Shown here: positions 1 through 64,000 of the stretch, piece after piece
Layout of the letters: each line of letters begins with the position of its first letter
How positions within the stretch are numbered: the stretch's first letter is position 1
Virus record (IMG/VR): IMGVR_UViG_2913112809_000002
Length of the DNA: 64,000 nt
Strand: one strand, 5' to 3'
Origin: a virus
Lineage: Duplodnaviria; Heunggongvirae; Uroviricota; Caudoviricetes
The notes under the pieces: generated by a model
The model's database searches: none
The model's input: only the letters and a program-made list of their open reading frames with translations
What the model was told of the DNA's origin: nothing
Translations under genes and position numbers: made by a program

Positions 1-639
1 AGACTGGCTGGTAACGGAACGACCGGCACCGATACGTATACCGTTCGCGTATTCGTGCAACCGCTTAACTGCGCCAGAAGGAACGATACGAACAGCGCAA
101 TCATCATCCGCAACAGCCACTTTGATATCTTCCTGGGCTCTCTGTGACTCCAGTGCGATCTGCTGTTTTGCATGCTGGTTAGCCAGGGAGTTAATCTCAG
201 CGACCAACACTGGCTTCGTATAGCGCCATGCCGCCAGCCCTTGTCCGCAGAAGCTCGCCATGTCTTTCTTCTGGTCAAACTCATGACATTTCATGTTGAG
301 CTGCGCACTTAAGCTGTTGCGATGCTGAAGTTCTCCGGTGAAGTAGTCATCCAGGACTTTATAGGCTGCATATTTAAATCCGGGGTTTAGCCATGCTGCA
401 TAATCATAAGCAACAAACTTCCCGCCATATGTTCCACCGTGTACACCGCGCTCAGTAAAAACCACAGATTCGTGGTTTTTCTCCAGCTCGGCTAAGAACT
501 CTTTGGTCTGCTTGTTTCGCAGGTAGTGGTACGGAGATTCAGATTCACTTTTACCACTGGCTTTCCACATATCAGTGAGGCAGATCATGCCATCTTCACC
601 GATACGAATTGGTTGATTGAAGAGGGTTAATGATTTCAT
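1..639 (-). CDS. KilA-N domain protein (antirepressor-like cargo), 3' end cut by window
   Basis: Minus-strand ATG at 639; translation MKSLTLFNQPIRIGEDGMICLTDMWKASGK... has KilA-N signature; open to position 1. Confidence 0.65.
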   Translation of the reverse strand, partial: MKSLTLFNQPIRIGEDGMICLTDMWKASGKSESESPYHYLRNKQTKEFLAELEKNHESVVFTERGVHGGTYGGKFVAYDYAAWLNPGFKYAAYKVLDDYFTGELQHRNSLSAQLNMKCHEFDQKKDMASFCGQGLAAWRYTKPVLVAEINSLANQHAKQQIALESQRAQEDIKVAVADDDCAVRIVPSGAVKRLHEYANGIRIGAGRSVTSQS

Positions 640-791
640 AGCGTGTACCTACTCTTTGAAATGAACCTTTGCCGCACAGGAAACCAGCCCACCGAGGCTC
701 GCCAGCACTAACTGGTATCCTCAAAGGCCCATTCCAAAGGGTCAGGTTCGGTGTTTATTGTGCGCTGCGGTGCGCGGTGAAATACCGGTAC

Positions 792-824
792 AAAAATGCC
801 CCGCATCTGCGAGGCATTTTCCTG
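792..824 (-). terminator. Intrinsic terminator after lysis cassette
   Basis: GC hairpin gccccgca/tgcgaggc followed by T-run on minus strand, just downstream of Rz stop. Confidence 0.4.
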
Positions 825-857
825 AAAGTCACTTGTTAAATTTCAGTGAAATTAAAA

Positions 858-1295
858 TTATTTTAAGCACTGCGTCCTGATGTACTCCTGCAGGTAGTTA
901 ACCTGCGCGGTTATCCTGTCGATTCCACTTCGGAGACGGTAATAATTGAGTTCAGCATCTGCTGTAAGTCTTGGGCTTTCTCCATCGCCCATGCCGCTGG
1001 CTCCGGTCGTTGACTTTGCACAGGTGGCGGCGACTTGCAGGCGCTTACGCCCAGCAGAAACATCAGCACGGAGACTTTCGATAGTCGCGTTAGCATCAGC
1101 AAGCTCCTTTGTGTATCTGGCGTCGAGTTCTGCTACGTCACGTTGACGCTTCTGCATGTCAGCGATTATGGATGCGGCTTTGTCGCGCTGCTCTTTATAG
1201 GCGATGGCGTTATCACGGTAATGATTAACAGCCCATGACAGGCAGACGATGATGCAGATAATCAGAGCGGAGATAATCGCGGTTAACCTGCTCAT
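858..1295 (-). CDS. Rz: Rz i-spanin
   Basis: Translation [30 protein letters not shown]... resembles lambda/P21 Rz; N-terminal TM; start overlaps R stop. Confidence 0.8.
911..1102 (-). CDS. Rz1: Rz1 o-spanin lipoprotein, embedded in Rz in +1 frame
   Basis: Embedded ORF with lipobox LLGVSAC and proline-rich stretch [13 protein letters not shown]. Confidence 0.6.
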
Positions 1296-1789
1296 TGCTG
1301 CCCCCACAAACAGACTTCACGCTCAATCTCACGACGGGTCATCAGCCCTTTCCATTGCTTACCGCCAGCGTATGTCCAGCGACGTAGCTGGTCACATGCG
1401 CCCTTGATATCGCCCTGGTTGATTTTGCGAAGAAGCGTCGATGTTCTGAAATTGCCTGCGCCCACGTTATAGACGAACGAATAAAGAGCGCCGCGCGTTG
1501 TTTCCGGTATATCGACTTTGATGTACGGGTTAATTTGTCTGGCGACCGTGGCAAGGTCTTTATTCAGGAGGGCTTTGCATTCTGCTTCGGTATACGTTTT
1601 ACCGGGAATGATGTCTTTTCCTGTATGCCCGTAACATACAGTCCATACACCAACAATATCTTTGTATGGTATGTAGCTGACACCTTCCAGACCATCGTTA
1701 CCACTTGGTCCAGTGATTAACACAGATGCTATAGCAATAGCCCCGCCACCAATAGCAGCAGCAACGGCTTTTCGTAATGATGGAGGCAT
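1292..1789 (-). CDS. R: SAR endolysin (T4-type lysozyme, phage 21 R-like)
   Basis: N-terminal signal-anchor [20 protein letters not shown] followed by lysozyme E...C/D...T catalytic region. Confidence 0.85.
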
Positions 1790-2004
1790 TATTCACCTCT
1801 CGCAGCCTTTCGTCTGTCTTCTCTGATTTTGAAATACAGATTTGTCAGATAAGTGAGAAAACCCAACACAAGGCTTCCAAGCACTCCAATCGCAGCCCAC
1901 TGTGACGGACTGACCTGATCCAACCACTGCAAAAACCAGTATCCTGCACTACCAGCAGATGTTCCGTAGGCAATGCCAGTTGAGATTTTGTCCATTGATT
2001 TCAT
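1789..2004 (-). CDS. S: Pinholin, phage 21 S-like (dual start MKSMDK)
   Basis: 71 aa, [63 protein letters not shown] matches S21 pinholin as recalled. Confidence 0.85.
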
Positions 2005-2122
2005 AGCAACGCCTCCGCCAGTAACGGATTGCGTAGTTCTTATATTGGGAAGGGGAAAAAAGAAGGCCGCAGCGTAACTATCACTGATGAATTCAGGATA
2101 GCCAGTGGCTACGGCTCAGTTA

Positions 2123-2198
2123 TGGTGCTGGTTAACGGACTTGAACCGCTACCCATTCGCTTACAAGGCGACTGCTCCACCACTGGAGCTAAACCAGC
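2123..2198 (-). tRNA. tRNA-like gene, anticodon UGU (Thr) by manual fold
   Basis: 76 nt; acceptor GCTGGTT/AACCAGC, D-stem GCTC/GAGC, anticodon loop CTTGTAA, T-arm GGTTCAAGTCC, encoded CCA. Confidence 0.55.
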
Positions 2199-2203
2199 AT
2201 ATT

Positions 2204-2278
2204 TGGCGGGACAGCGTGGACTCGAACCACGATAAGAAGGTTAACAGCCTTCCGTAATGACCTTTATACGACTGACCC
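2204..2278 (-). tRNA. tRNA-like gene, anticodon GUU (Asn) by manual fold; one acceptor-stem mismatch, possibly degenerate
   Basis: 75 nt; anticodon stem GAAGG/CCTTC, loop CTGTTAA, T-arm CGTGGTTCGAGTCCACG, 3' GCCA; T:T mismatch at acceptor pair 4:68. Confidence 0.4.
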
Positions 2279-2280
2279 AA

Positions 2281-2341
2281 ATAAAAAATCCCGAAACCGT
2301 TATGCAGGCTCTAACTATTACCTGCGAACTGTTTCGGGATT
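2281..2341 (-). terminator. tR'-like terminator downstream of Q/PR'
   Basis: Inverted repeat tcccgaaac/gtttcggga with inner gcagg/cctgc stem, followed by T-run on minus strand. Confidence 0.5.
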
Positions 2342-2552
2342 GCATTTTGCAGACCTCTCAGCCTGCGATGGTTGGAGTTCCAGACGATACGTCGAAGTGA
2401 CCAACTAGGCGGAATCGGTAGTAAGCGCCACCTCTTTTTATCTCACTACCACAACGAGCGAATTAACCCATCGTTGGGTCAAATTTACCCAACCTTATTC
2501 AAAAAGTCAATATCATGCCGTTAATATGTTGCCATCCGTGGCAATCATGCTG
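2342..2552 (-). promoter_or_regulatory. Late promoter PR' / qut region (inferred from position)
   Basis: Intergenic segment between Q stop and tR'-like terminator, as in lambda. Confidence 0.35.
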
Positions 2553-3176
2553 CTAACGTGTGACCGCATTCAAAATGTTGTCTGCGATTGACTCTTCCTT
2601 GTGGCATTGCACCACCAGAGCGTCATACAGTGGCTTAACAGTGCGTGACCAGGTGGGTTGAGTAAGATTTGGGATTAGCATCGTTACAGCGCGATATGCG
2701 GCGCTTGCTGGCATCCTTGAATAGCCGACGCCTTTGCATCTTCCGCATTCTTTCTCAACAACTCTCCCCCACTGCTCTGTTTTTGCTATATCAACCGCAC
2801 GGCCTGTACCGTGACAATCTCTGCATCTTGCGCCCGGCGTCGCGGCACTACGGCAATAATCCGCATAAGCGAATGTTGCAAGCACTTGCAGTACCTTTGC
2901 CTTAGTATTTCCTTCAAGCTTTGCCACACCACGGTATTTCCCCGATACCTTGTGTGCAAATTGCATCAGATAGTTGATAGCCTTTTGTTTGTCGTTCTGG
3001 CTGAGTTCGTGCTTACCGCAGAATGCAGCCATTCCGAATCCGGCTTGTGATTGCGCCATCCCCATAGCAGCCATCACATCAGTACCAGAAAGAGAGTCAG
3101 AAGCCGTGGCCCGTGGTGAGTCACTCATCATCGGGCTTTTTGGCGAATGAAATTTAGCCACGCTTTCGAGTCTCAT
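2553..3176 (-). CDS. Q: Late antiterminator Q (lambda Q-like)
   Basis: 207 aa, [28 protein letters not shown]... with CxxC...CxxC zinc motif; matches lambda Q as recalled. Confidence 0.85.
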
Positions 3177-3838
3177 GCGCCTTCTCCCTGTACTTGAATC
3201 AATGTGAGGTTTCCGCAGAACACTGCGCCGGTATCGATATACATCTGGTTGGCAAACTTGAGTGGTTTCACTGCTGGCGTATGACCAAAGATGAACGTGT
3301 CCGCGCCTTTGATTTCTTTCACGATCCCGTCTTGTGAGTTGCTGATTCGTTCGCGGTTCCAGATTACCTGCTGATGATCAACTGGCTTTCCAAACTCGTA
3401 TTCGTCACAAGGATAATCGGCGTGGCAGATGACATATTTTTTATCTTTGCTCACCAGTTCGATGATTAACGGAAGTTCATCTGCTTTATGGGCAAGAGCT
3501 TTAGCCAGAATTTCTTTGTCGTAATCGAGATTAAAGAACCAGCCACCGCCATTAAGCATCCAGTGATTGACGTTTCCGCGCTCTGATAAGCCATCAATCA
3601 TCATTTGCTCATGGTTTCCACGTACAGCTCTGAACCAGGGGAATGTGATTAATTCCAGGCATTCGACGTTCTCTGTACCGCGATCGACCAAATCGCCAAC
3701 CGAGATAAGCAGGTCTTTTTTGGTGTCGAATCCTATCGTCTCCAGTTTTTTCATCAGGTTCGTGTAGCATCCGTGCAGATCGCCAACTACCCAAATATTT
3801 CGGTATTTGCTGCCATCAATTTTTTCGTAATAGCGCAT
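3173..3838 (-). CDS. ninI: Ser/Thr protein phosphatase NinI (lambda orf221-like)
   Basis: [23 protein letters not shown]...GNHE metallophosphatase motifs; start chosen at internal Met matching lambda. Confidence 0.85.
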
Positions 3839-4022
3839 CTCTTTCACTCCATCCGCGATGAACCATGAGAACGTCGTTGACGATGGCGTGCATTTTCCCG
3901 TCTTTATCATCAACGTATTTTCTGACCGTACCGCGACTACATTTCAGTCTGCGTGCTACTTCTGTCTGGTTTCCGTATGCTTCAACGAGCATGTCTGGAA
4001 TGGTTTTTACTGAGAACGTCAT
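3816..4022 (-). CDS. ninH: NinH
   Basis: 68 aa [39 protein letters not shown]... matches lambda NinH; 23-nt overlap with ninI as in lambda. Confidence 0.85.
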
Positions 4023-4630
4023 GCGGCCTCACTTCTGCTATTTCGCAGGTCTTTGAGTTTCTGTTGGTACTCTGCCTTGATCGCCTTGCACTCTTCGATA
4101 GTCCAGCGATGGCGGTTATGGTTTGATTCGATTTCGTCTACTGCTTCCTGCCCGATGCGGCTAATCAGTTCGACGCGATACGGAACGAGATTTCCGCTTT
4201 TGTGCTGGTTGCACACCACGCATTGCTTGTGAATATTGCGTTCATCAAATCGGAGTTGAGGTGCCGCAGCAGTTGTCCGGTAATGTCCGGCATCCCACTG
4301 AGCAGACGTGAGCGTTCCGCACGAGATACATGGTAAGTCGCGGTCTCTTTCTCTGATGAAGGCGTTTACGGCTTGTTGGGCTTGTTTAATCCAGTAACTG
4401 CGGGGCTTTAAGGCGAGTTTTCGAATCTTAAGTTTATCTTTCTGTTTCTGCTCCTCTCGTCGTCGTTTCTTCTCTGCTGCTTTTTCCGCTTTTTTGCGTT
4501 CTTTACTTCGTCGTTCGAGTGCTATCTTGGTTCCACACTCTGGAGAGCACCACCACTGATTAGCGAATGCAGGGTGAAACCATTCCCGACATTCATCGTT
4601 TTTACATCGTCTTCGCGCTGGTTTAGCCAT
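4019..4630 (-). CDS. ninG: NinG (Rap recombination endonuclease)
   Basis: 203 aa [33 protein letters not shown]... matches lambda NinG. Confidence 0.85.
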
Positions 4631-4799
4631 CGTCTTCTTCCTCGTACATTGAGCTATTCGGATCGCTCATCAGTTCTGCGCAGCAATCGGAGCACACGTG
4701 AACTTCCAGCACATGCAGCTTCTGACCGCAGTTAGCGCACGTTAAAGCTCGCTCGACGCTTTCTTTCTGGTATTGAAGAGATTGGGATGGACTAAGCAT
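4623..4799 (-). CDS. ninF: NinF
   Basis: Manual translation [58 protein letters not shown] (58 aa, below the ORF-track cutoff). Confidence 0.75.
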
Positions 4800-5217
4800 T
4801 ATTAGCGTCCTGCATCATGAGAAAGACAATCATGGCGGCGCGGAGAGGCGATTCGCCACAGAAGCAGTAGCCAGGAATATTTTCCCATTCCCAACAACCT
4901 TCCTCTAAATCACCTCCTGACCATGCGCACCATTCTTTTTCCGCTGTCATCCACATAGTGCTGATTTTGCTTTCAGTGATAATTGGCCACGCGTATTCAG
5001 GATTATTGCAAGGATTGAAGCAATTCCCGTTTGAAGAACGGAAGCCATTAATATCCCTTTTTTGCGTCTGCCAAATAGGACCTCTTTCGTCAGTGGGGAT
5101 CTCAGAATCGAAGTCTGCTTCGTCATCAGGTATGAAGAAATGCTCCTCCATATCTAAAGCCTCACATACTCGTCTGTTAATTTCAAAATCACTTAACTGT
5201 GAATAATCCATTGTCAT
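4792..5217 (-). CDS. Hypothetical nin-region protein (DUF2591-like by recollection)
   Basis: [31 protein letters not shown]...; compact overlap with neighbours. Confidence 0.45.
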
Positions 5218-5390
5218 TTCCTCGCACGATGTCTTAGCCACCGGATATCCAACAGGTGAGCCGTGTAGTTGAAGGTTTTTACGTCAGATTCTTTTGGGAT
5301 TGGCTTGCGTTTATTTCTGGAGCGTTTCGTTGGAAGGTATTTGCAGTTTTCACAGATTATGTCGGTGATACTTCGTCGCTGTCGTCTCAT
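5214..5390 (-). CDS. ninE: NinE
   Basis: [46 protein letters not shown]... matches lambda NinE; start at internal Met of the ORF. Confidence 0.8.
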
Positions 5391-5797
5391 TCGTACCTCC
5401 TGTCGGTAAATCTGACGCCCTGACCAATAGCCCATGCTGTCGTGTACTCAATCAGACTTGCCATACGCTTCACACTCATCTGCGCGCTACTTTCGCGAAT
5501 GTTGACGTATTCGCCTTCAAGGCCGGGCAAAACATCAGCTTCCTGCTTTGTTGCCACTGCATGACCGCTAATCAACAAAACCTTCCATTGTTCTGGTTTT
5601 AACCACTTATCGCACCATTGAACCTGACGTGCGATATCCGCCAGCATCGCGTGAAATTTTGCGTTCTGGTCAAGGTTGCGCTTGTAGTCAGTAATGCGGA
5701 TGGTGACTGGCTTGTCTTTATCGAGTGGTGTTGCGAGGATGGCATTTATTGCAGCTTGCTGTTGTTGTTTAGTTCGGAGGAAGATTGTTTGCTTCAT
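5387..5797 (-). CDS. ninB: NinB family recombination protein
   Basis: 136 aa with DQN..RQV.W pattern of NinB/Orf family; position upstream of ninE. Confidence 0.6.
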
Positions 5798-6131
5798 CGA
5801 AATTCTTCTCTTTAATTCCAGCGGCTCTGATAGCTTTCATTACTGCAATTACCGTTTTGTCTCTCCCATCCTCATAACCCATCGCATAAGCACCTTCTTC
5901 ACCATCTTTCCAAAAGTCGTCATTCGATTCGGGCCAGTCAATATCCAGTTCAATAGCTGCTCGCGATGCCTGCCACGTTTGCCAGTGGCCTTGAACATCG
6001 TCCATCACGTATTGACCACCAATATCACCACTGCCAATTTCATGGTGATTTTCAGGGTAACGGATAAGGTCTGAGGATTCGCCTCCACGTCGCAACCAAC
6101 TTTCTTCAAACTGCTTTCTTGATTCGTCCAT
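5769..6131 (-). CDS. Hypothetical acidic protein
   Basis: 120-aa ORF in nin-region operon; no recognised domain. Confidence 0.35.
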   Translation of the reverse strand: MDESRKQFEESWLRRGGESSDLIRYPENHHEIGSGDIGGQYVMDDVQGHWQTWQASRAAIELDIDWPESNDDFWKDGEEGAYAMGYEDGRDKTVIAVMKAIRAAGIKEKNFDEANNLPPN

Positions 6132-6148
6132 CGATACTTACCCTCAGT

Positions 6149-6355
6149 TCAACTCACAAAACGCCACGCCATTTTTGCTACAGCGACAGGCATAACACCG
6201 ATAATCACCCACAGGAAAATGCTACCGAAAAGCACACCCACCAGGTCTTTACCTTCGCCTACCAACCGGACAAAACTGCTGGCAACAACAATGAACGTCG
6301 CCACCATCCACATAGCACCGAGAATCCTCAATGCAGAGAAAATTAACTCAGCCAC
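6149..6355 (-). CDS. Small membrane protein (two predicted TM helices)
   Basis: 68 aa, hydrophobic segments MWMVATFIVVASSFV and VLFGSIFLWVIIGVMPVAVA. Confidence 0.4.
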   Translation of the reverse strand: MAELIFSALRILGAMWMVATFIVVASSFVRLVGEGKDLVGVLFGSIFLWVIIGVMPVAVAKMAWRFVS

Positions 6356-6429
6356 GATTTACCCTCCCCCCCAAATAAAAAGGCCTGCGATTACCAGCAG
6401 GCCTGTTATTAGCTCAGTGATGTAGATGG

Positions 6430-7806
6430 TCATACGTCAGCCCCTTGTGCATATCGTCTGCCACGCGCAGCAGGTGCATTTGATGCTGTGCAAATCTGTC
6501 TGGCTTCATCCTGGTCACATGCAACAAAGTGTCCGTTGCAGAACCGCTGGTAAACCGTACCAAGTGAGCCAAAACGGTTTTTCGTCACGATGATTTCAGC
6601 AAATGGCGCGGCGCTACTGTTCTCGTCATATACCGCTTCCCGATAGAGCATGATGATTGAGTCTGCGTCCTGCTCAATGCTTCCTGAATCACGCAAATCT
6701 GCGTTTGTCGGACGTTTGTTTGGTCGCTTCTCAACATCGCGCGAAAGCTGACTCAGGGAGATAACCGGTGTTTTCAGGTCTTTCGCCATCGCCTTCAGGC
6801 TTCCGGAGATGTGAGCAATTGCGAGGTCGTTGCGGTCTGCTTTCGGCTTCTCAATCAGGCCAAGATAATCCGCCATGATGAGTGACAGGTTTGGATTTTC
6901 CTGTTTGTGCCGCTCTGCGATTGAGCGAATTTCTTCGACCGATAACCGCGAGGCATCGACTACCCATACATCCAAATCTGCAAGCTGACTCATGCCGTTA
7001 GCAACACGCGCCCAGCCTTCGTCATCCATCGATGCAGGATTTCGCAGCACGCTAACCGACATCCTCCCGGCGTTGGCAATACTTCGCTCTGCAATCTGCA
7101 ATGCGCTCATTTCCATTGAGAAAATCAATACTCCGCGCCGGACGTCAGAACCAGGAATAACACGACTTGCAACGCCTTCGGCAATCTTCAGCGCCAGTTC
7201 GGTTTTCCCCATACCAGGACGAGCGGCGATAATCACCAGGTCTTCTGCGTTCATCCCTCCGGTGATGGCGTCAAGTTCTTCGATTCCGGTCTTCAGGGTA
7301 TCTGACTCTTCTCCGTTCCTCAGACGCCTGTCAAGCGTGTCAGTGTAGTCAGTGATGATTTCCCCTAACCGTACAGGTTTAACCTCGTCACGGGGCTTTC
7401 TGATGGCTGAAAGACGCTTTACAAACTCATCCATCGCCTGACTCGATGCGTCGATGGTTCCGCTCTGAATTGGTTCACGCATTTCATCCATGATTTCCAG
7501 CACCAGACGGCGGTGATAGTTATCCGCGACCATTCCGGCATATCCCTTCAGGTTTGCGGCACTCGGGCAGTTTTTGCTGGTCATCAGGATTGACGTGAAA
7601 TGCTCCTCTCCGCACGCCTCGGCAACCATCAGCGCGTCGATTAGGTTTCTGTTTCGCGCCTGCTTCCGGATAACCTCGAAGGCTTTCCGGTAGAGCGGAA
7701 TTGAAAACGCTTCCGGCTCAAGCGTTGCCAGAACGTCACTGGCAGTTGGTGTTAATCCACCAATCAGCAGGCCACCGATAACGCTCGCTTCGATATCCTG
7801 TTTCAT
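6430..7806 (-). CDS. Replicative DNA helicase (DnaB-like, P22 gene 12-type)
   Basis: 458 aa with Walker A GMGKTE and DnaB C-terminal motifs. Confidence 0.9.
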
Positions 7807-8750
7807 GCAATCCCCCTGTCTGCAAACTTTCCTTCCCGTACTCCCGTTAACGAATCTTCCCTCAGCAGGTAATCAAAATCTGCCGTCCAGCCCGTGTCGT
7901 TGTCTCCGAAGTAAAACGGCTTTGCCTGATGCACAAACGCCCTGACATACGCTCTGAAACCGTCCACATTTGGCGTTTTCAGTTGCGGGATGATTTTCTT
8001 CAGGCGGCGTTTGCGTTTCTCGTTGACCGCAACAGCGTGTGGCAGTCTGTCACCGACTTCGGTGTTGTAGGCGTTCAGGAAGGATTCGTAGTCGATTCGT
8101 TCTGCCTTGCGACGTTCAGGTTTAACCTGCCCATCGCCTCCCCCATTGGGGGGTAGGGGGGTATTATTTATATTCTTGTTAATACCTTCTTGTTCATGAT
8201 GTGCGGTTGTTTGTGCGGCTCCATGTGCGCTTTCATGTGCGGCATGTGCCCTGAAAGCCGCGCCATTACTGGCTTCGTCATGTGCGGCTTCATGTGCGGT
8301 TGTTTGTGCGGCTTCATGTGCGGGTGAATCGTCCATTTTTTGAGCATATTCATGGTAATTTGTGATGGTGATCACACGACCTTTTTGCTTCTCTCCATCA
8401 ATGGAGATCATCCCCTCTTTCACAAAAACCTGAAGCATCCGCTCAACCTGATCACGGCTTGCTGGCTTGCCATGCCTGTCGCATAACTGAAGACCTAAAT
8501 CAGCTGCTGTCACAACCAGTTGACCGGGTTGCAGATGCCATTCATGACCTTTGAAATTCGCTTTGTATGGCTTTCTGGCGGCATTCAGGAGAAGGTTTTC
8601 CCACAGGGTGCGAAGATAAACATCTTTCGCCCATGACTGTTTCAGAATGCTCCGGTACAACGGAATGTAACCAGTTTTCTGGTTCTCCATCCTGTTGCTC
8701 CTGCGCTCGTGTGCGGCGCTGAAATCGTAGATTTTTGCTGTATTGCTCAT
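7803..8750 (-). CDS. Replication initiator O-like protein (iterons inside gene)
   Basis: N-terminus [10 protein letters not shown] resembles lambda O; central AHEAA/AHGAA repeats encoded by DNA iterons. Confidence 0.75.
8190..8340. repeat. Iteron array (putative origin) inside O-like gene
   Basis: Direct repeats of catgtgcgg(c)t/gtttgtgcgg units; they also create the spurious HMKPH-repeat ORF 8168..8353. Confidence 0.55.
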
Positions 8751-8752
8751 AA

Positions 8753-9025
8753 CTACCTGCCTTGACGAAAGACCTTAAGAACATCGTTAAACTGACTTAC
8801 GGATATGTCTTCTTTGAGAAGCTTTTCCAGAAATGCGTTTGGAATGAACGTATATCCCTCCTCTTTTGGTAGAGACGGGAGCAACGCCCTCGCCTCAGCC
8901 TTCAGAAGCTCAGTTCTGGCAACTTTCACAAAAGAGATTTGAGTTCTTTCATCAATGGAACGAAGGAAGCGCAAACGCTTAGCTTCTTTGTGTGTATCAG
9001 GTGGATTAAAGCCTTTGTTTCGCAT
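8753..9025 (-). CDS. Hypothetical protein between cII-like and O-like genes
   Basis: 90-aa ORF, compact arrangement. Confidence 0.4.
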   Translation of the reverse strand: MRNKGFNPPDTHKEAKRLRFLRSIDERTQISFVKVARTELLKAEARALLPSLPKEEGYTFIPNAFLEKLLKEDISVSQFNDVLKVFRQGR

Positions 9026-9069
9026 ATAATTACCTCGTTGGATGTTGTTAAAATTCCATTTGTATTTGA

Positions 9070-9345
9070 TCAGAACGCTCGGTTGCCGCCGGGCGTTTTT
9101 TTATTGGTGAGTCCATCCAATGCATACTTAAAAGCCCTGCTAATCGGACTGATGTCTGATGCCATTCCAAAAGCACACAAGACCGAAGCAATAAATCTCC
9201 AGTCCGTTCTGCTTATCTTCGATTCATGACAGCCAATCATCTTTGCCAGACCGCGCTGGGTAAGCGTTGACAGGTTGATGAGTAAATCTGTTTCTGCGCG
9301 ATCAACGTCGCGCTGTGATAGTTTGCTGCAGCTTGTTTGTTCCAT
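9070..9345 (-). CDS. CII-like transcriptional activator
   Basis: 91 aa; HTH-like segment GLAKMIGCHESKISRTDWRF and ...NKKTPGGN resemble lambda CII; correct position. Confidence 0.5.
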   Translation of the reverse strand: MEQTSCSKLSQRDVDRAETDLLINLSTLTQRGLAKMIGCHESKISRTDWRFIASVLCAFGMASDISPISRAFKYALDGLTNKKTPGGNRAF

Positions 9346-9384
9346 TTCTTACTATTTCCATAGGTAAATAATCACTAATACCCA

Positions 9385-9420
9385 TCTTTCGATGAGCGCT
9401 TAATTAGTTACCGCGTTGTC
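9385..9420 (-). promoter_or_regulatory. Candidate nutR (boxA-like CGCTCTTTA plus hairpin with GACAA-type loop)
   Basis: Minus-strand read ccgctctttatc ... accgc-cgacaac-gcggt between cro-like and cII-like genes. Confidence 0.35.
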
Positions 9421-9451
9421 GGCGGTGCAGATTGATAAAGAGCGGTGTTAC

Positions 9452-9679
9452 TTATGCAGCCAGAAGGTTCTTTTTGCTTATTTCAAGCATTTCGCTTGCT
9501 TGATATTTGCCACCAGAAATCTCTTCGATTTTTGATGCGTATTTAGTTTTCCCAAAAAACTCAGTCTTAGGGAGGAAGCCGTTTTTGAGCCACTTATAGA
9601 CAGCCCTTTCGCTAACTCCACAAGCCTTCGCAACTTCAGGGATGCCGACACCTTTAATCGGCTCATCAAGATTTTGCAT
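9452..9679 (-). CDS. Cro-like repressor (HTH)
   Basis: Divergent from cI; MQNLDEPIKGVGIPEVAKACGVSERAVYKWLKNG...; start set at second Met because upstream Met lies inside operator palindrome. Confidence 0.5.
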   Translation of the reverse strand: MQNLDEPIKGVGIPEVAKACGVSERAVYKWLKNGFLPKTEFFGKTKYASKIEEISGGKYQASEMLEISKKNLLAA

Positions 9680-9757
9680 AGGAATATCCTTTTTCGTACT
9701 TTCAGTACGCATTATGATTGAACTGAAAGTTTTTGCAAGTGCTTTAGTATCGTACTC
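9680..9757. promoter_or_regulatory. OR operator/promoter region (PR/PRM)
   Basis: Perfect palindrome cgtactttcagtacg at 9695..9709 plus half-sites actgaaagt (9722..9730) and cgtac (9751..9755) between cro-like and cI. Confidence 0.55.
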
Positions 9758-10465
9758 ATGGTTCAGAATGAAAAAGTGCGCAAAGAATTCGCCCAGCGGC
9801 TAGCGCAAGCCTGTAAAGAAGCTGGTCTTGATGAACATGGTAGGGGGATGGCCATAGCCCGTGCCCTTTCTCTTTCGTCCAAAGGCGTTAGCAAATGGTT
9901 TAATGCTGAGTCTTTACCGCGTCAGGAAAAAATGAATGCGCTTGCGAAATTTCTAAACGTTGATGTTGTTTGGCTTCAGCACGGCACTTCGTTAAATGGA
10001 GCGAATGATGAAGATACTCTTTCATTTGTTGGCAAATTAAAAAAAGGGTTAGTGCGCGTGGTTGGTGAGGCAATTCTTGGTGTTGATGGTGCCATCGAGA
10101 TGACCGAAGAGCGCGATGGGTGGCTCAAAATTTATAGCGATGATCCTGATGCCTTTGGTCTTCGTGTGAAAGGAGACAGCATGTGGCCCAGAATAAAATC
10201 AGGAGAATATGTACTCATTGAGCCTAACACCAAAGTATTCCCGGGTGATGAGGTGTTTGTCAGAACCATCGAAGGACACAACATGATCAAGGTTCTTGGC
10301 TATGACAGAGATGGAGAATACCAATTTACAAGCATCAACCAGGACCACAGACCAATAACGTTGCCTTATCATCAAGTAGCCAAAGTGGAGTATGTGGCTG
10401 GTATTCTGAAGCAATCTCGCCATCTGGATGACATCGAGGCAAGGGAGTGGCTGAGAGATTCCTGA
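9758..10465 (+). CDS. cI: CI repressor (HTH + S24 LexA-like peptidase)
   Basis: 235 aa; N-terminal HTH, C-terminal GDSM...K autocleavage domain. Confidence 0.9.
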   Translation: MVQNEKVRKEFAQRLAQACKEAGLDEHGRGMAIARALSLSSKGVSKWFNAESLPRQEKMNALAKFLNVDVVWLQHGTSLNGANDEDTLSFVGKLKKGLVRVVGEAILGVDGAIEMTEERDGWLKIYSDDPDAFGLRVKGDSMWPRIKSGEYVLIEPNTKVFPGDEVFVRTIEGHNMIKVLGYDRDGEYQFTSINQDHRPITLPYHQVAKVEYVAGILKQSRHLDDIEAREWLRDS

Positions 10466-10571
10466 CATCAAAGTCATAGAGTGAGTTTTCTAGTTAGAAA
10501 TAGTGGTCAATGGGTACGCGTAGGTAAACCGTTTAAACATAATAAACAAGCCATATAAGATGAAATAAATC

Positions 10572-10928
10572 ATGAGCGATAAAGAGTTTAAAGTACTTAA
10601 TTTTGATGACTTTGCTCATTATTTGAGCACATTGAACGGCGAACAAATTTGTCCAATGTGTATGGAAGAGTCATGGACGCTTTTCACCCCAAACAAGCTT
10701 CCTCCAGAAGACGAGGATAGGTATGTAATAAGTTCTATCCCAGGATCACTTATTTCAAGTAAAAGACCTGAAAAATCAAATCTCTTCTTCAGAAGTTACA
10801 ACAACGATGTCCTCCTGATGCAATGCAGAAATTGTGGATACATGGCATTTTTTAATTATAAAAAAGTCCAAGAAAACCTTGAGTCAGGGGATTATATAAA
10901 AAAAAGAAGATATAGATATGGTGGATGA
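10572..10928 (+). CDS. Hypothetical zinc-ribbon protein (cargo at rexA position)
   Basis: 118 aa, CPMC and CRNC pairs; AT-rich; stop overlaps next start (ATGA). Confidence 0.55.
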   Translation: MSDKEFKVLNFDDFAHYLSTLNGEQICPMCMEESWTLFTPNKLPPEDEDRYVISSIPGSLISSKRPEKSNLFFRSYNNDVLLMQCRNCGYMAFFNYKKVQENLESGDYIKKRRYRYGG

Positions 10929-11410
10929 AAATGACAAATCAGAAGACTGATTTCTTCCGTCCAATGGAGTATGATAACAAATATGAGCAATTTGGTGTTA
11001 TAGAAGCACACAGGAATGGTCGCTCTACTCCGTCATATCAGCCAGGCACCATTGGTAAGGATATCCCGGTTATTATTGCGCATAAGTTAAGCGATCAACC
11101 AGCAGAGGGTGAGTCACAGATGAGCGTAAAATCACTGTCACGTTGGGAGTTTTGGCTAGGGATTTTCACTGCCATTATTGGGATATTTTCCATTGTTGTA
11201 GGAGCAACGTGGACAATTTCTAATAATATCAATGATAAGATTAATGCATCAAGACAAGAGCTAACTGGGAACATCCAATCCAGTCGAGCAGAAATCACGG
11301 CAAGAATTGACAGGCTCGAAGATAAGATGGAGTCTAATTTCAAAGAAACATCATCGAGCCTGTTCAAAATACAGGCAATTCTAGAAGCAAAATCCGACAA
11401 AGAAAAATAA
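10925..11410 (+). CDS. Hypothetical single-pass membrane protein with coiled-coil C-terminus (cargo at rexB position)
   Basis: 161 aa, TM segment WEFWLGIFTAIIGIFSIVVGATW, heptad-like C-terminus; followed by terminator. Confidence 0.55.
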   Translation: MKMTNQKTDFFRPMEYDNKYEQFGVIEAHRNGRSTPSYQPGTIGKDIPVIIAHKLSDQPAEGESQMSVKSLSRWEFWLGIFTAIIGIFSIVVGATWTISNNINDKINASRQELTGNIQSSRAEITARIDRLEDKMESNFKETSSSLFKIQAILEAKSDKEK

Positions 11411-11416
11411 GAAAGT

Positions 11417-11440
11417 CCGGCCTCAGCGCCGGGTTTTCTT
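11417..11440 (+). terminator. Intrinsic terminator after cI/cargo operon
   Basis: ccggc-ctcagc-gccgg hairpin followed by gttttcttt. Confidence 0.55.
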
Positions 11441-11594
11441 TGCCTCACGTTCCCCACACCTAATAACACATTAACCAATTGTATTTATTGAAAAATTGAT
11501 AGATACAACTTGCTAAACCACGAAATTCTGATCCCTGCCGCATAACCTTCATCCGCAACATTTACAAAAATAAATTTCCTTATATATCAAAATC

Positions 11595-11665
11595 ATATTT
11601 CGTAGAGTTAATAAACCACAAAAATTTCGTACCAATAGTTCTTGATAATGTCGAACTATTGGTTC
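11595..11665. promoter_or_regulatory. OL/PL region
   Basis: Half-sites ttcgtag and ttcgtac matching OR half-site ttcgtac; 11-bp inverted repeat accaatagttc/gaactattggt at 11631..11663. Confidence 0.4.
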
Positions 11666-11714
11666 ATTATTATCGCCATCAGCAGGAAGCTGGAAGCCAA
11701 ACGGAACAGATTGG

Positions 11715-11751
11715 CATGCTCTTTAACTTCGATGGGGCGCTGACAAAGCGC
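11715..11751 (+). promoter_or_regulatory. nutL (boxA gctctttaa; boxB gcgctgacaaagcgc, P22-type)
   Basis: boxB hairpin GCGC-TGACAAA-GCGC at 11737..11751 upstream of N. Confidence 0.6.
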
Positions 11752-11870
11752 AAACAGATACCAAACGAGATGGGTTTGGCGGTGATGTGAATTGCAGCTG
11801 CAACGACAGCAACCAGAAGATCAGCATCTGGCGCATCACCACCAAAGCCATTTCACATGAGGAAAACATC

Positions 11871-12206
11871 ATGACGGTAATCGTGTACGGAAAATCAACA
11901 TTTGCAGGAAATGCCAAAACTCGCCGTCATGAGCGGCGCAGAAAGCTTGCTATTGAGCGTGATGCTATCTGTAACATCATTGATTCTATCTTCGGCACAG
12001 ATAGTGAGGAACCTGTTCAGGAGGCCCCAAGAAAGCGTTTAAGCCTTTCTGAAAAAGCAATATCACTCGGAAGCCTTCGCTGCAAGAAGGCAGAAGAAGT
12101 CGAGCGTAAACAGAACCGTATTTACTACAGCAAGCCACGCAGTGAAATGGGTGTGACCTGTGTCGGTCGCCAGAAAATGAAATTAGGCAGCAAACCACTT
12201 ATTTGA
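11871..12206 (+). CDS. N: Antiterminator N (P22 gene 24-like arginine-rich motif, lambda-like C-terminus)
   Basis: ARM GNAKTRRHERRRKLAIERD; C-terminus YSKPRSEMGVTCVGRQKMKLGSKPLI resembles lambda N; SD gagga before ATG. Confidence 0.75.
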   Translation: MTVIVYGKSTFAGNAKTRRHERRRKLAIERDAICNIIDSIFGTDSEEPVQEAPRKRLSLSEKAISLGSLRCKKAEEVERKQNRIYYSKPRSEMGVTCVGRQKMKLGSKPLI

Positions 12207-12216
12207 GGACTGATAC

Positions 12217-12459
12217 ATGAGAGTAAAAACTATGGGCGCAAGCCCATTAAGCGGTCGTATTTTTCAAGGAACATTAAACACTGAAAAAGGAATGTGGGTA
12301 GGAAAAAAAGAAGATGTAACCGAACAGGCAGTTAAGGCAGTAACTGAACACCTGATGATAAAAGACCGGAAATATGCATACGAAACGAATGATGGCAAAT
12401 GGGTGATAATAATGCATCAACTGGTTGATGAATTACCAGAAGAGTTTATTGCTGATTAA
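12217..12459 (+). CDS. Hypothetical protein
   Basis: 80-aa ORF directly after N, AT-rich. Confidence 0.4.
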   Translation: MRVKTMGASPLSGRIFQGTLNTEKGMWVGKKEDVTEQAVKAVTEHLMIKDRKYAYETNDGKWVIIMHQLVDELPEEFIAD

Positions 12460-12490
12460 AATTATTTTGGCATAAACAACAGAAGCGAAG

Positions 12491-12688
12491 ATGTTGACAG
12501 TTGGTAAGTCATATTCAACTAAAAATGGAAAGACATTTAGTTGTGAAAAAGATATTGGAGAAATAGACACCATCTTTCCATTTGGTGGATGGGTATACAA
12601 TTCTGATGGAAGCAAAGACAGATTTGCATATTACACCAGAGGAGGTGCTTATAAACCAACCAAATCAGAATATGACTTAATTATTTAG
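12491..12688 (+). CDS. Hypothetical protein
   Basis: 65-aa ORF, AT-rich. Confidence 0.35.
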   Translation: MLTVGKSYSTKNGKTFSCEKDIGEIDTIFPFGGWVYNSDGSKDRFAYYTRGGAYKPTKSEYDLII

Positions 12689-12834
12689 CACAGAGAAGCA
12701 CTGTGTATTCATTCCAACGAGTGAATACACGGAGCAATGTCGCTCGTAACTAAACAGGAGCCGACTTGTTCTGATTATTGGAAATCTTCTTTGCCCTCCA
12801 GTGTGAGGGCAATTTTTTTGACGGAGAAATTATG

Positions 12835-13248
12835 AAAATTACAGATATTCTGGTTAATCCAGATAATTACGACCAATTCAATATCTCTACTAAATCGGTT
12901 GATTTGGGATGTGCAACTGTCAGCGCATGGCTACTTAATGGTAAACAGTTGGATAAATGCCTTGATGCACATATGACGGTTAACAGCTTCCTTGCAGAAA
13001 AGACACACTGGCAAGATGCTGGAGGGAAATATGCTGGATGGCTTGAAAGCATGGGATTTGAATATCAATCTGATGAAGGTTGGTGGAGCCTCATAGCTGT
13101 AACGCCTGAGACAATAGAATGCTTCGTTAAATACTCAAACGACGATGACTATAAACACCAGGTAGATTCTGCGATAGAAAGATATAGAAGAAAATCATTC
13201 AACCACGAAATATCATCAGTTCTTGATTTCATAGAAGTATTCAAATAA
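12835..13248 (+). CDS. Hypothetical protein
   Basis: 137 aa from MKITDILVNPDNYDQ..., SD ggag before ATG; preceded by hairpin and T-run at 12788..12823. Confidence 0.45.
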   Translation, partial: KITDILVNPDNYDQFNISTKSVDLGCATVSAWLLNGKQLDKCLDAHMTVNSFLAEKTHWQDAGGKYAGWLESMGFEYQSDEGWWSLIAVTPETIECFVKYSNDDDYKHQVDSAIERYRRKSFNHEISSVLDFIEVFK

Positions 13249-13331
13249 GCCGCCAAGAGCGGCTTTACCGCATACCAATAATGCTTCACCCGAGGCATTT
13301 CCGTTATGTGTAAATAAATAAGGAGCACACC

Positions 13332-13472
13332 ATGCAATATGTCATTGCAGGGTGGCCTGTTGCTGGCTGCCCTTCCGAATCTTTACTTGAACGAATCACC
13401 CGTAAATTACGTGACGGATGGAAACGCCTTATCGACATACTTAATCAGCCGGGAGTTCCAAAAAATGGATAA
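13332..13472 (+). CDS. cIII: CIII (protease FtsH inhibitor)
   Basis: Manual translation MQYVIAGWPVAGCPSESLLERITRKLRDGWKRLIDILNQPGVPKNG matches lambda CIII. Confidence 0.85.
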   Translation: MQYVIAGWPVAGCPSESLLERITRKLRDGWKRLIDILNQPGVPKNG

Positions 13473-13578
13473 AACACTTATGGCTATCCAGACTAAATTC
13501 ACTATCGCCACTTTTATTGGCGATGAAAAGATGTTTCGTGAGGCCGTCGAAGCCTACAGGAAATGGAGGTCAAAATGA
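13465..13578 (+). CDS. kil: Kil-like host-killing protein
   Basis: MDKTLMAIQTKFTIATFIGDEKMFREAVEAYRKWRSK; overlaps cIII end as in lambda. Confidence 0.55.
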   Translation: MDKTLMAIQTKFTIATFIGDEKMFREAVEAYRKWRSK

Positions 13579-13763
13579 TTCCGGTAGAACTGGCGAAAAC
13601 TCCAGAGTTAAGTCGATTAAAAAGAGAATATCACATTGCTGAGGCTCGTTACTGGCGTAAAGCGGGAGATAAATCAAAGAAACAACTTTGTTTATGGCAG
13701 GCACAAAGAGAGCGCATGAATGAGCGCGAGTTTCTTTCCTCCCCATCCGAATTACCATTCTGA
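13575..13763 (+). CDS. Hypothetical protein
   Basis: ATGA overlap with kil, SD ggagg. Confidence 0.35.
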   Translation: MIPVELAKTPELSRLKREYHIAEARYWRKAGDKSKKQLCLWQAQRERMNEREFLSSPSELPF

Positions 13764-13771
13764 GGCAAATT

Positions 13772-14452
13772 ATGGGAACTGCGACATTAATACTCGGTGA
13801 GTCTGGCACCGGAAAATCAACCAGCATGAGAAATATCAATCCCGAGGAAGCAATACTTATAAAACCAATAGGCAAGCCGCTACCATTTAAATCAAAAGAC
13901 TGGCTTGCATGGGATGCCAGAGCAAAAAAAGGAACCGTAGTTACCACTGACAAATGGGACGTAATAGTTGCCGTAATTAAGCGTGCTCACGAATACGGGA
14001 AAAGAATCGTTATTGTTGATGACTTCCAGTATGTGATGAGCAATGAGTTTATGCGCCGCTCAGAAGAAAAATCGTTTGATAAATTTACTGAGATAGGCCG
14101 CCACGCATGGGAGGTGATTAAGGCTGCACAGGATGCGCCTGATGACCTGAGAGTCTATTTTCTTGCCCATACCGAAGAAACCCCTATGGGGCGTGTGAAA
14201 ATGAAGACTATCGGCAAAATGCTGGACGAGAAAATCACTGTCGAAGGCATGTTTACTATAGTTCTTCGCACTCTTACCCGCGATGACCAGTTCTTTTTCA
14301 CCACGAAAAACAACGGTGCAGACACTGTTAAATCCCCAATGGGAATGTTTGATTCCAATGAGATTGATAACGATCTCTCTTTCGTCGATGCCACTGTTTG
14401 TGATTACTACGGCATCAATAATGTTCATCAAATTAAGGAAAACGCCGCATGA
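13772..14452 (+). CDS. P-loop ATPase (AAA_24/Sak4-like recombination-associated ATPase)
   Basis: Walker A GESGTGKS, Walker B RIVIVDDF; position of recombination module. Confidence 0.55.
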   Translation: MGTATLILGESGTGKSTSMRNINPEEAILIKPIGKPLPFKSKDWLAWDARAKKGTVVTTDKWDVIVAVIKRAHEYGKRIVIVDDFQYVMSNEFMRRSEEKSFDKFTEIGRHAWEVIKAAQDAPDDLRVYFLAHTEETPMGRVKMKTIGKMLDEKITVEGMFTIVLRTLTRDDQFFFTTKNNGADTVKSPMGMFDSNEIDNDLSFVDATVCDYYGINNVHQIKENAA

Positions 14453-15036
14453 GCAACGTGATTTTTACTTATAACGAAGAAGCAGCACTGACCGCAGGAC
14501 AAGGTGGTTTTATTAATGAAACTGGCGCTCATATTATTACCATTACTGAAGCAGAACTAAAGCAATCAGAAAAAGGAGCCAAATTTATTGAGTTTTCTGG
14601 AGAATCCGACGACGGACGTAAAATCCAATATCTTAGCGTTTGTGTTCAGAAAAATGACGGCACGGAAAACAAATTTGGCGCAAATGTCGTTCACGCCATG
14701 ATGGGGTGTGCCGGGATTGGGCAATTAACGCAACATATGGTTTCCGCCAGTAAATTTGTTGCACCTGAATTTCATGGAAAGAAAATCGGGTTAGTGCTCC
14801 AGAAAGTATTAACCACAAACAAAAAGACTGGCGCAGACAGCTACCAGATGGAAATACGCATCCCGTTTATTGCACAAACAGGTCAAACCCTTAAAGAAAA
14901 GGCGGAAGGCAAGCAACCAGAAACTATCGCCAACATGGTTGCCAGCCTCAAAGATAAAGACAATCGCTCTAAAAACGTAAGCCAGAATCATGCAGATGAT
15001 TATGGTTACAGCCAGAACGATTACCCTCCTTTCTGA
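14449..15036 (+). CDS. Hypothetical protein (DUF669-like partner of AAA_24 ATPase, by recollection)
   Basis: 195 aa, translationally coupled to the ATPase. Confidence 0.4.
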   Translation: MSNVIFTYNEEAALTAGQGGFINETGAHIITITEAELKQSEKGAKFIEFSGESDDGRKIQYLSVCVQKNDGTENKFGANVVHAMMGCAGIGQLTQHMVSASKFVAPEFHGKKIGLVLQKVLTTNKKTGADSYQMEIRIPFIAQTGQTLKEKAEGKQPETIANMVASLKDKDNRSKNVSQNHADDYGYSQNDYPPF

Positions 15037-15059
15037 TTATTGAAAATAAGGCTCCCATT

Positions 15060-15356
15060 ATGCCAGCGCCTCTGTATGGTGCGGATGACCCGCGCCGCTG
15101 TTCCGGCAATTCCGTATTGGAGGTGCTGGATAAATTCAGAAAAAACTACGACCTGATAATGTCGCTACCGCAGGAAACGAAAGAGGAAAAGGAATTTCGC
15201 CATTGTATATGGCTTGCAGAGAAAGAAGAACGCGAGCGAATTTACCAGACATTAATCCGACCATTCCGCAAAGCCACATATACCCACTTCCCTGAATATA
15301 TCGACTCGCGCCTACGTAATTACCGCTCACGCTATGGCGCTATCAGTAATGACTGA
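15060..15356 (+). CDS. Hypothetical protein
   Basis: 98-aa ORF. Confidence 0.35.
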
Positions 15357-15543
15357 GGAATTTACCATGAGAGGACTTGCATACAATCCCGGCATTCTTC
15401 CGGCAGAAATGATTATTCGCCAACGCGTAAAGCCAATGCCATCAAGAGAGGAATTACTTAAGAGAAATAGTTTCGGTTCTGTTAACGACAACAGATATCT
15501 TGAAATGATTTTGAGGAGTAAGAAGGATTATGTCAAAAAATGA
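15334..15543 (+). CDS. Hypothetical protein
   Basis: 69-aa ORF. Confidence 0.3.
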
Positions 15544-16108
15544 CATTTCATATGAATACCTCATTAGCAACATTCACTACGATAAAGAAACTGGGGTTTT
15601 CAAGAAGATAATTAAATCAAATAATGGGGATATAATTGGTTTCAAACCAACTGGCTGTACGCACTCGATGGGATACATAAGGATATATATTAATAAAAAA
15701 TGGTATTTAGCGCACAGACTAGCTTGGTTATATGTTACCGGGAAATGGCCAGTAAATGTAATTGATCACATCAACAGAAATAAAGCTGACAACAGGTTTA
15801 TTAACCTACGAGATGTCTCCAGTAGGGAAAACAATAGCAATACAAGTAGAAATAAAGGAACTGAAATAGGCACAGAAAGGTGTGCTTATGGATGGAGAGC
15901 ATACATAGGTGTTAATGGAAAACTACATCACCTTGGCTCATATGCAACATGTGATGGTGCAAAATATGCGTATGCTCTAGCAAAATATCAAGTAGAAATA
16001 TATGGTTACCTGCGCCCCACACCAATCGATTGCAGAAAATTAAATTACGGAAACAGGGGGAATCGTAATGGAAATCCTAAATCAAACCGTCGCAAGTTCC
16101 ATCAGTGA
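15530..16108 (+). CDS. HNH homing endonuclease
   Basis: [16 protein letters not shown]...[20 protein letters not shown] motif; AT-rich insertion-like. Confidence 0.75.
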
Positions 16109-16631
16109 ATCAAAACAAATATCTGAATGCGATGTGGCGGAGTGGGAAGAAATGAAACAAATGTCACTAATTGAGATGGATGGATTTCTGAAAGGTAAAT
16201 GCATCCCAAGTGATTTAAAGGTTAACGAAACAAACGCTGAATATCTGGTGCGTAAATTTGCTGAAGCAGAGGCCAAGTGCGCGGCGCTGGCAGCGGAGAA
16301 TGCGAGACTGAAGGTGATGTGTGAGGACCGCCGCAGGTTCATCATGAAAGGGGTGCAACTGGGGTATATCAAGGTGCCAAAAGCGGAAACAGATCCGGAC
16401 CTTGAGACAATTCGCATTGCTATATCACCACAAAAGCCCATTCCAGCCACCGATGCTTTCCTGGCTGAAGTACGGGCGCAGGGCGTGGAGATGCTGGCAA
16501 AAAATCATCAGAGTATCGTCAATGCACTTAAGGGAGATTCTTTATTTTCTGATGGTGAATACCGACATGCAGCTATTGTTTCCGCAGCTGTATATTTCGC
16601 CGCCCAGCTTCGCAAAGGAGGCAACCAGTGA
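16068..16631 (+). CDS. Ea22-like protein, N/middle part
   Basis: Shares ALAAENARLK..CDDRRRFIM..VQLG.IK...ETIRIAISPQKP motif with 62794..63372. Confidence 0.45.
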   Translation: MEILNQTVASSISESKQISECDVAEWEEMKQMSLIEMDGFLKGKCIPSDLKVNETNAEYLVRKFAEAEAKCAALAAENARLKVMCEDRRRFIMKGVQLGYIKVPKAETDPDLETIRIAISPQKPIPATDAFLAEVRAQGVEMLAKNHQSIVNALKGDSLFSDGEYRHAAIVSAAVYFAAQLRKGGNQ

Positions 16632-17113
16632 CTGGACATGCAACAATCCTCGACATGTGCTGTGGCAGTCGCATGTTCTGGTTCGATAAGAATGACGACC
16701 GGGCGATATTTAGCGATATCAGAAAAGAAGAGCACACATTGTGTGATGGACGACGCCTGATTATCAGTCCTGACCTGATAGCAGATTTTCGAGCATTACC
16801 ATTTGCAGACGCATCGTTTCCGGTTGTTGTATTCGACCCTCCGCATCTTGAGCGTGTTGGTGATAAAGCCTGGATGGGAAAGAAATATGGACGGCTGAAT
16901 AAAGATACCTGGCGTGATGATTTGCGGCAGGGATTTAAAGAAGCCTTTCGTGTGTTGTGGCCACATGGCGTTATGATTTTTAAATGGAATGAAACACAAA
17001 TACCTGTTCGCCAGATATTGGCACTGACCGACAGAAAGCCTGTTATCGGTCAACGAACAGGAAAGGGTGACAAGACCCACTGGATTATTTTTATGAAGGA
17101 GGGCAACCAGTGA
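16628..17113 (+). CDS. Putative DNA methyltransferase
   Basis: SAM-binding-like DMCCGSRMF and catalytic-like VVVFDPPH motifs; GTG start. Confidence 0.5.
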   Translation: MTGHATILDMCCGSRMFWFDKNDDRAIFSDIRKEEHTLCDGRRLIISPDLIADFRALPFADASFPVVVFDPPHLERVGDKAWMGKKYGRLNKDTWRDDLRQGFKEAFRVLWPHGVMIFKWNETQIPVRQILALTDRKPVIGQRTGKGDKTHWIIFMKEGNQ

Positions 17114-17310
17114 GCAAGATTGACTACCAGGAATTGGCTGCTGCTAACGCTTTCTTGGCGGATGTGCGGGCTGGGGCGTTTAACGACCTTTGCGCGGCGT
17201 TTGTCAGGAACGCAAAAATTGCAGGACTGGACGATGGCGATCTCGTTACGGTGAAAGAAGCGACCGATGCTCTGCTGCATTGTGTGGAACAGCTTCGCGC
17301 TCCAGAATAA
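17110..17310 (+). CDS. Ea22-like protein, short C-terminal form
   Basis: MSKIDYQ...AFNDLCAAFVRNAKIAGLDD...DALLHCVEQLRAPE homologous to ends of 62794..63372. Confidence 0.45.
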   Translation: MSKIDYQELAAANAFLADVRAGAFNDLCAAFVRNAKIAGLDDGDLVTVKEATDALLHCVEQLRAPE

Positions 17311-17840
17311 TTAAATTTAGTACTGTAAATAAAATTTAATCCTTAACCGGAGGGATTTCTGCACCCTCAGAACATCAGGAGGCCGCCCGAAAGGGCGGTA
17401 ATAAAAATGGCAGAATTAACTAAAGAATGGTTGCAACAAACAATTACTGATATTCAGGTCAATTGAGGTGAGAAACGCGGATGGAAAATTGTTTAGTGCC
17501 GTATCTGGTGCGGTTCGGGGCGTCGTCGTTAACAGTTGTGCCGCATGTCCTGGTGGCTGACAACGTCATCCCGGCACCGAAACGTCGTACCGGTATTGCA
17601 GCGGCACGCCGTGCAGCAAAGAAACGCAGGAGAGCAAAGCGATGAAAAACCGTAAAGCAAAACTGCTTACAGCAAAGCCCGGGCAGCTTATCCGCATCTC
17701 AAATCGACTTGTTGTTCGTTATGCGCCTTCTGGCCTTGCCAGGTGGTTACCAACGCATTTTTACGGTGTCAGGCGACGTAGAAGTGCGGCACAAAACCGC
17801 TGGAGAAATCACGGTTCTAGGCAAATTAAATGGGAGTGAT

Positions 17841-18059
17841 ATGACTACACTATTCAGGAAAAATTATCCGCGAAAGAGCAGAGCAACAGAATTCCTGTTT
17901 CTCATTCTGTTTATCGTGTTGATGATACCGATATCCCCGTTAATTCTGGTATGGGGAATCGGGAAAATAATTGAGCCAGTTATTGAATTGTATAACGACG
18001 TGGTATGGGCGTCGTTCAACGCACTACACAATAAAATTAATCCGTATAAGGAAAACTGA
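17841..18059 (+). CDS. Small membrane protein
   Basis: 72 aa from MTTLFRKNYP..., TM FLFLILFIVLMIPISPLILVWGIG, SD before ATG. Confidence 0.35.
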   Translation: MTTLFRKNYPRKSRATEFLFLILFIVLMIPISPLILVWGIGKIIEPVIELYNDVVWASFNALHNKINPYKEN

Positions 18060-18060
18060 T

Positions 18061-18591
18061 ATGACCACTATTACGAGAGAAAGCGCGGAGATTAAATCAT
18101 TCATCACTGGCTTCCTGAGCGACGCGGCGCACGATAACCAATCGTCAAACAGTCTGCTTGCTAATGTGTTTCGTATCGCACTGGCATCGCTGGAAGCAGA
18201 GCCGGTGGCGTGGAAGGCAACCTTCACGCAAATTGACAATGAATATAATACGTTCACTGCTCTGTATTCTGACAAAGCAGAAGTCGAACGGTGGGTGCGA
18301 CTGCATGAAATAGGTGACTTTCGGGCAGAAATAACACCGCTTTATACAGCCCAACCAGCGCCGGTAGCTCCAGATGGTTGGATAAGCTGTAGTGATGCAG
18401 TTCCTGCGGAATACTGCGATGTGATTCTTCGCGATGATCTCGGGAATGTATTCCCCGGTTCCTGGGATAAGGTTTTTTGCCCCATTCGTGGCGGGAATAA
18501 GATGGCTTTTGTGGACAAAGACGGCATCGAAGTAGAGAGCTCAACTCACTGGATGCCGCTACCGGAACCACCGCAGGAGGTGAATCGATGA
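18061..18591 (+). CDS. DUF551-like early-left protein
   Basis: MTTITRESAEIKSF...IALASLEAEPVAWK...; paralog of 63470..64000. Confidence 0.55.
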   Translation: MTTITRESAEIKSFITGFLSDAAHDNQSSNSLLANVFRIALASLEAEPVAWKATFTQIDNEYNTFTALYSDKAEVERWVRLHEIGDFRAEITPLYTAQPAPVAPDGWISCSDAVPAEYCDVILRDDLGNVFPGSWDKVFCPIRGGNKMAFVDKDGIEVESSTHWMPLPEPPQEVNR

Positions 18592-18755
18592 CCTGGCCTG
18601 AAGCATTCACAACGGTAGGAATTGCAATGGCGGTGGCGCTGGTGGTGTATTCGATTTGCCGCTGGGGTTGACGTAATTACTAATCCGGGGCTATATTTCC
18701 GACGCGCCAGCAAAATCTGGCGTCGGGATTAGCACCCCGGATGTTTACGGAGCGA

Positions 18756-18781
18756 TATGAGACGCGCCCGCGTCTTTTTTT
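18756..18781 (+). terminator. Intrinsic terminator ending early-left operon
   Basis: agacgcg-ccc-cgcgtct hairpin followed by T7. Confidence 0.55.
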
Positions 18782-18945
18782 CATATCGTTTGCACAGTCA
18801 CATTCGCGATTTATGGCGGGCTGTGTGGGGGAGCCGAAAGGCTCGCCGGTTTCCGTACCCGGTAGTGCTAACCCCGCACAGTTCGCCACCACGATGATTA
18901 GCACCTGACGGTGGCGATAATGTCCAAATGTACGGAGTAATCGTT

Positions 18946-19504
18946 ATGACCACTCAGATTTCTGTCGAAACTCTTTCCCCAATTACACACAACCAAATTC
19001 CCGTTATCACTACCGAGTTACTGGCACAGCTTTACTGTACCGAGATCAACAACATCAAAGTAAATTACACCCGTAATTCCGAGCGTTTTGTTGAGGGTAA
19101 ACACTTTTTCAAGATTGTTGGTGATGAGTTGAAAAAATTTGCGGGTTACTTTAAGTAACTCACAAACGCCTGTTTCCCCCAAAACCCGCTCCCTCATCCT
19201 CTGGACAGAACGCGGAGCAGCCCGCCACGCAAAAATGCTGGAAACCGAGCAGGCGTGGGAAGTGTTCGAAAAACTGGAAGACTGTTATTTCAGTCAGAAA
19301 CGCCCGGAAGAAAAAGCACCGGATTTTATGCCACGCCGCTTTCTTCTCACTCTGGTCAATAACCAGTGGTATGTTGAGCCTGTGTCTGCTGATGCGTTTG
19401 TGGCAACGCCGGACTCACTGGTGGCCAGGCTTCAGGCCGAGAGATATCTGTTCGATCAGCAGAGCATAAAGGAGATCATCCAGACCTGCCTGAAGATGAT
19501 TTAA
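18946..19504 (+). pseudogene. ORF6N/Rha-type antirepressor-like gene split over two frames
   Basis: First frame ends ...GDELKKFAGYFK*, second frame continues ...RSLILWTERGAARHAKMLETEQAWEVFEKLED. Confidence 0.35.
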
Positions 19505-19768
19505 AAATTCATTCCGATATGGGAATCCCCATATCGGGAGAATATTACCACCGGGGATAAAATGATTTGCGGTGAAAGGGAAGTTAAGTAGAATTGCTGC
19601 GGGTGCTTGAGGCTATCTGCCTCGGGCATGAATACCAACGGCAGATAGAGAAAAGCCCCAGTTAACATTACGCGTCCTGCAAGACGCTTAACATTAATCT
19701 GAGGCCATATCTATGCGACACATAGAGATTAGCCTCTTACGGACCGAAAGGTCAAGGAGAAGCAGGCT

Positions 19769-19924
19769 ATGAAGCAGCAAAAGGCGATGTTAATCGCCCT
19801 GATCGTCATCTGTTTAACCGTCATAGTGACGGCACTGGTAACGAGGAAAGACCTCTGCGAGGTACGAATCCGAACCGGCCAGACGGAGGTCGCTGTCTTC
19901 ACAGCTTACGAACCTGAGGAGTAA
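19769..19924 (+). CDS. hok: Hok/Gef family type I toxin
   Basis: Manual translation MKQQKAMLIALIVICLTVIVTALVTRKDLCEVRIRTGQTEVAVFTAYEPEE (51 aa). Confidence 0.85.
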   Translation: MKQQKAMLIALIVICLTVIVTALVTRKDLCEVRIRTGQTEVAVFTAYEPEE

Positions 19925-19993
19925 GAGTGACCAGGCGAGGGAGAAATCCCTCGCCGCCTCTGACGTGTCAGGCATTCTCAAAGCACCCGCACT

Positions 19994-20025
19994 TAACCCG
20001 CTTCGGCGGGTTTTGTTTTTTTCTG
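19994..20025 (+). terminator. Terminator-like hairpin after hok
   Basis: cccgcttcggcggg hairpin followed by T-run. Confidence 0.45.
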
Positions 20026-20093
20026 GCATTCTGGTTTACAATCCACTCGTCAGCCTGAACAACTGACACCTGCTGCGCCAGCAGAGAAAACCG

Positions 20094-20372
20094 ATGGCGC
20101 AAAATTCCAGACCACACAATTCTGATAATTCAGCCGTCTTTGCCAGCAGGCACGGGCGGCGTTCCCGCACATTCAAATCTGACTGGTTCCAGCACGACCC
20201 ATGCACTGAAGAACAAGCCGAATGGCTAATTCAGAACTACCGCAGACGTGGGTATGAGTTTCAGAAAGACCTCAGTCTTGACTTCCGACACTGGATAATC
20301 TCAGTCAGGCTGCCGTACTCCGAGCGCCCACCGCGTCCATCCCGCACATTCCAGCAACGGATCTGGAGGTAA
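20094..20372 (+). CDS. Hypothetical protein (position of rem in Qin-type prophages)
   Basis: 92-aa ORF after hok. Confidence 0.4.
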   Translation: MAQNSRPHNSDNSAVFASRHGRRSRTFKSDWFQHDPCTEEQAEWLIQNYRRRGYEFQKDLSLDFRHWIISVRLPYSERPPRPSRTFQQRIWR

Positions 20373-20373
20373 T

Positions 20374-20934
20374 GTGAGAGCATTACTGACACCTGAAATT
20401 GCCCCGCGTATGGGGATCGTACTGTTCAGGCCAGGTTCAGAGCTGATGCCATTGTTTATGCAGGGGCGTGTCTTGCTGGAGCCTGAGCCGGAACGTTATT
20501 CATCTTTTGCCAGTGGTGTCGTTCCGGCGGCATCGCAACCGCTGGCGGATGATCCTGTCGTTCGGGCCGTATTCCGCAATGAGGCAGTGATCCGTCGTGC
20601 AGGTGGCGTGGAATGCCTTGAAAGCTGGTTACTTCGTGAAAAAGGCTGTCAGTGGCCTCATTCTGACTGGCACAGCGAGAACATGACCACAATGCGTCAC
20701 GCGCCGGGAGCAATCCGTTTGTGCTGGCACTGCGATAATCAACTGCGCGATCAGTTCACAGAACGGTTGGAATCAATGGCAACGGATAACTGCGTCCGTT
20801 GGGTGTTGTCTGTTGTCCGTCGGGATCTCGGTTTTGATGAAAGTCACGTTGTGACAATGCCGGAACTGTGTTGGTGGCTGGTTCGTAATGACCTGGCGGA
20901 TGCCTTACCTGAAAGCGCAGCCCGTAGGCTCTGA
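20374..20934 (+). CDS. DUF968-like protein, N-terminal portion
   Basis: 186-aa ORF; may be first half of a split ydfU-like gene. Confidence 0.4.
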   Translation: MRALLTPEIAPRMGIVLFRPGSELMPLFMQGRVLLEPEPERYSSFASGVVPAASQPLADDPVVRAVFRNEAVIRRAGGVECLESWLLREKGCQWPHSDWHSENMTTMRHAPGAIRLCWHCDNQLRDQFTERLESMATDNCVRWVLSVVRRDLGFDESHVVTMPELCWWLVRNDLADALPESAARRL

Positions 20935-20951
20935 GATTACCGAAGCCTGCT

Positions 20952-21362
20952 GTGCAGTCTGTCACTCGGGAAAGTGACCTCGTACCTTCAGTTCCGGCCA
21001 CCAGCATCATCCAGGATAAAGCGAAAAAGGTGCTGGCGCTGAAAGTGGATCCGGAATCGCCGGAGTCTTTTATGTTACGCCCCAAACGTCGCCGCTGGGT
21101 TAACGAAAAGTACACGCGCTGGGTTAAGACACAGCCGTGTGCATGTTGTGGTAAGCCAGCCGACGATCCCCATCACCTGATTGGTCACGGTCAGGGAGGG
21201 ATGGGGACAAAAGCCCACGATATTTTCACGCTACCGCTGTGCCGGGAGCATCACAACGAACTTCATGCTGATCCGCTGGCATTTGAAGAAAAGCATGGTT
21301 CCCAGATTGATTTAATTTTTCGTTTTCTTGATCACGCCTTTGCAACCGGCGTGCTTGGGTAA
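20952..21362 (+). CDS. DUF968-like C-terminal portion with HNH-like Cys/His motif
   Basis: CACCGKPADDPHHLIGHGQGG...CREHHNELH; frame differs from upstream ORF; true start uncertain. Confidence 0.4.
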   Translation: MQSVTRESDLVPSVPATSIIQDKAKKVLALKVDPESPESFMLRPKRRRWVNEKYTRWVKTQPCACCGKPADDPHHLIGHGQGGMGTKAHDIFTLPLCREHHNELHADPLAFEEKHGSQIDLIFRFLDHAFATGVLG

Positions 21363-21374
21363 AAGAGGTTACTG

Positions 21375-21734
21375 ATGCGTATAGAGTTTGTTTTGCCTTA
21401 CCCGCCGACGGTGAACACCTACTGGCGACGTCGTGGCAGCATATATTTTGTATCAAAAGCCGGTGAGCGTTATCGCCGTGATGTGGCGCTTATTGTTCGT
21501 CAGCAGCGGCTGAAATTAAACCTGTCCGGAAGGCTGGCGATAAAGATTATTGCAGAGCCACCGGATAAGCGCCGTCGTGACCTGGACAATATTCTGAAAG
21601 CTCCACTGGATGCGCTGACGCATGCCGGACTACTCATAGACGACGAGCAGTTTGATGAAATCAATATTGTGCGCGGTCAGCTCGTTCCTGGTGGGCGGCT
21701 GGGGATAAAAATCACAGAACTGGAGTGCGCATGA
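21375..21734 (+). CDS. rusA: Holliday junction resolvase RusA
   Basis: 119 aa with DKRRRDLDN...LIDDEQ RusA motifs. Confidence 0.85.
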   Translation: MRIEFVLPYPPTVNTYWRRRGSIYFVSKAGERYRRDVALIVRQQRLKLNLSGRLAIKIIAEPPDKRRRDLDNILKAPLDALTHAGLLIDDEQFDEINIVRGQLVPGGRLGIKITELECA

Positions 21735-22420
21735 ATAACCAGTATTTACAGTTTGTTCGTGAGCAACTCATGATTGCCACCGCCGATTTGAGTGGAGCAA
21801 CAAAAGGACAGCTTGAGGCCTGGCAGGAGAATGCCATGCTTGAAACAGGGCGTTACAGGCGTAAAAAAATCCGGTACCGCGATGAAGTGACCGGAAAAAT
21901 GATAACGCGGGATAATCCACCAATCCCGGGAAAACAATCGCTTGCGAAAGGTTCGTCAATTCCTCTGGTAAGTCAGGTTGAGTTTTCGACATCATCATGG
22001 CGACGGGCAGTTCTGTCTCTTGAAGAACATCATAAAGCCTGGTTGTTGTGGTGTTACAGCGGCAGCATTTGCTGGGAACACCAGATCGCGATAACGCAGT
22101 GGGTGTGGAATGAATTTAACGCACAATCCGGTACCAGAAAAATTGCAGGGAAAACGCTGGAGCGCCTGAAAAAATTAATCTGGCTGGCGGCACAGGATGT
22201 CAGAGGATGGATTACCGGGCGTGAGGTCTACCAGCGACAGGAACTTGCCAGGCTGTGTGGAATTAAACCTGACAACTGGAGCCATAATTATGCGAACTAC
22301 TGGCGTGAGATGTGCGACATTTTTAAGAATCTTGATACAGAATCCTTGATTTGCACAGTGAAAATGAGAACGCAACAAAAAGCGACCTTTTCGCGACGAG
22401 ATGTTGCAAAAATCAATTAA
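21725..22420 (+). CDS. Late antiterminator Q-like protein (Qin quuQ-type)
   Basis: 231 aa; position before terminator, tRNAs and lysis genes. Confidence 0.6.
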   Translation: MRMNNQYLQFVREQLMIATADLSGATKGQLEAWQENAMLETGRYRRKKIRYRDEVTGKMITRDNPPIPGKQSLAKGSSIPLVSQVEFSTSSWRRAVLSLEEHHKAWLLWCYSGSICWEHQIAITQWVWNEFNAQSGTRKIAGKTLERLKKLIWLAAQDVRGWITGREVYQRQELARLCGIKPDNWSHNYANYWREMCDIFKNLDTESLICTVKMRTQQKATFSRRDVAKIN

Positions 22421-22484
22421 ATCGCGTACATTTCGTGTAAATTTGATATTTTGCCGATTTTATACGCGATGGCAAAGCAAGCAA

Positions 22485-22510
22485 AACCCGCCGCCGAGCG
22501 GGTTTTTTTA
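22485..22510 (+). terminator. tR'-like terminator after second Q
   Basis: cccgc-cgccgagc-gggtt hairpin followed by T7. Confidence 0.5.
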
Positions 22511-22744
22511 TGTCCGCAAAATGGCGTGGAAGAAAAAATTAATCAGATTGTAACTGAGATAAAAAACAATCGTTAAATATGCATTTAATAATTTCTTTAT
22601 TTCATAAAAAATAAAAACATATACGTATATTTACAAATCTTGATATGATTTTCCATTGAAAAGAGAGCTGGTATTATTAATATCGGTCCCCGGTTCCGAA
22701 GGGGATGTAAGCGCGGTCATTTTTATTTCTCTTGAGGAACCAAT

Positions 22745-22820
<76 letters not shown>

Positions 22821-22823
22821 TAT

Positions 22824-22898
<75 letters not shown>

Positions 22899-23120
22899 TA
22901 GTAGTAAGGCGAGATTGTGTTATGCACTGACACATTATATATGTGGGGATGGTTTTTGGCCTCTTTATCCACGTCCCGTTCTGTAATGAGTGATACCAAT
23001 TGCAGTCCAGTGCTATTTTTTTACACCATCGGAATGGTGCATCATCCCGATGTTGTAAACATCGCTAAACGTGACATTGAGATTAATCATATATTAATCA
23101 AAATCTGGTAATACATCCTT

Positions 23121-23148
23121 AACCGCCGAACCAGGCGGTTTTTTTTAT
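23121..23148 (+). terminator. Intrinsic terminator after tRNA pair
   Basis: accgcc-gaacca-ggcggt hairpin followed by T9. Confidence 0.55.
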
Positions 23149-23420
23149 TTCTTCTCCGGACAAAAAAAAGACACGAGCATCCTGGAATACTCGTGGGACA
23201 AGGTACTTGGTTAGCAATTTGCGAGAGGGTGAAAAAAATGGCGCGGCTGTCGGATTAAAGCCGCGGGACAAAGTCCATGAAGAATAATAAGTATCAGTCT
23301 CCTACAGGAGACGAGTTGATATTACTAAGCTTTAAAAATGGTTTAAATCCTCAGATTAACCTTAATTTCAGGTAAGTCTTATTTCATTTCTTCGCGCCGC
23401 GCCCGGCGCACATCAAAAAC

Positions 23421-23524
23421 CACAGAGCCTTTCAGGGGTGAGCTTACGGGATGGTCAGTGTGACTTTCTCTGTGGGCTGGTCACTCCTGGGGCGCAGGCT
23501 CACCCACTAAAAGGAAAAGTCACG
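23421..23524 (+). promoter_or_regulatory. Conserved ~100-nt leader element, copy B1
   Basis: Homologous to 25646..25754 and to minus-strand 640..760. Confidence 0.45.
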
Positions 23525-23950
23525 ATGTTTGGTATTTTCAAAAAGAAAACCCGCAAGGCCATTACCGAAGTGAAGAAGATGGAGAACCGCGACGCAGTGG
23601 AGGCGACCGTCTGGGGTGCGTATTCCATTGCATACGCTGACGGCACCTGTGACGCGAAAGAAATCGCGGTACTGGAGAAAACCATTGCAGCACTTCCTGC
23701 CTTTGCGCCGTTCTCCGGTGAGATTGCACAAATGAGCGCAAATATCCGCGCCCGTTATGAAGCGTCACCGCGTAGCGCGAATGCTCAGGCATTGCGTGAA
23801 CTGGCTGATGTGGCAGGAACAGACGACGCGGTGAATGTGCTGTGCCTGTGTCTGGATATCGCTGACCAGGATGGAATTGGTCCGGAGGAAGAAGCACAAC
23901 TCAAGAAAATTGCTCAGGCGCTTCAGCTACCGCTGGAGCAGTACCTGTGA
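23525..23950 (+). CDS. TerB-like domain protein (cargo between tRNAs and lysis genes)
   Basis: 141 aa MFGIFKKKTRKAITEVKKMENRDAVEATVWGAYSIAYADG..., helical; TerB assignment from recollection only. Confidence 0.45.
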   Translation: MFGIFKKKTRKAITEVKKMENRDAVEATVWGAYSIAYADGTCDAKEIAVLEKTIAALPAFAPFSGEIAQMSANIRARYEASPRSANAQALRELADVAGTDDAVNVLCLCLDIADQDGIGPEEEAQLKKIAQALQLPLEQYL

Positions 23951-24037
23951 AAAGTGCGCGCCTTGTGCTGGCTGCCATCCTGCTGTTTCTGGTAGTGGCG
24001 GTGGATTTCACCGGACGGCTGATGTCGGTGCTGGCAG

Positions 24038-24583
24038 ATGGTGTGCTGGTGGCGATGGTGCTGGTCGTGCTCCGGCCTTTACTGCGCAAATCTGAATAAC
24101 ACCACACAAAAGGCATCTGCGGGTGCCTTTGACGGGGTGTTGTTTTTTACGGGCCGCTGGTGGCCCTTTTTTATTTGCAGGAGAAGTTATGGCAGCAGAA
24201 CCTTGTCTGGTGGCGGGGCGGTGGGGCTGACGATAGGTGGAGCCAGTGTATTCGGGATTCTGACCAACACCGATTTCGGCGTGGTTATTGGCGCGTTTGC
24301 AGGGGCGCTTTTTGTTGTCACACAGCAAAAGGAAGTGCCTGTCTGGCGGATGTGTATCCACCTGCTGGTTGCTTTCGTGGTTGGCGTACTTGGTGCGGGT
24401 GTGGCTGCGTCTTTCATGCAGTGGTTAACGCACTACGACGACAAGCCACTGGACGCTCTGTGTGCGGTTGGTGTTTCAGCCCTGTCAATTAAGGCGCTGA
24501 CGTTCCTGTATCAGCAGGAGATTACATCGCTGTTCGGTTTTCTGACGAAGCTGCGCGGCGGAGGAGGAGGAAATGGTAAGTGA
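24038..24583 (+). CDS. Membrane protein (2-3 TM), possible holin/antiholin; start uncertain
   Basis: Hydrophobic segments; good RBS+ATG at 24189 is in a different frame. Confidence 0.3.
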   Translation: MVCWWRWCWSCSGLYCANLNNTTQKASAGAFDGVLFFTGRWWPFFICRRSYGSRTLSGGGAVGLTIGGASVFGILTNTDFGVVIGAFAGALFVVTQQKEVPVWRMCIHLLVAFVVGVLGAGVAASFMQWLTHYDDKPLDALCAVGVSALSIKALTFLYQQEITSLFGFLTKLRGGGGGNGK

Positions 24584-24848
24584 TGTTGCCGGGCAGGTGA
24601 ATGTATTCGTCTGTGTGGCTGTTGTGCTGGGATTGCTCGTGTTCCGGTGGAGGGATGCGGCCCACAAACCCGTCATGGCCTGGCTGACTTATCTGCTGAT
24701 GCTGGGATACGCAATTATTCCGCTGCGCTGGCTTTACGGTACCTACATGCAGTCGAGCTGGCTGGTCGTGGTGCTGAATCTTGTTTTCTGCGCACTGATA
24801 GTCTGGTCGCGTGGAAACGTATCAAAAATTATTTCATTACGGAGGTGA
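24573..24848 (+). CDS. Putative holin (three TM helices)
   Basis: 91 aa, SD ggagga before ATG, immediately upstream of endolysin. Confidence 0.45.
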   Translation: MVSDVAGQVNVFVCVAVVLGLLVFRWRDAAHKPVMAWLTYLLMLGYAIIPLRWLYGTYMQSSWLVVVLNLVFCALIVWSRGNVSKIISLRR

Positions 24849-24850
24849 GT

Positions 24851-25228
24851 ATGCCGGGGAAATTCAGATTCAGTCGTCGTAGCGAAAAAAATCTGGAGGG
24901 CGTCAAACCACAGCTGGTTGCCGTTGTTCGCCGTGCGCTGGAACTGACGGATGTTGATTTCGGTATTACGGAAGGTCTGCGCACGAAAGAACGCCAGAAA
25001 CAGCTGGTTGCTGAAGGAAAAAGCCAGACCATGAACAGCCGCCACCTGACCGGTGATGCGGTGGATGTTGTGGCCTACATTGGCAGCCAGGTGTCATGGG
25101 ACTGGCCTCTGTACGAGAAAATCGCGCATGCATTTAAGCAGGCTGCCGCAGAGCTGGGAACTGCCATCGAATGGGGTGGGGACTGGCGGACGCTTAAAGA
25201 CGGCCCACATTTTCAATTGAAACGATAG
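24851..25228 (+). CDS. Endolysin, peptidase M15 family (L-alanyl-D-glutamate peptidase type)
   Basis: MPGKFRFSRRSEKNLEGVKPQLVAV...H..D..DV...W.DGPHFQL motifs. Confidence 0.7.
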   Translation: MPGKFRFSRRSEKNLEGVKPQLVAVVRRALELTDVDFGITEGLRTKERQKQLVAEGKSQTMNSRHLTGDAVDVVAYIGSQVSWDWPLYEKIAHAFKQAAAELGTAIEWGGDWRTLKDGPHFQLKR

Positions 25229-25298
25229 CTTGCAAAACATACAGGGCCGCCATGAGCGGCTTTTTTATTGCTCAAAAAACGAAAGAACGGAGGTACGT

Positions 25299-25580
25299 AT
25301 GTACGCACTGAAAAAAATTACGGTAACTGAAGATGGTCGCCAGGTTGAGGAAGTGCATGTCCTGGGGGATATGTATCGTCTGGAATTTTACCCGCGTAAT
25401 ACCCATCTTGCAGCGCAGGTTGAGTATTGTCGGGACGGGAATATTCCATGCATTTCTGTAGAAAAAACGGATGAGGCTTATATCACTACGCTGAATGGCG
25501 ATACGGTGCGTTGCATTTGTCGCGGTGACAGCAAAGCCCGGAATGAAATAGCCAGATGTCGCGCCCATACAGATAAATAA
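25299..25580 (+). CDS. Hypothetical Cys-rich protein
   Basis: 93 aa, between terminator-like hairpins. Confidence 0.35.
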   Translation: MYALKKITVTEDGRQVEEVHVLGDMYRLEFYPRNTHLAAQVEYCRDGNIPCISVEKTDEAYITTLNGDTVRCICRGDSKARNEIARCRAHTDK

Positions 25581-25645
25581 AAAGCAAAATACAAGGCTGC
25601 AACGAGTGGCCTTGTTTATCTCAGCACTTCGCACGGTGCGCATAA

Positions 25646-25754
25646 AACAGAGAATCTTTCAGGATGAGCCTTGAGGAAAACCGGTAGTGGTCTGGTTAAC
25701 CCTCTCTGGCTGGTTATTCCTGTGCGCAAGGTTCATCACTAAAAGGAATAAACC
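25646..25754 (+). promoter_or_regulatory. Conserved ~100-nt leader element, copy B2
   Basis: Homologous to 23421..23524; ends at ATG of antirepressor. Confidence 0.45.
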
Positions 25755-26450
25755 ATGAACGAGATGATTTCTGTCGATCATGAAATATCCATGAGCAGTC
25801 TGGACTTCCTGAATAACATTATTAATCCAGCTCGTATAGAGGCTGGAGAAGTCCCTCACGAACCGCGTAAGTTTCTTGCAAAAATTGAAGACGAGCTTGA
25901 GCTTGATGGAACCGGAAAAAAATTCCGGTTAAACAATAACCAGACAAGAACAGCATATTACGATCTGGACTTCGACCAAATGATGCTCGTTGGCATGAGA
26001 GAGTCTAAGGCTGTTCGGCGTTCTGTGCTGGCAAGACTTAAAGCGATGCACGGTATACAAATTCCTCAGACCTTACCTGATGCATTGCGATTTGCGGCAA
26101 AATTGGCAGAGCAAAAAGCAGAGCTGGAAAATAAACTGGCAATAGCGGCACCGAAAGCTGAATTTGTTGATAATTATGTTGAGGCATCCGGCCTGATGGG
26201 GTTCAGGGAGGTTGCTAAATTGCTCGGTATTAGAGAAACCGATTTCCGGCTGTTTTTGCTGGAGAACGGCATAATGTATCGTCTTGCCGGAAAAATGACG
26301 CCTTACTCACATCACCTGGATGCTGGTCGTTTTAGCGTGAAAACCGGAGAAGCAGGCAATGGTCATGCTTTTACACAGGTTAAGTTCACTCCAAAAGGCA
26401 TTCAGTGGGTTGCTGGCTTGATCGCTGCTTGGAGAGCCACCGCAGCATGA
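25755..26450 (+). CDS. Antirepressor-like protein (KilA-C-type C-terminal domain)
   Basis: 231 aa; C-terminal FVDNYVEASGLMGFREVAKLLGIRETDFRLFLLENGIMY. Confidence 0.6.
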   Translation: MNEMISVDHEISMSSLDFLNNIINPARIEAGEVPHEPRKFLAKIEDELELDGTGKKFRLNNNQTRTAYYDLDFDQMMLVGMRESKAVRRSVLARLKAMHGIQIPQTLPDALRFAAKLAEQKAELENKLAIAAPKAEFVDNYVEASGLMGFREVAKLLGIRETDFRLFLLENGIMYRLAGKMTPYSHHLDAGRFSVKTGEAGNGHAFTQVKFTPKGIQWVAGLIAAWRATAA

Positions 26451-26543
26451 ACACGAAACAAACATACTGGAAGTTTTTACTCATATGGATAATTCCATTC
26501 TTGTGGGTGCGGCCCAATTGATTACAGCCATTAAGGGATAAAC

Positions 26544-26678
26544 ATGTCGGATAAAATGGTAAAGCTGGCACAGATCCTCTGTGTGATAACTGGTCTTTCA
26601 TTTTCGGTAATGCTGGTGGCTATTTTCATTTCCACAGCCTGGATGGCGTTGAGTTCATCCGGATTGATTGGTGGATAG
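26544..26678 (+). CDS. Small membrane peptide (44 aa)
   Basis: MSDKMVKLAQILCVITGLSFSVMLVAIFISTAWMALSSSGLIGG; SD before ATG. Confidence 0.3.
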   Translation: MSDKMVKLAQILCVITGLSFSVMLVAIFISTAWMALSSSGLIGG

Positions 26679-26682
26679 CGAG

Positions 26683-26865
26683 ATGAAGCGGAAGCACTGG
26701 ACACACAGAATGCCTCGAGCGGCGGCAAAATGGGCACTGGTAGCGATACCGGTGCCTTTTTTATTGGCGGGATGCGTCAGCCTAGATAAGGCGCGTCAGC
26801 TTTTCGATACGGCTTCTCAGGTTTGCCAGCTTATTGATGGCGTTCGGCGGTGCACACAGAATTGA
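26683..26865 (+). CDS. Putative small lipoprotein
   Basis: Lipobox LLAGC after a basic N-terminus; weak RBS. Confidence 0.35.
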   Translation: MKRKHWTHRMPRAAAKWALVAIPVPFLLAGCVSLDKARQLFDTASQVCQLIDGVRRCTQN

Positions 26866-27789
26866 TCGCTTGTAAGAGTAGAATATTTTGCTGAAAAATG
26901 AAGGGTGCGCCAGCGTCCGGAAAGCATGAAATTCTGTGTTTGTGGCTACTCAATAAAATAAATTCTTTCTGTCGCCGCGAATACTCAAATGTTGATCAGT
27001 GCCCGGTGCGGCGACGGGCTTCGATATCAGGAGACGATGATGGAAGCAACAGAAGATGATCGTCATCCTGGTTGTCCGGTATTTGCCTGCATGAAATTAC
27101 CGGAAGGCGCAGTCGTTACTAAGTAACAGGCATTACAGCAGCCCTTCTGTGAGGGGCTGCGATAATGCAACACAGGAATAAAAACCGGCCAGGGAGAATC
27201 CGTTAAAGGTCTGCCGGTGGCGAAAGATAGCCAAGGCGTCAACTTACGCTATTGCTCATGGTGATGCAATGCATCGCCCTAATGAAGTTAATAGATCTCT
27301 GATTTATCTCTGCGCGTCGTATCGTCGCCGTATTCCCGCATTAACAGAGACCGCAGCCCGATGGGAAGCTCTTCTGCGCGAGTGTGCAGGAATAATCAAA
27401 AACGATGCACACCGGGTTTTTACCGCGCTATTGATTCGCGGGTTTGTCCCTCATGCTCGCCAGTCCTGTGCGAGGTTGGAAGAAACAGGGCATGTATTCA
27501 GGAGCGTGCGACCGTGGTCGCACGGTATCTTTGTCAGGAGGTTGTGATGAAAGAGTCGCAGAAATTTAATTCAAAAATGGAACGATTCAGTTCTCCTGAG
27601 CGAGAGGCTTACAACATGCATTCATTGAGTGCCTGTTGTAATATCGCCAAACATTAATCAGGTGCACGAGATGTCGGCTAATACTGACCCTGACGAAATG
27701 TGGCGCTGCTTTAATCTGAAAGATGGTGCAGACGACCTGTAGTTCGCATCCATTCCTGATTACCCTATTCAAGTTGATGAGACAGAAAC

Positions 27790-28035
27790 ATGACAGCTGC
27801 TAAAGAGCAGATTGAATATGAGCTAAATGTATTCTTCGCGTCCGCCCTTGGTGATGTGTTTAAAAGTTGCCGACTGGCTGAAAGCGTATTGGATTACCAG
27901 ATTTCTACTGTTAGTTTTCCAACGGAAAAAAACGCCTGGCTGGAGCTAGGTGAATTACCCGTGATTATCGAGTTGTCTAACGGACGTCGCTTTGAGATTA
28001 GTGCGTCTGAATGGTTGCAAATCACACCGCTTTAA
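27790..28035 (+). CDS. Hypothetical protein near cos
   Basis: 81-aa ORF upstream of cos. Confidence 0.3.
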   Translation: MTAAKEQIEYELNVFFASALGDVFKSCRLAESVLDYQISTVSFPTEKNAWLELGELPVIIELSNGRRFEISASEWLQITPL

Positions 28036-28111
28036 ATTAAGCCCGCTGCCCACCTTGGCTACAGGCATACGCTTAGTGGCTGGGTCCTTTCCGGCGATCC
28101 GGCAGGCTACG

Positions 28112-28123
28112 GGGCGTCAGGCG
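28112..28123. other. cos: cosN-like cohesive-end site (gggcgtcaggcg), with lambda-like cosB flank
   Basis: Flank cgcgggttttcgctatttatgaaaaatttccggtttaaggcg matches lambda left end as recalled; 12-mer differs from lambda GGGCGGCGACCT. Confidence 0.55.
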
Positions 28124-28300
28124 CGCGGGTTTTCGCTATTTATGAAAAATTTCCGGTTTAAGGCGTTTCCGTTCTTCTTCGTCGTAACTTAATGTTTTTA
28201 TTTAAAACACCCCCTGAAAAGAAAGGAAACGACAGGTGCTGAAAACGGGCTTTTTGGCCTCTGTCGTTTCCTTTCTCTGTTTTTGTCCGTGGAATGAACA

Positions 28301-28820
28301 ATGGAAGTCAACAAAAAGCAGCTGGCTGACATTTTCGGCGCGAGTATCCGTACCATTCAGAACTGGCAGGAGCAGGGAATGCCCGTTCTGCGAGGCGGTG
28401 GGAAGGGTAATGAGGTGCTTTATGACTCTGCCGCCGTCATAAAATGGTATGCCGAAAGGGATGCTGAAATTGAGAACGAAAAGCTGCGCCGGGAGGTTGA
28501 AGAACTGCGACAGGCCAGCGAGACAGATCTCCAGCCAGGGACTATTGAGTACGAACGCCATCGACTTACGCGTGCGCAGGCCGACGCACAGGAGCTGAAA
28601 AATGCCAGAGACTCCGCTGAAGTGGTGGAAACTGCATTCTGTACTTTCGTGCTGTCGCGGATCGCAGGTGAAATTGCCAGTATTCTCGACGGGATCCCCC
28701 TGTCGGTGCAGCGGCGTTTTCCGGAACTGGAAAACCGACATGTTGATTTCCTGAAACGAGATATCATCAAAGCCATGAACAAAGCATCCGCGCTGGATGA
28801 ACTGATACCGGGGTTGCTGA

Positions 28821-28846
<26 letters not shown>
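28301..28846 (+). CDS. Nu1: Terminase small subunit Nu1
   Basis: MEVNKKQLADIFGASIRTIQNWQEQGMPVLRGGGKGNEVLYD... matches lambda Nu1. Confidence 0.95.
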
Positions 28847-32527
<3,681 letters not shown>

Positions 32528-32547
<20 letters not shown>

Positions 32548-33847
32548 TCTCCCGCATATTGCCAGTATGGCCTTTAATGAGCCGCTGATGCTTGAACCCG
32601 CCTATGCGCGGGTTTTCTTTTGTGCGCTTGCAGGCCAGCTTGGGATCAGCCGCCTGACGGATGCGGTGTCCGGCGACAGCCTGACTGCCGGAGAGGCACC
32701 CGCGACGCTGGCGTTATCCGGTGATGATGGCGGGCCACGACAGGCCCGCAGTTATCAGGTCATGAACGGCATCGCCGTGCTGCCGGTGTCCGGCACGCTG
32801 GTCAGCCGGACGCGGGCGCTGCAGCCGTATTCGGGGATGACCGGTTACAACGGCATTATCGCCCGTCTGCAACAGGCTGCCAGTGACCCGATGGTGGACG
32901 GCATTCTGCTCGATATGGATACGCCAGGCGGAATGGTGGCGGGGGCATTTGACTGCGCTGACATCATCGCCCGTGTGCGTGACATAAAGCCGGTATGGGC
33001 GCTGGCCAACGACATGAACTGCAGTGCAGGTCAGCTGCTTGCCAGTGCCGCCTCCCGGCGTCTGGTCACGCAGACCGCACGGACAGGCTCCATCGGCGTC
33101 ATGATGGCTCACAGTAATTACGGTGCTGCGCTGGAGAAACAGGGCGTGGAAATCACGCTAATTTACAGCGGCAGCCATAAGGTGGATGGCAACCCCTACA
33201 GCCATCTTCCGGATGACGTCCGGGAGACACTGCAGTCCCGGATGGATGCAACCCGCCAGATGTTTGCGCAGAAGGTGTCGGCATATACCGGCCTGTCCGT
33301 GCAGGCTGTGCTGGATACCGAGGCTGCAGTGTACAGCGGTCAGGAGGCCATTGATGCCGGACTGGCTGATGAACTTGTTAACAGCACCGATGCGATCACC
33401 GTCATGCGTGATGCACTGGATGCACGTAAATCCCGTCTCTCAGGAGGGCGAATGACCAAAGAGACTCAATCAACAACTGTTTCAGCCACTGCTTCGCAGG
33501 CTGACATCACCACCGTGGTGCAAGCGACGGAGGGCGAAAACGCCAGCGCGGCGCAGCCGGACGTGAACGCGCAGATCACCGCAGCGGTTGCGGCAGAAAA
33601 CAGCCGCATTATGGGGATCCTCAACTGTGAGGAGGCCCACGGACGCGAAGAACAGGCACGCGTGCTGGCAGAAACCCCCGGAATGACCGTGGAAACGGCC
33701 CGCCGCATTCTGACCGCAGCACCACAGAGTGCACAGGCGCGCAGTGACACTGCGCTGGATCGTCTGATGCAGGGGGCACCGGCACCGCTGGCTGCAGGTA
33801 ACCCGGCATCTGATGCCGTTAACGATTTGCTGAACACACCAGTGTAA
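32528..33847 (+). CDS. C: Capsid assembly protease C (Nu3 scaffold nested at 3' end)
   Basis: GTG start giving (M)TAELRNLPHIASMAFNEPLMLEPAYARVFF... as lambda gpC. Confidence 0.8.
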
Positions 33848-33856
33848 GGGATGTTT

Positions 33857-34189
33857 ATGACGAGCAAAGAAACCTTTACCCATTACCAGCCGCTGGGCAA
33901 CAGTGACCCGGCTCATACCGCAACCGCGCCCGGCGGATTGAGTGCGAAAGCGCCTGCAATGACCCCGCTGATGCTGGACACCGCCACCCGTAAGCTGGTT
34001 GCGTGGGATGGCACCACCGACGGTGCTGCCGTTGGCATTCTGGCGGTCGCTGCTGACCAGACCAGCACCACGCTGACGTTCTACAAGTCCGGCACGTTCC
34101 GTTATGAGGATGTGCTCTGGCCGGAGGCTGCCAGCGACGAGACGAAAAAACGGACCGCGTTTGCCGGAACGGCAATCAGCATCGTTTAA
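33857..34189 (+). CDS. D: Capsid decoration protein D
   Basis: [41 protein letters not shown]... Confidence 0.9.
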
Positions 34190-34244
34190 CTTTACCCTTC
34201 ATCACTAAAGGCCGCCTGTGCGGCTTTTTTTACGGGATTTTTTT

Positions 34245-35270
34245 ATGTCGATGTACACAACCGCCCAGCTGCTGGCGGCAAATGAGCAGAAATTTAAGTT
34301 TGATCCGCTGTTTCTGCGTCTCTTTTTCCGTGAGAGCTATCCCTTCACCACGGAGAAAGTCTATCTCTCACAAATTCCGGGACTGGTAAACATGGCGCTG
34401 TACGTTTCGCCGATTGTTTCCGGTGAGGTTATCCGCTCCCGTGGCGGCTCCACCTCTGAATTTACGCCGGGATATGTCAAACCCAAGCATGAAGTGAATC
34501 CGCAGATGACCCTGCGTCGCCTGCCGGATGAAGATCCGCAGAATCTGGCGGACCCGGCTTACCGTCGCCGTCGCATCATCATGCAGAACATGCGTGACGA
34601 AGAGCTGGCCATTGCCCAGGTCGAAGAGATGCAGGCAGTTTCTGCCGTGCTTAAGGGCAAATACACCATGACCGGTGAAGCCTTCGATCCGGTTGAGGTG
34701 GATATGGGCCGCAGTGCGGCGAATAACATCACGCAGTCCGGCGGCACGGAGTGGAGCAAGCGTGACAAGTCCACGTATGACCCGACCGACGATATCGAAA
34801 CTTACGCGCTGAACGCCAGCGGTGTGGTGAATATCATCGTGTTTGACCCGAAAGGCTGGGCGCTGTTCCGTTCCTTCAAGGCCGTCAGGGAGAAGCTGGA
34901 TACCCGTCGCGGCTCTCATTCCGAGCTGGAGACAGCGGTGAAAGACCTGGGTAAAGCGGTGTCCTATAAGGGGATGTATGGCGATGTGGCCATCGTCGTG
35001 TATTCCGGACAGTACGTGGAAAACGGTGTCAAAAAGAACTTCCTGCCGGACAACACGATGGTGCTTGGGAACACTCAGGCACGCGGTCTGCGCACCTATG
35101 GCTGTATTCAGGATGCGGATGCATTGAGTGAGGGTATTAATGCGTCTCCTCGTTATCCGAAAAACTGGAAGACATCCGGCGATCCGGCGCGTGAGTTCAC
35201 CATGATTCAGTCAGCACCGCTGATGCTGCTGGCTGATCCTGATGAGTTCGTGTCCGTACAACTGGCGTAA
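34245..35270 (+). CDS. E: Major capsid protein E
   Basis: MSMYTTAQLLAANEQKFKFDPLFLRLFFRESYPF... Confidence 0.95.
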   Translation: MSMYTTAQLLAANEQKFKFDPLFLRLFFRESYPFTTEKVYLSQIPGLVNMALYVSPIVSGEVIRSRGGSTSEFTPGYVKPKHEVNPQMTLRRLPDEDPQNLADPAYRRRRIIMQNMRDEELAIAQVEEMQAVSAVLKGKYTMTGEAFDPVEVDMGRSAANNITQSGGTEWSKRDKSTYDPTDDIETYALNASGVVNIIVFDPKGWALFRSFKAVREKLDTRRGSHSELETAVKDLGKAVSYKGMYGDVAIVVYSGQYVENGVKKNFLPDNTMVLGNTQARGLRTYGCIQDADALSEGINASPRYPKNWKTSGDPAREFTMIQSAPLMLLADPDEFVSVQLA

Positions 35271-35311
35271 TCATGGCCCTTCGGGGCCATTTTCTCTCTG
35301 TGGAGGAGTCC

Positions 35312-35707
35312 ATGACGAAAGATGAACTGATTGCCCGTCTCCGCTCGCTGGGTGAACAACTGAACCGTGATGTCAGCCTGACGGGGACGAAAGAAGAACT
35401 GGCGCTCCGTGTGGCAGAGCTGGAAGAGGAGCTTGATGACACGGATGACACTGCCGGTCAGGACACCCCTCTCAGCCCGGAAAATGTGCTGACCGGGCAT
35501 GAAAATGAGGTGGTATCAGCGCAGCCGGATACCGTGATTGATACGGCTGAACTGGTCACGGTCGTGGCACTGGTGACGCTGCATACCGATGCACTTCACG
35601 CCACGCGGGATGAACCTGTGGCATTTGTGCTGCCGGGAACGGCGTTTCGTGTCTCTGCCGGTGTGGCAGCCGAAATGACAGCGCGTAGCCTGGCCAGAAT
35701 GCAATAA
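35312..35707 (+). CDS. FI: DNA packaging protein FI
   Basis: MTKDELIARLRSLGEQLNRDVSLTGTKEELALRVAELEEELDD... Confidence 0.9.
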   Translation: MTKDELIARLRSLGEQLNRDVSLTGTKEELALRVAELEEELDDTDDTAGQDTPLSPENVLTGHENEVVSAQPDTVIDTAELVTVVALVTLHTDALHATRDEPVAFVLPGTAFRVSAGVAAEMTARSLARMQ

Positions 35708-35718
35708 CGGGAGGCGCT

Positions 35719-36072
35719 GTGGCTGATTTCGATAACCTGTTCGATGCTGCCATTACCCGCGCCGATGAAACGATACGCGGGTACATGGGAATGTCAGCCA
35801 TCATTACATCCGGTGAGCAGTCAGGTGTTGTGATACGTGGTGTTTTTGATGACCCTGAAAATATCAGCTATGCCGGACAGGGCGTGCGCGTTGAAGGCTC
35901 CAGCCCGTCCCTGTTTGTCCGGACTGATGAGGTGCGGCAGCTGCGGCGTGGAGACACGCTGACCATCGGTGAGGAAAACTTCTGGGTAGACCGGGTTTCG
36001 CCGGATGATGGCGGAAGCTGTCATCTCTGGCTTGGGCGTGGCGTGCCGCCTGCCGTTAACCGTCGCCGCTGA
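35719..36072 (+). CDS. FII: Head completion protein FII
   Basis: GTG start; (M)ADFDNLFDAAITRADETIRGYMG... Confidence 0.9.
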   Translation: MADFDNLFDAAITRADETIRGYMGMSAIITSGEQSGVVIRGVFDDPENISYAGQGVRVEGSSPSLFVRTDEVRQLRRGDTLTIGEENFWVDRVSPDDGGSCHLWLGRGVPPAVNRRR

Positions 36073-36083
36073 AGGGAGGATGT

Positions 36084-36662
36084 ATGGCCATAAAAGGTCT
36101 TGAGCAGGCCGTTGAAAACCTCAGCCGTATCAGCAGAACGGCGGTGCCCGGTGCCGCCGCAATGGCCATTAACCGCGTTGCTTCATCCGCGATATCGCAG
36201 TCGGCGTCACAGGTTGCCCGTGAGACAAAGGTACGCCGGAAACTGGTAAAGGAAAGGGCCAGGCTGAAAAGGGCCACGGTCAAAAATCCGCAGGCCAGAA
36301 TCAAAGTTAACCGGGGGGATTTGCCCGTAATCAAGCTGGGTAATGCGCGGGTTGTCCTGTCCCGCCGCAGGCGTCGTAAAAAGGGGCAGCGTTCATCCCT
36401 GAAAGGTGGCGGTAGCGTGCTTGTGGTGGGAAACCGTCGTATTTCTGGCGCGTTTATTCAGCAACTGAAAAATGGCCGGTGGCATGTTATGCAGCGTGTG
36501 GCCGGGAAAAACCGTTACCCCATTGATGTGGTGAAAATCCCGATGGCGGTGCCACTGACCACGGCGTTTAAACAGAATATTGAGCGGATACGGCGTGAGC
36601 GTCTTCCGAAAGAGCTGGGCTATGCGCTGCAGCATCAACTGAGAATGGTAATAAAGCGATGA
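36084..36662 (+). CDS. Z: Tail completion protein Z
   Basis: 192 aa MAIKGLEQAVENLSRISRTAVPGAAAMAINRV... Confidence 0.9.
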   Translation: MAIKGLEQAVENLSRISRTAVPGAAAMAINRVASSAISQSASQVARETKVRRKLVKERARLKRATVKNPQARIKVNRGDLPVIKLGNARVVLSRRRRRKKGQRSSLKGGGSVLVVGNRRISGAFIQQLKNGRWHVMQRVAGKNRYPIDVVKIPMAVPLTTAFKQNIERIRRERLPKELGYALQHQLRMVIKR

Positions 36663-37054
36663 AACATACTGAACTCCGTGCAGCCGTACTGGATGCACTG
36701 GAGAAGCATGACACAGGGGCGACGCTTTTTGATGGTCGCCCCGCTGTTTTTGATGAGGAAGATTTTCCGGCAATTGCCGTTTATCTCACCGGCGCTGAAT
36801 ACACGGGCGAAGAGCTGGACAGCGATACCTGGCAGGCGGAGCTGCATATTGAAGTTTTCCTGCCTGCTCAGGTGCCGGATTCAGAGCTGGATTCGTGGAT
36901 GGAGTCCCGGATTTATCCGGTGATGAGCGATATCCCGGCACTGTCAGATTTGATCACCAGTATGGTGGCCAGTGGCTATGACTACCGACGCGACGATGAT
37001 GCGGGCCTGTGGAGTTCAGCCGATCTGACGTATGTCATTACCTATGAAATGTGA
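36659..37054 (+). CDS. U: Tail terminator protein U
   Basis: 131 aa [42 protein letters not shown]... Confidence 0.9.
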
Positions 37055-37061
37055 GGACGCT

Positions 37062-37802
37062 ATGCCTGTACCAAATCCAACAATGCCGGTGAAAGGTGCC
37101 GGGACCACACTGTGGGTTTATAAGGGGAACGGTGACCCTTATGCGAACCCGCTTTCAGACGTTGACTGGTCGCGTCTGGCAAAAGTTAAAGACCTGACGC
37201 CCGGCGAACTGACCGCTGAGTCCTATGACGACAGCTATCTCGATGATGAAGATGCGGACTGGACTGCGACCGGGCAGGGGCAGAAATCTGCCGGAGATAC
37301 CAGCTTCACGCTGGCGTGGATGCCCGGAGAGCAGGGGCAGCAGGCGCTGCTGGCGTGGTTTAATGAAGGTGATACCCGTGCCTATAAAATCCGCTTTCCG
37401 AACGGCACGGTCGATGTGTTCCGTGGCTGGGTCAGCAGTATCGGTAAGGCGGTGACGGCGAAGGAAGTGATCACCCGCACGGTGAAGGTCACCAATGTGG
37501 GACGCCCGTCGATGGCAGAAGATCGCAGCACGGTAACAGCGGCCACCGGCATGACGGTAACGCCAGCCAGTGCTTCCGTAGTGAAAGGGCAGAGCACCAC
37601 GCTGACCGTGGCATTCCAGCCGGAGGGCGCAACCGACAAGAGCTTCCGTGCGGTGTCAGCGGATAAAACAAAAGCCACCGTGTCGGTCAGTGGTATGACC
37701 ATCACCGTGAACGGCGTTGCTGCAGGCAAGGTCAACATTCCGGTTGTATCCGGTAATGGTGAGTTTGCTGCGGTTGCAGAAATCACCGTCACCGCCAGTT
37801 AA
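37062..37802 (+). CDS. V: Major tail tube protein V
   Basis: [22 protein letters not shown]..., Ig-like C-terminus. Confidence 0.95.
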
Positions 37803-37817
37803 TCCGGAGAGTCAGCG

Positions 37818-38240
37818 ATGTTCCTGAAAACCGAATCATTTGAATATAACGGCGTGACCGTCACGCTTTCTGAACTGTCAGCCCTGCAGCGTATTGAGCA
37901 TCTTGCCTGGTTGAAAGAGCAGGAAAAAAAGGCTGAATCCAGTGGCAACCTGCAGGTGTCTGTAGAGGATCTTATCAGAGGCGGGGCGTTTCTGGTGGCG
38001 ATGTCTCTGTGGCATAACCATCCGCAGAAGACAAAGCTGCTGTCCATGAATGAAGCCATTACGCAGATTGAGCAGGAAGTGCTTACCACCTGGCCCACGG
38101 AGGCAATTGCTCAGGCTGAAAACGTGGTGCTACGTCTGTCCGGAATGTCTGAGTTTGTGGTGAATAATGCCCCTGAACAGGCAGAGGACGCCGGGCCTGC
38201 AGAGCCTGTTTCTGCGGGAAAGTGTTCGACGGTGAGCTGA
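37818..38240 (+). CDS. G: Tail assembly chaperone G
   Basis: 140 aa MFLKTESFEYNGVTVTLSELSALQRIEHLAWL... Confidence 0.9.
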   Translation: MFLKTESFEYNGVTVTLSELSALQRIEHLAWLKEQEKKAESSGNLQVSVEDLIRGGAFLVAMSLWHNHPQKTKLLSMNEAITQIEQEVLTTWPTEAIAQAENVVLRLSGMSEFVVNNAPEQAEDAGPAEPVSAGKCSTVS

Positions 38241-38656
38241 GTTTTGCCCTGAAACTGGCGCGTGAGATGGGGCGACCCGACTGGCGCGCCATGCTTGCCG
38301 GGATGTCATCCACGGAGTATGCCGACTGGCACCGTTTTTACAGTACCCATTATTTTCATGATGTTCTGCTGGATATGCACTTTTCCGGGCTGACGTACAC
38401 CGTGCTCAGCCTGTTTTTCAGCGATCCGGAGATGCATCCGCTGGATTTCAGTCTGCTGAATCGGTGTGAGGCTGACGAAGAGCCTGAAGATGATGTGCTG
38501 ATGCAGAAAGCGGCAGGGCTTGCCGGAGGCGTCCGCTTTGGTCCGGACGGGAATAAAGTTATCCCCGCTTCCCCGGATGTGGCGGACATGACGGAGGATG
38601 ACGTAATGCTGATGACAGTATCAGAAGGGATCGCAGGAGGAGTCCGGTATGGCTGA
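37818..38656 (+). CDS. G-T: Tail assembly chaperone GT, made by programmed -1 frameshift at G GGA AAG (38214..38220)
   Basis: Slippery heptamer gggaaag at end of G; T frame (38222..38656) has no independent RBS. Confidence 0.75.
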
Positions 38657-41209
38657 ACCGGTAGGCGATCTGGTCGTTGATTTAAGTCTGGATGCGGCCA
38701 GATTTGACGAGCAGATGGCCAGAGTCAGGCGTCATTTTTCCGGTACGGAAAGTGATGCGAAAAAACAGCGGCAGTCGTTGAACAGTCGCTGAGCCGACAG
38801 GCGCTGGCTGCACAGAAAGCGGGGATTTCCGTCGGGCAGTATAAAGCCGCCATGCGAATGCTGCCTGCACAGTTCACCGACGTGGCCACGCAGCTTGCAG
38901 GCGGGCAAAGCCCGTGGCTGATCCTGCTGCAACAGGGTGGTCAGGTTAAGGACTCCTTCGGCGGGATGATCCCCATGTTCCGGGGGCTTGCCGGTGCGAT
39001 CACCCTGCCGATGGTCGGGGCCACCTCGCTGGCGGTGGCGACCGGTGCGCTGGCGTATGCCTGGTATCAGGGTAACTCAACCCTGTCCGATTTCAACAAA
39101 ACGCTGGTCCTTTCCGGTCATCAGTCAGGTCTGACGGCAGATCGTATGCTGGTCCTGTCCAGAGCCGGACAGGCGGCAGGGCTGACGTTTAACCAGACCA
39201 GCGAGTCACTCAGCGCACTGGTTAAGGCGGGGGTAAGCGGTGAGGCTCAGATTGCGTCCATCAGCCAGAGTGTGGCGCGTTTCTCCTCTGCATCCGGTGT
39301 GGAGGTGAACAAGGTCGCTGAAGCCTTCGGGAAGCTGACCACAGACCCGACGTCGGGGCTGACGGCGATGGCACGCCAGTTCCATAACGTGACGGCGGAA
39401 CAGATTGCGTATGTTGCTCAGTTGCAGCGTTCCGGCGATGAAGCCGGGGCATTGCAGGCGGCGAACGAGGCCGCAACGAAAGGGTTTGATGACCAGACCC
39501 GACGCCTGAAAGAGAACATGGGCACGCTGGAAACCTGGGCAGACAGGACAGCACGGGCATTCAAATCCATGTGGGATGCGGTGCTGGATATTGGTCGTCC
39601 TGATACCGCTCAGGAGATGCTGATTAAGGCAGAGGCTGCGTTTAAGAAAGCGGACGACATCTGGAATCTGCGCAAGGATGATTATTTTGTTAACGATGAA
39701 GCGCGGGCGCGTTACTGGGATGATCGTGAAAAGGCCCGTCTTGCGCTTGAAGCCGCCCGAAAGAAGGCTGAACAGCAGAGTCAACAGGACAAAAATGCGC
39801 AGCAGCAGAGCGATACCGAAGCGTCACGGCTGAAATATACCGAAGAGGCGCAGAAGGCTTACGAACGACTGCAGACGCCGCTGGAGAAATATACCGCCCG
39901 TCAGGAAGAACTGAATAAGGCACTGAAAGACGGGAAAATCCTGCAGGCAGATTACAACACGCTGATGGCGGCGGCGAAAAAGGATTATGAAGCGACGCTG
40001 AAAAAGCCGAAACAGTCCGGCGTGAAGGTGTCTGCGGGCGATCGTCAGGAAGACAGTGCTCATGTTGCCCTGCTGACGCTTCAGGCAGAACTCCGGACGC
40101 TGGAGAAACATGCCGGAGCGAATGAGAAAATCAGCCAGCAGCGCCGGGATTTGTGGAAGGCAGAAAGTCAGTTCGCGGTACTGGAGGAGGCGGCACAACG
40201 TCGCCAGCTGTCCGCACAGGAGAAATCCCTGCTGGCGCATAAAGATGAGACGCTGGAGTACAAACGCCAGCTGGCTGCACTTGGTGACAAGGTTACGTAT
40301 CAGGAGCGCCTGAACGCGCTGGCGCAGCAGGCGGATAAATTCGCACAGCAGCAACGGGCAAAACGGGCAGCCATTGAGGCGAAAAACCGGGGGCTGACTG
40401 ACCGGCAGGCAGCGCGGGACGCCACGGAACAGCGCCTGAAGGAACAGTATGGCGATAATCCTCTGGCGCTGAATAACGTCATGTCAGAGCAGAAAAAGAC
40501 CTGGGCGGCTGAAGACCAGCTTCGCGGGAGCTGGATGGCAGGCCTCAAGTCTGGCTGGAGTGAGTGGGAAGAGAGCGCCACGGACAGTATGTCGCAGGTT
40601 AAAAGTGCTGCCACGCAGACCTTTGATGGTATTGCACAGAATATGGCGGCGATGCTGACCGGCAGTGAGCAGAACTGGCGCAGCTTCACCCGTTCCGTGC
40701 TGTCCATGATGACAGAAATTCTGCTTAAGCAGGCAATGGTGGGGATTGTCGGGAGTATCGGCAGCGCCATTGGCGGTGCTGCCAGTAGTGGCGCATCAGC
40801 GTCTGGTGGTACAGCCATTCAGGCAGCTGCGGCGAAATTCCATTTTGCGACCGGGGGATTTACGGGAACCGGCGGCAAATATGAGCCTGCGGGGATTGTT
40901 CACCGTGGTGAATTTGTCTTCACGAAGGAGGCAACCAGCCGGATTGGCGTGGGGAATCTCTACCGGCTGATGCGCGGCTATGCCACCGGTGGTTATGTCG
41001 GTACACCGGGCAGCCTGGCGGACAGCCGGTCGCAGGCGTCCGGGAAGTTTGAGCAGAATAACCATGTGGTGATTAATAACGACGGCACGAACGGTCAGAT
41101 AGGTCCGGCTGCTCTGAAGGCGGTGTATGACATGGCCCGCAAGGGTGCCCGTGATGAAATTCAGACACAGATGCGTGATGGTGGCCTGTTCTCCGGAGGT
41201 GGACGATGA
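38649..41209 (+). pseudogene. H: Tail tape measure protein H, frame broken in poly-A tract near 38760..38765
   Basis: Frame from ATG 38649 (MAEPVGDLVVDL...SGTESDAKK) hits a stop at 38788; homology resumes in -1 frame (...RQALAAQKAGISVGQYKAAMRMLPAQ...); six A here versus seven in lambda as recalled. Confidence 0.75.
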
Positions 41210-41535
41210 AAACCTTCCGCTGGAAAGTGAAACCCGGTATGGATGTGGCTTCGGCCCCTTCCGTCAGGAAGGTGCGCTTTGGTGATGGTTACTCCCAGCG
41301 CGCGCCTGCCGGGCTGAATGCCAACCTGAAAACGTACAGCGTGACGATTTCTGTCCCCCGTTGGGAGGCCACGGCGCTGGAATCGTTTCTGGCAGAGCAC
41401 GGAGGCTGGAAAGCCTTTCTGTGGACGCCGCCTTATGACTGGCGGCAGATAAAGGTGATCTGCGCAAAATGGTCGTCGCGGGTCAGTATGCTGCGTGTTG
41501 AGTTCAGCGCAGAGTTTGAACAGGTGGTGAACTGA
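41206..41535 (+). CDS. M: Tail tip assembly protein M
   Basis: 109 aa MKTFRWKVKPGMDVASAPSVRKVRFGDGYSQRAP... Confidence 0.9.
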   Translation: MKTFRWKVKPGMDVASAPSVRKVRFGDGYSQRAPAGLNANLKTYSVTISVPRWEATALESFLAEHGGWKAFLWTPPYDWRQIKVICAKWSSRVSMLRVEFSAEFEQVVN

Positions 41536-42233
41536 TGCAGGATATCCGACAGGAAACACTGAATGAATGCACCCGTGCGGAGCAGTCTGCCAGCGTGGTG
41601 CTCTGGGAAATCGATCTGACAGAGGTTGGTGGAGAACGTTATTTTTTCTGTAATGAGCAGAACGAAAAAGGTGAGCCGGTCACCTGGCAGGGGCGACAGT
41701 ATCAGGCGTATCCCATTCAGGGGAGTGGTTTCGAACTGAATGGCAAAGGCACCAGTACGCGCCCCACGCTGACGGTTTCTAACCTGTACGGTATGGTCAC
41801 TGGGATGGCGGAAGACCTGCAGAGTCTGGTCGGCGGAACGGTGGTCAGGCGTAAGGTTTATGCCCGTTTTCTGGATGCGGTGAACTTCGTCAACGGAAAC
41901 AGCGACGCCGATCCGGAGCAGGAGGTGATTAGCCGCTGGCGCATCGAGCAGTGCAGCGAACTGAGCGCGGTCAGTGCCTCTTTTGTACTGTCCACGCCGA
42001 CGGAAACGGATGGTGCCGTTTTTCCGGGACGTATCATGCTGGCCAACACCTGCACCTGGACCTATCGCGGTGATGAGTGCGGTTATAACGGTCCGGCTGT
42101 CGCTGATGAATATGACCAGCCGACGTCCGATATCACGAAGGATAAATGCAGCAAATGCCTGAGTGGCTGTAAGTTTCGCAATAATGTCGGCAACTTTGGC
42201 GGCTTCCTTTCCATTAACAAACTTTCGCAGTAA
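41535..42233 (+). CDS. L: Tail tip protein L
   Basis: 232 aa MQDIRQETLNECTRAEQSASVVLWEIDLTEVGGERYFFCNE... Confidence 0.9.
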   Translation: MQDIRQETLNECTRAEQSASVVLWEIDLTEVGGERYFFCNEQNEKGEPVTWQGRQYQAYPIQGSGFELNGKGTSTRPTLTVSNLYGMVTGMAEDLQSLVGGTVVRRKVYARFLDAVNFVNGNSDADPEQEVISRWRIEQCSELSAVSASFVLSTPTETDGAVFPGRIMLANTCTWTYRGDECGYNGPAVADEYDQPTSDITKDKCSKCLSGCKFRNNVGNFGGFLSINKLSQ

Positions 42234-42238
42234 ATCCC

Positions 42239-42982
42239 ATGACAGAGACAGAATCAGCGATTCTGGCGCACGCCCGACGATGTGCGCCAGCGGAGTCGTG
42301 CGGCTTCGTAGTGAGAACGCCGGAGGGGGAAAGATATTTTCCCTGCGTGAATATCTCCGGTGAGCCGGAGGATTATTTCCGGATGTCGCCGGAGGACTGG
42401 CTGCGGGCAGAAATGCAGGGTGAGATTGTGGCGCTGGTCCACAGCCACCCCGGTGGTCTGCCCTGGCTGAGTGAGGCCGACCGGCGGCTGCAGGTGCAGA
42501 GTGATTTGCCGTGGTGGCTGGTCTGCCGGGGGGCGATTCACAAGTTCCGCTGTGTGCCACATCTTACCGGGCGGCGCTTTGAGCACGGGGTGACGGACTG
42601 TTACACGCTGTTCCGGGACGCTTACCATCTGGCGGGGATTGAGATGCCGGATTTTCATCGCGGGGATGACTGGTGGCGTAACGGTCAGAATCTCTATCTG
42701 GATAATCTGGAGGCCACAGGGCTGTATCAGGTGCCGTTGTCATCAGCACAACCGGGCGATGTGCTGCTGTGCTGTTTTGGTTCATCGGTGCCGAATCATG
42801 CCGCCATTTACTGTGGTGATGGCGAGCTGCTGCACCATATTCCTGAACAACTGAGCAAACGAGAGAGGTATACCGACAAATGGCAGCGACGCACACACTC
42901 CCTCTGGCGTCACCGGGCATGGCACGCATCTGCCTTTACGGGGATTTACAACGATTTGGCCGCCGCATCGACCTTCGTGTGA
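42239..42982 (+). CDS. K: Tail tip assembly protein K (JAB/MPN + NlpC/P60); lambda annotation starts at internal Met 42383
   Basis: ...ESCGFV...HSHPGG...SEAD JAMM-like motif and Cys/His peptidase region. Confidence 0.85.
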   Translation: MTETESAILAHARRCAPAESCGFVVRTPEGERYFPCVNISGEPEDYFRMSPEDWLRAEMQGEIVALVHSHPGGLPWLSEADRRLQVQSDLPWWLVCRGAIHKFRCVPHLTGRRFEHGVTDCYTLFRDAYHLAGIEMPDFHRGDDWWRNGQNLYLDNLEATGLYQVPLSSAQPGDVLLCCFGSSVPNHAAIYCGDGELLHHIPEQLSKRERYTDKWQRRTHSLWRHRAWHASAFTGIYNDLAAASTFV

Positions 42983-43551
42983 AAACGGGGGCTGAAGCCA
43001 TCCGCGCACTGGCCACACAGCTCCCGGCGTTTCGTCAGAAACTGAGCGACGGCTGGTATCAGGTACGGATTGCCGGGCGGGACGTCAGCACGTCCGGGTT
43101 AACGGCGCAGTTACATGAGACTCTGCCTGATGGCGCTGTGATTCATATTGTTCCCAGAGTCGCCGGGGCCAAGTCAGGTGGCGTATTCCAGATTGTCCTG
43201 GGAGCAGCCGCCATTGCCGGATCATTCTTTACTGCCGGAGCCACCCTTGCAGCGTGGGGGGCAGCCATTGGGGCCGGTGGTATGACCGGCATCCTGTTTT
43301 CTCTCGGTGCCAGTATGGTGCTCGGTGGTGTGGCCCAGATGCTGGCACCGAAAGCCAGAACTCCCCGTACACAGACAACGGATAACGGTAAGCAGAACAC
43401 CTATTTCTCCTCACTGGATAACATGGTTGCCCAGGGCAATGTTATGCCTGTTCTGTATGGTGAAATGCGCGTGGGGTCACGTGTGGCATCTCAGGAGATC
43501 AGCACGGCAGACGAAGGGGACGGTGGTCAGGTTGTGGTGATTGGTCGCTGA
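42880..43551 (+). CDS. I: Tail tip assembly protein I
   Basis: 223 aa MAATHTLPLASPGMARICLYGDLQRFGRRIDLRVKTG... Confidence 0.9.
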   Translation: MAATHTLPLASPGMARICLYGDLQRFGRRIDLRVKTGAEAIRALATQLPAFRQKLSDGWYQVRIAGRDVSTSGLTAQLHETLPDGAVIHIVPRVAGAKSGGVFQIVLGAAAIAGSFFTAGATLAAWGAAIGAGGMTGILFSLGASMVLGGVAQMLAPKARTPRTQTTDNGKQNTYFSSLDNMVAQGNVMPVLYGEMRVGSRVASQEISTADEGDGGQVVVIGR

Positions 43552-43611
43552 TGCAAAATGTTTTATGTGAAACCGCCTCCGGGCGGTTTTGTCGTTTATG
43601 GAGCATGACGA

Positions 43612-46600
43612 ATGGGTAAAGGCAGCAGTAAGGGGCATACCCCGCGCGAAGCAAAGGACAACCTGAAGTCCACGCAGTTGCTGAGTGTGATCGATGCCAT
43701 CAGCGAAGGGCCGATAGAAGGTCCGGTGGATGGATTAAAAAGCGTGCTGCTGAACAGTACACCGGTGCTGGACAGTGAGGGAAATACCAACATCTCCGGC
43801 GTCACGGTGGTGTTCCGGGCAGGTGAGCAGGAACAGACACCGCCGGAGGGTTTTGAATCCTCCGGATCCGAGACGGTGCTGGGTACGGAAGTGAAATACG
43901 ACACGCCGATCACCCGGACCATCACGTCGGCAAACATCGACCGTCTGCGCTTTACCTTCGGTGTGCAGGCACTGGTGGAAACCACCTCAAAGGGGGACCG
44001 GAATCCGTCGGAAGTCCGCCTGCTGATTCAGATACAACGTAACGGTGGCTGGGTGACGGAAAAAGACATCACCATTAAGGGCAAAACCACCTCGCAGTAT
44101 CTGGCCTCGGTGGTGGTGGGTAACCTGCCGCCGCGCCCGTTCAACATCCGGATGCGCAGGATGACACCGGACAGCACCACAGACCAGCTGCAGAACAAAA
44201 CGCTCTGGTCGTCATACACCGAAATCATCGATGTGAAACAGTGCTACCCGAACACGGCACTGGTCGGCGTGCAGGTGGATTCGGAGCAGTTCGGCAGCCA
44301 GCAGGTGAGCCGTAATTATCATCTTCGCGGGCGCATTCTGCAGGTGCCGTCGAACTATAACCCGCAGACGCGGCAATACAGCGGTATCTGGGACGGAACG
44401 TTTAAGCCAGCATACAGCGACAATATGGCCTGGTGTCTGTGGGATATGCTGACCCACCCGCGCTACGGCATGGGGAAACGTCTTGGTGCGGCGGATGTGG
44501 ATAAATGGGCGCTGTATGTCATCGGCCAGTACTGCGACCAGTCTGTACCGAATGGTTTTGGTGGCACGGAGCCGCGTATCACCTGTAATGCCTACCTGAC
44601 CACACAGCGTAAGGCGTGGGATGTGCTCAGTGATTTCTGCTCGGCGATGCGCTGTATGCCGGTATGGAACGGGCAGACGCTGACGTTCGTGCAGGACCGA
44701 CCGTCGGATAAGGTGTGGACCTATAACCGCAGTAATGTGGTGACGCCGGATGATGGCGCGCCGTTCCGCTACAGCTTCAGCGCCCTGAAGGACCGCCATA
44801 ATGCCGTTGAGGTGAACTGGATTGACCCGAATAACGGCTGGGAGACAGCGACAGAGCTTGTGGAGGACACGCAGGCCATTGCCCGTTACGGTCGTAACGT
44901 CACGAAGATGGATGCCTTTGGCTGTACCAGTCGGGGGCAGGCGCACCGCGCCGGGCTGTGGCTGATTAAAACGGAGCTGCTGGAAACGCAGACCGTGGAC
45001 TTCAGCGTGGGCGCAGAAGGGCTTCGCCATGTACCGGGCGATGTCATTGAAATCTGTGATGATGACTATGCGGGGATCAGCATCGGCGGGCGTGTGCTGG
45101 CGGTGAACAGCCAGACCCGGACGCTGACGCTCGACCGTGAAATCACGCTGCCATCCTCCGGCACCACGCTGATAAGCCTGGTTGACGGGCAGGGGAATCC
45201 GGTCAGCGTGGAGGTCCAGTCCGTCACCGACGGCGTGAAGGTGAAAGTGAGCCGGGTTCCTGACGGCGTTGCCGAGTACAGCGTGTGGGGGCTGAAGCTG
45301 CCGACGCTGCGCCAGCGCCTGTTCCGCTGCGTGAGTATCCGTGAGAATGACGACGGCACGTATGCCATCACCGCTGTGCAGCATGTGCCGGAGAAAGAGG
45401 CCATCGTGGATAACGGGGCGCACTTTGACGGCGACCAGAGCGGCACGGTGAATGGTGTCACGCCGCCAGCGGTGCAGCACCTGACCGCAGAAGTCACCGC
45501 AGACAGCGGGGAATACCAGGTGCTGGCGCGCTGGGATACGCCGAAGGTGGTGAGGGGGGTGAGCTTTATGCTTCGCCTGACCGTGGCAGCGGATGACGGC
45601 AGTGAGCGGCTGGTCAGCACGGCCAGGACGACGGAAACCACATACCGCTTCACGCAACTGGCGCTGGGAAATTACAGGCTGACAGTCCGGGCGGTAAATG
45701 CGTGGGGACAGCAGGGCGATCCGGCATCGGTATCGTTCCGGATTGCCGCACCGGCAGCACCGTCGCGGATTGAGCTGACGCCGGGCTATTTTCAGATAAC
45801 CGCCACGCCGCATCTTGCGGTTTATGACCCGACGGTACAGTTTGAGTTCTGGTTCTCGGAAAAGCGGATTGCGGATATCAGGCAGGTTGAAACCACAGCA
45901 CGCTATCTTGGTACGGCGCTGTACTGGATAGCCGCCAGTATCAATATTAAGCCGGGCCATGATTATTATTTTTATATCCGCAGTGTGAATACTGTTGGTA
46001 AATCGGCATTCGTGGAGGCTGTCGGTCGGGCGAGCGATGATGCGGAAGGTTACCTGGATTTTTTCAAAGGCCAGATAACCGAATCCCATCTCGGCAAGGA
46101 GCTGCTGGAAAAAGTCGAGCTGACGGAGGATAACGCCAGCAAACTGGAGGAGTTTTCGAAAGAGTGGAAGGACGCCAACGATAAATGGAATGCCATGTGG
46201 GGCGTCAAAATTGAGCAGACCGAAGACGGCAAACATTATGTCGCGGGGCTTGGCCTCAGCATGGAGGATACAGAGGAAGGCAAACTGAGCCAGTTCCTGG
46301 TTGCCGCTAACCGTATCGCGTTTATTGATCCGTCCAGTGGCAACACGAAACCGATGTTTGTGGCGCAGGGCAACCAGATATTCATGAACGAAGTGTTTCT
46401 GAAATATCTGACGGCTCCCACCATTACCAGCGGCGGTAATCCTCCGTCATTTTCCCTTACACCGGACGGGCGGCTGACGGCGAGAAATGCCGATATCAGC
46501 GGTAACGTGAATGCGAACTCCGGGACGCTCAATAATGTCACGGTAAATGAAAACTGTACGATTAAGGGCATGCTGGAGGCGAACCAGGTCAGAGGTGACT

Positions 46601-47025
46601 TCGTTAAAACTGTATCCAAATCATTCCCGAAACAGGCTGGTACGTGGGGTAACACGGAAACACCAGGCGGGACGGTTACAGTCACCATTTACGATGATCA
46701 TAACTTTGACCGCCAGATTATTATTCCGCCCATTATTTTTAACGGTGTGGCGTATGACGATCCGGGGAGCGGTAATAAACCGGGAGGTACGCGATACACG
46801 GGTTATGGTTTTGAAGTTCGCAAAAACGGCGTATTAATCGCATCCAGAGAAACTAAAGGAGCCATTCCCGGTAGTTACAGTGCGGTTATTGATATGCCGA
46901 GTGGTGGTGGTAGCGTCACTCTGGAGTTTAAGATTTTCCAGAAAGGCAATCGGGGCGCAGGTAACATCACAGACTGTACGGTGATTGTGACCAAAAAAGC
47001 TGCTTCCGGTATCAGTATCCGTTGA
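43612..47025 (+). CDS. J: Central tail fibre / host specificity protein J
   Basis: 1137 aa lambda gpJ-like. Confidence 0.95.
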
Positions 47026-47045
47026 AATATTTATAACCCAAATAC

Positions 47046-47071
47046 GGGCGCCAGAAATGGCGCCTTTTTTA
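47046..47071 (+). terminator. Intrinsic terminator after J
   Basis: ggcgcc-agaaat-ggcgcc hairpin followed by T6. Confidence 0.5.
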
Positions 47072-47094
47072 TTGCAGAAAAGCGAGAGGTAATT

Positions 47095-47694
47095 ATGCGT
47101 AAATTATGTGCTGTTATTCTGTCTGCAGTAGTCTGGCTGGTCGCCGCTGGTACGCCAGCGAGTGCAGCAGAGCATCAGTCCACACTAAGCGGAGGGTATC
47201 TTCAGTCCCATACTGATATGCCCGGCAACGATGACCTGAAGGGCATTAACGTGAAATACCGTTATGAATTTACGGACACGCTGGGGCTGGTGACGTCATT
47301 CAGCTATGCAGGAGACAAGAATCGCCAGATTACCCGTTACAGCGATACCCGCTGGCATGAAGATTCAGTGCGTAACCGCTGGTTCAGCGTGATGGCGGGG
47401 CCGTCTGTACGCGTGAATGAATGGTTCAGTGCTTATGCGATGGCGGGTGTGGCTTACAGCCGTGTTTCGACCTTCTCCGGAGATTATCTCCGCGTAACTG
47501 ATAACAAGGGGAAAACGCACGATGTGCTGACCGGAAGTGATGACGGTCGCCACAGCAACACGTCTCTGGCGTGGGGGGCTGGCGTGCAGTTTAACCCGAC
47601 CGAATCCGTGGCCATTGATATTGCTTATGAAGGTTCCGGCAGTGGCGACTGGCGTACTGACGGTTTCATCGTGGGTGTCGGTTATAAATTCTGA
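47095..47694 (+). CDS. lom: Outer membrane protein Lom (Ail/Lom family, lysogenic conversion)
   Basis: 199 aa with signal peptide and beta-barrel-like alternating pattern, C-terminal ...GVGYKF. Confidence 0.85.
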
Positions 47695-47720
47695 TTAGCC
47701 AGGTAACACAGTGTTATGAC

Positions 47721-47748
47721 AGCCCGCCGGTTCAGGCGGGCTTTTTTG
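47721..47748 (+). terminator. Intrinsic terminator after lom
   Basis: agcccgcc-ggttcag-gcgggct followed by T6. Confidence 0.55.
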
Positions 47749-47752
47749 TGGA

Positions 47753-50158
47753 GTGGATATGGCAGCGGTAAAAATCTCAGGTGTACTGAAAGATGGTGCG
47801 GGAAAACCAATACAGAACTGCACTATTCAACTGAAGGCAAAGCGTAACAGCACCACGGTACTGGTGAACACGGTGGCCTCTGAAAATCCGGATGAAGCCG
47901 GGCGTTACAGCATGGATGTTGAGCATGGCCAGTACAGCGTCACCCTGCTGGTTGAAGGTTTTCCGCCTTCACATGCCGGGACCATTACCGTCTATGAAGG
48001 TTCCAGACCAGGTACGCTGAATGATTTTCTCGGTGCCATGACGGAAGATGATGTCATGCCGGAGGCATTGCGTCGTTTTGAGGAAATGGTGGAAGAAGCG
48101 GCACGCAACGCTGAAGCCGCCTCTCAGAGCGCAGCGGCGGCAAAGAAATCCGAAACTGCAGCGGCATCATCGAAGAACGCGGCGAAAACCTCAGAAACGA
48201 ATGCAGCTAACAGCGCACAGGCGGCAGCGTCCTCGCAGACTGCATCGGCAAACTCCGCGACAGCAGCCAAAAAATCAGAAACCAACGCGAAAAACAGCGA
48301 GACAGCCGCAAAAACGAGTGAAACCAACGCAAAGTCCAGCCAGACGGCAGCGAAAACCAGCGAAACGAATGCCAAAGCCAGTGAAACTGCGGCGAAAAGC
48401 AGTCAGGATGCAGCAGCTGAAAGCGAGAGTGCGGCGGCCGGTTCTGCGACTTCAGCAGCCGGATCAGCAACTGCTGCGGCTAACAGTCAGAAAGCAGCGA
48501 AGACGAGTGAAACTAACGCAAAGTCCAGCCAGACGGCAGCGAAGACCAGCGAAACGAATGCCAAAGCCAGCGAAACTGCGGCGAAAAATAGCCAGAACGC
48601 AGCAGCCGAAAGCGAAAGTGCCGCAGCCGGTTCTGCAAGTGCGGCGGCTACTTCTGCCACTGCATCAGCCAACAGCCAAAAAGCAGCAAAAACCTGTGAA
48701 ACCAACGCAAAGGCGAGCGAAACAGCGGCTGCGAACTCGGCGAAAGCATCGGCAGCAAGCCAGACGGCAGCTAAAGCAAGTGAAGACGCCGCCAGAGAGT
48801 ATGCAAGCCAGGCAGCAGAGCCGTATAAATATGTCTTACAGCCGCTGCCTGATGTGTGGATACCGTTTAACGATTCGCTGGATATGATTACGGGTTTTTC
48901 GCCATCATATAAAAAGATTGTTATTGGTGATGATGAAATAACGATGCCTGGCGATAAGGTTGTAAAGTTTAAACGCGCATCGAAAGCAACCTATATTAAT
49001 AAATCTGGTGTGCTGACAGAGGCTGCCATTGACGAGCCACGATTTGAACGTGATGGCCTGCTTATTGAGGGGCAAAGAACAAACTACATGCTCAATTCGG
49101 AAAACCCTGCCAGTTGGGGGCGATCGTCAAATATGGATGTTCCCGAAACCGGGAAGGACAGTTTTGGTTTTACCTATGGAAAGTTCGTCTGTAACGATTC
49201 TCTGATTGGGCAAACCTCAGCCATTAATATGGCATCAATTGCTGCAACAAAGTCAGTTGATGTATCAGGCGATAATAAATACGTGACAACCTCATGTCGT
49301 TTTAAAACAGAACTGCAGGTAAGGTTGCGTATCCGGTTTGATAAATATGACGGTAGCGCAACAACTTTTCTTGGTGATGCGTATATTGATACACAAACGC
49401 TTGAAATTAATATGACAGGCGGTGCTGCCTCAAGGATTACAGCGAGAGTCAGAAAGGACGAAGCTACCGGATGGATTTTTGCAGAGGCAACAATTCAGGC
49501 AATTGATGGGGAGTTAAAAATAGGTTCTCAGATACAGTATTCTCCTAAGCAGGGCGGGGCAACCGTATCTGGTGACTATATTTATCTGGCCACCCCACAA
49601 GTAGAAAATGGGCCTTGTGTATCATCTTTTATTATATCAGGAACGACGGCGGCGACTCGTGCGAGTGATATGGTTACGATCCCGACCGAAAACAACATTT
49701 ATAACAGACCGCTTACTTGTTTGGTCGAGGTTAACAGGAATTGGGGCGATATTCCCCCTAATGTAGCACCGCGTATTTTTGATTTTTCTGGTGTGCCGCC
49801 TATTGAGTCAATCACATACGCTTTTAACACAACCGAGAAATATTACGGTCAGCTTTATATGCAAACTTATAAAGCGTCGACAAGTAGTTACGTTTCTAGT
49901 TTGTTTACTGGTCGAACTGATGTTCGAAAATTCGTTGGTGGTTTTAATATTTATTCTGATGGTACTAAACGAGTAGTTTCTAACGGTGAGGCTACTAAAA
50001 CTATGAAAACGGAGTGGACGGGCGTAAAAACACGGACCTTTATTCGAATTGGATGTCAAGCCACATCTGGAACTCGTCATCTATTCGGCCATTTGAGAAA
50101 TCTTCGTCTCTGGCATAAAGAATTAACTGATGCGCAAATGGGGGAGAGTATTAAATGA
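47753..50158 (+). CDS. stf: Side tail fibre protein Stf with internal Ala/Ser-rich tandem repeats
   Basis: 801 aa; repeated AAKTSETNAKSSQTAAKTSETNAKASETAAK units. Confidence 0.85.
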   Translation: MDMAAVKISGVLKDGAGKPIQNCTIQLKAKRNSTTVLVNTVASENPDEAGRYSMDVEHGQYSVTLLVEGFPPSHAGTITVYEGSRPGTLNDFLGAMTEDDVMPEALRRFEEMVEEAARNAEAASQSAAAAKKSETAAASSKNAAKTSETNAANSAQAAASSQTASANSATAAKKSETNAKNSETAAKTSETNAKSSQTAAKTSETNAKASETAAKSSQDAAAESESAAAGSATSAAGSATAAANSQKAAKTSETNAKSSQTAAKTSETNAKASETAAKNSQNAAAESESAAAGSASAAATSATASANSQKAAKTCETNAKASETAAANSAKASAASQTAAKASEDAAREYASQAAEPYKYVLQPLPDVWIPFNDSLDMITGFSPSYKKIVIGDDEITMPGDKVVKFKRASKATYINKSGVLTEAAIDEPRFERDGLLIEGQRTNYMLNSENPASWGRSSNMDVPETGKDSFGFTYGKFVCNDSLIGQTSAINMASIAATKSVDVSGDNKYVTTSCRFKTELQVRLRIRFDKYDGSATTFLGDAYIDTQTLEINMTGGAASRITARVRKDEATGWIFAEATIQAIDGELKIGSQIQYSPKQGGATVSGDYIYLATPQVENGPCVSSFIISGTTAATRASDMVTIPTENNIYNRPLTCLVEVNRNWGDIPPNVAPRIFDFSGVPPIESITYAFNTTEKYYGQLYMQTYKASTSSYVSSLFTGRTDVRKFVGGFNIYSDGTKRVVSNGEATKTMKTEWTGVKTRTFIRIGCQATSGTRHLFGHLRNLRLWHKELTDAQMGESIK

Positions 50159-50436
50159 AAGATTTAACACTTAAATTTTCTGACAGGGCCGACTTTTCGG
50201 CCTTTATGGATAGCACTGGCTATTATGATGACGAGTCGATGCAGGATGATATTCTTATTGACGTGGTAGGTAACGTGTACAAAGAAACCGGAGAACTGAC
50301 TGAAGATGGCGAACCGGTATGTGTTAAGGAAGACGGATATTTTGTAAACGTGCGCATCATTAATGATGTGAAAACACCGTCAATATTCGATGAATACGTG
50401 GTTGCTGTTGAGCATCAACTTCGTGGCTGGATGTGA
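50155..50436 (+). CDS. Hypothetical acidic protein between tail fibre genes
   Basis: 93-aa ORF overlapping stf stop. Confidence 0.4.
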   Translation: MKDLTLKFSDRADFSAFMDSTGYYDDESMQDDILIDVVGNVYKETGELTEDGEPVCVKEDGYFVNVRIINDVKTPSIFDEYVVAVEHQLRGWM

Positions 50437-50445
50437 GGAAGAATA

Positions 50446-51486
50446 ATGGCTACATCGACAGTAATTCCTGATGACATCAAAACGCTAAAATCCGATGTTA
50501 GCAAATTAAAAAACGAACAAGGAAGCTACGCAACAAAATCATATGTAGACAGCAAAAATGAAACCGTTGGTGACTGGTCTGCTGCATGGTATCAGCAGGT
50601 ATTGCCAACTAGCGGGGCTATATTTGGGCGAAAACTTCGCTCAACTCACAGGACGGCAGGTGTTGAGGATGCGTATTGCGAACTATACCTTAAAAAATGG
50701 ATAGACAGCCCAGGGAACGCAATGGCGCGCCTTAACCTGAACGATAACGGGACAAACATTTGCTGGGACTTTACCAACCTTTATGGCGGTACGATGATTT
50801 TTCCCGGTGATAGCGGATACCTCAAAATGGGTAACTGCCTTATGTCATACGGCAGGCGTGGAAGTAACGCGCTTATTAAATTTGATTACACCGACACATT
50901 ACAGATCAAATATGCCAATCATGGGTCAACCATGACATTAAACACACAGGGGACCGCTCATTCTGGCGCTACTACTAGTTTGTGGGGTAACTCTACCCGT
51001 CCGGTTGTATATGAAGTTGGTGCTGATGGTGGCGCGTATATGTTCTATGCGCAGAAAAATACCGATAACACCTATATGTTAAGCGTTAATGGTGCATGTC
51101 ATGCCACCGCATTTAACCAGCATTCCGACCGGGATCTGAAAGACAACATTCAGGTGATCGATAATGCAACCGACCGCATCCGTAAAATGAACGGCTATAC
51201 ATACACGCTTAAAGAAAACGGCATACCCTATGCTGGTGTCATTGCACAGGAAGCACTGGAAGCAATCCCAGAAGTTGTAGGTTCCGCAATGAAATATCAG
51301 GACGGTGCAAGCGGATCGGAAGGTGAAGAAGGTGAACGTTATTACACAGTAGATTATTCTGGTGTTACTGGCTTGCTTGTTCAGGTAGCCAGAGAGTCAG
51401 ACGACAGAATAACAGCACTGGAAGAAGAAAACATAGAATTAAAACAAAGATTATCTGCAATTGAGGCGGCGCTTGCGTCTAAATAA
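50446..51486 (+). CDS. Tail fibre/tailspike-like protein with C-terminal S74-type intramolecular chaperone domain
   Basis: C-terminal ...[52 protein letters not shown]... Confidence 0.55.
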
Positions 51487-51500
51487 TATTAAGGGGCCGT

Positions 51501-52928
51501 GTGTCCCGCTATAGTATTCTGGAGTATAAAGTGTCAGTTTTAATATCTGGTGAATTATTGGATGGTTCCGGTAGTCCAATGTCTGATTTTCGGATAATTA
51601 TAAAGGCGAAAGTAAATACGTATGCGGTGCTACAGAAAACCACATTTGATATCTTAACTAATGAAGCTGGTGAATATTCGTTTAATATTCAAACCGGAAA
51701 GTACAGCGTTTATTTAAAGCAGGGCTGGCATGATCAGTATTACGTCGGTGACATTGTTGTATTTGATGATTCAAAGCCTGGCACGCTGAACGACTTCCTG
51801 ACCGCTCTCGATGAAGGCGACCTGAAACCGGATGTAGTGAAACGTTTTGAGGAAATTGCGGATACGGTCAACCGTCTCTCTGAACAGGTGAGCAGTGACA
51901 GGGAGAAAGCAGAAGCGGCCGCTGATGCTGCAAAAAACGCAGCAACCACAGCTCTGGACAATAAAAATAAGGCGGAGGAATTTAAAGAACAATCACGGAA
52001 GAATGCCGAAATCGCTGCGGGATGCGCGCAAAGTGCCGGACAGCACGCTTCGGATGCTGCACAAACTGAAAAGCAGGTGGGAATCCTGGCGACAGATATT
52101 CGACAGAATGCAGGCGATGTTTATCAGAACGTACAGCATGTTGAGCGTCTGGCATCAGAAGTTGCGCAGAATGCCAGCCAGGTGCATCAGAATACCCTGA
52201 CAGTAACGGATGCAGCGCAGTCTGTGGAGCGGAATGCACAGCTGACAACGCAGTTAAGAAACGAAGCCGGTCGCTTTGCCGACGATTCCAGGAAAAGTTC
52301 AGAGGATGCAAAAGAGTACAGTGACAGTGCCAGAAAATTGGTCGATGAAATGAAATCTGTCAGTACTCATCCGGCAGGGATAGTTTTTGCATGGCCAGCG
52401 GATATTCCCCCGGAAGGATTTGCATTAATGCGGGGTCAGCCATTCGATAAATCTGCGTATCCACAACTGGCAACTGCATTTCCGTCAGGTGTAATACCTG
52501 ATATGCGAGGGTGGATAATAAAAGGCAAACCCGACGGGCGAGCTGTTCTGTCCCTTGAAGAGGACGGTGTTAAGCGGCACGAGCATACAGCAAAGGTGAT
52601 ACCGACGGATTTGGGTTCAAGGGAGACAAGTTCCTTTGATTATGGCTCTAAAAGCACAGAGTCAGGTGGAGAGCATAATCATATTGTTAATGGTGTGTGG
52701 GCTGGAACAACAACAAGGAACGGTGGAACAAAATGGGATACGCCAGGATATATAGCGGATATAACAACCAGCAGTGGCGGTACACATGCACATCGTACCA
52801 ATATAGGCCCACACGCCCATACCGTGGTGCTGGGTGAACATGGTCATGATGTTATGGTTGATGAGACGGGTAATGCAGAAAATACAGTTAAAAATATCGC
52901 GTTTAACTTCATTGTGAGGCTGGCATGA
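51501..52928 (+). CDS. Second Stf-like side tail fibre protein (divergent C-terminal domain)
   Basis: N-terminus resembles stf N-terminus (ISG.L.DG.G.P......I..KAK.N...VL, GTLNDFL). Confidence 0.55.
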
Positions 52929-53530
52929 CAAATTTCAAAATGAGTCCGGAATCCCGGACACTGAAAATTTATAACTTACGGGCTGATACAAAAGAGTATA
53001 TAGGCGCGGGAGATGTTTATATTCCACCGTATACAGGATTACCGGCGAACTGCACGCTTATCGAACCGCCAGAGGCTGGCCCCGGCCAGGTTGCCGTTTT
53101 CAACGATGCACAGCAACAGTGGGAAGTTGTTGAAGATCACCGTGGGAAAACGGTATATGACACAGCCACCGGGAAGACATTGTGCATTTCCCGTCCGGGG
53201 GCTTTGCCGGATGATATCACCACTTTACCGCCAGAGGGGGAATTCCATCGATGGGATGGTGCGAAATGGATAAAAGACGACGAGGCCGAAAGGGCGGCGA
53301 AAATTCGTGACGCTGAACGGGAGAAGCAAAAATTACTTCAGGAGATAATGGAAAAAACACAGCTGTGGCAAACGTGGCTGTCACTTGGGATTATCAGCGA
53401 AGCTGATAAAAAATCACTCAGGGAGTGGATGTTGTATGCCCAAAAAGTTGAAGCGACGGACACATCTGAATTACCTGTGAGATTTCCCGACAAACCGCTT
53501 ATTGCGGGTGAGCTATCCGGCACGGCGTAA
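52925..53530 (+). CDS. tfa: Tail fibre assembly protein Tfa
   Basis: 201 aa, N-terminal ...[29 protein letters not shown]...VAVFN...[15 protein letters not shown]. Confidence 0.8.
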
Positions 53531-53568
53531 AAAACCAAAAGATAATCGCAGGTTTTAAAGGCTGAAAA

Positions 53569-53817
53569 TATACCAATTGGTATACCAAGTTTATACCAAG
53601 AGCCCAAAAGGCAAAGGGGCTACCATTTGGTAACCCCTTGATTATTTGGCGGAAGCGCAGAGATTCGAACTCTGGAACCCTTTCGGGTCGCCGGTTTTCA
53701 AGACCGAAGAAAAACAAAGGAAAATCAATATAATACGGAAAAGTGATTAAAAGATAATCAACTTTAACCTCTAGAAAAATCAGGCTATTAGGTGGTTTTC
53801 TGAGTTTTTATACCAAG
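53569..53817. other. att-like region: repeated TATACCAAG arm-type motifs flanking a tRNA-Ser 3' fragment
   Basis: tataccaa at 53569, tataccaag at 53581 and 53809, ataccaag at 53593; tRNA fragment 53647..53705 between them; integrase immediately adjacent. Confidence 0.5.
53647..53705 (-). other. 3' fragment of a tRNA-Ser-like gene (anticodon loop to CCA end), putative att core
   Basis: Minus strand reads GGTCTTGAAAACCGGCGACCCGAAAGGGTTCCAGAGTTCGAATCTCTGCGCTTCCGCCA; no matching 5' half. Confidence 0.6.
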
Positions 53818-53846
53818 TATTTTTGCGAAAAGATTTTCTGAATTGT

Positions 53847-54866
53847 CTATTTACTAACCACAAGTGGCAAGTCCAGTGTTGGTGTGACTTTTGTTTTTCG
53901 ATCATAAATCAACACCTGATTTTCTGTTTTATGCCCACTGAAAATTTGTTTGTCGCGACTGCTGCCTTCGTAATCTGAAATCCCTTTGGCTTTTATGTCA
54001 TGGAAGTTGCACCCAAACGGAACACCGGCTTTTTGCTCCGCTGCGCGTTTAGCCTGATTCCACCAGTTGTTCAGCGTTTTGGCTATAACTTTCCCACCTT
54101 TGGTTGTATTGATCACATACTCGCATGTGCCGGAAGTTACATTTCGGGCTAACTGGATCGCGGTACGTAATCGCGGAGACCATTCCTTAATTTGTTTAGC
54201 ACCAGTCTTGTTTTGCTCAATGTAAATTCCTTTATCCATAATATCCTGCCATTTTAGCTCGAGCACATCACCGAGCCTTGCCGCACAAAGATAGGATATC
54301 TCCATTGCAATACGTAACTGCGGAATTGCTTCCGCATATATCGCAGCATATTGTTCATCAGTGATGTAAACAGTACGAGCTTTAAGCGTGAATTTTCTGA
54401 CTCCTTTGCATGGATTATTTTTCACATACCCACGCTCATACCCCCATCCGTATACGCGACTCAGACTTGCCAGTTCATGGTTTGCCTGGGTTTTGCTCTC
54501 TAGTCCTCGTTTATCCATGAAAATTCTTACCTGTTCAATTTTTACATTATCAGCAAGCACTTTACCGAATACCGCCAGCAACGCTCTTTGATGTTGCCGA
54601 TAATCTTTTTGGGTTCGGGGGGCCAGTTCTGTAAATGCAGGGGAGTCCATAAACATGTGCCATAATTTAGCGACGGTCATTATGTTGTGGAGTTTTGCTT
54701 TTTCCAGTTCATAATTTTGCCAGACTTTAGCTACGCTGGTTTCCCGCACTCTTCCGAGCCCTATAGTTCTTGTGCTTCCTTCGGGTTTCCATACATAACT
54801 GTAACCATTCGACCTGACACGTGGTGGCAGTGCATTATCTTTTTTGTTTTTTCTTGGTCTTCCCAT
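53847..54866 (-). CDS. int: Tyrosine integrase (lambda Int family)
   Basis: 339 aa; C-terminal catalytic region ...FHDIKAKG...GHKTENQVLIYDRK; adjacent to att-like region. Confidence 0.85.
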   Translation of the reverse strand: MGRPRKNKKDNALPPRVRSNGYSYVWKPEGSTRTIGLGRVRETSVAKVWQNYELEKAKLHNIMTVAKLWHMFMDSPAFTELAPRTQKDYRQHQRALLAVFGKVLADNVKIEQVRIFMDKRGLESKTQANHELASLSRVYGWGYERGYVKNNPCKGVRKFTLKARTVYITDEQYAAIYAEAIPQLRIAMEISYLCAARLGDVLELKWQDIMDKGIYIEQNKTGAKQIKEWSPRLRTAIQLARNVTSGTCEYVINTTKGGKVIAKTLNNWWNQAKRAAEQKAGVPFGCNFHDIKAKGISDYEGSSRDKQIFSGHKTENQVLIYDRKTKVTPTLDLPLVVSK

Positions 54867-55086
54867 TGTTCAGCGCCTCAAAATCGGGTTCAGCAGAAAC
54901 CAGTTCAGATACTTTCGGCATCGCGGTCGTTCCACGTGGAACATCACTGCGAAGAACTATTGGTTCGTTTTTAGGACCGGTTACAAATGGGATGCCGTGC
55001 AACCTTAACTGGTGTTGCTGTTTTGTGTATCGTTCGTATCTCGTAAGCTCTCTAATCTCTGCTGGCGATAGAGTTAATTCGTACAT
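54835..55086 (-). CDS. Possible excisionase-like protein
   Basis: 83-aa ORF overlapping int start; assignment by position only. Confidence 0.3.
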   Translation of the reverse strand: MYELTLSPAEIRELTRYERYTKQQHQLRLHGIPFVTGPKNEPIVLRSDVPRGTTAMPKVSELVSAEPDFEALNNGKTKKKQKR

Positions 55087-55152
55087 GTGGTCACGTGCCT
55101 TACAGCATGACCGCCGCCACTATAGCTGGTGGACGGCGATCAGGGTTGAACA

Positions 55153-57630
55153 TTAAAAATCAGTCTGATTAGGGATCAGTTTTTGCCAGATTGCTGAAAC
55201 GTATTTCGCCTGGTGGCGGGCGTCATCCAGTGCATTGTGGGGTACACCCTCGAACGGAATAGCCGCTCTGGCATCAAATTCCAGGGCTTTTCCCAGCTCA
55301 ACGATTGTGCGCACATCGCGATCGTTGTAGTAACGCCACGGACAGGGGATCCCCTGTCGTTCATGTGAACGGCGTAAAATCACGTTGTCGAAGTTAGCCC
55401 CATTTCCCCAGACCCGAACAAAAAATTCACCGGAGTTTTCGTCTATAAATTCACGCAACTGCAGCAGTGCATCATCCAACGGGATTTCATCGACCAGAAT
55501 GGCGGATTGCGCTTCGCGTGATTGTTTCAGCCACCATTTTATGGCGTCCCGATCAATGATTCCGCCTGCAGTTTCCAGATCAATAGTCTTAATAAATTCC
55601 GGCCCCATATCTCCGGTCTGCGGATCGAAAAATATTGCACCTATTGAGATAATCGGGGCATCAGGATTTTTTCCCATCGTTTCAAGGTCGATCATCAGAT
55701 GGTGCCACACCCTGCTGGTGGATGTGGTTTCATGATGACCGTTCACCTTAACTAAGGGATCAGTCGCCTCGCCAGTTTCATTATCGCTGACGTGGTCCTG
55801 ATCGCCGCCAGTGTTCTCCTTGTGCGGATGTTCAGTGCCTTCCATTTCCTCTGGAGCTTCTTCCCGAGATTCATCCTGATTTTCTCCATCGAATGTTTCC
55901 TGGTATGTTGCGTCGCCCATCACTGCACCACAATCAGGGCAGTTGCCACTGCCTGTCTGCCCGCAGGCGGTGCAAACTTTTTCCACTTCTTGTTGCACTA
56001 CTGGTTCAGGCTGTTTCGTTTCTGGCTCGTTTTGTAACGCATTTTGGCTGTTTTGTTCCGCTTTCTGGTCGTTTTGTTCCGTTTCTGTTTCTTGCAGGTT
56101 CTGGTTCACAGAATCGCGAGTCTGGATCCCCTTAACCCATTTTGGATCATTCGGGTCGCTAATCCCGTCAACAAATTCACCACGTGATACAGCAAGCAAC
56201 TTATCGGCGTCAGTCTGCTTGATATTGGCTGCCTGCATAATTTGGTTTACTTCGTCAGCGGTAACTTTTACCAGTTCCGGTTGTGCGATCGTGTCAGATG
56301 CACCAGTATTTTGTTGTGAACCTGAGTATGTGCCGTTTTTGCGGGCAAAATATTCTTCTTTCGTGATTTCAGTAGCCCCGGCAGCCAGCGCCTTATCCAG
56401 ACCTGAAAGTTTGTTTGCACGACCGTATTTTTCGCCATCCTTATCGGTGAATAGGAAGTAGAACGGCCCCTCACGCTCTACAGATGGTTCTGCTTCCACT
56501 TCGCATTCGGTTTTTTCGTTGTCCGGCATTGCCGTTTCCACTGCATTAGTTTCTGGTACTGGCGACGGGAGAGTATTAGTTGTGCTCTGATTTGTACCTT
56601 CATCTTCAAACACGCCCTTTGTAGTCAGGTATTCAGTGATGTATTTGTTCAGTGCCACGGGATCCTTGTGAATGTCGATCGGACGCTCACGGACAAGGCC
56701 AAAAATAGTCTGACGGTCATAGCGAATGGCATCAGGCTGTTTGCGCATTGATGCGGAAATACGCTTCCAGTCTTCGCGATCGTTCTCGATAACTTCATTT
56801 TTTGCCCAGCGATGGATGCTGCCGTCAATGTTTCCGGCATCAATGTCACCAGGCCACAGAGCGTAGGCCAGCTCATCATCCAGTGTTTTCCATGTCTGCT
56901 TGTATTCGCGACGAATGACAGCAGTGACAGGGGGGATTTTTTCTGCTGAGTTTTCAGTGTGCTGTCGGTTGACTCTGGCGCGGGCGAGATCAACAACAGA
57001 AGTATATTTCCCGGTTTCTTTTCGTTCGGCTTCGCGACGTTTTTTCCAGGCGCGTAATTCAGTCTGGATCTCAGGCCATTTTGCCCCCGGCTTACATTTA
57101 TGTTTAACCCACCCGATGGCGAACAGCTTAAGCTCCGGATACATGATGTTAACTTCAGGCATTTTCATTAATGCTTCAACGATATGCCCGTCGAATGTTG
57201 CCATGTCTTCCTGCAGTAACTCCTGTGCGCTAATCACCATATCAACGGTGATGTTTTCACATGTACCGAACTTAACCAGGACCGCGTTCTGTACTTCAAG
57301 GGACAGTTTGTCAAAATTGACGTTCATCGGATCGGATTCTGGTTCGACCAGGACAAAAGAAGCTGAGTTTTCATCCCAGCGATTTTCCTGCATATATTCG
57401 GTATCCCAGGAATCGAGGGCAGGGCGTGGCATGCCGGGCTTATCCTCACAGACAATAATTTTATAAGCGCAGTCCTGAGCTGCCGGATATTGCTCCAGGA
57501 ATAACCAGCCAAATTTAGCTCTTGCGCGGCGTTCGTCGCCGGCTTCAATGGCAGTGGCTACAGCAACAGCACCTTCTTCCTTTATTGCCTGTTCGTCCGG
57601 CATGGCGGCGCAAATAAAGACTTTACTCAT
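55153..57630 (-). CDS. RecE-like exonuclease with C-terminal DnaQ-like 3'-5' exonuclease-type region
   Basis: 825 aa; acidic low-complexity linker; C-terminal MIDLETMG...H..DD motifs. Confidence 0.6.
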   Translation of the reverse strand: MSKVFICAAMPDEQAIKEEGAVAVATAIEAGDERRARAKFGWLFLEQYPAAQDCAYKIIVCEDKPGMPRPALDSWDTEYMQENRWDENSASFVLVEPESDPMNVNFDKLSLEVQNAVLVKFGTCENITVDMVISAQELLQEDMATFDGHIVEALMKMPEVNIMYPELKLFAIGWVKHKCKPGAKWPEIQTELRAWKKRREAERKETGKYTSVVDLARARVNRQHTENSAEKIPPVTAVIRREYKQTWKTLDDELAYALWPGDIDAGNIDGSIHRWAKNEVIENDREDWKRISASMRKQPDAIRYDRQTIFGLVRERPIDIHKDPVALNKYITEYLTTKGVFEDEGTNQSTTNTLPSPVPETNAVETAMPDNEKTECEVEAEPSVEREGPFYFLFTDKDGEKYGRANKLSGLDKALAAGATEITKEEYFARKNGTYSGSQQNTGASDTIAQPELVKVTADEVNQIMQAANIKQTDADKLLAVSRGEFVDGISDPNDPKWVKGIQTRDSVNQNLQETETEQNDQKAEQNSQNALQNEPETKQPEPVVQQEVEKVCTACGQTGSGNCPDCGAVMGDATYQETFDGENQDESREEAPEEMEGTEHPHKENTGGDQDHVSDNETGEATDPLVKVNGHHETTSTSRVWHHLMIDLETMGKNPDAPIISIGAIFFDPQTGDMGPEFIKTIDLETAGGIIDRDAIKWWLKQSREAQSAILVDEIPLDDALLQLREFIDENSGEFFVRVWGNGANFDNVILRRSHERQGIPCPWRYYNDRDVRTIVELGKALEFDARAAIPFEGVPHNALDDARHQAKYVSAIWQKLIPNQTDF

Positions 57631-57723
57631 TTTGTTTTAACCTCATTGCAGATTTAAGGATGAACAAATCCCTGCCATTGCTGGCATATAAAAATGGAAC
57701 CGGATATTTACTGCAGGTCTGTT

Positions 57724-57915
57724 TTAAAGCCCTGCCGGGATTTCGCTATTATCTGTGTGAATAACTTTATCGACCGGATAACAGTTACCGGGAATTTTCT
57801 GTTCGTCTGCGGCGGTCGTGCATTCTTTCATTGAGCCGTATACGCCTGTGACCAGGTCAACAGGCTCTCCGGTATTAAGGAAAACTGTCAGAACAAGTGC
57901 AAATGCAGTATTCAT
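57724..57915 (-). CDS. ydfD: YdfD-like small lysis-associated protein
   Basis: MNTAFALVLTVFLNTGEPVD...KIPGNCYPVDKVIH.DN.EIPAGL resembles K-12 YdfD as recalled. Confidence 0.55.
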   Translation of the reverse strand: MNTAFALVLTVFLNTGEPVDLVTGVYGSMKECTTAADEQKIPGNCYPVDKVIHTDNSEIPAGL

Positions 57916-58100
57916 TGCAAGCATCCTTTTTTCATCAGGTTTAAGCGAGCCATCTTTGAAGCAATGCATACTTTATTTAATAAATCCGGCATGCGCTTTA
58001 TCTGATTAATGGCATCCTCAATAAAAGTTTTATCACCAGTTATAACGCCAATTTCAAAACGGGTTTCAGGCGTAGTGGAATTGAGTAATAACGTTTCCAT
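57912..58100 (-). CDS. dicB: Cell division inhibitor DicB
   Basis: 62 aa METLLLNSTTPETRFEIGV...EDAIN...LLNKVCIASKMARLNLMKKGCLQ resembles K-12 DicB as recalled. Confidence 0.75.
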   Translation of the reverse strand: METLLLNSTTPETRFEIGVITGDKTFIEDAINQIKRMPDLLNKVCIASKMARLNLMKKGCLQ

Positions 58101-58254
58101 TATCGCGTCCTCAACAATGAATTTTGTGATGCGGTGCCTGGTGCCTCCAGGTGACGTTAACCAGTTAACAATTAACGCCGGAGTATTTCACCCATAAGGT
58201 CGCTTGTTTTAACTGTTCCGCGTGCGCTTAGCCGCATTCACCGCATCACAAAAT

Positions 58255-58325
58255 TCACTTTAAAAAGGGCGGGTATCACAAGGGAAAACAAAAAACGGAT
58301 ACCCGCCAAAAGGTAATCAACATGG
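58255..58325 (-). ncRNA. dicF: DicF-like sRNA candidate
   Basis: Upstream of dicB; minus strand reads ...ccttttggcgggtatccgttttttgttttcccttgtgatacccgccctttttaaag (hairpin + U-run), resembles DicF 3' half as recalled. Confidence 0.4.
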
Positions 58326-58555
58326 GTTGTTGTAGCTGATTGCCACAACCGGAAGCGCACGGACGAAGATGCCGGCGGCACGCAACAGAGGGAGAAATAA
58401 CTTCGCCGTGCGCTTTCGTGTTGTGCCCTGACTTTTCAGGGATATATCCTTTCAGTAAACTGTCAGTGCCGGATTCTTATCCGTGTCCGGCGCACGACAA
58501 CACGCTGTCACGTGTGGTCTCCATTCTCAACCAGTAACCTCAATGGAGGATAAAA

Positions 58556-58764
58556 TGCCAAACAAACCAATACATCCGCTTATTGAAAAACAGATTGAAT
58601 GTCTGGTTAATCAACTCAGGCAATCAGGGTTATTAAAAACTCATTCAGAGCTAGGGCTCACAGAATCGGCATTCGACGATAAATTAAACAATGCGCTTTA
58701 TAATGGCATCATTGATTACAATCGTGGTGCTGGTCGCCGTGGCCCTGCTGGTACAGCTTTGTAA
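58556..58764 (+). CDS. Hypothetical protein, convergent with 58765..59403
   Basis: SD ggagga before ATG; 69 aa. Confidence 0.35.
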
Positions 58765-59403
58765 TTACCAGTTAATCCAGAGCGGATAGTGTTCAGCATA
58801 AATATAGCTATACACATCCAGGTTGTATTTGCGGTCTGTCCTTAGCAGGTCGCAAATACAGGCCGCAGCTTCCAGGGCAGCAGCTTTGTTGCTGAATAAC
58901 CATGTAGCAACATTCCAGCGATTATCTGTATCCCACTCTTTTGCGAGAGTTGACACCACGAAGGAGCCGTTGGTGTTGCCATCAAATACTTCCGTTTCCA
59001 GATTTTTAAGTAATGCCTGGTGAATTCTTGCCAGGTATTCAGTCGGAATTTCGCCACGAATTCTGATAAGGTTGTCATAAACAAACATATTCCCCGTATA
59101 TGGCGATTTTTCTTTCCTGCATTTTAAGCCAGCATCACGGGTAAACTGGTCAATTTCTTCTTCGGTTTGTTTCGTATTGATGTTTTGCGTTATCGTTTCT
59201 GCAATGGGCTTTGCTTTATTTTCTACACAATGATTGTTTGTGAACGAATCTGAATACAGTCCGGTAAAAGAATTGCGGACATGATTTGATAAATTTCTGA
59301 TGAACACTTTATCTACTAATATCATTGGGTTCCGCGCCAGTTGCGAGCGAATCACATCAGCGGCCATTTCCTGTATTGATATTGGTAAATCTTTAAATTC
59401 CAT
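58765..59403 (-). CDS. Hypothetical protein (212 aa) in early-left operon
   Basis: AT-rich ORF between ydfB-like gene and DicF-like region; no recognised domain. Confidence 0.5.
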   Translation of the reverse strand: MEFKDLPISIQEMAADVIRSQLARNPMILVDKVFIRNLSNHVRNSFTGLYSDSFTNNHCVENKAKPIAETITQNINTKQTEEEIDQFTRDAGLKCRKEKSPYTGNMFVYDNLIRIRGEIPTEYLARIHQALLKNLETEVFDGNTNGSFVVSTLAKEWDTDNRWNVATWLFSNKAAALEAAACICDLLRTDRKYNLDVYSYIYAEHYPLWINW

Positions 59404-59414
59404 CTTTAACCCCG

Positions 59415-59543
59415 TTAGTCGATAGATTTTGTCGAACTGGAAAGCGCCTGTTTAAACTCACTGAAGCTGAGAGTTTCTTCGCCTTCGGCAAGGCCTTCGA
59501 AGTATTCTTCGTAAGCCTTTTCCATGATTGCGTCGAAATCCAT
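59415..59543 (-). CDS. ydfB: YdfB-like small protein
   Basis: Manual translation MDFDAIMEKAYEEYFEGLAEGEETLSFSEFKQALSSSTKSID (42 aa). Confidence 0.55.
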   Translation of the reverse strand: MDFDAIMEKAYEEYFEGLAEGEETLSFSEFKQALSSSTKSID

Positions 59544-59544
59544 A

Positions 59545-59700
59545 TCACTCACCTGAGTTTCTTTCCAGCCAGCGACGTGCGCCAGCTTCGGTTTTAAACG
59601 TTTTGCTTTTGGTATACGTCATCGCGGTGAACGTACCGTCCTGGTTGGGGAACACGCCGCATACCAGAGATTCGTTGTTGCCAAGATCGATAGTATCCAT
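59545..59700 (-). CDS. ydfA: YdfA-like small protein
   Basis: MDTIDLGNNESLVCGVFPNQDGTFTAMTYTKSKTFKTEAGARRWLERNSGE. Confidence 0.6.
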   Translation of the reverse strand: MDTIDLGNNESLVCGVFPNQDGTFTAMTYTKSKTFKTEAGARRWLERNSGE

Positions 59701-59878
59701 GTTGACCTCATTTCCCCTTAACGCCGGGGTAGCGGAACAAAAACCTGCTGCATAGTTAAAGTTGAACCCTGCCGTCATGTTCTTACGCCTCGGGCTGGCT
59801 ACTTACCCCCTGACCACTGCCTGGTAACTCGAAGTATTGCCCTGCGTTCTGTGGGGCGGGGTGGGTTGGTATGCAATA

Positions 59879-59955
59879 AATCTAAAAGTATTTAGTTTTA
59901 TAGTCAAGGGGAATCTAAATTAATTTAAAAAAAAGGTCGGCATAACCGACCTTAA
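59879..59955. promoter_or_regulatory. OL-like operators and terminator downstream of cI-like gene
   Basis: aatctaaaagtatttagtt resembles OR palindrome aatctaaaaatacttagatt; ggtcgg/ccgacc hairpin with T8 on minus strand. Confidence 0.4.
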
Positions 59956-59974
59956 GTTCAAGGACATGGCAGTG

Positions 59975-60622
59975 TTATAGGTTGAACTGTACACCTTTTG
60001 CTACGGCAACAATTTTACACTCTGGCGTAAGCAAGGATGATTGATAGCGCGGATTGAGAGGGCTTAAATACACAAGTTTTCCATCAATAACTAATTTTTT
60101 TATAGTCATAGACGGTTCATTTGTAAGTGGATCTGGAACTATTACAGCGACAATACTGCCATTTTTATAACTTTCTCCTGGTCTTAGGATCACAGTGGCA
60201 CCAACCGGGATACTCGGCGACCCTGAGGGGTTATGCATAGTGTCATCAGGCATTGAAACGGCAAAATCACCTTCCACTACATCAAAGAATGTGGTGATCC
60301 TATCGACATTTCCCATTGTTTTCTCTCCTTCTAAGATTAGGAAAGAAATCGCGTCACCCCACGAAAAGTAGGGGATCTTGGTGCCTGGATTGCTCTGCAC
60401 AAAAGATAGTTCAGGAGACGATACTCCATACAGGAGATAGGACTCAGTAGTTCCTAATGCTTGGGCTAACTTACTTAGAGCTTTGCTGCCGGGTTCGTTT
60501 AGATCTTTCTCCCAGTACCCTATAGTAACCCCAGTCACGCCTGAAAGCTTACCCAGTTCTACCTGGGTGAGTCCCTTATCTTTTCTGAGTTTCTTAAGCC
60601 TGATGCCAAGGCTTTCCATCAT
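59975..60622 (-). CDS. CI-like repressor (HTH + S24 peptidase)
   Basis: 215 aa; N-terminal HTH LTQVELGKLSGVTGVTIGYWE; C-terminal peptidase-like domain. Confidence 0.85.
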   Translation of the reverse strand: MMESLGIRLKKLRKDKGLTQVELGKLSGVTGVTIGYWEKDLNEPGSKALSKLAQALGTTESYLLYGVSSPELSFVQSNPGTKIPYFSWGDAISFLILEGEKTMGNVDRITTFFDVVEGDFAVSMPDDTMHNPSGSPSIPVGATVILRPGESYKNGSIVAVIVPDPLTNEPSMTIKKLVIDGKLVYLSPLNPRYQSSLLTPECKIVAVAKGVQFNL

Positions 60623-60719
60623 TTTCTCCCGCGAGTTGAATATAAATTATTTTAGATTGCATTGACCTAAAAAAAAATTATCCTGTAATCTAAAAATACT
60701 TAGATTTTAGGAGAGTGAA
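60623..60719. promoter_or_regulatory. OR operator/promoter region
   Basis: TTAGATT / AATCTAA half-sites at 60653, 60687 and 60700. Confidence 0.5.
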
Positions 60720-60947
60720 ATGCGAGTTGATGAACTTGTTCAGTTTTTTGGCTCTGTTCAGAGGGTCGCTGATTTTTATGGGATAACCCGCGAAGCTATT
60801 TACATGTGGCGTAAGCGCCCCGGTGAAATAGTTCCGAAAGGGAGAGCTGCGGAAGCTGCTGCATACTCCAAGGGAAAATTATCTTTGAACCCAGAACTTT
60901 ACAAAAAGAATGATACCACCCGGGACGAAAGGAAGAGTGATTCATGA
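60720..60947 (+). CDS. Cro-like HTH regulator
   Basis: 75 aa, SD aggagag, divergent from cI-like gene. Confidence 0.6.
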   Translation: MRVDELVQFFGSVQRVADFYGITREAIYMWRKRPGEIVPKGRAAEAAAYSKGKLSLNPELYKKNDTTRDERKSDS

Positions 60948-61369
60948 AAATCAAGCATGAACACATCCGCATGGCGATGAAAGCCTGGGCGCATCCGGAT
61001 GGCGAGAAAGTACCAACTGCGAAGATTACCAAAGCATATTTTGAACTGGGAATGACGTTTCCGGAGCTGTACGACGATTCACATCCGGAAGGCCTGGCTC
61101 GTAATACCCAGAAAATTTTCCGCTGGGTGGAGAAAGACACCCCTGATGCGGTTAAAAAAATTCAGGCGCTTTTACCAGCGATCGAAAAGGCAATGCCACC
61201 TCTGCTGGTGGCCCGAATGCGCAGCCACAGTTCAGCCTATTTTCGGGAGCTGGTGGAGACGCGGGAACGACTGGTGAGAGACGCTGATGATTTTGTCGCA
61301 GTGGCAATCACTGGTTTCAATCAGATGAATCGTGGTGGTCCGGCGGGAAATGCCGTGGTGATGCACTAA
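60944..61369 (+). CDS. CII-position regulator (YdaT-like by recollection)
   Basis: 141 aa, translationally coupled to cro-like gene. Confidence 0.4.
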   Translation: MKIKHEHIRMAMKAWAHPDGEKVPTAKITKAYFELGMTFPELYDDSHPEGLARNTQKIFRWVEKDTPDAVKKIQALLPAIEKAMPPLLVARMRSHSSAYFRELVETRERLVRDADDFVAVAITGFNQMNRGGPAGNAVVMH

Positions 61370-61392
61370 AAGCACGGTGTTCGGAGTTTTAT

Positions 61393-62340
61393 ATGAGCAG
61401 CAAGCTTCATGGTCTTGTCTGGGAAGGGTGTGCCTTCACCGGCATGATCTTATCCCGGGTAGCAGTAATGGCTCGCCTTGCAGACTACAGCAATGACGAA
61501 GGTGTGTCATGGCCTGCAGTGGAGACTATTCGTCGTCAGATTGGGGCAAAGAGTGAATCAACGGTTAAAGCTGCGATAGCGGAACTGGAAAAGAACGGCT
61601 GGCTGACGAAGGAGGAACGTAAGGTCGGTGGGCGTAATGTAAGCAATATTTACCGCCTTAATGTGGAAAAACTTGAAGCAGCAGCGGCGGCGGCGCGTGA
61701 GGCATATAAACCGAAAAGAAAAATTAACCCGGTAAAAAATGACCCGTCAAATATTGACCCCTCAACGGTTGACCCGTCAAATTTTGATGGATCAACAGTT
61801 GATAAAAAACAGCCGGTTAGGGGGGCGATGGTTGGCCCCGATCCGTCAGTATTAAAACCTGATCCGTCAGATAAAAGATCTTCTTGTCCGGACGCTTCGC
61901 AACCGGACCCGCAGACGGCTGAACAGGATTTTTTAACCCGACACCCTGACGCTGTTGTGTTCAGTGCGAAAAAACGCCAGTGGGGCAGCCAGGAAGATTT
62001 GGCGTGTGCGCAGTGGATCTGGGGGCGAATCGTGAGTCTTTACGAGCAGGCCGCCAGCGATGATGGCGAGCTCATGCGACCGAAAGAACCCAACTGGGCT
62101 GCATGGGCCAATGATGTGCGCACAATGCGGATGCTGGATGGCAGAACTCACAGACAAATTTGTGAAATGTTTGGTCGGGTACAGCGGGATCCATTCTGGG
62201 TAAAAAACATCATGAGCCCGTCAAAGCTCCGCGAAAAATGGGACGAACTGGTCATTCGCCTGGGGCGTTCGCCTGTACAGCGTTGTGTGAATCACATTTC
62301 TGAACCGGATACCGAAATTCCGCAGGGCTTCAGGGGGTGA
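61393..62340 (+). CDS. Replication initiator O-like protein with internal iterons
   Basis: 315 aa; N-terminal HTH-like region; NDPSNIDPSTVDPSNFDGSTVD peptide repeats encoded by DNA iterons. Confidence 0.55.
   Translation: MSSKLHGLVWEGCAFTGMILSRVAVMARLADYSNDEGVSWPAVETIRRQIGAKSESTVKAAIAELEKNGWLTKEERKVGGRNVSNIYRLNVEKLEAAAAAAREAYKPKRKINPVKNDPSNIDPSTVDPSNFDGSTVDKKQPVRGAMVGPDPSVLKPDPSDKRSSCPDASQPDPQTAEQDFLTRHPDAVVFSAKKRQWGSQEDLACAQWIWGRIVSLYEQAASDDGELMRPKEPNWAAWANDVRTMRMLDGRTHRQICEMFGRVQRDPFWVKNIMSPSKLREKWDELVIRLGRSPVQRCVNHISEPDTEIPQGFRG
61735..61810. repeat. Iteron array (putative origin)
   Basis: Direct repeats tgacccgtcaaat / ttgacccctcaacgg / ttgacccgtcaaatt / ttgatggatcaacag. Confidence 0.5.
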
Positions 62341-62380
62341 GTGTTTATTTCAGATCATGAGGTAATTTTCAGGAGGGTTT

Positions 62381-62797
62381 GTGGCAAAAGTATTTACACA
62401 AGAAGAGCGGGAAAAAATTAAGGGGCAGGTTGTTGAACTCGTGCGCCAGAGCGGGCGCGAGACGCTACGACAACTGGAAGCTAAGACGGGTGCGACAAGA
62501 TATCTGATGAGTGTTCTCGCCAGAGAGCTGGTTGCCAGTGGCGATGTATACAATTCTGGCTACGGATTATTTCCGTCTGAACAGGCTCGTAAGGACTGGA
62601 TAAAGGCCCGCAAAAAGATGTCGAAAGCAGCAGTGAAAAAAAAGAGCGACCCGGACCTGGTTTATTCATTACCAGACGGAGAAATACGCCGCTACGACAG
62701 GCGTCTGAACATAATCTGTCGCGAGTGTCGGAAAAGCGAAGCTATGCAGCGTGTACTGGCGTTCTATCAGGGTAATTTTCAGGAGGTGCTTTTGTGA
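62381..62797 (+). CDS. Hypothetical protein (replication-module position)
   Basis: 138-aa ORF downstream of initiator. Confidence 0.4.
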   Translation: MAKVFTQEEREKIKGQVVELVRQSGRETLRQLEAKTGATRYLMSVLARELVASGDVYNSGYGLFPSEQARKDWIKARKKMSKAAVKKKSDPDLVYSLPDGEIRRYDRRLNIICRECRKSEAMQRVLAFYQGNFQEVLL

Positions 62798-63372
62798 GCA
62801 AAATTAACTATCAGGCACTGCGTGATGCGGCACAGAACGCGAGAGATTTAGGTGGGATTAAGAATTACAAGCGAGGTGAGCAAGCTGTTGCCGAATTTGA
62901 GTCCTTGATAACGCCACACCTTGTGCTTGCGTTACTGGATGAGCTGGAAATTAAAAGCAAACGAATTAACGAGTTAATCAAGGGCGGTGAAAACGCCAAA
63001 TACGTGACGGAAATTTTCCGACTTGAGAAAGAACGCATGGCTCTGGCGGCGGAGAATGCTGGGCTGAAGGCGATATGTGATGACCGTCGCAGGTTCATCA
63101 TGAATGCGGTGCAACTTGGGCATATCAAAGCGCCAGCAATGAAAACAAAATCGGGGCTTGAAACAATTCGTATTGCTATATCACCACAAAAGCCCACTCC
63201 GGCCACCGATGTTTTTCTGGCTGAAGTACGGGCGTGGGCGTTTAACGACCTTTGCGCGGCGTTTGTCAGGCACGCAAAAGTTGCAGGGCTGGATGATGCC
63301 GATACCGTAACGCTTAATGAAGCAACGGATGCGCTGCTGCATTGTGTGGAACAGCTTCGCGCTCCAGAATAA
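62794..63372 (+). CDS. Ea22-like protein
   Basis: GTG start (M)SKINYQ...; homologous to 16068..16631 and 17110..17310. Confidence 0.5.
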   Translation: MSKINYQALRDAAQNARDLGGIKNYKRGEQAVAEFESLITPHLVLALLDELEIKSKRINELIKGGENAKYVTEIFRLEKERMALAAENAGLKAICDDRRRFIMNAVQLGHIKAPAMKTKSGLETIRIAISPQKPTPATDVFLAEVRAWAFNDLCAAFVRHAKVAGLDDADTVTLNEATDALLHCVEQLRAPE

Positions 63373-63469
63373 TTAAATTTAGTACTGTAAATAAAATTTA
63401 ATCCTTAACCGGAGGGATTCCTGCAACCTCAATACATCAGGAGTCCGTCCGAAAGGGCGGTAATGAAAA

Positions 63470-64000
63470 ATGACAGAATTAACCAAAGAGCAATTAATCG
63501 AAGAAGCCAAATTAAAAATAGCGATTGCGAAATGCCACCCCAATTCAGGGATGGCGCGGGTAGAGGGCGAGTTATTCAAAATTGCACTGACATCGCTGGA
63601 AGTAGAACCGATAGCGTGGGAATGCGGCGAAAACATAATCCTGTTTAATCCTGACACAGTTGAAGCATATGCAAAACGTGCGGAGATATCACCTAAACCA
63701 CTATTCGCCGCCCCGCCAGTGCTGCCTGATAGACCGGTAGTATCGCTGGAAGCAGAGCCAGTTGTAGTAAACGACGACATGGCTTACGCATTTCACCATG
63801 CGCTTTCTGACTCATCGCTTGGCTCTGATGAAATCGAAGAAATTAAAACCGGGTTGCGTGCTGCCTTTGCCAATGCCACCGTCCAGCCAGCACTGATAGT
63901 GCCGGATGAAATCGAGCCAGACGATAGCAATACGTTTGATTATGTTGATGGCTGGAATGCCTGCCGCGAGGCCATGCTTCAGGATAATAGGGGGAAGTAA
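63470..64000 (+). CDS. DUF551-like protein
   Basis: 176 aa; IALTSLEVEPIAWE motif shared with 18061..18591; stop at window end. Confidence 0.5.
   Translation: MTELTKEQLIEEAKLKIAIAKCHPNSGMARVEGELFKIALTSLEVEPIAWECGENIILFNPDTVEAYAKRAEISPKPLFAAPPVLPDRPVVSLEAEPVVVNDDMAYAFHHALSDSSLGSDEIEEIKTGLRAAFANATVQPALIVPDEIEPDDSNTFDYVDGWNACREAMLQDNRGK

Follow-up and report, generated by a model that had tools for sequence, protein, structure and literature searches.

A conserved mRNA leader with a predicted pseudoknotted fold precedes unrelated accessory genes of enterobacterial phages and may gate their translation

Why do three genes with unrelated products carry the same non-coding stretch in front of their start codons? 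An earlier note on the DNA analysed here (the window, 64,000 nucleotides of phage sequence) had described ~100 nt of homologous leader upstream of these genes in two prophages, and had suggested reading it as a promoter/operator, as a structured 5' UTR or as a leader dependent on antitermination. The homology of the three stretches is borne out by a MAFFT alignment, by the shared-core motif, of which the window has 3 occurrences where 100 shuffles lead one to expect 0.00, and by a covariance model. The model was derived from 46 relatives; an unfiltered run over the entire window gave exactly three significant matches, namely copy 2 (77.3 bits, E 6.4e-15), copy 1 (77.1 bits, E 7e-15) and copy 3 (59.9 bits, E 4e-11); the runner-up reached 10 bits. 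The genes behind the copies are unrelated and have different Pfam domains. The leaders and their cargo genes are as follows.

23391..23527, plus strand: leader copy 1, a long form of the TerB subtype that reaches the ATG of the TerB-like ORF
25621..25757, plus strand: leader copy 2, a long form that reaches the ATG of the Ant-like ORF
637..778, minus strand: leader copy 3, a long form in which 7 nt are inserted between segments a and b and which reaches the KilA-N ATG (639-637)
23525..23950, plus strand: cargo 1, TerB-like ORF of 141 aa from the ORF listing, ATG at 23525 (Pfam PF05099)
25755..26450, plus strand: cargo 2, antirepressor-like ORF of 231 aa with an ANT/KilAC domain, ATG at 25755 (Pfam PF03374)
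1..639, minus strand: cargo 3, KilA-N and ORF11CD3 ORF that runs off the window (Pfam PF04383, PF10549)

The extent first assigned to the leader needs correcting at both ends. The true start lies ~25-30 nt further upstream. The missed extension is a small GC hairpin, H0 (23394-23409, 25624-25639 and 775-762). At its 3' end the leader runs through the Shine-Dalgarno sequence to the ATG, so that its 3' strand is the ribosome-binding site, a point overlooked at first reading. The three copies in the window are ~135 nt long, within a family range of ~110-145 nt.

The leader is widespread. Copy 2 has a match in 305 phage records and copy 1 in 30, and an nhmmer search gave 347 matches in 310 fetched loci, which reduce to 195 distinct leaders. 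They occur in Escherichia, Salmonella, Yersinia, Serratia, Pantoea, Erwinia and related genera. Matches were present in 755 of 5426 complete E. coli genomes (14%), at a median of 4 places per genome, and no existing annotation lies under the leader among the E. coli matches listed. In the Stx phage 933W the leader abuts ant between R and Rz, in Salmonella phage Oslo the cassette follows Rz/Rz1, and in the Erwinia jumbo phage Caitlin the leader stands upstream of terB. An ORF follows directly in 331 of 342 instances, and the cargo belongs to at least 12 unrelated families. These include P22_AR_N, Rha, ANT, KilA-N, Bro-N, AntA, TerB, HNH_3 and glycosyltransferase types, proteins that resemble a portion of the central tail fibre J, and families without a known function; one cargo family is of the 'moron' class in PHROGs. 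The leader is thus independent of its cargo. The subtype of copy 3 also fronts KilA-N, Rha and HNH genes; with one subtype before different genes, cassette exchange at the leader has clearly happened.

In the fold that covariation supports, the loop of the 5' hairpin H0 pairs with a 5-6-nt bulge (segment j) to form a pseudoknot, PK-A. Helices P2 and then P3 build a long irregular hairpin in which the Shine-Dalgarno sequence is the 3' strand of the basal helix and a conserved 5' CCUUU serves as anti-Shine-Dalgarno. Helix P1 arises where the apical loop of P3 pairs with the segment that directly precedes P2. A loop insertion of the long form, to which all three window copies belong, also pairs around the AUG (PK-C). 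The predicted elements of copy 1 are listed with their basis.

23394..23409, plus strand: H0, stem GCGCC (23394-98) / GGCGC (23405-09) with loop GCGCCC (23399-23404); sequence and family covariation
23420..23427, plus strand: segment a, CCACAGAG, pairing with a' as P1; more than 30 compensatory a/a' variants in the family
23428..23443, plus strand: segment b, 5' strand of P2, with the anti-Shine-Dalgarno CCTTT (23428-32) and GGGGTGAGC (23435-43); RNAalifold
23458..23467, plus strand: loop insertion, GTGTGACTTT; PK-C family test
23468..23475, plus strand: segment a', CTCTGTGG, 3' strand of P1 in the apical loop region; a/a' covariation
23490..23495, plus strand: segment j, GGGCGC, pairing with the H0 loop GCGCCC (PK-A); 6-bp complement
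23498..23514, plus strand: segment b', 3' strand of P2, with GCTCACCC (23498-23505) and the Shine-Dalgarno AAAGG (23510-14); RNAalifold

For PK-C of copy 1, the insertion has a core, GTGACTTT, whose complement AAAGTCAC (23516-23523) lies shortly before the ATG; in locus L345, which carries a near-identical relative of copy 1, the complement spans 9 nt. The corresponding elements of copies 2 and 3 are the following.

25624..25639, plus strand: copy 2 H0 (GCAC/GTGC); pairing analysis
25648..25653, plus strand: copy 2 segment a, CAGAGA, pairing with a' TCTCTG (25703-25708) as P1; compensatory changes
25655..25673, plus strand: copy 2 5' strands of P2, TCTTT (25655-59) and GATGAGCCTTG (25663-73); MFE fold and pair counts
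25674-84, plus strand: copy 2 5' strand of P3, AGGAAAACCGG; MFE fold and pair counts
25703-08, 25710-21 and 25722-26, plus strand: copy 2 a', 3' strand of P3 and segment j
25727-37 and 25742-46, plus strand: copy 2 3' strand of P2 and Shine-Dalgarno AAAGG
762..775, minus strand: copy 3 H0 (GCGC-ACCGCA-GCGC); pairing analysis
748..753, minus strand: copy 3 segment a, CACCGA, pairing with a' TCGGTG (695-690) as P1; compensatory changes
652..739, minus strand: copy 3 core of P2 and P3; helices in the MFE fold

PK-A joins the H0 loop core CGCAC (25630-34) to GTGCG (25722-26) in copy 2, and CCGCA (770-766) to TGCGG (676-672) in copy 3. In the core of copy 3, P2 pairs GAATGGGCCTTTG (734-722) with CAAAGGTTCATTT (671-659), basal P2 pairs CTTTG (739-735) with the CAAAG of the Shine-Dalgarno CAAAGAG (658-652), and P3 pairs AGGATACCAG (721-712) with CTGGTTTCCT (687-678). 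The unconstrained MFE folds of copies 2 and 3 contain P2 and P3 with the Shine-Dalgarno sequence paired; that of copy 1 departs from them by using an alternative b/d pairing.

Comparison across the family strongly supports a structured RNA, with the pairings kept at the RNA level by compensatory changes, and the structured 5' UTR among the initial suggestions gains most from it. Overall, 92-95% of the cells in the proposed helices are paired against 29-49% in controls with the partners slid. For the short form (39 sequences) the values are 94.7% against 29-46%, and for the long form (25 sequences, including window copy 2 and 933W) 92.0% against 30-49%; in each set the covariation score was reached by 0 of 500 shuffles. 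All 6 pairs of the short-form P1 vary on both sides. RNAalifold recovered the H0 stem and P2, with compensatory changes in 13 of 18 predicted pairs. When partners were permuted in the model-based alignment, complementarity exceeded that of the shuffled partners for the H0 loop and j (5.77 against 4.57+-0.08, over ~27 loop/j variants), for a and a' (6.64 against 4.76+-0.09), and for the loop insertion and the start-codon region (6.08 against 4.97+-0.16). A-U/U-A swaps were seen in the start-codon-region helix of the long-form set. H0 covaries with the segment ~90 nt downstream, and its own stem covaries too. Paired cells hold 59 G.U against 23 A.C on the sense strand. The basal CCUUU/AAAGG helix is paired in 99-100% of cells in both forms. 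Inside any one subtype P2, the Shine-Dalgarno helix, hardly varies; its covariation shows up when subtypes are compared, and in a single T-A to A-T swap, seen by eye, in locus L273. The Shine-Dalgarno sequence and/or the AUG is therefore engaged in conserved long-range pairing, as in operators of the alpha-operon type. Covariation this deep makes the fold directly testable by compensatory mutagenesis.

The leader has no counterpart in Rfam. A search of this kind, which the earlier note had advised, found no family for it. The 4227 covariance models of Rfam 15 gave 9 matches in the whole window at the gathering threshold, none at the three leader sites, and region 23300-25900 searched at E up to 10 gave only chance-level matches of 20 bits or less. 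Eight representative family loci and one short-form leader likewise had no match at the leader. The genuine matches in the window include the lambda cIII element (Lambda_thermo) at 13319-13377; C4, c4-a1b1 and isrK were found only at 18691-18893, in the same prophage as the leader. Judged from its sequences, the family is new relative to Rfam 15 and is one of putative cis-acting structured mRNA leaders.

How the cargo genes are transcribed is suggested by the surroundings of the leader. Of 192 leaders, 159 (83%) have a terminator-like hairpin and T-run no more than 70 nt upstream of H0, with stems that vary in sequence. Such sites precede two of the window copies.

25591..25622, plus strand: terminator-like hairpin ACAAGGCTGCAACGAGTGGCCTTGT with a T-rich tail, directly 5' of copy 2
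792..818, minus strand: terminator-like hairpin AATGCCTCGCAGATGCGGGGCATT and T-run that follow an Rz-like gene and precede copy 3

A terminator directly upstream of copy 1 is absent. The usual order is terminator, leader and cargo gene. These cassettes sit in late regions of lambdoid and P22-like prophages, most commonly right behind the lysis genes, and the upstream neighbours are often Rz/Rz1. Terminator-like sites also lie past the cargo, at 24151-24166 (~200 nt past TerB, from which a small ORF separates it) and at 26732-26757 (~280 nt downstream of Ant). No sigma-70-like promoter adjoins any of the three copies, the nearest being at 23077-23104, ~290 nt upstream of copy 1. No promoter-like site was found between the upstream terminator and the leader, and the stretch from the terminator to segment a lacks a conserved -10 or -35 hexamer. 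With terminators this frequent and promoter-like sites missing after them, the antitermination-dependent leader proposed at the outset is plausible, and transcription of the cargo may depend on antitermination. It cannot be taken for a universal requirement, because the element also occurs in Erwinia jumbo phages, which may or may not use Q-type antitermination.

We consider it probable, though by no means assured, that the element is a portable, cargo-independent leader which lies in antiterminated late transcription and gates translation by burying the ribosome-binding site. The cargo would be transcribed only if antiterminated (Q-modified) late transcription passes the upstream terminator, and the folded leader would keep translation weak or silent unless the fold opens or does not form. 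Candidate openers are co-transcriptional kinetics, temperature, a protein, a small molecule or a nuclease; the few conserved unpaired nucleotides give no hint of the trigger. P1 and P3 (~7+10 bp) could stack alongside P2 (~17 bp), and all pairings could then coexist. Since the helix lengths permit this arrangement, one compact fold could bury the whole translation-initiation region, a picture that we infer from helix-length arithmetic. P1 and basal P2 might instead be mutually exclusive.

There is a rather low chance that the leader goes further and belongs to a new phage-specific class of RNA that senses or catalyses, as a riboswitch or ribozyme having three pseudoknot interactions, and that couples translation of antirepressor-like, defence-like and other accessory genes to a cellular signal. 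Were this so, the portable leader would exert the same control on any gene placed behind it, in hundreds of enterobacterial prophages, Shiga-toxin phages included. The riboswitch is a specific version of the gating explanation, in which the pseudoknotted fold would be an aptamer and a small molecule or ion would set the conformer that hides the Shine-Dalgarno sequence. Several pseudoknots with the Shine-Dalgarno sequence inside a conserved structure, as in SAM-II and preQ1-II, fit a riboswitch, as does the position 5' of ORFs in nearly every instance, and covariation in four long-range pairings seems beyond the need of a simple attenuator. We nevertheless regard it as unlikely, since the cargo families share no common pathway or plausible ligand, the highly conserved unpaired positions are few, with the invariant ones mostly in P2, and an Rfam match is absent. 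If true, antirepressor-like and other accessory genes would be expressed according to host physiology.

A role in RNA processing is rather improbable. The leader would be a self-cleaving ribozyme or a substrate of RNase III, RNase E or RNase P, at which the cargo mRNA is cut from late or terminator read-through RNA, setting its stability or activating its translation. P2 and P3 together form an irregular ~26 bp duplex with internal loops, a form known from the RNase III sites of phage T7. P1 and P2 cross as they do in HDV-like ribozymes, the leader lies at gene boundaries in polycistronic late operons, such as R/Rz in 933W, and phage lambda uses RNase III-sensitive leader structures, with a cIII element in this same window. 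On the other side, the ribozyme families of Rfam gave no match at E up to 10, the short form has no hairpin equivalent to P3 of HDV, so that the overall topology is not HDV-like, and covariation between the loop insertion and the start codon is explained more simply by control of translation initiation.

A function at the DNA level, whether as a promoter whose operator binds a phage or host regulator or solely as conserved boundary homology for recombination of cargo modules, is very improbable. H0 is a GC-rich palindrome, many long-form copies are preceded by TTTCACC, a weak -35-like hexamer, and one leader subtype stands before KilA-N, Rha or HNH cargo. Against this, positions 40-100 nt apart co-vary in ways that preserve Watson-Crick or G.U pairs, the sense strand favours G.U above A.C, and the region after H0 varies in length by more than 10 nt and lacks a conserved -10 hexamer. 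Together with the sigma-70-like site missing beside every copy, these findings count against the promoter/operator of the earlier note. Recombination homology requires no conserved structure, and the exchange of modules seems to result from the leader rather than to be its role.

Just as slim is the chance of a trans-acting RNA, with the leader either targeted by C4/isrK of the same prophage or processed into an sRNA. C4 RNA of phage P1 controls an antirepressor in the c4-ant system, the prophage here has a bona fide isrK / c4-a1b1 / C4 cluster, and L345 combines another C4 with a TerB-type leader. In RNAduplex, C4/isrK against the three leaders gave z of -0.04 to -1.3, which is indistinguishable from shuffled leaders; moreover, the leader passes directly into the ORF with no terminator between them, and it occurs in Erwinia jumbo phages, where the stretch examined held no C4.

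An N-terminal in-frame coding extension common to the three genes, the counter-reading that the earlier note itself had named, has next to no chance and is ruled out by in-frame stops: of the three copies only copy 1 has an open frame (GTG 23438 to ATG 23525), stops lie 2 and 4 codons upstream of the ATG in copies 2 and 3, within 39 codons in 160 of 195 distinct leaders and within 30 codons in 34 of 46 leaders before MF-initiating (TerB-type) proteins, leader indels are not multiples of three, and a Shine-Dalgarno sequence stands ahead of each ATG.

If the leader gates translation, it would be a widespread layer of control with no annotation under the matches listed. Under its control would be proteins of the antirepressor type, which are able to set off the induction of other prophages, and also TerB, homing-type HNH nucleases and further accessory genes. 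Such a leader would be a rare cargo-indifferent regulatory RNA, behaving equally on unrelated genes, and would mark a recombination hot spot for accessory-gene exchange. It would offer a practical handle for discovering phage accessory genes and possibly a portable part for expression control.

Among known systems, HDV-like, pistol, twister, hatchet and hammerhead ribozymes had no model match (Rfam, E up to 10). The leader shares with HDV-like ribozymes a 6-8-bp P1 that encloses the 5' strand of P2, with the 3' strand of P2 downstream, so that the helices cross. Besides lacking P3 in its short form, it differs in the helix straddling the 3' strand of P1, which has 9-10 bp whereas P1.1 of HDV has 2. 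The partner of its pseudoknot is on the 3' strand of the internal loop, and that of pistol on the 5' strand. The immI region of P1/P7 (C4 against icd-ant; RF01695, RF03163) likewise controls an antirepressor at the RNA level through a leader and ribosome-binding site, but the phage leader matches neither C4 nor c4-a1b1, has no significant complementarity to the resident C4 and also precedes genes other than antirepressors. The lambda cIII element (RF01804) is also part of a lambdoid mRNA, whose alternative pairings expose or hide the ribosome-binding site. It is a 59-nt single hairpin system across the start codon of one conserved gene, whereas the phage leader is longer, pseudoknotted, cargo-independent and unrelated in sequence.

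Morons are known from lambdoid phages (Juhala et al. 2000, cited through PMC4104026). A classical moron has its own promoter upstream and a terminator downstream. The cassettes described here are moron-like in that accessory cargo is inserted between conserved late genes that are neighbours in related phages, as with ant of 933W, or after Rz/Rz1, as in Oslo and several other loci. Unlike in the classical moron, the upstream features are a terminator and a structured leader, with no promoter found.

SAM-II (RF00521) and preQ1-II (RF01054) riboswitches have the Shine-Dalgarno sequence built into a conserved pseudoknotted structure. The leader resembles them in placing it within such a fold, with no separate expression platform, but is about twice as long and lacks a model match, a metabolic cargo theme and an evident conserved ligand pocket. 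Closest in mechanism is the leader of the E. coli alpha operon (rpsM), the S4 operator (Alpha_RBS, RF00140). There, a hairpin loop and downstream sequence form a complex pseudoknot that includes the ribosome-binding site, and the conformer sets translation. The likeness is one of mechanism, with no match in sequence or model. The phage leader has more long-range pairings (PK-A, P1 and PK-C), and whereas the alpha-operon leader serves one operon, it fronts many unrelated genes.

The earlier note had proposed homology among the ~100-nt stretches upstream of the TerB-like, antirepressor-like, and KilA-N genes, and the alignment bears this out. The shared-core motif occurs three times in the window, against a mean of 0.00 in 100 shuffles. 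We built a covariance model of the leader (R1) from 46 diverse relatives and scanned the whole window with filters off. The scan gave exactly three hits, with everything else at 10 bits or below:

25621-25757, plus strand: leader copy 2; R1, 77.3 bits
23391-23527, plus strand: leader copy 1; R1, 77.1 bits
637-778, minus strand: leader copy 3; R1, 59.9 bits

The genes directly behind the leaders (the cargo) are unrelated, as first read: TerB (PF05099) behind copy 1, ANT/KilAC (PF03374) behind copy 2, and KilA-N with ORF11CD3 behind copy 3. The leader starts ~25-30 nt further upstream than first read, at a small GC hairpin (H0). The 3' limit is the ATG, and the Shine-Dalgarno sequence is included in the element.

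IMG/VR and a set of GTDB genomes, one per species, were scanned by pattern, which provided 412 loci; in 310 of these, nhmmer found 347 instances of the leader (195 distinct sequences). An ORF lies directly 3' of the leader in 331 of the 342 instances with enough flank. The hosts are spread across Enterobacterales (Escherichia, Salmonella, Citrobacter, Enterobacter, Raoultella, Siccibacter, Scandinavium, Pantoea, Erwinia, Tatumella, Serratia, Yersinia, Edwardsiella, and Providencia). In a BLAST of phage records, 305 matched the copy-2 leader and 30 the copy-1 leader. In the Stx phage 933W, where ant is an insertion separating R from Rz, the leader adjoins the ant ATG. Salmonella phage Oslo has the leader 3' of Rz and 5' of a Rha-type gene, and the Erwinia jumbo phage Caitlin has it 5' of terB among tRNA genes. 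With copy 2 alone as the query, 755 of 5426 complete E. coli genomes have a BLAST-detectable match, at a median of 4 places per genome, and the matches listed overlap no annotated feature. Two leaders are present in 36 loci, where they are of different subtypes and lie within a few kb (L060, L068, L011, L033, L126, L244, L287, L348, L372, and others). Such contigs carry, for example, a TerB-type and an HNH-type leader or a short-form and a long-form leader, paralleling the two copies of the window's plus-strand prophage. Two small contigs, L160 (392 bp, labelled Xanthomonas pisi) and L131 (700 bp, labelled Kocuria sabuli), carry a near-identical enterobacterial leader and cargo and most likely reflect assembly contamination rather than true host range. 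The copy-1 leader with the TerB start is also found, 94.9% identical, at 17464-17598 of PP818812.1 (Actinobacillus phage vB_Apl-pPE4), an unexpected recorded host for an otherwise enterobacterial leader.

The leader has a short form (~113-118 nt) and a long form (~130-145 nt), the latter with one loop enlarged by an insertion; the three copies in the window are all of the long form. From the 5' end it consists of H0 (GC stem of 4-7 bp, loop of 5-8 nt), a spacer rich in A and C, segment a, segment b beginning with CCUUU, the 5' strand of a hairpin (P3), a loop with the optional insertion followed by a', the 3' strand of P3, a bulge segment j, b', whose 3' end is the Shine-Dalgarno AAAGG, the short segment e, and the AUG. 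The b/b' helix (P2) and the H0 stem were recovered by RNAalifold, with compensatory changes in 13 of 18 predicted pairs. The a/a' helix (P1) keeps its pairing through more than 30 sequence variants (including CACAGAA/TTCTGTG, CTCAGAA/TTCTGAG, CCAAGAA/TTCTTGG, CACCGA/TCGGTG, CGTCGA/TCGACG, CCGTAGAG/CTCTACGG, GAAAGT/ACTTTC, CGAGACA/TGTCTCG, and CGATAA/TTATCG). Likewise, pairing of the H0 loop with j (PK-A) is kept in ~27 variants (including TCGCAC/GTGCGA, TCTCAC/GTGAGA, TCACAC/GTGTGA, TCGTAC/GTACGA, TCGCAT/ATGCGA, CGCCCG/TGGGCG, CGCTCG/TGAGCG, GGCTCGG/CTGAGCC, TGCCCA/TGGGCA, and CCGCA/TGCGG). P3 holds the top mutual-information pair of the family, with five pair types and 96% canonical pairing. 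A complementarity restricted to the long form links the loop insertion with the nucleotides around the AUG (PK-C); its compensated variants include TGTCGGTG/TACCGATA, TGTCGGAG/TTCCGATA, CGTCGGAGC/GCTCCGATG, and TATCGGTTG/TAATCGATG, and TGTGACTTT/AAAGTCACG in the TerB subtype.

P1 and PK-A are not in the same register in every subtype. Therefore, a single column-wise structure for all subtypes failed with both MAFFT and model-based alignments, and we counted pairs per subtype and used register-free permutation tests. Mutual-information ranking of the 195-sequence MAFFT alignment was also set aside, being dominated by subtype signal and misalignment. In the short form (39 sequences), 94.7% of cells are paired versus 29-46% with the partners slid, and both sides change in all six P1 pairs. 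In the long form (25 sequences, including window copy 2 and 933W), the values are 92.0% versus 30-49%. The covariation score of either form was reached by 0 of 500 shuffles. The alignment for the permutation tests came from a model encoding neither P1, PK-A, nor PK-C. The mean longest complement was 5.77 for the H0 loop and j (4.57 ± 0.08 with shuffled partners), 6.64 for a and a' (4.76 ± 0.09), and 6.08 for the loop insertion and the start-codon region (4.97 ± 0.16). Paired cells contain 59 G.U versus 23 A.C, an excess that assigns the structure to the sense-strand RNA. Of the options in the earlier note, a structured 5' UTR is strongly supported by compensatory pairings across relatives. A local hairpin between the P3 5' strand (c5') and the loop insertion (c3') inside P1 showed covariation not above shuffles; it is superseded by P3, in which c5' pairs with d, and by PK-C, in which c3' pairs with the start-codon region.

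With both P1 and PK-A crossing P2 and P3, the fold qualifies as a double pseudoknot at minimum, and PK-C raises this to a triple pseudoknot in the long form. Nested minimum-free-energy folds of copies 2 and 3 contain P2 and P3 with the Shine-Dalgarno sequence paired, and that of copy 1 prefers an alternative b/d pairing. P1 (6-8 bp) and P3 (9-10 bp) together equal P2 (~17 bp) in length, and the a-to-b and b-to-P3 linkers are 0-1 nt, which makes two parallel helical stacks possible. These lengths and the connectivity, rather than modelling, suggest one compact fold. At its base, a, b', e, and the loop strand would meet as a three-way junction, and at its top H0 would be docked on bulge j. Alternatively, P1 and the basal part of P2 may be mutually exclusive and form a two-state switch. 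Under either reading the Shine-Dalgarno sequence is paired in a conserved conformer, and so is the AUG in the long form.

The cargo proteins fall into 20 sequence clusters. Their domains include P22_AR_N, Phage_pRha, ANT, KilA-N (with P63C or ORF11CD3), Bro-N, and AntA, and other cargo comprises TerB, HNH_3 homing-type nucleases, a 491-aa glycosyltransferase (PHROGs class moron), proteins similar to a portion of the central tail fibre J, and several families whose function is unknown. One leader subtype is found before different cargo genes, indicating that the leader is independent of the cargo.

Of 192 leaders, 159 have a terminator-like hairpin and T-run in the 70 nt 5' of H0, at a usual distance of 4-22 nt. 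The terminator stems differ in sequence, so the terminator itself is a conserved feature of the cassette. In the window, copies 2 and 3 have a terminator directly upstream and copy 1 does not, the nearest being at 23121-23140. Scans found no sigma-70-like site between the terminator and the leader. Rz/Rz1 are frequent upstream neighbors, and each window copy shares its strand with the lysis genes next to it. From the terminator, the lack of a promoter, and the shared strand, we infer that the cargo is transcribed by antiterminated late read-through of the terminator and not from its own promoter. For the antitermination-dependent leader proposed earlier, the terminator is observed upstream of most leaders and the read-through is presumed. 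A classical moron has a promoter, whereas the leader cassette has an upstream terminator and the leader instead.

The two late regions of the window face away from each other, so it contains parts of two prophages in opposite orientation, each with a tRNA gene pair 5' of the lysis genes and leader (22745-22895, plus strand; 2126-2278, minus strand). The plus-strand endolysin (24853-25228) reads in translation as an M15/VanY-type peptidase, not a lysozyme, and RefSeq annotates an M15 family metallopeptidase at this position in similar E. coli regions. An unannotated ORF (25300-25580) lies between the endolysin and copy 2. Just 5' of the copy-3 terminator, ACAAGTGACTTTCAGG (821-836, minus strand) has one mismatch to positions 2421-2436 of the phage Oslo locus (L003). 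Within it is CTTTCAGG, a motif shared with the copy-1 and copy-2 anti-Shine-Dalgarno segment b; this may represent another pairing partner, a small RNA, or coincidence. A sok-type antitoxin RNA (RF01794; 19601-19771, plus strand; 101 bits) implies a hok/sok-like type I toxin-antitoxin locus in the prophage. In other loci, an STnc100 small RNA (L033, 7060-7262, minus strand) and an IS1222 frameshift element (L186, 5972-6089, minus strand) lie within a few kb of leaders, indicating that these late-region hot spots gather other RNA elements and insertion sequences.

We consider it fairly probable that the leader is a portable cis-acting element controlling translation initiation. The pseudoknotted fold would hold the ribosome-binding site and so set initiation on a cargo mRNA that would arise from antiterminated late transcription past the upstream terminator. 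A riboswitch would fit the architecture, but is unlikely given the heterogeneous cargo and the scarcity of conserved unpaired positions. Slightly less likely still is a ribozyme or a site of RNase processing; the long irregular duplex would suit it, as would the position within polycistronic late operons, but no model matches and PK-C is less well explained. A complete isrK/c4-a1b1/C4 cluster (18691-18893, plus strand; Rfam 74.4, 47.1, and 78.0 bits), a P1 immI-like or Gifsy-like RNA immunity module, resides in the same prophage as copies 1 and 2. Targeting of the leaders by these C4 or isrK RNAs is very improbable, since their complementarity to the leaders is not significant.

Equally improbable is a role at the DNA level as a promoter, operator, or recombination boundary, which the long-range compensatory changes contradict. 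Cassette exchange at the leader clearly happened, but it looks like a by-product. The promoter/operator suggested in the earlier note is not supported: scans found no sigma-70 promoter or operator adjoining the copies, the terminator-to-a region aligned by eye is without conserved hexamers, and the H0 palindrome covaries with a distant segment. LexA box, ops/JUMPstart, nut boxA/boxB, and CsrA GGA sites, inspected by eye, gave partial matches in single subtypes only; CGGTAG in copy 2 resembles ops but is within the variable insertion, and Rfam JUMPstart had no hit. A coding N-terminal extension, the outcome the earlier note had set against its own claim, can be dismissed given in-frame stops 2 and 4 codons 5' of the ATG in copies 2 and 3 (copy 1 is open from GTG 23438), within 39 codons in 160 of 195 distinct leaders and within 30 codons in 34 of 46 leaders of MF-initiating (TerB-type) proteins, and indel lengths between relatives that are not multiples of three.

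At gathering thresholds, Rfam 15 found sok, Lambda_thermo, isrK, c4-a1b1, C4, and four tRNAs in the whole window and nothing at the three leader sites. A permissive scan of 23300-25900 (E up to 10) gave chance-level hits only, and eight representative loci and one short-form leader likewise gave no leader match. Full-text literature searches, including the motif sequence and antirepressor, moron, or TerB with structured RNA, found no description of the leader; a 2026 preprint on the Pas small RNAs of prophages locates TerB close to PasA and PasC and does not describe it. We rate the leaders as a new family of structured regulatory elements that stands out for its cargo independence, multiple pseudoknots, and confinement to phages. 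The plus-strand prophage also has a full-length match to the lambda cIII alternative-structure (thermoregulator) element (13319-13377, plus strand; 86 bits), which marks its early-left region. By Rfam scans, the leader is not a member of the alpha-operon, SAM-II, preQ1-II, or cIII families. In mechanism, it is most similar to the alpha-operon leader, whose pseudoknot includes the ribosome-binding site, and to the SAM-II and preQ1-II riboswitches, which sequester the Shine-Dalgarno sequence in a pseudoknot. Among lambdoid phages, the cIII alternative-structure element is the closest in mechanism.

Follow-up and report, generated by a model that had tools for sequence, protein, structure and literature searches.

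What is the gene that stands between the tRNA genes and the lysis genes of this prophage, when would it be expressed, and what could its product do? The first-pass annotation of the 64,000-nt stretch of DNA analysed here (hereafter the window) had placed an open reading frame of 141 aa there, coding for a helical protein of TerB-like character. We found this reading frame, tciA, at exactly 23525-23950 on the + strand. The annotated span stopped short of the whole unit, however, as it left out the overlapping partner gene tciB (23947..24099). The two-gene unit and the kinship with the tciA family of phage P1 were both absent from that annotation. The features of the locus are listed in Table 1.

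Table 1 Features of the tciAB locus and of a second late region in the same window.
Feature	Position	Strand	Evidence or remark
Antiterminator Q	21725..22420	+	Phage_antiter_Q PF06323, 283 bits; PHROG 304; start of late region
Terminator-like hairpin just after Q	22483..22514	+	Terminator scan; scores on both strands
σ70 promoter-like sites, between Q and tRNAs	22650..22683	+	TTTCCA-16-TATTAT with TG; TTGAAA-16-TAATAT
tRNA-Thr (TGT)	22745..22820	+	ARAGORN; Rfam tRNA 71.8 bits
tRNA-Gly (TCC)	22824..22898	+	ARAGORN; Rfam tRNA 65.6 bits
tR'-like intrinsic terminator, between tRNAs and module	23121..23148	+	AACCGCC-loop-GGCGGTT then T8
tciA 5' leader	23392..23524	+	133 nt; 5' GC hairpin and long helix, predicted
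tciA	23525..23950	+	426 nt, 141 aa + stop; TerB-family protein; ATG start
tciB	23947..24099	+	50 aa; DUF3927; GTG start overlaps tciA stop (GTGA)
Intrinsic terminator, between tciB and lysis genes	24151..24175	+	GGGCCGCTGGTGGCCC then T6
First holin gene (Phage_holin_8)	24189..24583	+	PF16931, 75 bits on 24038-frame ORF
Second holin gene (Phage_holin_3_7)	24573..24848	+	PF05449, 59.5 bits; PHROG 217
M15 endolysin	24851..25228	+	Peptidase_M15_4; PHROG 465; 125-aa call in L102/L103
Second-prophage NinG	4022-4630	-	
Second-prophage Q	2556-3176	-	PF03589
Second-prophage tRNA-Asn/Thr	2123-2278	-	
Second-prophage P21-type holin	1792-2004	-	

TciA is a TerB-family protein

The ATG of tciA follows an AAGGA ribosome-binding site located ~9 nt upstream. 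A longer mechanical reading of 170 aa from GTG 23438 was dropped because homologous leaders vary by single-base indels that break this frame. A 19-codon upstream reading frame (ATG 23451) was also ruled out, as its ATG is missing from some of the homologous leaders and 1-nt indels occur among them. The encoded protein is acidic (pI 4.8) with a basic N-terminus (MFGIFKKKTRK).

We searched TciA against family databases and found a match to Pfam TerB (PF05099) at 31.8 bits, above the curated gathering cut-off of 24.4 bits, with the best stretch covering only residues 11-57. PHROG 632 ("tellurite resistance") matched the protein from end to end (E 9e-66), and the NCBIfam search returned only a sub-threshold match to DjlA. 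Among 1.8 billion cluster representatives, 174 relatives of TciA were found, most of them 140-150 aa long and 27-45% identical over their full length. All 68 of the diverse relatives that were aligned matched Pfam TerB. The profile built from these 68 matched Klebsiella TerB (2jxu) with an E-value of 5.2e-27, aligning profile positions 6-144 to chain residues 11-150, and it also matched 2ou3 and 2h5n. The homology to 2jxu is visible through profiles only, as pairwise BLASTP of TciA against this chain was not significant. Single-sequence phmmer against the PDB gave only spurious matches to PNPase and histones, so the family profile was needed to reach a solved TerB structure.

The AlphaFold2 model of TciA, computed from an alignment of 38 close homologues, contains six helices (mean pLDDT 86.2, pTM 0.82) and has the all-helical TerB fold. 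Its nearest structures were the TerB-family entries 2h5n and 2ou3; 2jxu itself was not recovered in the fold searches with the model. The duplicated A-x-A-D-G-x5-E motif of TerB is present at D39 G40 E46 and at D116 G117 E122, and G40, E46, G117, and E122 are each conserved in at least 90% of the 68 relatives. TciA is a predicted soluble six-helix protein of TerB fold. The first-pass annotation had described a helical, TerB-like protein and had proposed Pfam and structure prediction as checks; both returned TerB, and the profile match to 2jxu and a 45%-identical paralogue that scores 60 bits (TciA2, below) agree with them. We regard the TerB identity and the anatomy of the module as secure.

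TciA is similar in length to the TerB of terZABCDE operons (2jxu, PF05099; 141 aa compared with 151-153 aa) and shares with it the all-helical fold family, the duplicated ADG-x5-E motif, and the full-length profile match. In contrast to terZABCDE, the gene is phage-borne, its partner is a DUF3927 miniprotein, and TerC, TerD, TerZ, TerA, and TerE are not found near it. The gene tables list no TerC, TerD, or other Ter partner near tciA, where the neighbors are tRNAs, DUF3927, holins, and endolysin.

tciA and tciB form a two-gene cassette related to that of phage P1

The product of tciB matched Pfam DUF3927 (53.2 bits) and PHROG 1470 ("TciB-like"), and its hydropathy profile has two hydrophobic stretches, suggesting two membrane helices. 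To describe the pairing, we collected loci with a near-full-length TciA match from public genomes, viral contigs, and annotated records. A TciB homologue lies directly 3' of TciA in 97 of these 99 related loci. The pairing is therefore nearly without exception, and it persists across 45% TciA divergence, being found at the TciA2 loci too. One database protein of 196 aa (P0048) joins TciA to a P1-type TciB, with Pfam TerB and DUF3927 in a single chain; most likely it is no genuine fusion but the result of a frameshift where the two genes overlap (GTGA).

The closest named relatives are in phage P1 (NC_005856). TciA is 87.9% identical to the P1 protein (81.7% at the DNA level) and TciB is 46% identical to its P1 counterpart. 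In both phages a DUF3927 tciB overlaps the end of tciA, tRNA genes are close by, and the genes are accessory, non-essential cargo. A CRISPRi screen of P1 found tciA, tciB, and tciC to be dispensable (PMC10695390), and about half of the members of a P1-like subgroup have lost the operon (PMC9603915). The two differ in three respects. P1 has tciC, which is missing here: tblastn with P1 TciC found no match in the window, and a terminator directly follows tciB instead. The 133-nt leader is not in P1, where the homology begins at the ATG. Finally, the P1 genes lie downstream of the C1 operator/promoter of the ban operon, a repressor-controlled lytic unit, whereas the genes described here lie in a lambdoid late operon between Q/tRNAs and holins. 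As judged from these comparisons, tciAB is the lambdoid-prophage counterpart of P1 tciA-tciB, a portable two-gene accessory cassette.

The gene family is thus already known and already named in databases. The pair in E. coli prophages carries the NCBI labels "tellurite resistance TerB family protein" and "DUF3927 family protein", and the names tciA and tciB in the P1 GenBank record are based on homology.

The cassette occupies the Stx slot of a lambdoid late region

Upstream of tciAB lie Q, tRNA-Thr, and tRNA-Gly, and downstream lies a holin/holin/M15-endolysin cassette. In phage phiP27, ileZ-argO-stx2eA-stx2eB stand directly 5' of a holin-holin-endolysin cassette in the same layout, and the stretch that begins at the end of the second holin and includes the endolysin shares 90.7% nucleotide identity with the window. 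This matched stretch upholds the earlier claim that the gene sits where Stx phages carry stx. The cargo itself is unrelated, namely an AB5 toxin in phiP27 and a TerB-fold protein with a membrane miniprotein here. Many tciA loci are preceded by a Met(cat)/Arg tRNA array in place of Thr/Gly, and the annotated ileZ-argO array of phiP27 resembles this array.

A second lambdoid late region is present in the window on the - strand (861-4630), and we used it as an internal empty-slot control. Here only 119 bp separate the tRNAs from the holin, and the slot is empty; the region also carries phosphoesterase, lysozyme, and Rz. tciAB thus separates genes that are neighbors in related phages, and like a moron it has its own terminator (24151-24175). 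The base composition of the module does not set it apart from the lysis genes. The cargo status assigned by the first-pass annotation agrees with the empty slot in the second prophage, with the presence of the module in ~7% of E. coli genomes (below), and with the non-essentiality of the P1 genes (PMC10695390). Another late-region accessory, an antirepressor-like gene (ANT/KilAC domain, 231 aa; 25755-26450), lies just 3' of the lysis cassette.

The position next to the holins raises the question of whether TciA and TciB could tune holin triggering, acting through the adjacent holins or through membrane energisation. The lambdoid modules lie immediately 5' of several holin types, TciB is small and hydrophobic and of holin/antiholin size, and late co-transcription with the lysis genes is suggested (below). 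However, P1 and P1-like plasmids carry the module far from their lysis genes, beside ban, and several tciAB loci lack Holin8 or Holin3_7 neighbors. Because the slot is a general cargo site, as stx in phiP27 illustrates, the adjacency of tciAB and holins may be incidental. We consider a role in lysis timing improbable enough to be given little weight.

The first holin gene of the window contains a 1-nt deletion near 24202, in the fifth codon (AACC, compared with AACCC in L103, an assembly with identical TciA). The deletion puts the Phage_holin_8 domain in a different frame from the holin ATG, which has a good ribosome-binding site. The same deletion is found in L102. Either the gene is truly a pseudogene, in which case the prophage would be lysis-defective, or a homopolymer was misread in sequencing. 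A 181-aa reading frame from 24038, which overlaps tciB and the terminator, is a mechanical artefact.

Terminators on both sides suggest late, Q-dependent expression

Across otherwise unrelated phage backbones, homology runs from ~23382-23396, which is the left boundary of the leader in many of them, to ~24053-24180. We analyzed the flanks of the module in 71 unique contexts. In 46 of them a terminator ends ~145 nt before the ATG, abutting the leader, and in 59 there is one no more than 140 nt past the tciB stop; the stem sequences of the leader-abutting terminators vary. In a locus subset only (L031, L043, L045, and others), a shared segment of ~160 nt corresponding to 23233-23391, with no assigned ORF or RNA family, stands in place of the usual leader-abutting terminator. 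Just past the + strand terminator, a terminator-like hairpin was also seen on the - strand (23172-23195).

A scan for the σ70 consensus found no promoter-like site on the + strand in 23150-23525. As it covered this consensus alone, the leader may still contain a weak promoter or one read by another sigma factor. A σ54-like TGG..GC motif noticed by eye at ~23480 was rejected, as it is mis-spaced and lies inside a variable patch. Further upstream, the σ70-like sites between Q and the tRNAs are, from their sequence and place, a candidate for the late promoter pR'. From the terminators on both sides and the lack of a σ70 site in 23150-23525, we infer Q-dependent read-through. Q-antiterminated read-through from the late promoter would then be the main source of tciAB transcripts, which would be made in lytic growth. 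This late, Q-dependent timing is moderately supported by the sequence features. The terminator between tciB and the holin counts against it, as a moron expressed in the lysogen would equally require such a signal, and transcription under Q would make no use of it.

Under that alternative, tciAB would be a classical lysogenic-conversion moron, with a promoter of its own that is active in the prophage and a downstream terminator that insulates the lysis genes. The lysogen would gain protection from tellurite or from oxidative stress, from colicins, or from other phages. Besides the terminators that flank the cassette on both sides in most contexts, the literature that ties the ter operon to phage inhibition and colicin resistance speaks for this alternative, as do database names that read "tellurite/colicin resistance". 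On the other hand, the GC-rich leader and the sequence before it offered no σ70-like site, the P1 homologues belong to a C1-repressed lytic operon, the TerC/TerD needed for ter tellurite resistance (PMC12054061) are absent here, and the literature yielded no phenotype for tciA. We judge lysogenic conversion unlikely but deserving of appreciable weight, and favor late expression in lytic growth.

The terminator region just 3' of Q (22406-22511) showed sub-threshold Rfam similarities to isrK and isrJ, which are Salmonella prophage sRNAs, and to leader-peptide attenuators (19-23 bits, E 0.1-0.8). These probably reflect terminator-like structure only.

A conserved leader precedes divergent TerB alleles

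The leader was found to be 83-97% identical among loci with unrelated upstream flanks. Compared with loci L006 and L007, it is 83-85% identical, whereas the four-fold degenerate sites of tciA are only 38-41% identical. The gene does therefore sit behind a conserved leader of its own, as had been proposed from the sequence.

We then analyzed the predicted structure of this RNA. The leader is GC-rich, with a minimum free energy of -56.8 kcal/mol (z -2.7). RNAalifold, applied to 33 variants, predicted a 5' hairpin and a long helix in which a CCUUU (~23429-23433) pairs with the Shine-Dalgarno sequence AAAGG; the helix GGGUGAGC/GCUCACCC adjoins this pairing. The consensus structure has 35 pairs, and 98.2% of the cells are paired, compared with 34-47% when the partners were slid. 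Compensatory changes occur at 4 pairs in an alignment whose sequences represent three or four lineages only; none of 500 shuffles reached the covariation score, and 34 of 500 had at least as many pairs with changes in both partners. The modelled pairing and its modest covariation are suggestive of a conserved secondary structure. Two crossing 8-bp complements were also noticed by eye, CCACAGAG/CTCTGTGG and GGGTGAGC/GCTCACCC, which could form a pseudoknot or alternative folds. The consensus structure tested includes GGGTGAGC/GCTCACCC and not CCACAGAG/CTCTGTGG. None of the covariance models of Rfam 15 matched 23150-23525, even at E-values up to 1.

To find further instances, we scanned viral contigs with a 23-nt leader pattern, which uncovered at least 119 loci. 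Among the matches listed, 115 were usable, and in 58 of these the leader (84-95% identical) is followed by a different allele, TciA2. TciA2 is 143 aa long, is 43-45% identical to TciA over the full length, and matches Pfam TerB at 60.2 bits over residues 26-138. It has its own DUF3927 partner downstream and shares its first ~10 codons with TciA (loci L106-L118, L120, L170, and others). The arrangement suggests, as far as sequence comparison goes, that TciA and TciA2 alleles are swapped between conserved flanks. That the leader accompanies two TerB alleles only 45% identical suggests that the regulation, and not the protein alone, is under selection. This conserved leader, common to divergent TerB alleles, is what is new here and is the most interesting part of the locus. 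It provides a concrete handle on when the module is made.

The predicted long helix would sequester the Shine-Dalgarno sequence, and the leader may thereby gate the translation of tciA. We also considered a bolder proposal, in which the leader acts as a cis-regulatory RNA of a kind not yet described and specific to phage TerB genes, that is, a structured 5' UTR that hides the ribosome-binding site until a signal opens it. The signal could be temperature, a metal ion, or some factor of the phage or the host. A precedent exists in the Mn2+-sensing yybP-ykoY riboswitch, which controls TerC-family genes; regulation of TerB genes by a leader would be parallel to it. We put this proposal forward tentatively and think it rather improbable in this specific form.

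A proposed role at the envelope of the induced cell

The names of the family point to tellurite resistance. Resistance conferred by the ter operon requires TerC/TerD (PMC12054061). Because both partners are absent here, "tellurite resistance" is an unsafe functional call and should not be assumed in annotating TciA. Our literature search on tciA/tciB, DUF3927, and TerB with "moron" found no functional study and no phenotype; the names in use are derived from homology.

Work on other TerB proteins offers an analogy. TerB associates with the membrane, and its complex with TerC is a core unit (PMC12054061). TerB domains are also part of the anti-phage systems Shango and Bunzi, for which membrane surveillance has been proposed (bioRxiv 10.1101/2022.05.11.491447; PMC10250203). 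tciAB has the TerB domain and the proposed action at the membrane in common with these systems, but lacks their helicase and ATPase, or their fused transmembrane and lipid-binding domains. No defence model of PADLOC-DB 2.0 matched TciA or TciB.

By analogy with TerB-TerC and the TerB sensor domains of Shango and Bunzi, TciB may tether TciA to the inner membrane, where TciA could stabilise or monitor the cell envelope after induction. It would then probably keep out pore-forming colicins or superinfecting phages, or protect membrane energisation until the holin triggers. This physiological role of TciA-TciB is conjecture drawn from these analogies. For the explanation as a whole, which combines a P1-like cassette, late expression, gating by the leader, and an envelope role anchored by TciB, we see the chances as evenly balanced.

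The module occurs in ~7% of E. coli genomes and is under strong purifying selection

We searched 5426 complete E. coli genomes and identified the tciAB module in 391 (~7%). In 165 of these 391 genomes, the leader, tciA, and tciB were covered to at least 80%. Plasmid-borne places numbered 171 and are presumably P1-like phage-plasmids. The module was also found in 415 IMG/VR contigs.

Comparison of tciA with ten homologues gave dN/dS values of 0.02-0.07. Synonymous differences from the eight more distant homologues amount to 0.59-0.80 per site, which is near saturation, while the protein remains ~88% identical. These values indicate a functioning gene under tight constraint. tciAB is one of the commonest Stx-slot cargo modules of E. 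coli prophages, with very strong purifying selection and a constant miniprotein partner. The recent finding of TerB domains in anti-phage systems raises the interest of this cargo.

Such very strong purifying selection would also suit a conserved host target, as expected if the stand-alone phage TerB were a counter-defence decoy, imitating host sensors with TerB domains (Ter, Shango, Bunzi) or titrating them while the phage grows lytically. Validated defence systems do contain TerB domains, and the module lies in lytic transcription units of both phage types. A protein made late would arrive after the point at which it could protect the phage that produces it, however, and a decoy leaves the obligatory membrane partner TciB unexplained. 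We consider a decoy very improbable and retain the envelope role as the preferred reading.

Several records place the module in unexpected hosts. "Actinobacillus phage vB_Apl-pPE4" (L003, PP818812.1) has this enterobacterial module together with the lysis cassette (92% identity), and near-identical tciA genes were seen on short contigs (L004, L010, L019, L020) attributed to a Bacillota MAG, Pseudomonas lundensis, Acinetobacter, and Kocuria. These host assignments likely reflect mis-attribution or contamination in public data. Within the window, 58500-64000 is ~94% identical to the early or immunity region of yet another E. coli prophage, including HTH proteins, a YdaT-family toxin, and DUF977. 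This match to a further prophage indicates that the 64-kb window is largely a prophage patchwork.

Follow-up and report, generated by a model that had tools for sequence, protein, structure and literature searches.

A homopolymer miscall as the probable cause of a frameshifted holin gene in a phiP27-type lysis cassette of Escherichia sp. E4742

Introduction

The window, by which we mean the whole 64,000-nt stretch of viral DNA that was analyzed (IMG/VR record IMGVR_UViG_2913112809_000002), raises a simple question at its lysis genes: where does the first holin gene begin, and why does the best start signal in the region open the wrong frame? A GGAG Shine-Dalgarno sequence (24180-24183, + strand) is followed, after a 5-nt spacer, by an ATG at 24189-24191 (+ strand). 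The frame opened by this ATG, MAAEPCLVAGRWG, is ended after 13 codons by a TGA at 24228-24230, which lies within ggcggggcggtggggctga, and the 181-codon ORF that runs through the membrane-protein sequence (24038..24583) is in the -1 register relative to ATG 24189. A preliminary description of this DNA had reported the strong start signal out of register with the long ORF, and on this point the sequence is exactly as described. It had further called the lysis region atypical, and had offered a frameshift, a sequencing error, or an unusual start as possible explanations.

Results

Gene content of the lysis cassette

Two membrane-protein ORFs had been placed upstream of an M15 endolysin; they are indeed there, and profile searches assign both to holin families. 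The features of the region, with the site of the broken frame included, are as follows:

23525..23950, + strand: TerB-like 'tellurite resistance' moron gene (Pfam TerB 1.9e-07; phrog_632 9e-66)
23947..24099, + strand: DUF3927/TciB-like small membrane protein (Pfam DUF3927 3e-14; phrog_1470)
24151..24175, + strand: terminator-like hairpin GGGCCGCTGGTGGCCC (24151-24166) and T run, directly upstream of the holin ribosome-binding site
24189..24583, + strand: Phage_holin_8 family holin gene; 395 nt in the window, 396 nt (131 aa) in the finished genome and relatives
24201-24202, + strand: site of the very probable miscall; CC in the window, CCC in the finished E4742 genome and all close relatives, codon 5 being an invariant Pro
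24573..24848, + strand: second holin-like gene, Phage_holin_3_7 (PF05449 3.4e-16; phrog_217 2.4e-29), with three hydrophobic stretches
24851..25228, + strand: M15 metallopeptidase endolysin (Peptidase_M15_4 3.6e-12; phrog_465 2.5e-74)

The gene order is Q antiterminator, two tRNA genes, holin, holin, M15 endolysin, and a megablast search against complete E. coli genomes and phage records returned a phiP27-type cassette whose members are annotated as 'putative holin', 'phage holin family protein', and 'M15 family metallopeptidase'. The locus is an ordinary late-operon lysis cassette of a lambda-like prophage in Escherichia sp. E4742, and the phiP27-type module that it represents is known and widespread. 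The word atypical is inappropriate in any biological sense; in the finished E4742 genome the first holin gene is intact. In phiP27, the stx2e operon occupies the position of the TerB-like and DUF3927 genes (23525-24099), which here have the phage tRNA genes (22745-22898) on one side and the holin on the other.

The first holin is a small protein with multiple membrane segments, encoded directly upstream of an endolysin in a late operon, as is expected of a holin; on a Kyte-Doolittle scan, overlapping hydrophobic windows amount to about four stretches. The intact allele from E. coli E423 matches PF16931 (Phage_holin_8) with 81.8 bits against a cutoff of 26.4 (5.8e-23) and phrog_198 at 1.3e-37, and the product of the window's 181-aa ORF also matches PF16931. 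The second holin gene has its own GGAGGAGGAGGA ribosome-binding site and overlaps the end of the first by 11 nt. By hydropathy, the M15 endolysin has no hydrophobic N-terminus and thus should need a holin for export. If the usual holin/endolysin action applies, the endolysin would accumulate in the cytoplasm until the holin permeabilizes the inner membrane, through which it would then reach the cell wall. None of the six cassette proteins is covered by an NCBIfam model, and nothing was found in the literature under the family name Phage_holin_8.

One base is missing from codon 5 of the first holin gene

ATG 24189 is the true holin start. The nearest relatives, those of E. coli E423 and NRZ103545 (96% identity), have a 396-nt first holin gene of 131 codons that begins at the same Shine-Dalgarno sequence and ATG, and by comparison one C is missing from codon 5 in the window, which reads GAACCTTG where the relatives read GAACCCTTG; there is thus CC at 24201-24202 in place of CCC. 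From 24203 onward, the window's codons specify residues 6-131 of the finished-genome holin, identically. The short frame does stop inside the G-rich run, as had been noted, but the frame is not broken there; the break is further upstream, at the C run of codon 5.

Alignment of the N-termini of 18 family members, from Escherichia, Salmonella, Citrobacter, Cronobacter, Enterobacter, Pectobacterium, and others, yielded the pattern M-x-E-P-[L/I/V/F/A]-[S/T]-[G/S], which aligns to ATG 24189 and in which Pro5 is invariant (18/18). This N-terminus, read from the Shine-Dalgarno sequence and ATG, is absent from the window as written and present in the finished E4742 genome. The preliminary description had allowed that homologues might normally start at a downstream in-frame codon; since the family N-terminus aligns to ATG 24189 in all 18 members, they do not. 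Nor are frameshifted alleles a feature of the family, because the copies in viral contigs are near full length (in 64 of 69, one unbroken alignment covers at least 95% of the protein, and coverage is at least 88% in the remaining five) and because the gene is intact in all four of the complete E. coli genomes, out of 5426, that carry this holin variant. The 90%-identity cluster with intact 131-aa holins includes a representative found on 275 contigs. An exact-pattern scan of species-representative genomes for either allele, CC or CCC, gave no match and is thus silent on prevalence.

The long ORF is spurious in its 5' part (24038-24188), which does not code for the holin: it overlaps the 3' end of the DUF3927 gene and extends across the hairpin with its T run. 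The hairpin and T run at 24151..24175 likewise mark 24100-24188 as intergenic; the same sequence precedes the holin gene in homologues, and it forms part of the KanR_FW primer of a published construct (PMC12571312). Three product lengths have been annotated on the draft from which the window derives: 181 aa, 126 aa (from TTG 24203; PGAP, WP_167850656.1), and 120 aa (from GTG 24221), the latter two being annotated on a 115,753-bp contig. None of the three is the real holin protein.

Comparison of the draft and finished genomes of E4742

The window is identical to PDHY01000019.1 (GCA_004745255.1), a contig of the Ion Torrent draft of Escherichia sp. E4742, which belongs to cryptic clade II; the strain is given by the names of the proteins encoded on this contig. 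A finished genome of the same strain exists (GCA_005781185.1; 5,120,753 bp), and in it the holin gene has CCC and encodes an intact protein of 131 aa. With the finished DNA around three window genes, the two were compared over window positions 1-17808, 17588-36865, and 33613-53706, about 53.7 kb overall. Over this distance there were no substitutions and only nine one-base differences, at 9096, 10898, 18775, 19132, 20927, 23139, 23162, 24201, and 38760, every one of which is a difference in the length of a mononucleotide run. The integrity of a reading frame hinges on four of the nine, and at all four it is the draft that has the broken version. Apart from the holin site at 24201, these are:

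19132: ORF6N protein; 185 aa in the finished genome, 70 + 121 aa in the draft
20927: DUF968 protein; 329 aa in the finished genome, 186 + 96 aa in the draft
38760: tape measure protein; 853 aa in the finished genome, 47 + 783 aa in the draft

It is very unlikely that a chance miscall would fuse two frames into a long conserved ORF, and the finished genome is thus judged correct at the four sites that decide an ORF. The finished sequence may not be beyond error either: at intergenic position 23139 the T8 of the draft matches an independent E. coli relative, whereas the T7 of the finished genome does not, which suggests that the latter may have homopolymer errors of its own in long runs, though not at the sites that matter here.

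The E4742 draft (PDHY00000000) was assembled from Ion Torrent single-end reads at about 50x coverage, using MIRA and SPAdes; contigs were mapped to references, and repeats at contig ends were used for manual gap closure (PMC6639607). It was the most fragmented of the 16 genomes announced together (PMC6639607). The differences found above, one-base over- and under-calls in mononucleotide runs that generate spurious frameshifts in the absence of substitutions, are the same phenomenon as the known homopolymer errors of Ion Torrent sequencing. Indels of this type are the characteristic error of the platform.

Other read sets were also informative. A Logan re-assembly of SRR6148341, which is probably the Ion Torrent data set of E4742 (SRX3260361), shows not a single substitution against the window across 11.5 kb and makes the same CC call; it differs from the draft at the homopolymers at 696 and 10898. 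The recurrence of CC in an independent re-assembly means that it is no artefact of the assembler, and the discord at 696 and 10898 means that homopolymer lengths are unstable in those reads. Apart from having CCC, contigs from SRR9056840 and SRR6024549 show no difference from the window over 0.9-1.0 kb. Elsewhere SRR9056840, probably the read set behind the finished genome, agrees with the window throughout 5 kb; SRR6024549 is a different strain, with seven substitutions in 2.2 kb of the neighboring prophage. The CC allele was found only in the Ion Torrent draft and in the SRR6148341 run, which has no substitutions relative to that draft.

Origin of the frameshift

Taken together, the intact allele in the same strain, the restriction of draft/finished differences to homopolymer lengths, and the Ion Torrent platform make it very probable that CCC was under-called as CC in the draft and that the real holin gene is intact from ATG 24189; we infer that, of the two assemblies, it is the draft that is wrong at this site. 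Of the three explanations in the preliminary description, the one-nucleotide frameshift holds relative to every homologue and sequencing error is favored by the evidence as its cause, whereas the unusual start is rejected. Two points weigh against an artefact: a run of three bases is short for a consensus error at about 50x coverage, and CC was again obtained when the raw reads of SRR6148341 were re-assembled. That repetition is also what would be seen if one nucleotide had truly been deleted in the culture sequenced in 2017, leaving the first holin gene as a pseudogene specific to that subculture, with lysis either left to the second holin or blocked. Slippage in short mononucleotide runs is of course a genuine class of mutation, and a phenotype would be expected, since replacing the homologous holin region in an STEC strain abolished antibiotic-induced toxin release (PMC12571312). 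However, the draft contains eight further differences confined to homopolymers, at least three of which break other conserved ORFs, and nine true indels in 54 kb, scaled up to the whole genome, would mean roughly 850, a number that is hard to credit for two stocks of a single strain. The use of Ion Torrent speaks against a true deletion as well, and a genuine pseudogene should reappear when the strain is sequenced independently by a method with a low indel error, whereas the finished E4742 genome has CCC. We therefore regard a true deletion as quite unlikely. Were CC nevertheless real in one stock, which is the smaller possibility, the result would be a null first holin or one shortened at its N-terminus.

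Two further explanations would accept the window's sequence as written. Translation might begin downstream of the deletion, at TTG 24203 (126 aa) or GTG 24221 (120 aa), either directly or through re-initiation once the 13-codon leader has been read. Annotation pipelines picked both codons, which are in frame; GTG 24221 lies 7 nt upstream of the leader stop, with a weak GGTG placed 8 nt ahead of it. Such a start could arise only if the deletion were real, and TTG 24203 is too far (19 nt) from the Shine-Dalgarno sequence; moreover, the family begins at the Shine-Dalgarno sequence and ATG with its conserved M-x-E-P-x-[S/T]-[G/S], and the finished genome carries a normal 131-aa gene. With CCC in the finished genome, a downstream start or re-initiation becomes superfluous, and we consider it hardly credible. 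A programmed -1 ribosomal frameshift joining the leader to the holin frame would fit the -1 register of the downstream frame and the G-rich stretch in which the leader ends, but the split arrangement occurs in no homologue examined, the finished genome of the same strain is in frame, and inspection of 24189-24230 by eye revealed no canonical X XXY YYZ slippery heptamer. With no split relative and no slippery site seen, this explanation was ruled out, its probability being negligible. The preferred reading remains an under-called C run in the draft, and its significance is mainly as a caution on draft data.

Relationship to phiP27 and to a genetically tested holin

The closest known counterpart of the cassette is that of the Stx2e phage phiP27 (NC_003356), in which L28 and L29 are holins and L30 is the endolysin; order and families (Phage_holin_8, Phage_holin_3_7, M15 endolysin) are shared. 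The phiP27 endolysin DNA is about 91% identical to that of the window, and the lipoprotein encoded downstream is 82% identical. The differences are that the window's first holin is a rarer variant, only about 54% identical to the common STEC316/P27-like type; that TerB and DUF3927 genes take the place of stx2e; and that an insertion of about 1.45 kb parts the endolysin from the lipoprotein gene in the window.

A member of the common holin type has been tested experimentally, with toxin release as the readout. Van hoorde et al. (2025) replaced the holin WP_032083190 (130 aa) of a Stx2e prophage in porcine STEC, whereupon the release of Stx2e induced by enrofloxacin, a fluoroquinolone, was lost; a plasmid copy of the holin alone restored release (PMC12571312). 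This holin shares with that of the window its Pfam family, the upstream hairpin and Shine-Dalgarno sequence, and the position of its start codon, and the construct was cloned from the ATG equivalent to 24189 (PMC12571312). The primers of that study match the STEC316-type sequence, whose protein is only about 54% identical to the window's. Note that the homology arm of the reverse primer implies that the start of the second holin gene was also removed, and the knockout by itself was therefore not clean.

The lipoprotein gene and the spanin question

No spanin gene directly follows the endolysin in the window, as the preliminary description had stated; nevertheless, the lipoprotein gene that lies farther downstream is the conserved fourth gene of the cassette, displaced by an insertion. 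The antirepressor, the 44-aa membrane peptide, and the lipoprotein were all located where they had originally been placed:

25299..26678, + strand: insertion of about 1.45 kb between endolysin and lipoprotein genes, relative to the commonest cassette
25299-25580, + strand: 93-aa protein, within the insertion
25755-26450, + strand: KilAC antirepressor, within the insertion
26544-26678, + strand: 44-aa membrane peptide, within the insertion
26683..26865, + strand: conserved 60-aa lipoprotein; lipobox LAGC, 30-aa mature part; phrog_7528 1.6e-33

A relative of the lipoprotein is encoded on 234 viral contigs, of which the best 80 loci were taken (L023-L102). Among these best 80 of 234, 67 loci had enough upstream sequence, and Phage_holin_8 was present in 66 and Phage_holin_3_7 in 64 of the 67. 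At the loci with an M15 endolysin (44 among the same best 80), the lipoprotein gene starts 14-15 nt past the endolysin stop in 36; it is this short gap in most relatives that identifies the 1.45 kb in the window as an insertion. A second variant of the cassette has a different endolysin, which from its sequence reads as glycoside hydrolase 108-like, followed by a 44-aa peptide and then the lipoprotein. The window's 44-aa peptide is 75-77% identical to the peptide directly upstream of the lipoprotein in that variant, and is absent from most M15-type cassettes.

The lipoprotein has the features expected of an o-spanin, an outer-membrane lipoprotein: it is encoded in a lysis cassette and has a lipobox, LAGC, with Val at +2. 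Its mature part consists of 30 mostly helical residues with three cysteines, and the copies in phiP27 and in three E. coli relatives (L001, L002, and L003) are 80-88% identical. The phiP27 homologue was designated the o-spanin (20706-20861) of a 'separated' pair by Kongari et al. (2018), with the i-spanin at 20348-20542 from a TTG start; at 62 residues, the pair has the shortest combined periplasmic length in their survey (PMC6139136). In the phiP27 GenBank record the lipoprotein is unannotated, and L32 is an overlapping ORF in another frame.

Compared with two-component spanins such as lambda Rz/Rz1 and the 'separated' pair of phiP27, the window thus has a homologue of the o-spanin call and no counterpart of the i-spanin call: neither the window nor the three E. 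coli relatives contains a homologue of the phiP27 i-spanin ORF. Using the Rz of the neighboring prophage, tblastn found no relative in the 67 loci from the best 80 of 234, although this was a single query that a very divergent partner could escape. An i-spanin would be expected to combine an N-terminal membrane segment with a long periplasmic domain, which lets the pair bridge the periplasm. The 44-aa peptide is almost wholly hydrophobic (residues 5-42 in a hydropathy scan) and consequently has no long periplasmic domain. With a mature lipoprotein of 30 residues and no long periplasmic partner, the defining property of a canonical spanin is lacking, and the lipoprotein would seem too short to form a canonical complex that spans the periplasm. 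One might suppose that the cassette breaks the outer membrane without a canonical spanin, the lipoprotein then being a new outer-membrane lysis factor or no lysis protein at all, but we consider this doubtful. What remains mildly interesting is that a widespread cassette should have a lipoprotein of just 30 mature residues and lack any credible i-spanin.

The neighboring prophage has a canonical S-R-Rz/Rz1 cassette of its own (858-2004, minus strand), comprising a Phage_holin_2_1 holin, a lysozyme, and an Rz with embedded Rz1. Downstream of it, at window positions 1-640 (minus strand), a KilA-N/ORF11CD3/DUF2570 gene overlaps a lipoprotein ORF with lipobox LSGC. The cassette lipoprotein gave a weak tblastn match at 36-164 (minus strand), which is likely just signal-peptide similarity to another lipoprotein ORF.

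Contig structure and neighboring features

The window is not collinear with the finished genome. Positions 1-17808 belong to a different prophage, found at 68,954-90,330 of the finished genome, and the switch between prophages takes place at an exact repeat of about 220 bp (17588-17808) in an Ea22-like gene; the first prophage lies at about 0.07-0.09 Mb and the prophage under study at about 4.07-4.11 Mb. Relative to the finished genome, either the contig is a chimera or a large rearrangement has occurred. At the other end, 53647-53706, a tail(-fiber) end runs into a 60-nt att core and then an integrase gene (53847-54866, minus strand), an attP-type junction. From its sequence, the att core reads as the putative 3' part of a tRNA-Ser gene. 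Beyond this tail end, the finished genome continues with what is taken as the remainder of the tRNA gene, and hydrogenase genes come next. The neighbor of this integrase gene in E. coli relatives encodes a Bax1-I domain. Manual gap closure through repeats, as applied to the draft, fits both joins, but the attP-type join could instead represent excised circular phage DNA in the culture.

Taken as a whole, the window has an odd layout: an early region from one prophage is joined to another prophage's late region, and tail genes then lead into an integrase. Decay of a defective prophage was considered as the cause of the frameshift and rejected, as the finished genome does not have this layout and contains a complete prophage with att sites at its ends. 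In the draft behind the window, a homopolymer is miscalled about once per 6 kb, and at least two joins made through repeats depart from the finished genome; any frameshift, split gene, or odd gene order in the window needs to be checked against that genome.

Two minor features of the prophage were noted. A 45-aa ORF at 26989-27126 matches the N- and C-terminal ends of phiP27 L33 (115 aa) with the middle missing, and looks like an internal-deletion remnant of that gene. A Hok/Gef-family toxin gene (51 aa) is present at about 19769-19924, in the nin region.

Follow-up and report, generated by a model that had tools for sequence, protein, structure and literature searches.

A lambda-type cos site carrying a rare natural cohesive-end allele shared mainly with PICI satellites

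Among lambda-like phages, differences at bp 7-12 of the cohesive-end sequence cosN are common (Feiss et al. 2015, PMC4669245). N15 and phiD326 vary at bp 9 and 12 and Gifsy-1 at bp 8, 9 and 11, and lambda TerL was found to be equally good on the lambda and the N15 cosN (PMC4669245). Many mutations at bp 7-12 had minimal effect, G2C cut the yield about 10-fold while the symmetric C11G was without effect, and a mismatch of two bases between the ends led to an approximately fourfold lower yield (PMC4669245). According to the same study, selection acts on cosQ, on the CG flanks and on the left half of cosN, the CG pairs beside both nicks being highly conserved, and packaging-mediated exchange of cos was demonstrated as well (PMC4669245). 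In regard to cosB, TerS bound at this site positions TerL, R3 was placed at bp 50-65, and the spacing from cosN to cosB is critical (PMC9026076). Another 12-mer, GGGCGGCGCGCT, is inferred to be used by mEp213 and LLS (PMC12315714, where a dedicated cosN survey, Vahanian et al. 2017, Virology 509:140, is also cited). Our literature search retrieved no data on the effects of mutations at bp 6, and no searchable paper contained as text either of the two 12-mers discussed below, GGGCGTCAGGCG and GGGCGGAAGGCG, while the survey of Vahanian et al. 2017 may still list the former, which is the allele of the locus described here.

The locus lies within a window of 64,000 nt, which is the whole stretch of viral DNA analysed. 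On its plus strand, the cosQ heptamer GGGTCCT (28082-28088), the signal for the termination of packaging (PMC9026076, PMC4669245), is positioned 30 bp upstream of cosN bp 1. It is followed by the cosQ-cosN spacer TTCCGGCGATCCGGCAGGCTACG (28089-28111, +), whose terminal conserved CG precedes the top-strand nick, by the cohesive-end 12-mer GGGCGTCAGGCG (28112-28123, +), identified by alignment and recurring in other genomes, and by the aligned, conserved CG after the position of the bottom-strand nick (28124-28125, +). The context of the nicks thus reads TACG, GGGCGTCAGGCG, CGCG, with the two CG pairs 12 bp apart. Further downstream, the cosB elements R3, a TerS binding site (28160-28175, +; bp 49-64 counted from cosN bp 1), R2, an inverted R sequence (AGAAAGGAAACGACAG, 28220-28235, -), and R1 (CTGTCGTTTCCTTTCT, 28261-28276, +) are all identical to lambda. 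The terminase genes come next, Nu1 (TerS, 181 aa, 28301-28846, +) with its start codon at bp 190, and A (TerL, 641 aa, 28821-30746, +), with 178/181 and 637/641 residues, respectively, identical to lambda. The four changes in gpA are S21A, S269G, V377L and T466I. Pfam searches on identical genes at another locus (L209) recovered Phage_Nu1 for Nu1, and GpA_ATPase together with GpA_nuclease for A. Genes W, B, C, D, E, FI, FII, Z, U, V, G, T, M, L, K, I and J keep the colinear order, each at full length, and show 82-99% identity to lambda. The original prediction had described the region upstream of Nu1 as matching the lambda left end and the terminase genes as nearly identical to those of lambda, and both descriptions agree with the matching cosQ, CG flanks and R3/R2/R1, with the ~97% identity of cos outside the 12-mer, and with the Nu1 and gpA comparisons.

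The 12-mer itself departs from this similarity. As the lambda reference we used the derivative DE3, whose record annotates a 12-base 'cos site', and aligned it with window positions 28030-28310. The lambda counterpart at exactly the cosN position is GGGCGGCGACCT, and GGGCGTCAGGCG occupies the same alignment columns with zero gap and zero offset, between flanks which equal lambda on both sides (left, TACG; right, CGCGGGTTTTCGCTATTTATG). Substitutions are located at bp 6, 8, 9, 10 and 12, while bp 1-5, 7 and 11 are unchanged; at bp 6, directly after the five identical positions, the window holds T and lambda G. Across the whole left end (bp 1-199), the window departs from lambda at 11 positions, 5 of them inside the 12-mer and 6 across the other 187 bp (Fisher one-sided p = 1.2e-4), which makes the 12-mer a hotspot of differences within an otherwise ~97% identical cos. 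The rotational symmetry of cosN is also affected, as it extends to 8/16 bp, among them the flanks and the G2/C11 pair, compared to 10/16 in lambda; relative to lambda, the symmetric pairs 3/10 and 6/7 were lost and 4/9 was gained.

An offset or hidden cosN of the lambda type was considered and rejected. GGGCGTCAGGCG occurs a single time in the 64,000-nt window, and so does the combination of cosQ with cosN flanks. The lambda 12-mer GGGCGGCGACCT is absent from the whole window, and a search of the whole window for it allowing up to two mismatches gave no match near a cos-like context. The predicted departure of the 12-mer from lambda therefore holds in the same register and at the only such site. 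Judged by its sequence, the site is a lambda-type cos with a rare natural allele of the cohesive end.

The frequency of this allele was addressed in two collections. For complete E. coli genomes, 46-base probes were built so that any 28-base seed has to cross the variable core, and IMG/VR was scanned with a pattern that held the flanks constant and left the 12-mer open, yielding at least 120 loci, to which four annotated loci were added; the resulting allele counts rest on exact-flank patterns, with clonally related genomes counted separately. Some kind of lambda-like cos region was present in 4,039 of the 5,426 complete E. coli genomes, and the probe for GGGCGTCAGGCG matched in about 61 of the 5,426. 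In a targeted scan, exact GGGCGTCAGGCG was found in 14 IMG/VR contigs. The sister allele GGGCGGAAGGCG is commoner, with 51 IMG/VR contigs and about 155 of the 5,426 complete genomes. Among the matches listed for the IMG/VR pattern and the four annotated loci, at least 116 were lambda 12-mers, accompanied by minor alleles. A scan for alleles with a base other than A at bp 9 disclosed further rare forms, GGGCGGCAGGCG, GGGCGTCAGACG, GGGCGGCAGACG, GGGCGGCTGACG, GGGCGGAAGCGT and GGGCGGAAGGCT, of which GGGCGGCAGGCG represents a one-step intermediate, a single change away from GGGCGTCAGGCG.

Over all surveyed alleles, bp 1-5 and both CG flanks are invariant and bp 7-12 vary, with the G2/C11 pair retained in every allele but one. 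At bp 6, most surveyed alleles hold G, two hold T and one holds A. The cosQ heptamer was in register and at the same distance in 202 of the 205 surveyed cos sites. GGGCGTCAGGCG was found in at least four different flank contexts. Moreover, the spacer haplotype of the window, TTCCGGCGATCCGGCAGGCTACG, accompanies the lambda 12-mer at 10 loci, the sister allele at 12 and the window allele at 3; such shuffling of 23-bp spacer haplotypes among 12-mer alleles indicates reassortment. Since GGGCGTCAGGCG recurs at the cos of many independent elements, it is neither an error nor a one-off product of decay.

A genome scan at the species level returned 9 matches, 3 of them non-enteric, all with the lambda 12-mer, and is thus uninformative for the variant. 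The exact lambda cosN with its flanks was present in Raphidiopsis brookii D9, in an Aeromicrobium sp. and on a plasmid of Alicyclobacillus fastidiosus, and these non-enteric copies may be vector contamination by lambda, cosmid or fosmid sequences.

Among deposited phage genomes, none was found to carry GGGCGTCAGGCG, and GGGCGGAAGGCG is present in phages YDC107_1 and PhiR46_1. The sister allele has the same bp 1-5 and 8-12, the same flanks and the same lambda-type Nu1 and A as the window, from which it differs in having GA instead of TC at bp 6-7. The host given in the PhiR46_1 record is ECOR13, not the strain implied by the phage name, which suggests that this phage was propagated; our literature search found no paper describing the PhiR phages. 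GGGCGGAAGGCG also resides on E. coli plasmids of ~46 kb (NZ_CP055252, NZ_CP101200 and NZ_CP101226), as well as in CP025712 (YDC107_1), which is classified in Ravinvirus with the N15-like phages. This suggests that the ~46-kb plasmids and YDC107_1 are plasmid prophages with lambda-type Nu1/A and a GGGCGGAAGGCG cosN.

The 15 other loci with exact GGGCGTCAGGCG, comprising the 14 IMG/VR contigs and E. coli C21, were classified one by one. Twelve of the 15 are satellite islands of the PICI type, devoid of a large terminase, in which genes for an E-like capsid protein (41% identity to lambda E) and a D-like protein lie upstream, followed by an AlpA-like HTH gene, cos, and a gene for a Nu1-like TerS with 36% or 71% identity. 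Lambda-type GGGCGTCAGGCG loci resembling the window are limited to two contigs and probably a third one (L121, L136 and, probably, L127), while the lambda-type locus L200 has a 12-mer one base off GGGCGTCAGGCG. In E. coli C21, the PICI island is situated between rcnR and thiM (L205, 11227-21001). In E. coli Res13-Lact-PEB20-37-A (L207, 11007-21606), the PICI interrupts gene E of a lambda-like prophage at approximately codon 80, a layout which corresponds to the published helper-embedded PICI of the 11capE type, site E:Phage_cap_E:80 (PMC10111431). The published 11capE is said to be without terS (PMC10111431), whereas the present islands encode a Nu1-like TerS. Several IMG/VR islands occupy the same insertion point in gene E of lambda-like prophages as the one in L207, near codon 80. 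The cos-carrying PICIs of 10-11 kb, namely those of E. coli C21 and L207 and seven from IMG/VR, contain int, Icd-like, DUF4222, primase and SSB genes, the E-like capsid, the D-like decoration and HTH genes, cos and a full-length Nu1-like TerS.

Two composite loci, L207 and L151, hold a second, co-oriented cos whose 12-mer is different from that of the first. In L207, the helper's own cos carries the lambda 12-mer and the cos of the embedded PICI carries GGGCGTCAGGCG; the two sites, at 4466 and 20001, are 15.5 kb apart. In L151, cos sites with the lambda allele and a variant allele are located at 239 and 12504. Islands without TerL must be cut by the gpA-type enzyme of a helper, and this dependence gives indirect support to the handling of GGGCGTCAGGCG by a lambda-type TerL. 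On the other hand, both cos sites of EcCICFT073 and the cos of the helper in CFT073 all have the lambda 12-mer, so the use of the EcCICFT073 cos by lambda and phi80 is uninformative for GGGCGTCAGGCG. A combined cosN and cosB probe intended for distinguishing lambda from PICI contexts in complete E. coli genomes was dropped, as the top match examined was a PICI with a lambda-like cosB.

If GGGCGTCAGGCG were functional only together with a co-adapted terminase, with a distinct cutting specificity for which standard lambda gpA/Nu1 would not suffice, residues of the enzyme would be expected to follow the allele. Some features point in this direction: the T466I change of the window lies in the nuclease half of gpA and is common to some sister-allele prophages, and N9D and S21A are enriched on sister-allele backgrounds. 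When variable gpA residues were tabulated against the allele in 67 full-length gpA genes situated beside typed cos sites, no residue segregating with the cosN allele was detected among these genes, and every variable residue occurred on both lambda-allele and variant backgrounds. This includes residue 466, which is T in 28 and I in 10 genes with the lambda allele, I in 13 and T in 13 genes with the sister allele, and T in the lambda-type locus L200, which carries GGGCGTCAGACG. The enrichment near the 5'-end of A is expected from physical linkage. Likewise, no Nu1 residue tracked the cosN allele, since the exact Nu1 protein of the window is found beside the lambda 12-mer in two records, CP104526.1 and an ENA contig, as well as beside GGGCGTCAGGCG in two others, each 100% identical to the window. 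Furthermore, the GGGCGTCAGGCG PICI of L207 sits in a helper prophage with the lambda allele at its own cos, and no cosN specificity was observed between lambda and N15 (PMC4669245). Altogether, we regard the requirement for a co-adapted terminase as very unlikely.

The state of the element that carries the site raises another possibility, that cos decayed in a defective, rearranged prophage, is no longer cut, and that its 12-mer is functionally meaningless. Gene H (38649-41209 of the window) has a deletion of 1 bp in an A-run at ~38758-38763 (A6 compared to A7 in lambda), shifting the frame after codon 39 and leading to a stop near codon 48, while the remainder, in the other frame, is 97.5% identical to lambda. 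The deletion could be either a true inactivating mutation or a homopolymer sequencing error. With the tape-measure gene frameshifted, this prophage may not be capable of producing virions alone. The same reading could draw on an inverted lambdoid early/lysis segment abutting the late region, a separate int/immunity segment after the tail fibres, the concentration of differences in the 12-mer, and the lack of an isolated phage with the allele. However, decay would not yield the same 12-mer in ~60 genomes and in several flank contexts, and it would not spare cosQ, the CG flanks, bp 1-5 and R3/R2/R1. In addition, full length has been retained by Nu1, by A and by the other head and tail genes, and the allele is shared by PICIs, which spread only through packaging. 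A dead relic is consequently an unlikely explanation. The chance that the 12-mer stems from a sequencing or assembly artefact is negligible: the source is a draft contig and one homopolymer indel exists elsewhere, but the 12-mer differs by five substitutions and zero indels, and the identical sequence was recovered from an independent Logan assembly based on a different run, as well as from dozens of further genomes.

Regarding the arrangement of the element, three segments can be recognised. Gene content defines the first one as an inverted lambdoid early/lysis segment, from 1 to ~17 kb (compared as 1-19500), with genes on both strands: the minus strand carries Rz, R, Q (with 99% identity to lambda Q), ren, DnaB-like, O-like and cII, and the plus strand carries a repressor gene, N, cIII, kil and a gene for an AAA ATPase. 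The late, cos-bearing segment (17800-53530, +) comprises DUF551, hok, DUF968, RusA, Q, tRNAs, holins, M15 endolysin, ANT, cos and the head and tail genes; in this draft contig, it is without a canonically placed immunity, replication or integrase module. The third segment (53640-64000) contains an integrase (53847-54866, -), which lies after the end of the tail-fibre assembly gene at 53530, a RecE-like exonuclease, a repressor, an O-like gene and ead/Ea22. Diverged direct repeats from the ead/Ea22 region, 84-90% identical (16283-17426 and 63039-63489), bracket a unit of ~46 kb, equal to the length of a phage genome. In the relative STEC308, which has the normal order, int is followed by ead/Ea22, DUF551, Q, lysis and terminase genes. 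Based on the repeats and on the order in STEC308, the second and third segments could be one permuted ~46-kb genome, tandem prophages or an assembly join. The whole three-segment arrangement, which has no bearing on the recognition of cos, may stem from recombination between prophages, from tandem lysogeny, from permutation of a genome or from an assembly join. A draft contig of 115.8 kb (GCA_004745255.1) matches the window with 100% identity and extends ~460 bp beyond its end. Between the tail-fibre assembly gene and the integrase, a partial 3' end of a tRNA (53640-53700, -), not called by ARAGORN, presumably matches the 3' part of tRNA-Ser(UGA) serT, and it looks like an att core, either attP-like or at a junction of tandem prophages. 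A pair of tRNAs is found after each of the two Q genes (2123-2278, -, and 22745-22898, +), Thr(tgt) and Asn(gtt) after one, and Thr(tgt) and Gly(tcc) after the other.

Taken together, the locus is probably a working-type lambda cos with a rare natural allele of the cohesive-end 12-mer, coming from a pool which reassorts among prophages and PICIs. Most likely, an ordinary lambda-type terminase cuts the window allele and generates cohesive ends different from those of lambda. In such a process, Nu1 dimers would bind R3, R2 and R1 of cosB, identical to those of lambda, and gpA would be anchored over cosN at a fixed distance. It would then nick the top strand at the junction of the preceding CG with bp 1 and, on the opposite side, the bottom strand at the junction of bp 12 with the CG that follows. 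After strand separation, predicted 5' overhangs of 12 nt would be formed, with GGGCGTCAGGCG at the left end and CGCCTGACGCCC at the right end, and cosQ, 30 bp upstream, would serve in termination at the next cos. The predicted 5'-GGGCGTCAGGCG ends follow from the cosB-to-cosN spacing, which sets the nicks, and from the tolerance of lambda TerL for changes at bp 7-12 (PMC4669245, PMC9026076). No adaptation of the enzyme would be needed, since nick placement would depend on cosB spacing and the identity of the inner and right-hand base pairs would matter little to gpA. [quoted passage not shown] The allele pool would reassort among lambda-like prophages and PICI satellites, the latter being the putative main reservoir of GGGCGTCAGGCG, and the window prophage probably gained its allele by recombination in or beside cos.

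It could further be speculated that 12-mer alleles of cosN serve as labels of compatibility when PICI satellites and lambda-like helpers exchange DNA, in view of the composite loci L207 and L151 with their two different 12-mers. If packaging of a chromosome began at one cos and ended at another with a different allele, the ends would be mismatched at 5/12 positions and would probably not circularise. Were this idea true, mismatched ends would keep the packaging series of phage and satellite apart, and the window phage would represent a rare move of a cosQ-cosN block of the PICI type into a helper-type phage, with the transfer of the block possibly occurring via packaging-mediated cos exchange (PMC4669245). 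We consider such a labelling role improbable.

Independently of this idea, cosN alleles are common to lambda-like phages and to the PICI satellites exploiting them, and for phages of the present kind, lambda cohesive-end oligonucleotides, cos-ligation assays and terminus-prediction software would assume the wrong ends. The locus also provides a data point on the tolerance of terminase, as 5/12 overhang positions, bp 6 included, vary while Nu1 and gpA are essentially unchanged. Nothing established is overturned by this, as the observations fit nick placement anchored by cosB and a right half of cosN that is not under selection. What is added are two modest points, variation at bp 6 and an allele shared mainly with PICI satellites.

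In comparison with known systems, the site stands closest to the cos of lambda, with which it shares cosQ and its distance, the CG flanks, the sequence and spacing of R3, R2 and R1, the start of Nu1 at bp 190, and a terminase that is 98% (Nu1) and 99% (gpA) identical. The canonical cohesive end GGGCGGCGACCT is common to lambda, 21 and the CFT073 elements, and the window 12-mer is not identical to it. With the PICIs of Gram-negative bacteria and the helper-embedded PICIs (PMC6092414, PMC6739421, PMC10111431), which hold most copies of GGGCGTCAGGCG at their cos, the window has the same cosQ-cosN block in common; unlike in PICIs, however, its cos leads into Nu1, A, W, B, C, D, E and the further genes up to J, and it lies outside any island of 10-20 kb with int, alpA-like and primase genes and no TerL, so it does not belong to a PICI. 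The known cosN variants of N15, phiD326, Gifsy-1 and mEp213/LLS likewise have 5' ends of 12 nt, a conserved left part and conserved flanks, as well as changes at bp 7-12 and a terminase that is not specific for cosN. Compared to them, the window allele shows more changes (5/12), among them bp 6 in the left half. Natural variation of cosN is thus already documented, and the window allele is a new example within the published rule, with the exception of bp 6.

Follow-up and report, generated by a model that had tools for sequence, protein, structure and literature searches.

An apparent frameshift in the tape measure gene H of an Escherichia prophage, probably a homopolymer error of an Ion Torrent draft

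The tape measure gene H and its reading frame

The 64,000-nucleotide stretch of DNA analyzed here (the window) carries a lambda-type morphogenesis block with Nu1, A, W, B, C, D, E, FI, FII, Z, U, V, G, T, H, M, L, K, I, J, lom and tail fiber genes. The order V-G-T-H-M-L-K-I-J is that of lambda, placing H between the chaperone genes G/T and the tail-tip gene M, and every open reading frame (ORF) of the block except H has the expected length. As originally predicted, H begins at an ATG at 38649, which overlaps the stop codon of T, and contains a run of six A (A6) at 38760-38765, in the context GCG AAA AAA CAG. Three features describe the locus as deposited:

38649..38792, plus strand: apparent truncated H ORF of 47 aa (window translation)
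38760..38765, plus strand: A6 homopolymer, the site of an apparent 1-nt deletion, with a true length of most likely seven (sequence; A7 in lambda, PhiR70_1 and a PacBio assembly)
38765..41209, plus strand: remainder of tape measure gene H in the -1 frame (translation; Pfam TMP_2 and Tape_meas_lam_C)

The zero-frame product consists of 39 genuine H residues (MAEPVGDLVVDLSLDAARFDEQMARVRRHFSGTESDAKK) followed by eight out-of-frame residues (QRQSLNSR), and it terminates at a TGA at 38790-38792, two bases beyond the position first reported for it (38788). From 38765, the -1 frame encodes TAAVVEQSLSRQALAAQKAG..., which is the exact lambda H sequence, and this remainder runs to a stop codon at 41207-41209. 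Continuation of H in the -1 frame to 41209 had been part of the original prediction and is borne out by translation. In the remainder, the first in-frame start of the mechanically called ORF is 38852, and the gene caller chose 38858. The deposited window therefore has no single ORF running uninterrupted through about 853 codons but pieces of 47 and about 785 aa; such an ORF is present in a PacBio assembly of the same strain (see below) and is also obtained by adding one A to the tract, which yields an uninterrupted protein of 853 aa with 836 residues identical to lambda H.

The repaired protein and its PacBio counterpart match TMP_2 (PF06791) at 1.2e-68 over profile positions 2-207 of 208 and Tape_meas_lam_C (PF09718) at 3.7e-21, while the window's 785-aa fragment lacks TMP_2 positions 2-16. 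We considered internal re-initiation at the ATG at 38852 or 38858, giving an N-terminally truncated H, and set it aside: no Shine-Dalgarno-like sequence was seen by eye upstream of these codons, and the same TMP_2 positions would be missing from the product.

Alignment to lambda (J02459) and to PhiR70_1 revealed A7 in both at the position of the window's A6, in agreement with the seven A given for lambda in the original prediction, and this was the sole gap in the first 260 aligned columns. Over lambda positions 1-19000 there were eight indels, with only the one at 38760 disrupting a reading frame. The others comprised an intergenic 1-nt gap upstream of Nu1, one 3-nt gap, a 1-nt difference just upstream of the annotated start of lambda K and two compensating +2/-2 pairs in J. 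Judged from these alignments, the H break is the deletion of one base compared with all good-quality relatives examined, and not a chance look-alike. PhiR70_1 (PV340577.1) has its own H annotated in two pieces and was considered as a possible infectious phage sharing the break, but its interruption lies elsewhere, about 140 nt downstream, where a C is missing, and its tract is A7.

Two assemblies of strain E4742

An exact search with the window's J protein hit three contigs, PDHY01000019.1 and VATS01000001.1 among them. The window corresponds to positions 51293-115292 of PDHY01000019.1, to which it is 100% identical over the stretches compared (1-17806, 18821-57025 and 45153-64000). This record belongs to PDHY00000000, the draft genome of Escherichia sp. 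E4742, a cryptic clade II strain isolated in Hong Kong from sediment of the intertidal zone (PMC6639607). Because the source is this cryptic clade II strain, the host-like DNA of the window has an identity of only about 90% with E. coli. The draft was built from single-end Ion Torrent reads of 35-400 nt at 50x coverage, using MIRA and SPAdes, with subsequent ordering against a reference and gaps closed by hand through repeats (PMC6639607). The same laboratory later sequenced E4742 again, on a PacBio RSII at 172x, and obtained with Canu a single contig of 5,120,753 bp (PMC7716201 Table A3).

VATS01000001.1, which is exactly this long (5,120,753 bp), encodes an intact 853-aa H, which appears at NCBI as 'phage tail tape measure protein [Escherichia sp. 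E4742]' (QCT89244.1, TLJ08475.1, WP_138159156.1). The matching length and this protein name tie VATS01000001.1 to E4742. Between window positions 33613 and 53706, the two assemblies have one difference in 20,095 bp, namely A6 versus A7 at 38760, a comparison between separate DNA preparations that leaves a little room for a real difference between cultures. The original prediction had named two options, an error of sequencing in a homopolymer and a real mutation that inactivates the gene; the PacBio A7 strongly favors the former, and we found no evidence in support of the latter. It had also named raw reads with seven A, indicating an assembly error, as grounds for abandoning it, and the independent PacBio assembly supplies this in substance, in place of read pile-ups. 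With A7 and an intact 853-aa H in the PacBio assembly, the suggestion that the phage would be unable to build tails should be dropped.

The draft contig and the PacBio chromosome are not collinear. Positions 1-17808 of the window map to a different prophage, at about 0.07-0.09 Mb, and positions 17529-53706 map to 4.07-4.11 Mb. Positions 53605-64000 map upstream, to about 4.05-4.06 Mb, and represent the integrase end of the same prophage as 17529-53706. The last junction in the window is of attP type, its two sides being joined through a 64-nt core (53643-53706) that forms the 3' part of a tRNA-Ser(tga) gene. On the PacBio chromosome, an intact tRNA-Ser(tga) lies at the right end of the prophage and adjoins the hydrogenase-1 genes, and the integrase end adjoins yccA.

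Across the window, the two assemblies differ at 11 positions, at each of which a mononucleotide run is longer or shorter by one base, and there are no substitutions outside two junction zones. By window position, the alleles are as follows:

9102: Ion Torrent T7, PacBio T6
10905: Ion Torrent A8, PacBio A7
18781: Ion Torrent T7, PacBio T6
19132: Ion Torrent A6, PacBio A5
20927: Ion Torrent G2, PacBio G3
23139: Ion Torrent T8, PacBio T7
23162: Ion Torrent A8, PacBio A7
24201: Ion Torrent C2, PacBio C3
38760: Ion Torrent A6, PacBio A7 (H)
59934: Ion Torrent A8, PacBio A7
60677: Ion Torrent A9, PacBio A8

Discordance rose with run length, from 0% of 2-mers, 0.09% of 3-mers, 0% of 4-mers and 0.45% of 5-mers to 2.7% of 6-mers, 20% of 7-mers (5 of 25) and 50% of 8-mers (1 of 2). 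The PacBio allele is the shorter one at 8 of the 11 sites, so direction alone is silent on which side errs, and the PacBio assembly was assembled with Canu only and may carry homopolymer errors of its own. Simply taking it as the better assembly would be unsafe, given this excess of shorter alleles and six intergenic sites outside the judged set, and our conclusion therefore rests on the five sites with outside arbiters. These are the sites in recognizable genes (cII, ORF6N, DUF968, holin and H); at the other six, which are intergenic or near gene ends, the PacBio allele is shorter. Besides the H tract, the judged sites are:

9096..9102, minus strand: second Ion Torrent homopolymer error, frameshifting the C terminus of a cII-like gene (comparison with lambda CII)
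19132..19137, plus strand: third Ion Torrent homopolymer error, splitting an ORF6N-domain gene (Pfam coverage)
20927..20928, plus strand: fourth Ion Torrent error, splitting a DUF968 gene (Pfam coverage)
24201..24202, plus strand: probable fifth Ion Torrent error, at the start of a holin gene (Pfam coverage)

The PacBio allele was supported at all five. Only this allele gives the cII-like product the C terminus ...TNKKRPAATERSDQIQMEF, which matches the ...TNKKRPAATERSEQIQMEF of lambda CII, and lambda cII has A6 on that strand, the same tract length as the PacBio allele. The PacBio product covers positions 3-86 of the 86 in the Pfam ORF6N profile, versus 3-53 for the window fragment, and DUF968 is covered at 2-171 of 171 by the PacBio product, versus 2-27 and 79-171 by the two window pieces. 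For the holin, the PacBio product matches Phage_holin_8 at 2-121 from residue 3 (81.2 bits) and the window product at 12-121 from residue 64 (75.2 bits). At H, the 853-codon frame is obtained from the PacBio allele only. The draft errors at these judged sites run both ways, with runs called too long as well as too short.

A k-mer-based re-assembly of sequencing run SRR6148341 (Logan) also has A6 at the tract. This run is probably the draft's own read set, since the draft's characteristic alleles at 9102 and 38760 are present in it. A6 is therefore the majority call in those reads and no slip of the assembler. A systematic under-call explains such a majority, and a real A6 in that DNA preparation would too. 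At two further homopolymers (697 and 10905), the re-assembly and the deposited draft have different lengths, and run lengths are thus unstable in the Ion Torrent data set. As a possible third data set over the tract, SRR9056840 (Logan) is identical to the window at 26935-36385 and 43298-48355, stretches that hold neither H nor any discordant site, and look-ups with the 783-aa H fragment and with K did not retrieve its pieces.

For the Ion Torrent PGM, Bragg et al. reported a per-read accuracy of about 68% for 6-mers and a drop in mean flow signal of 0.025 per base of run length, and as the signal falls, under-calls come to prevail among the errors in longer homopolymers (PMC3623719). That a 7-mer is consistently read as a 6-mer is therefore to be expected. 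The H break has the marks of such an artifact: the draft comes from a platform with length-dependent homopolymer errors, the 1-nt change in run length (A6 versus A7) is without counterpart in the independent sequencing of E4742, and similar run-length differences occur elsewhere in the window (11 of 11 sites), with outside references speaking against the draft allele wherever they could be consulted (5 of 5).

The H frameshift is thus very probably an Ion Torrent homopolymer under-call in the draft and no real feature of the prophage. A genuine A7 in a lambda-type H would have been under-called as A6 in the Ion Torrent reads, and these reads would have carried A6 into the consensus of PDHY01. 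In the organism, H would then be a normal, uninterrupted gene of 853 codons with nothing unusual at the tract. We infer that the error at this tract lies on the Ion Torrent side and not in the PacBio consensus. The H gene of the prophage in E4742 is most likely intact, and on sequence grounds its morphogenesis module as a whole appears intact. For this strain, the PacBio record (VATS01 / QCT89244.1) is the one to use.

The A6 allele elsewhere and alternative explanations

We looked for the A6 allele in other genomes. A 61-nt query centered on the tract found matches in 3,489 complete E. coli records, and the exact A6 form occurred in two of these, strains ESBL 15 and ET474, where RefSeq flags 'frameshifted' genes throughout that operon. 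Scanning one genome per species for either allele gave 20 matches, all 20 with A7, most of them low-coverage lambda fragments in unrelated genera and none from the source strain. The exact 47-aa product has been called on 313 contigs (for example, CDL46098.1, EHX84407.1 and EJL15978.1), and in the ten carriers on the longest contigs the neighboring genes are shredded. Together with ESBL 15 and ET474, these ten make up the twelve A6 carriers that we examined, which have 10-83 non-triplet indels relative to lambda Nu1-J. All twelve come from error-laden assemblies, and the length of the tract is therefore repeatedly miscalled where assemblies are error-prone. On homopolymer-prone platforms, the A7 tract of lambda-type H is thus a recurrent source of false 'frameshifted tape measure' genes, and labeling such prophages defective on draft assemblies alone would be wrong.

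It is very unlikely that replication slippage has really removed one A from the prophage, be it in E4742 or in the subculture from which the Ion Torrent library was made, with the PacBio A7 being an insertion error or the state of another subculture. The 47-aa stub would then replace gpH, tails would not assemble and the prophage would be freshly defective. Slippage genuinely concentrates at A-tracts, prophages commonly decay, two assemblies of the Ion Torrent data have A6 as the majority call, and the other morphogenesis genes are all intact, as expected of a very recent mutation. Yet an insertion error would have to have struck the PacBio assembly, correct at all five judged sites, at exactly the base that restores the frame, or else the mutation would have to have become fixed between two cultures of E4742 with nothing else changed in 20 kb. 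Moreover, 20% of the draft's 7-mers are discordant anyway, and A6 is found in no good-quality genome among the 3,489 E. coli records.

Coexistence of A6 and A7 in E4742 cultures through slippage, with each platform reporting a different majority, is highly improbable. It would account for the disagreement between the Ion Torrent and PacBio data at the tract, and the attP-type junction of the draft (53643-53706) might reflect the presence of excised phage DNA in the culture. However, ten other homopolymers in the window disagree likewise, including some in intergenic DNA and in genes without conceivable phase variation, so a general technical cause is sufficient, and there is no known selection by which a 7/6 polymorphism would be kept frequent in a silent prophage gene.

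There is only a very slight chance that A6 is real and that full-length H is made by recoding, either through -1 slippage of tRNA-Lys on G AAA AAA C or through transcriptional slippage. Restoration of the lambda sequence ...AKKTAAVV... would be inefficient but might suffice for a protein of which each tail needs few copies, and slippage by -1 on the second AAA codon would indeed yield the exact lambda protein. Lys codons in A-runs are known slippery sequences, as in dnaX-type sites. However, six A are short for efficient transcriptional slippage, the two-ORF arrangement is not conserved, relatives having A7 and a single ORF (lambda, PhiR70_1, E. coli and the species scan), and the heptamer in the zero frame is G AAA AAA, with no canonical X XXY YYZ site. 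The 80 nt downstream fold no better than shuffled sequences (z = -1.48; 13 of 200 shuffles were as stable). The H tract thus lacks two conserved frames and the pairing of a heptamer with a stimulatory structure that mark a programmed -1 frameshift, and the premise of a real A6 is unlikely in itself. Scarcely credible, too, is a combination in which A6 is real in at least part of the E4742 population and functional full-length gpH comes from low-level -1 slippage of tRNA-Lys or RNA polymerase, which would leave the prophage tail-competent despite the apparent frameshift and make the A-tract a leaky on/off switch for tail production.

Comparison with known systems

A real recoding site lies in the same operon, 540 nt upstream of the H break. 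The programmed -1 site of lambda G/GT, which serves the tail assembly chaperones, is present and intact in the window (GGGAAAG at 38216-38222), and G (37818-38240) overlaps T (38222-38656) at this slippery sequence. The two overlapping ORFs of G/GT are conserved in all relatives, whereas the H break occurs neither in relatives nor in the PacBio assembly of E4742, and there is therefore no second programmed frameshift.

Lambda gpH (J02459 CDS 10542-13103, 853 aa) resembles the H of the window in its position between T and M, in its TMP_2 and Tape_meas_lam_C domains and in an A-tract that codes for ...AKKT..., and the two are equal in length once one A is restored. The difference lies in the deposited sequence, with A7 and one ORF in lambda versus A6 and ORFs of 47 and about 785 aa in the window.

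The closest parallel to the break itself is found in the homopolymer errors of flow chemistry (Ion Torrent and 454), which are likewise one-base errors in run length, become steeply more frequent with run length, favor under-calls in long runs and generate spurious 'frameshifted' genes. We see no substantive difference between these errors and those of the draft, as the draft's over-calling of A/T runs of 5-8 was also observed by Bragg et al. (PMC3623719). The spurious 47-aa 'tape measure protein' entries share with the window the identical sequence and the same change from A7 to A6 in the same tract. They differ in the surrounding damage: over Nu1-J, the window has one frame-breaking indel in place of the 10-83 of the carriers examined, because a consensus from Ion Torrent data at 50x is cleaner than long-read assemblies left uncorrected.

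The 47-aa tape-measure artefact and lambda H sequence in public databases

The 47-aa stub that results when the H tract at 38760-38765 is called as A6 rather than A7 is a recurrent artefact, and it has polluted protein databases. A protein cluster look-up placed this spurious product on 313 contigs, and near-identical 47-aa variants on 25 and 67 more. NCBI, UniRef and other sources list the product under the name 'phage tail tape measure protein' (for example, CDL46098.1, EHX84407.1, EJL15978.1 and GAB7573031.1).

A scan of species-representative contigs also matched the lambda H 35-mer with A7 in assemblies from unrelated genera (loci L003-L022), including Virgibacillus, Neobacillus, Pseudomonas, Kitasatospora, Legionella, Bradyrhizobium, Vibrio and others. 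The matching contigs were often short, with coverage of ~1x, and some were ~48.4-48.5 kb. These matches look like contamination by lambda control or spike-in DNA.

Homopolymer discordances between the two assemblies

Comparison of the Ion Torrent draft with the strain's PacBio chromosome (VATS01000001.1) revealed four additional spurious frameshifts in the draft, each of which the PacBio allele repairs, as lambda CII or Pfam coverage confirms. At another six homopolymers (7-9 nt in the draft), all intergenic or near gene ends, the Ion Torrent sequence was one base longer than PacBio, and part of these may be under-calls by PacBio/Canu.

Homopolymer discordances (window coordinates)
9096-9102, cII-like gene, spurious frameshift; lambda CII
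19132-19137, ORF6N gene, spurious frameshift; Pfam coverage
20927-20928, DUF968 gene, spurious frameshift; Pfam coverage
24201-24202, holin gene, spurious frameshift; Pfam coverage
10898-10905, Ion Torrent longer
18775-18781, Ion Torrent longer
23139-23146, Ion Torrent longer
23162-23169, Ion Torrent longer
59927-59934, Ion Torrent longer
60669-60677, Ion Torrent longer

Contig layout and the attP-type junction

The draft contig and the PacBio chromosome, although from one strain, were non-collinear, with the window falling into three blocks.

1-17808 (first 17.8 kb), separate lambdoid/P22-like prophage, VATS01000001.1 ~0.07-0.09 Mb
17529-53706 (middle), second prophage, VATS01000001.1 4.07-4.11 Mb
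53605-64000 (final 10 kb), integrase/early end of the second prophage

The first switch point lies inside sequence common to both prophages (~17588-17808), and this is probably a mis-join via repeats, since the authors of the draft described manual gap closure. At 53643-53706, an attP-type junction fuses the prophage's tail-fibre end to its own integrase end across a 64-nt core, the 3' portion of tRNA-Ser(tga). The prophage in the PacBio chromosome is instead flanked by yccA and tRNA-Ser/hydrogenase-1 genes (a serT-type site), with an intact tRNA-Ser at its right end (20036-20123 of L037, the fetched locus). The core is shorter than the read length, and the join could therefore derive either from excised circular phage DNA present in the culture or from manual joining in the draft.

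Comparison with lambda and PhiR70_1

The operon's genuine recoding site, the known heptamer of the lambda G/GT programmed -1 frameshift, is conserved in the window and lies 540 nt upstream of the H artefact.

37818-38240, G, overlapping T at GGGAAAG
38216-38222, GGGAAAG heptamer
38222-38656, T

In the deposited genome of phage PhiR70_1 (PV340577.1; locus L001, ~3300-3370), H is likewise in two parts (CDSs of 273 nt and 2244 nt). Both breaks are 1-nt gaps, but that of PhiR70_1, a C missing in GGCGGG, lies ~140 nt downstream of the A-tract; in a phage listed with host E. coli C, it is likely another sequencing error.

Just upstream of the annotated lambda K start, the window carries one base more than the lambda reference (42372; J02459 position 14266), which is also present in the PacBio assembly. 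With this base, K encodes 247 aa with Prok-JAB and NlpC/P60 domains, whereas K is annotated as 199 aa in J02459, and here the odd one out may be the lambda annotation or sequence.
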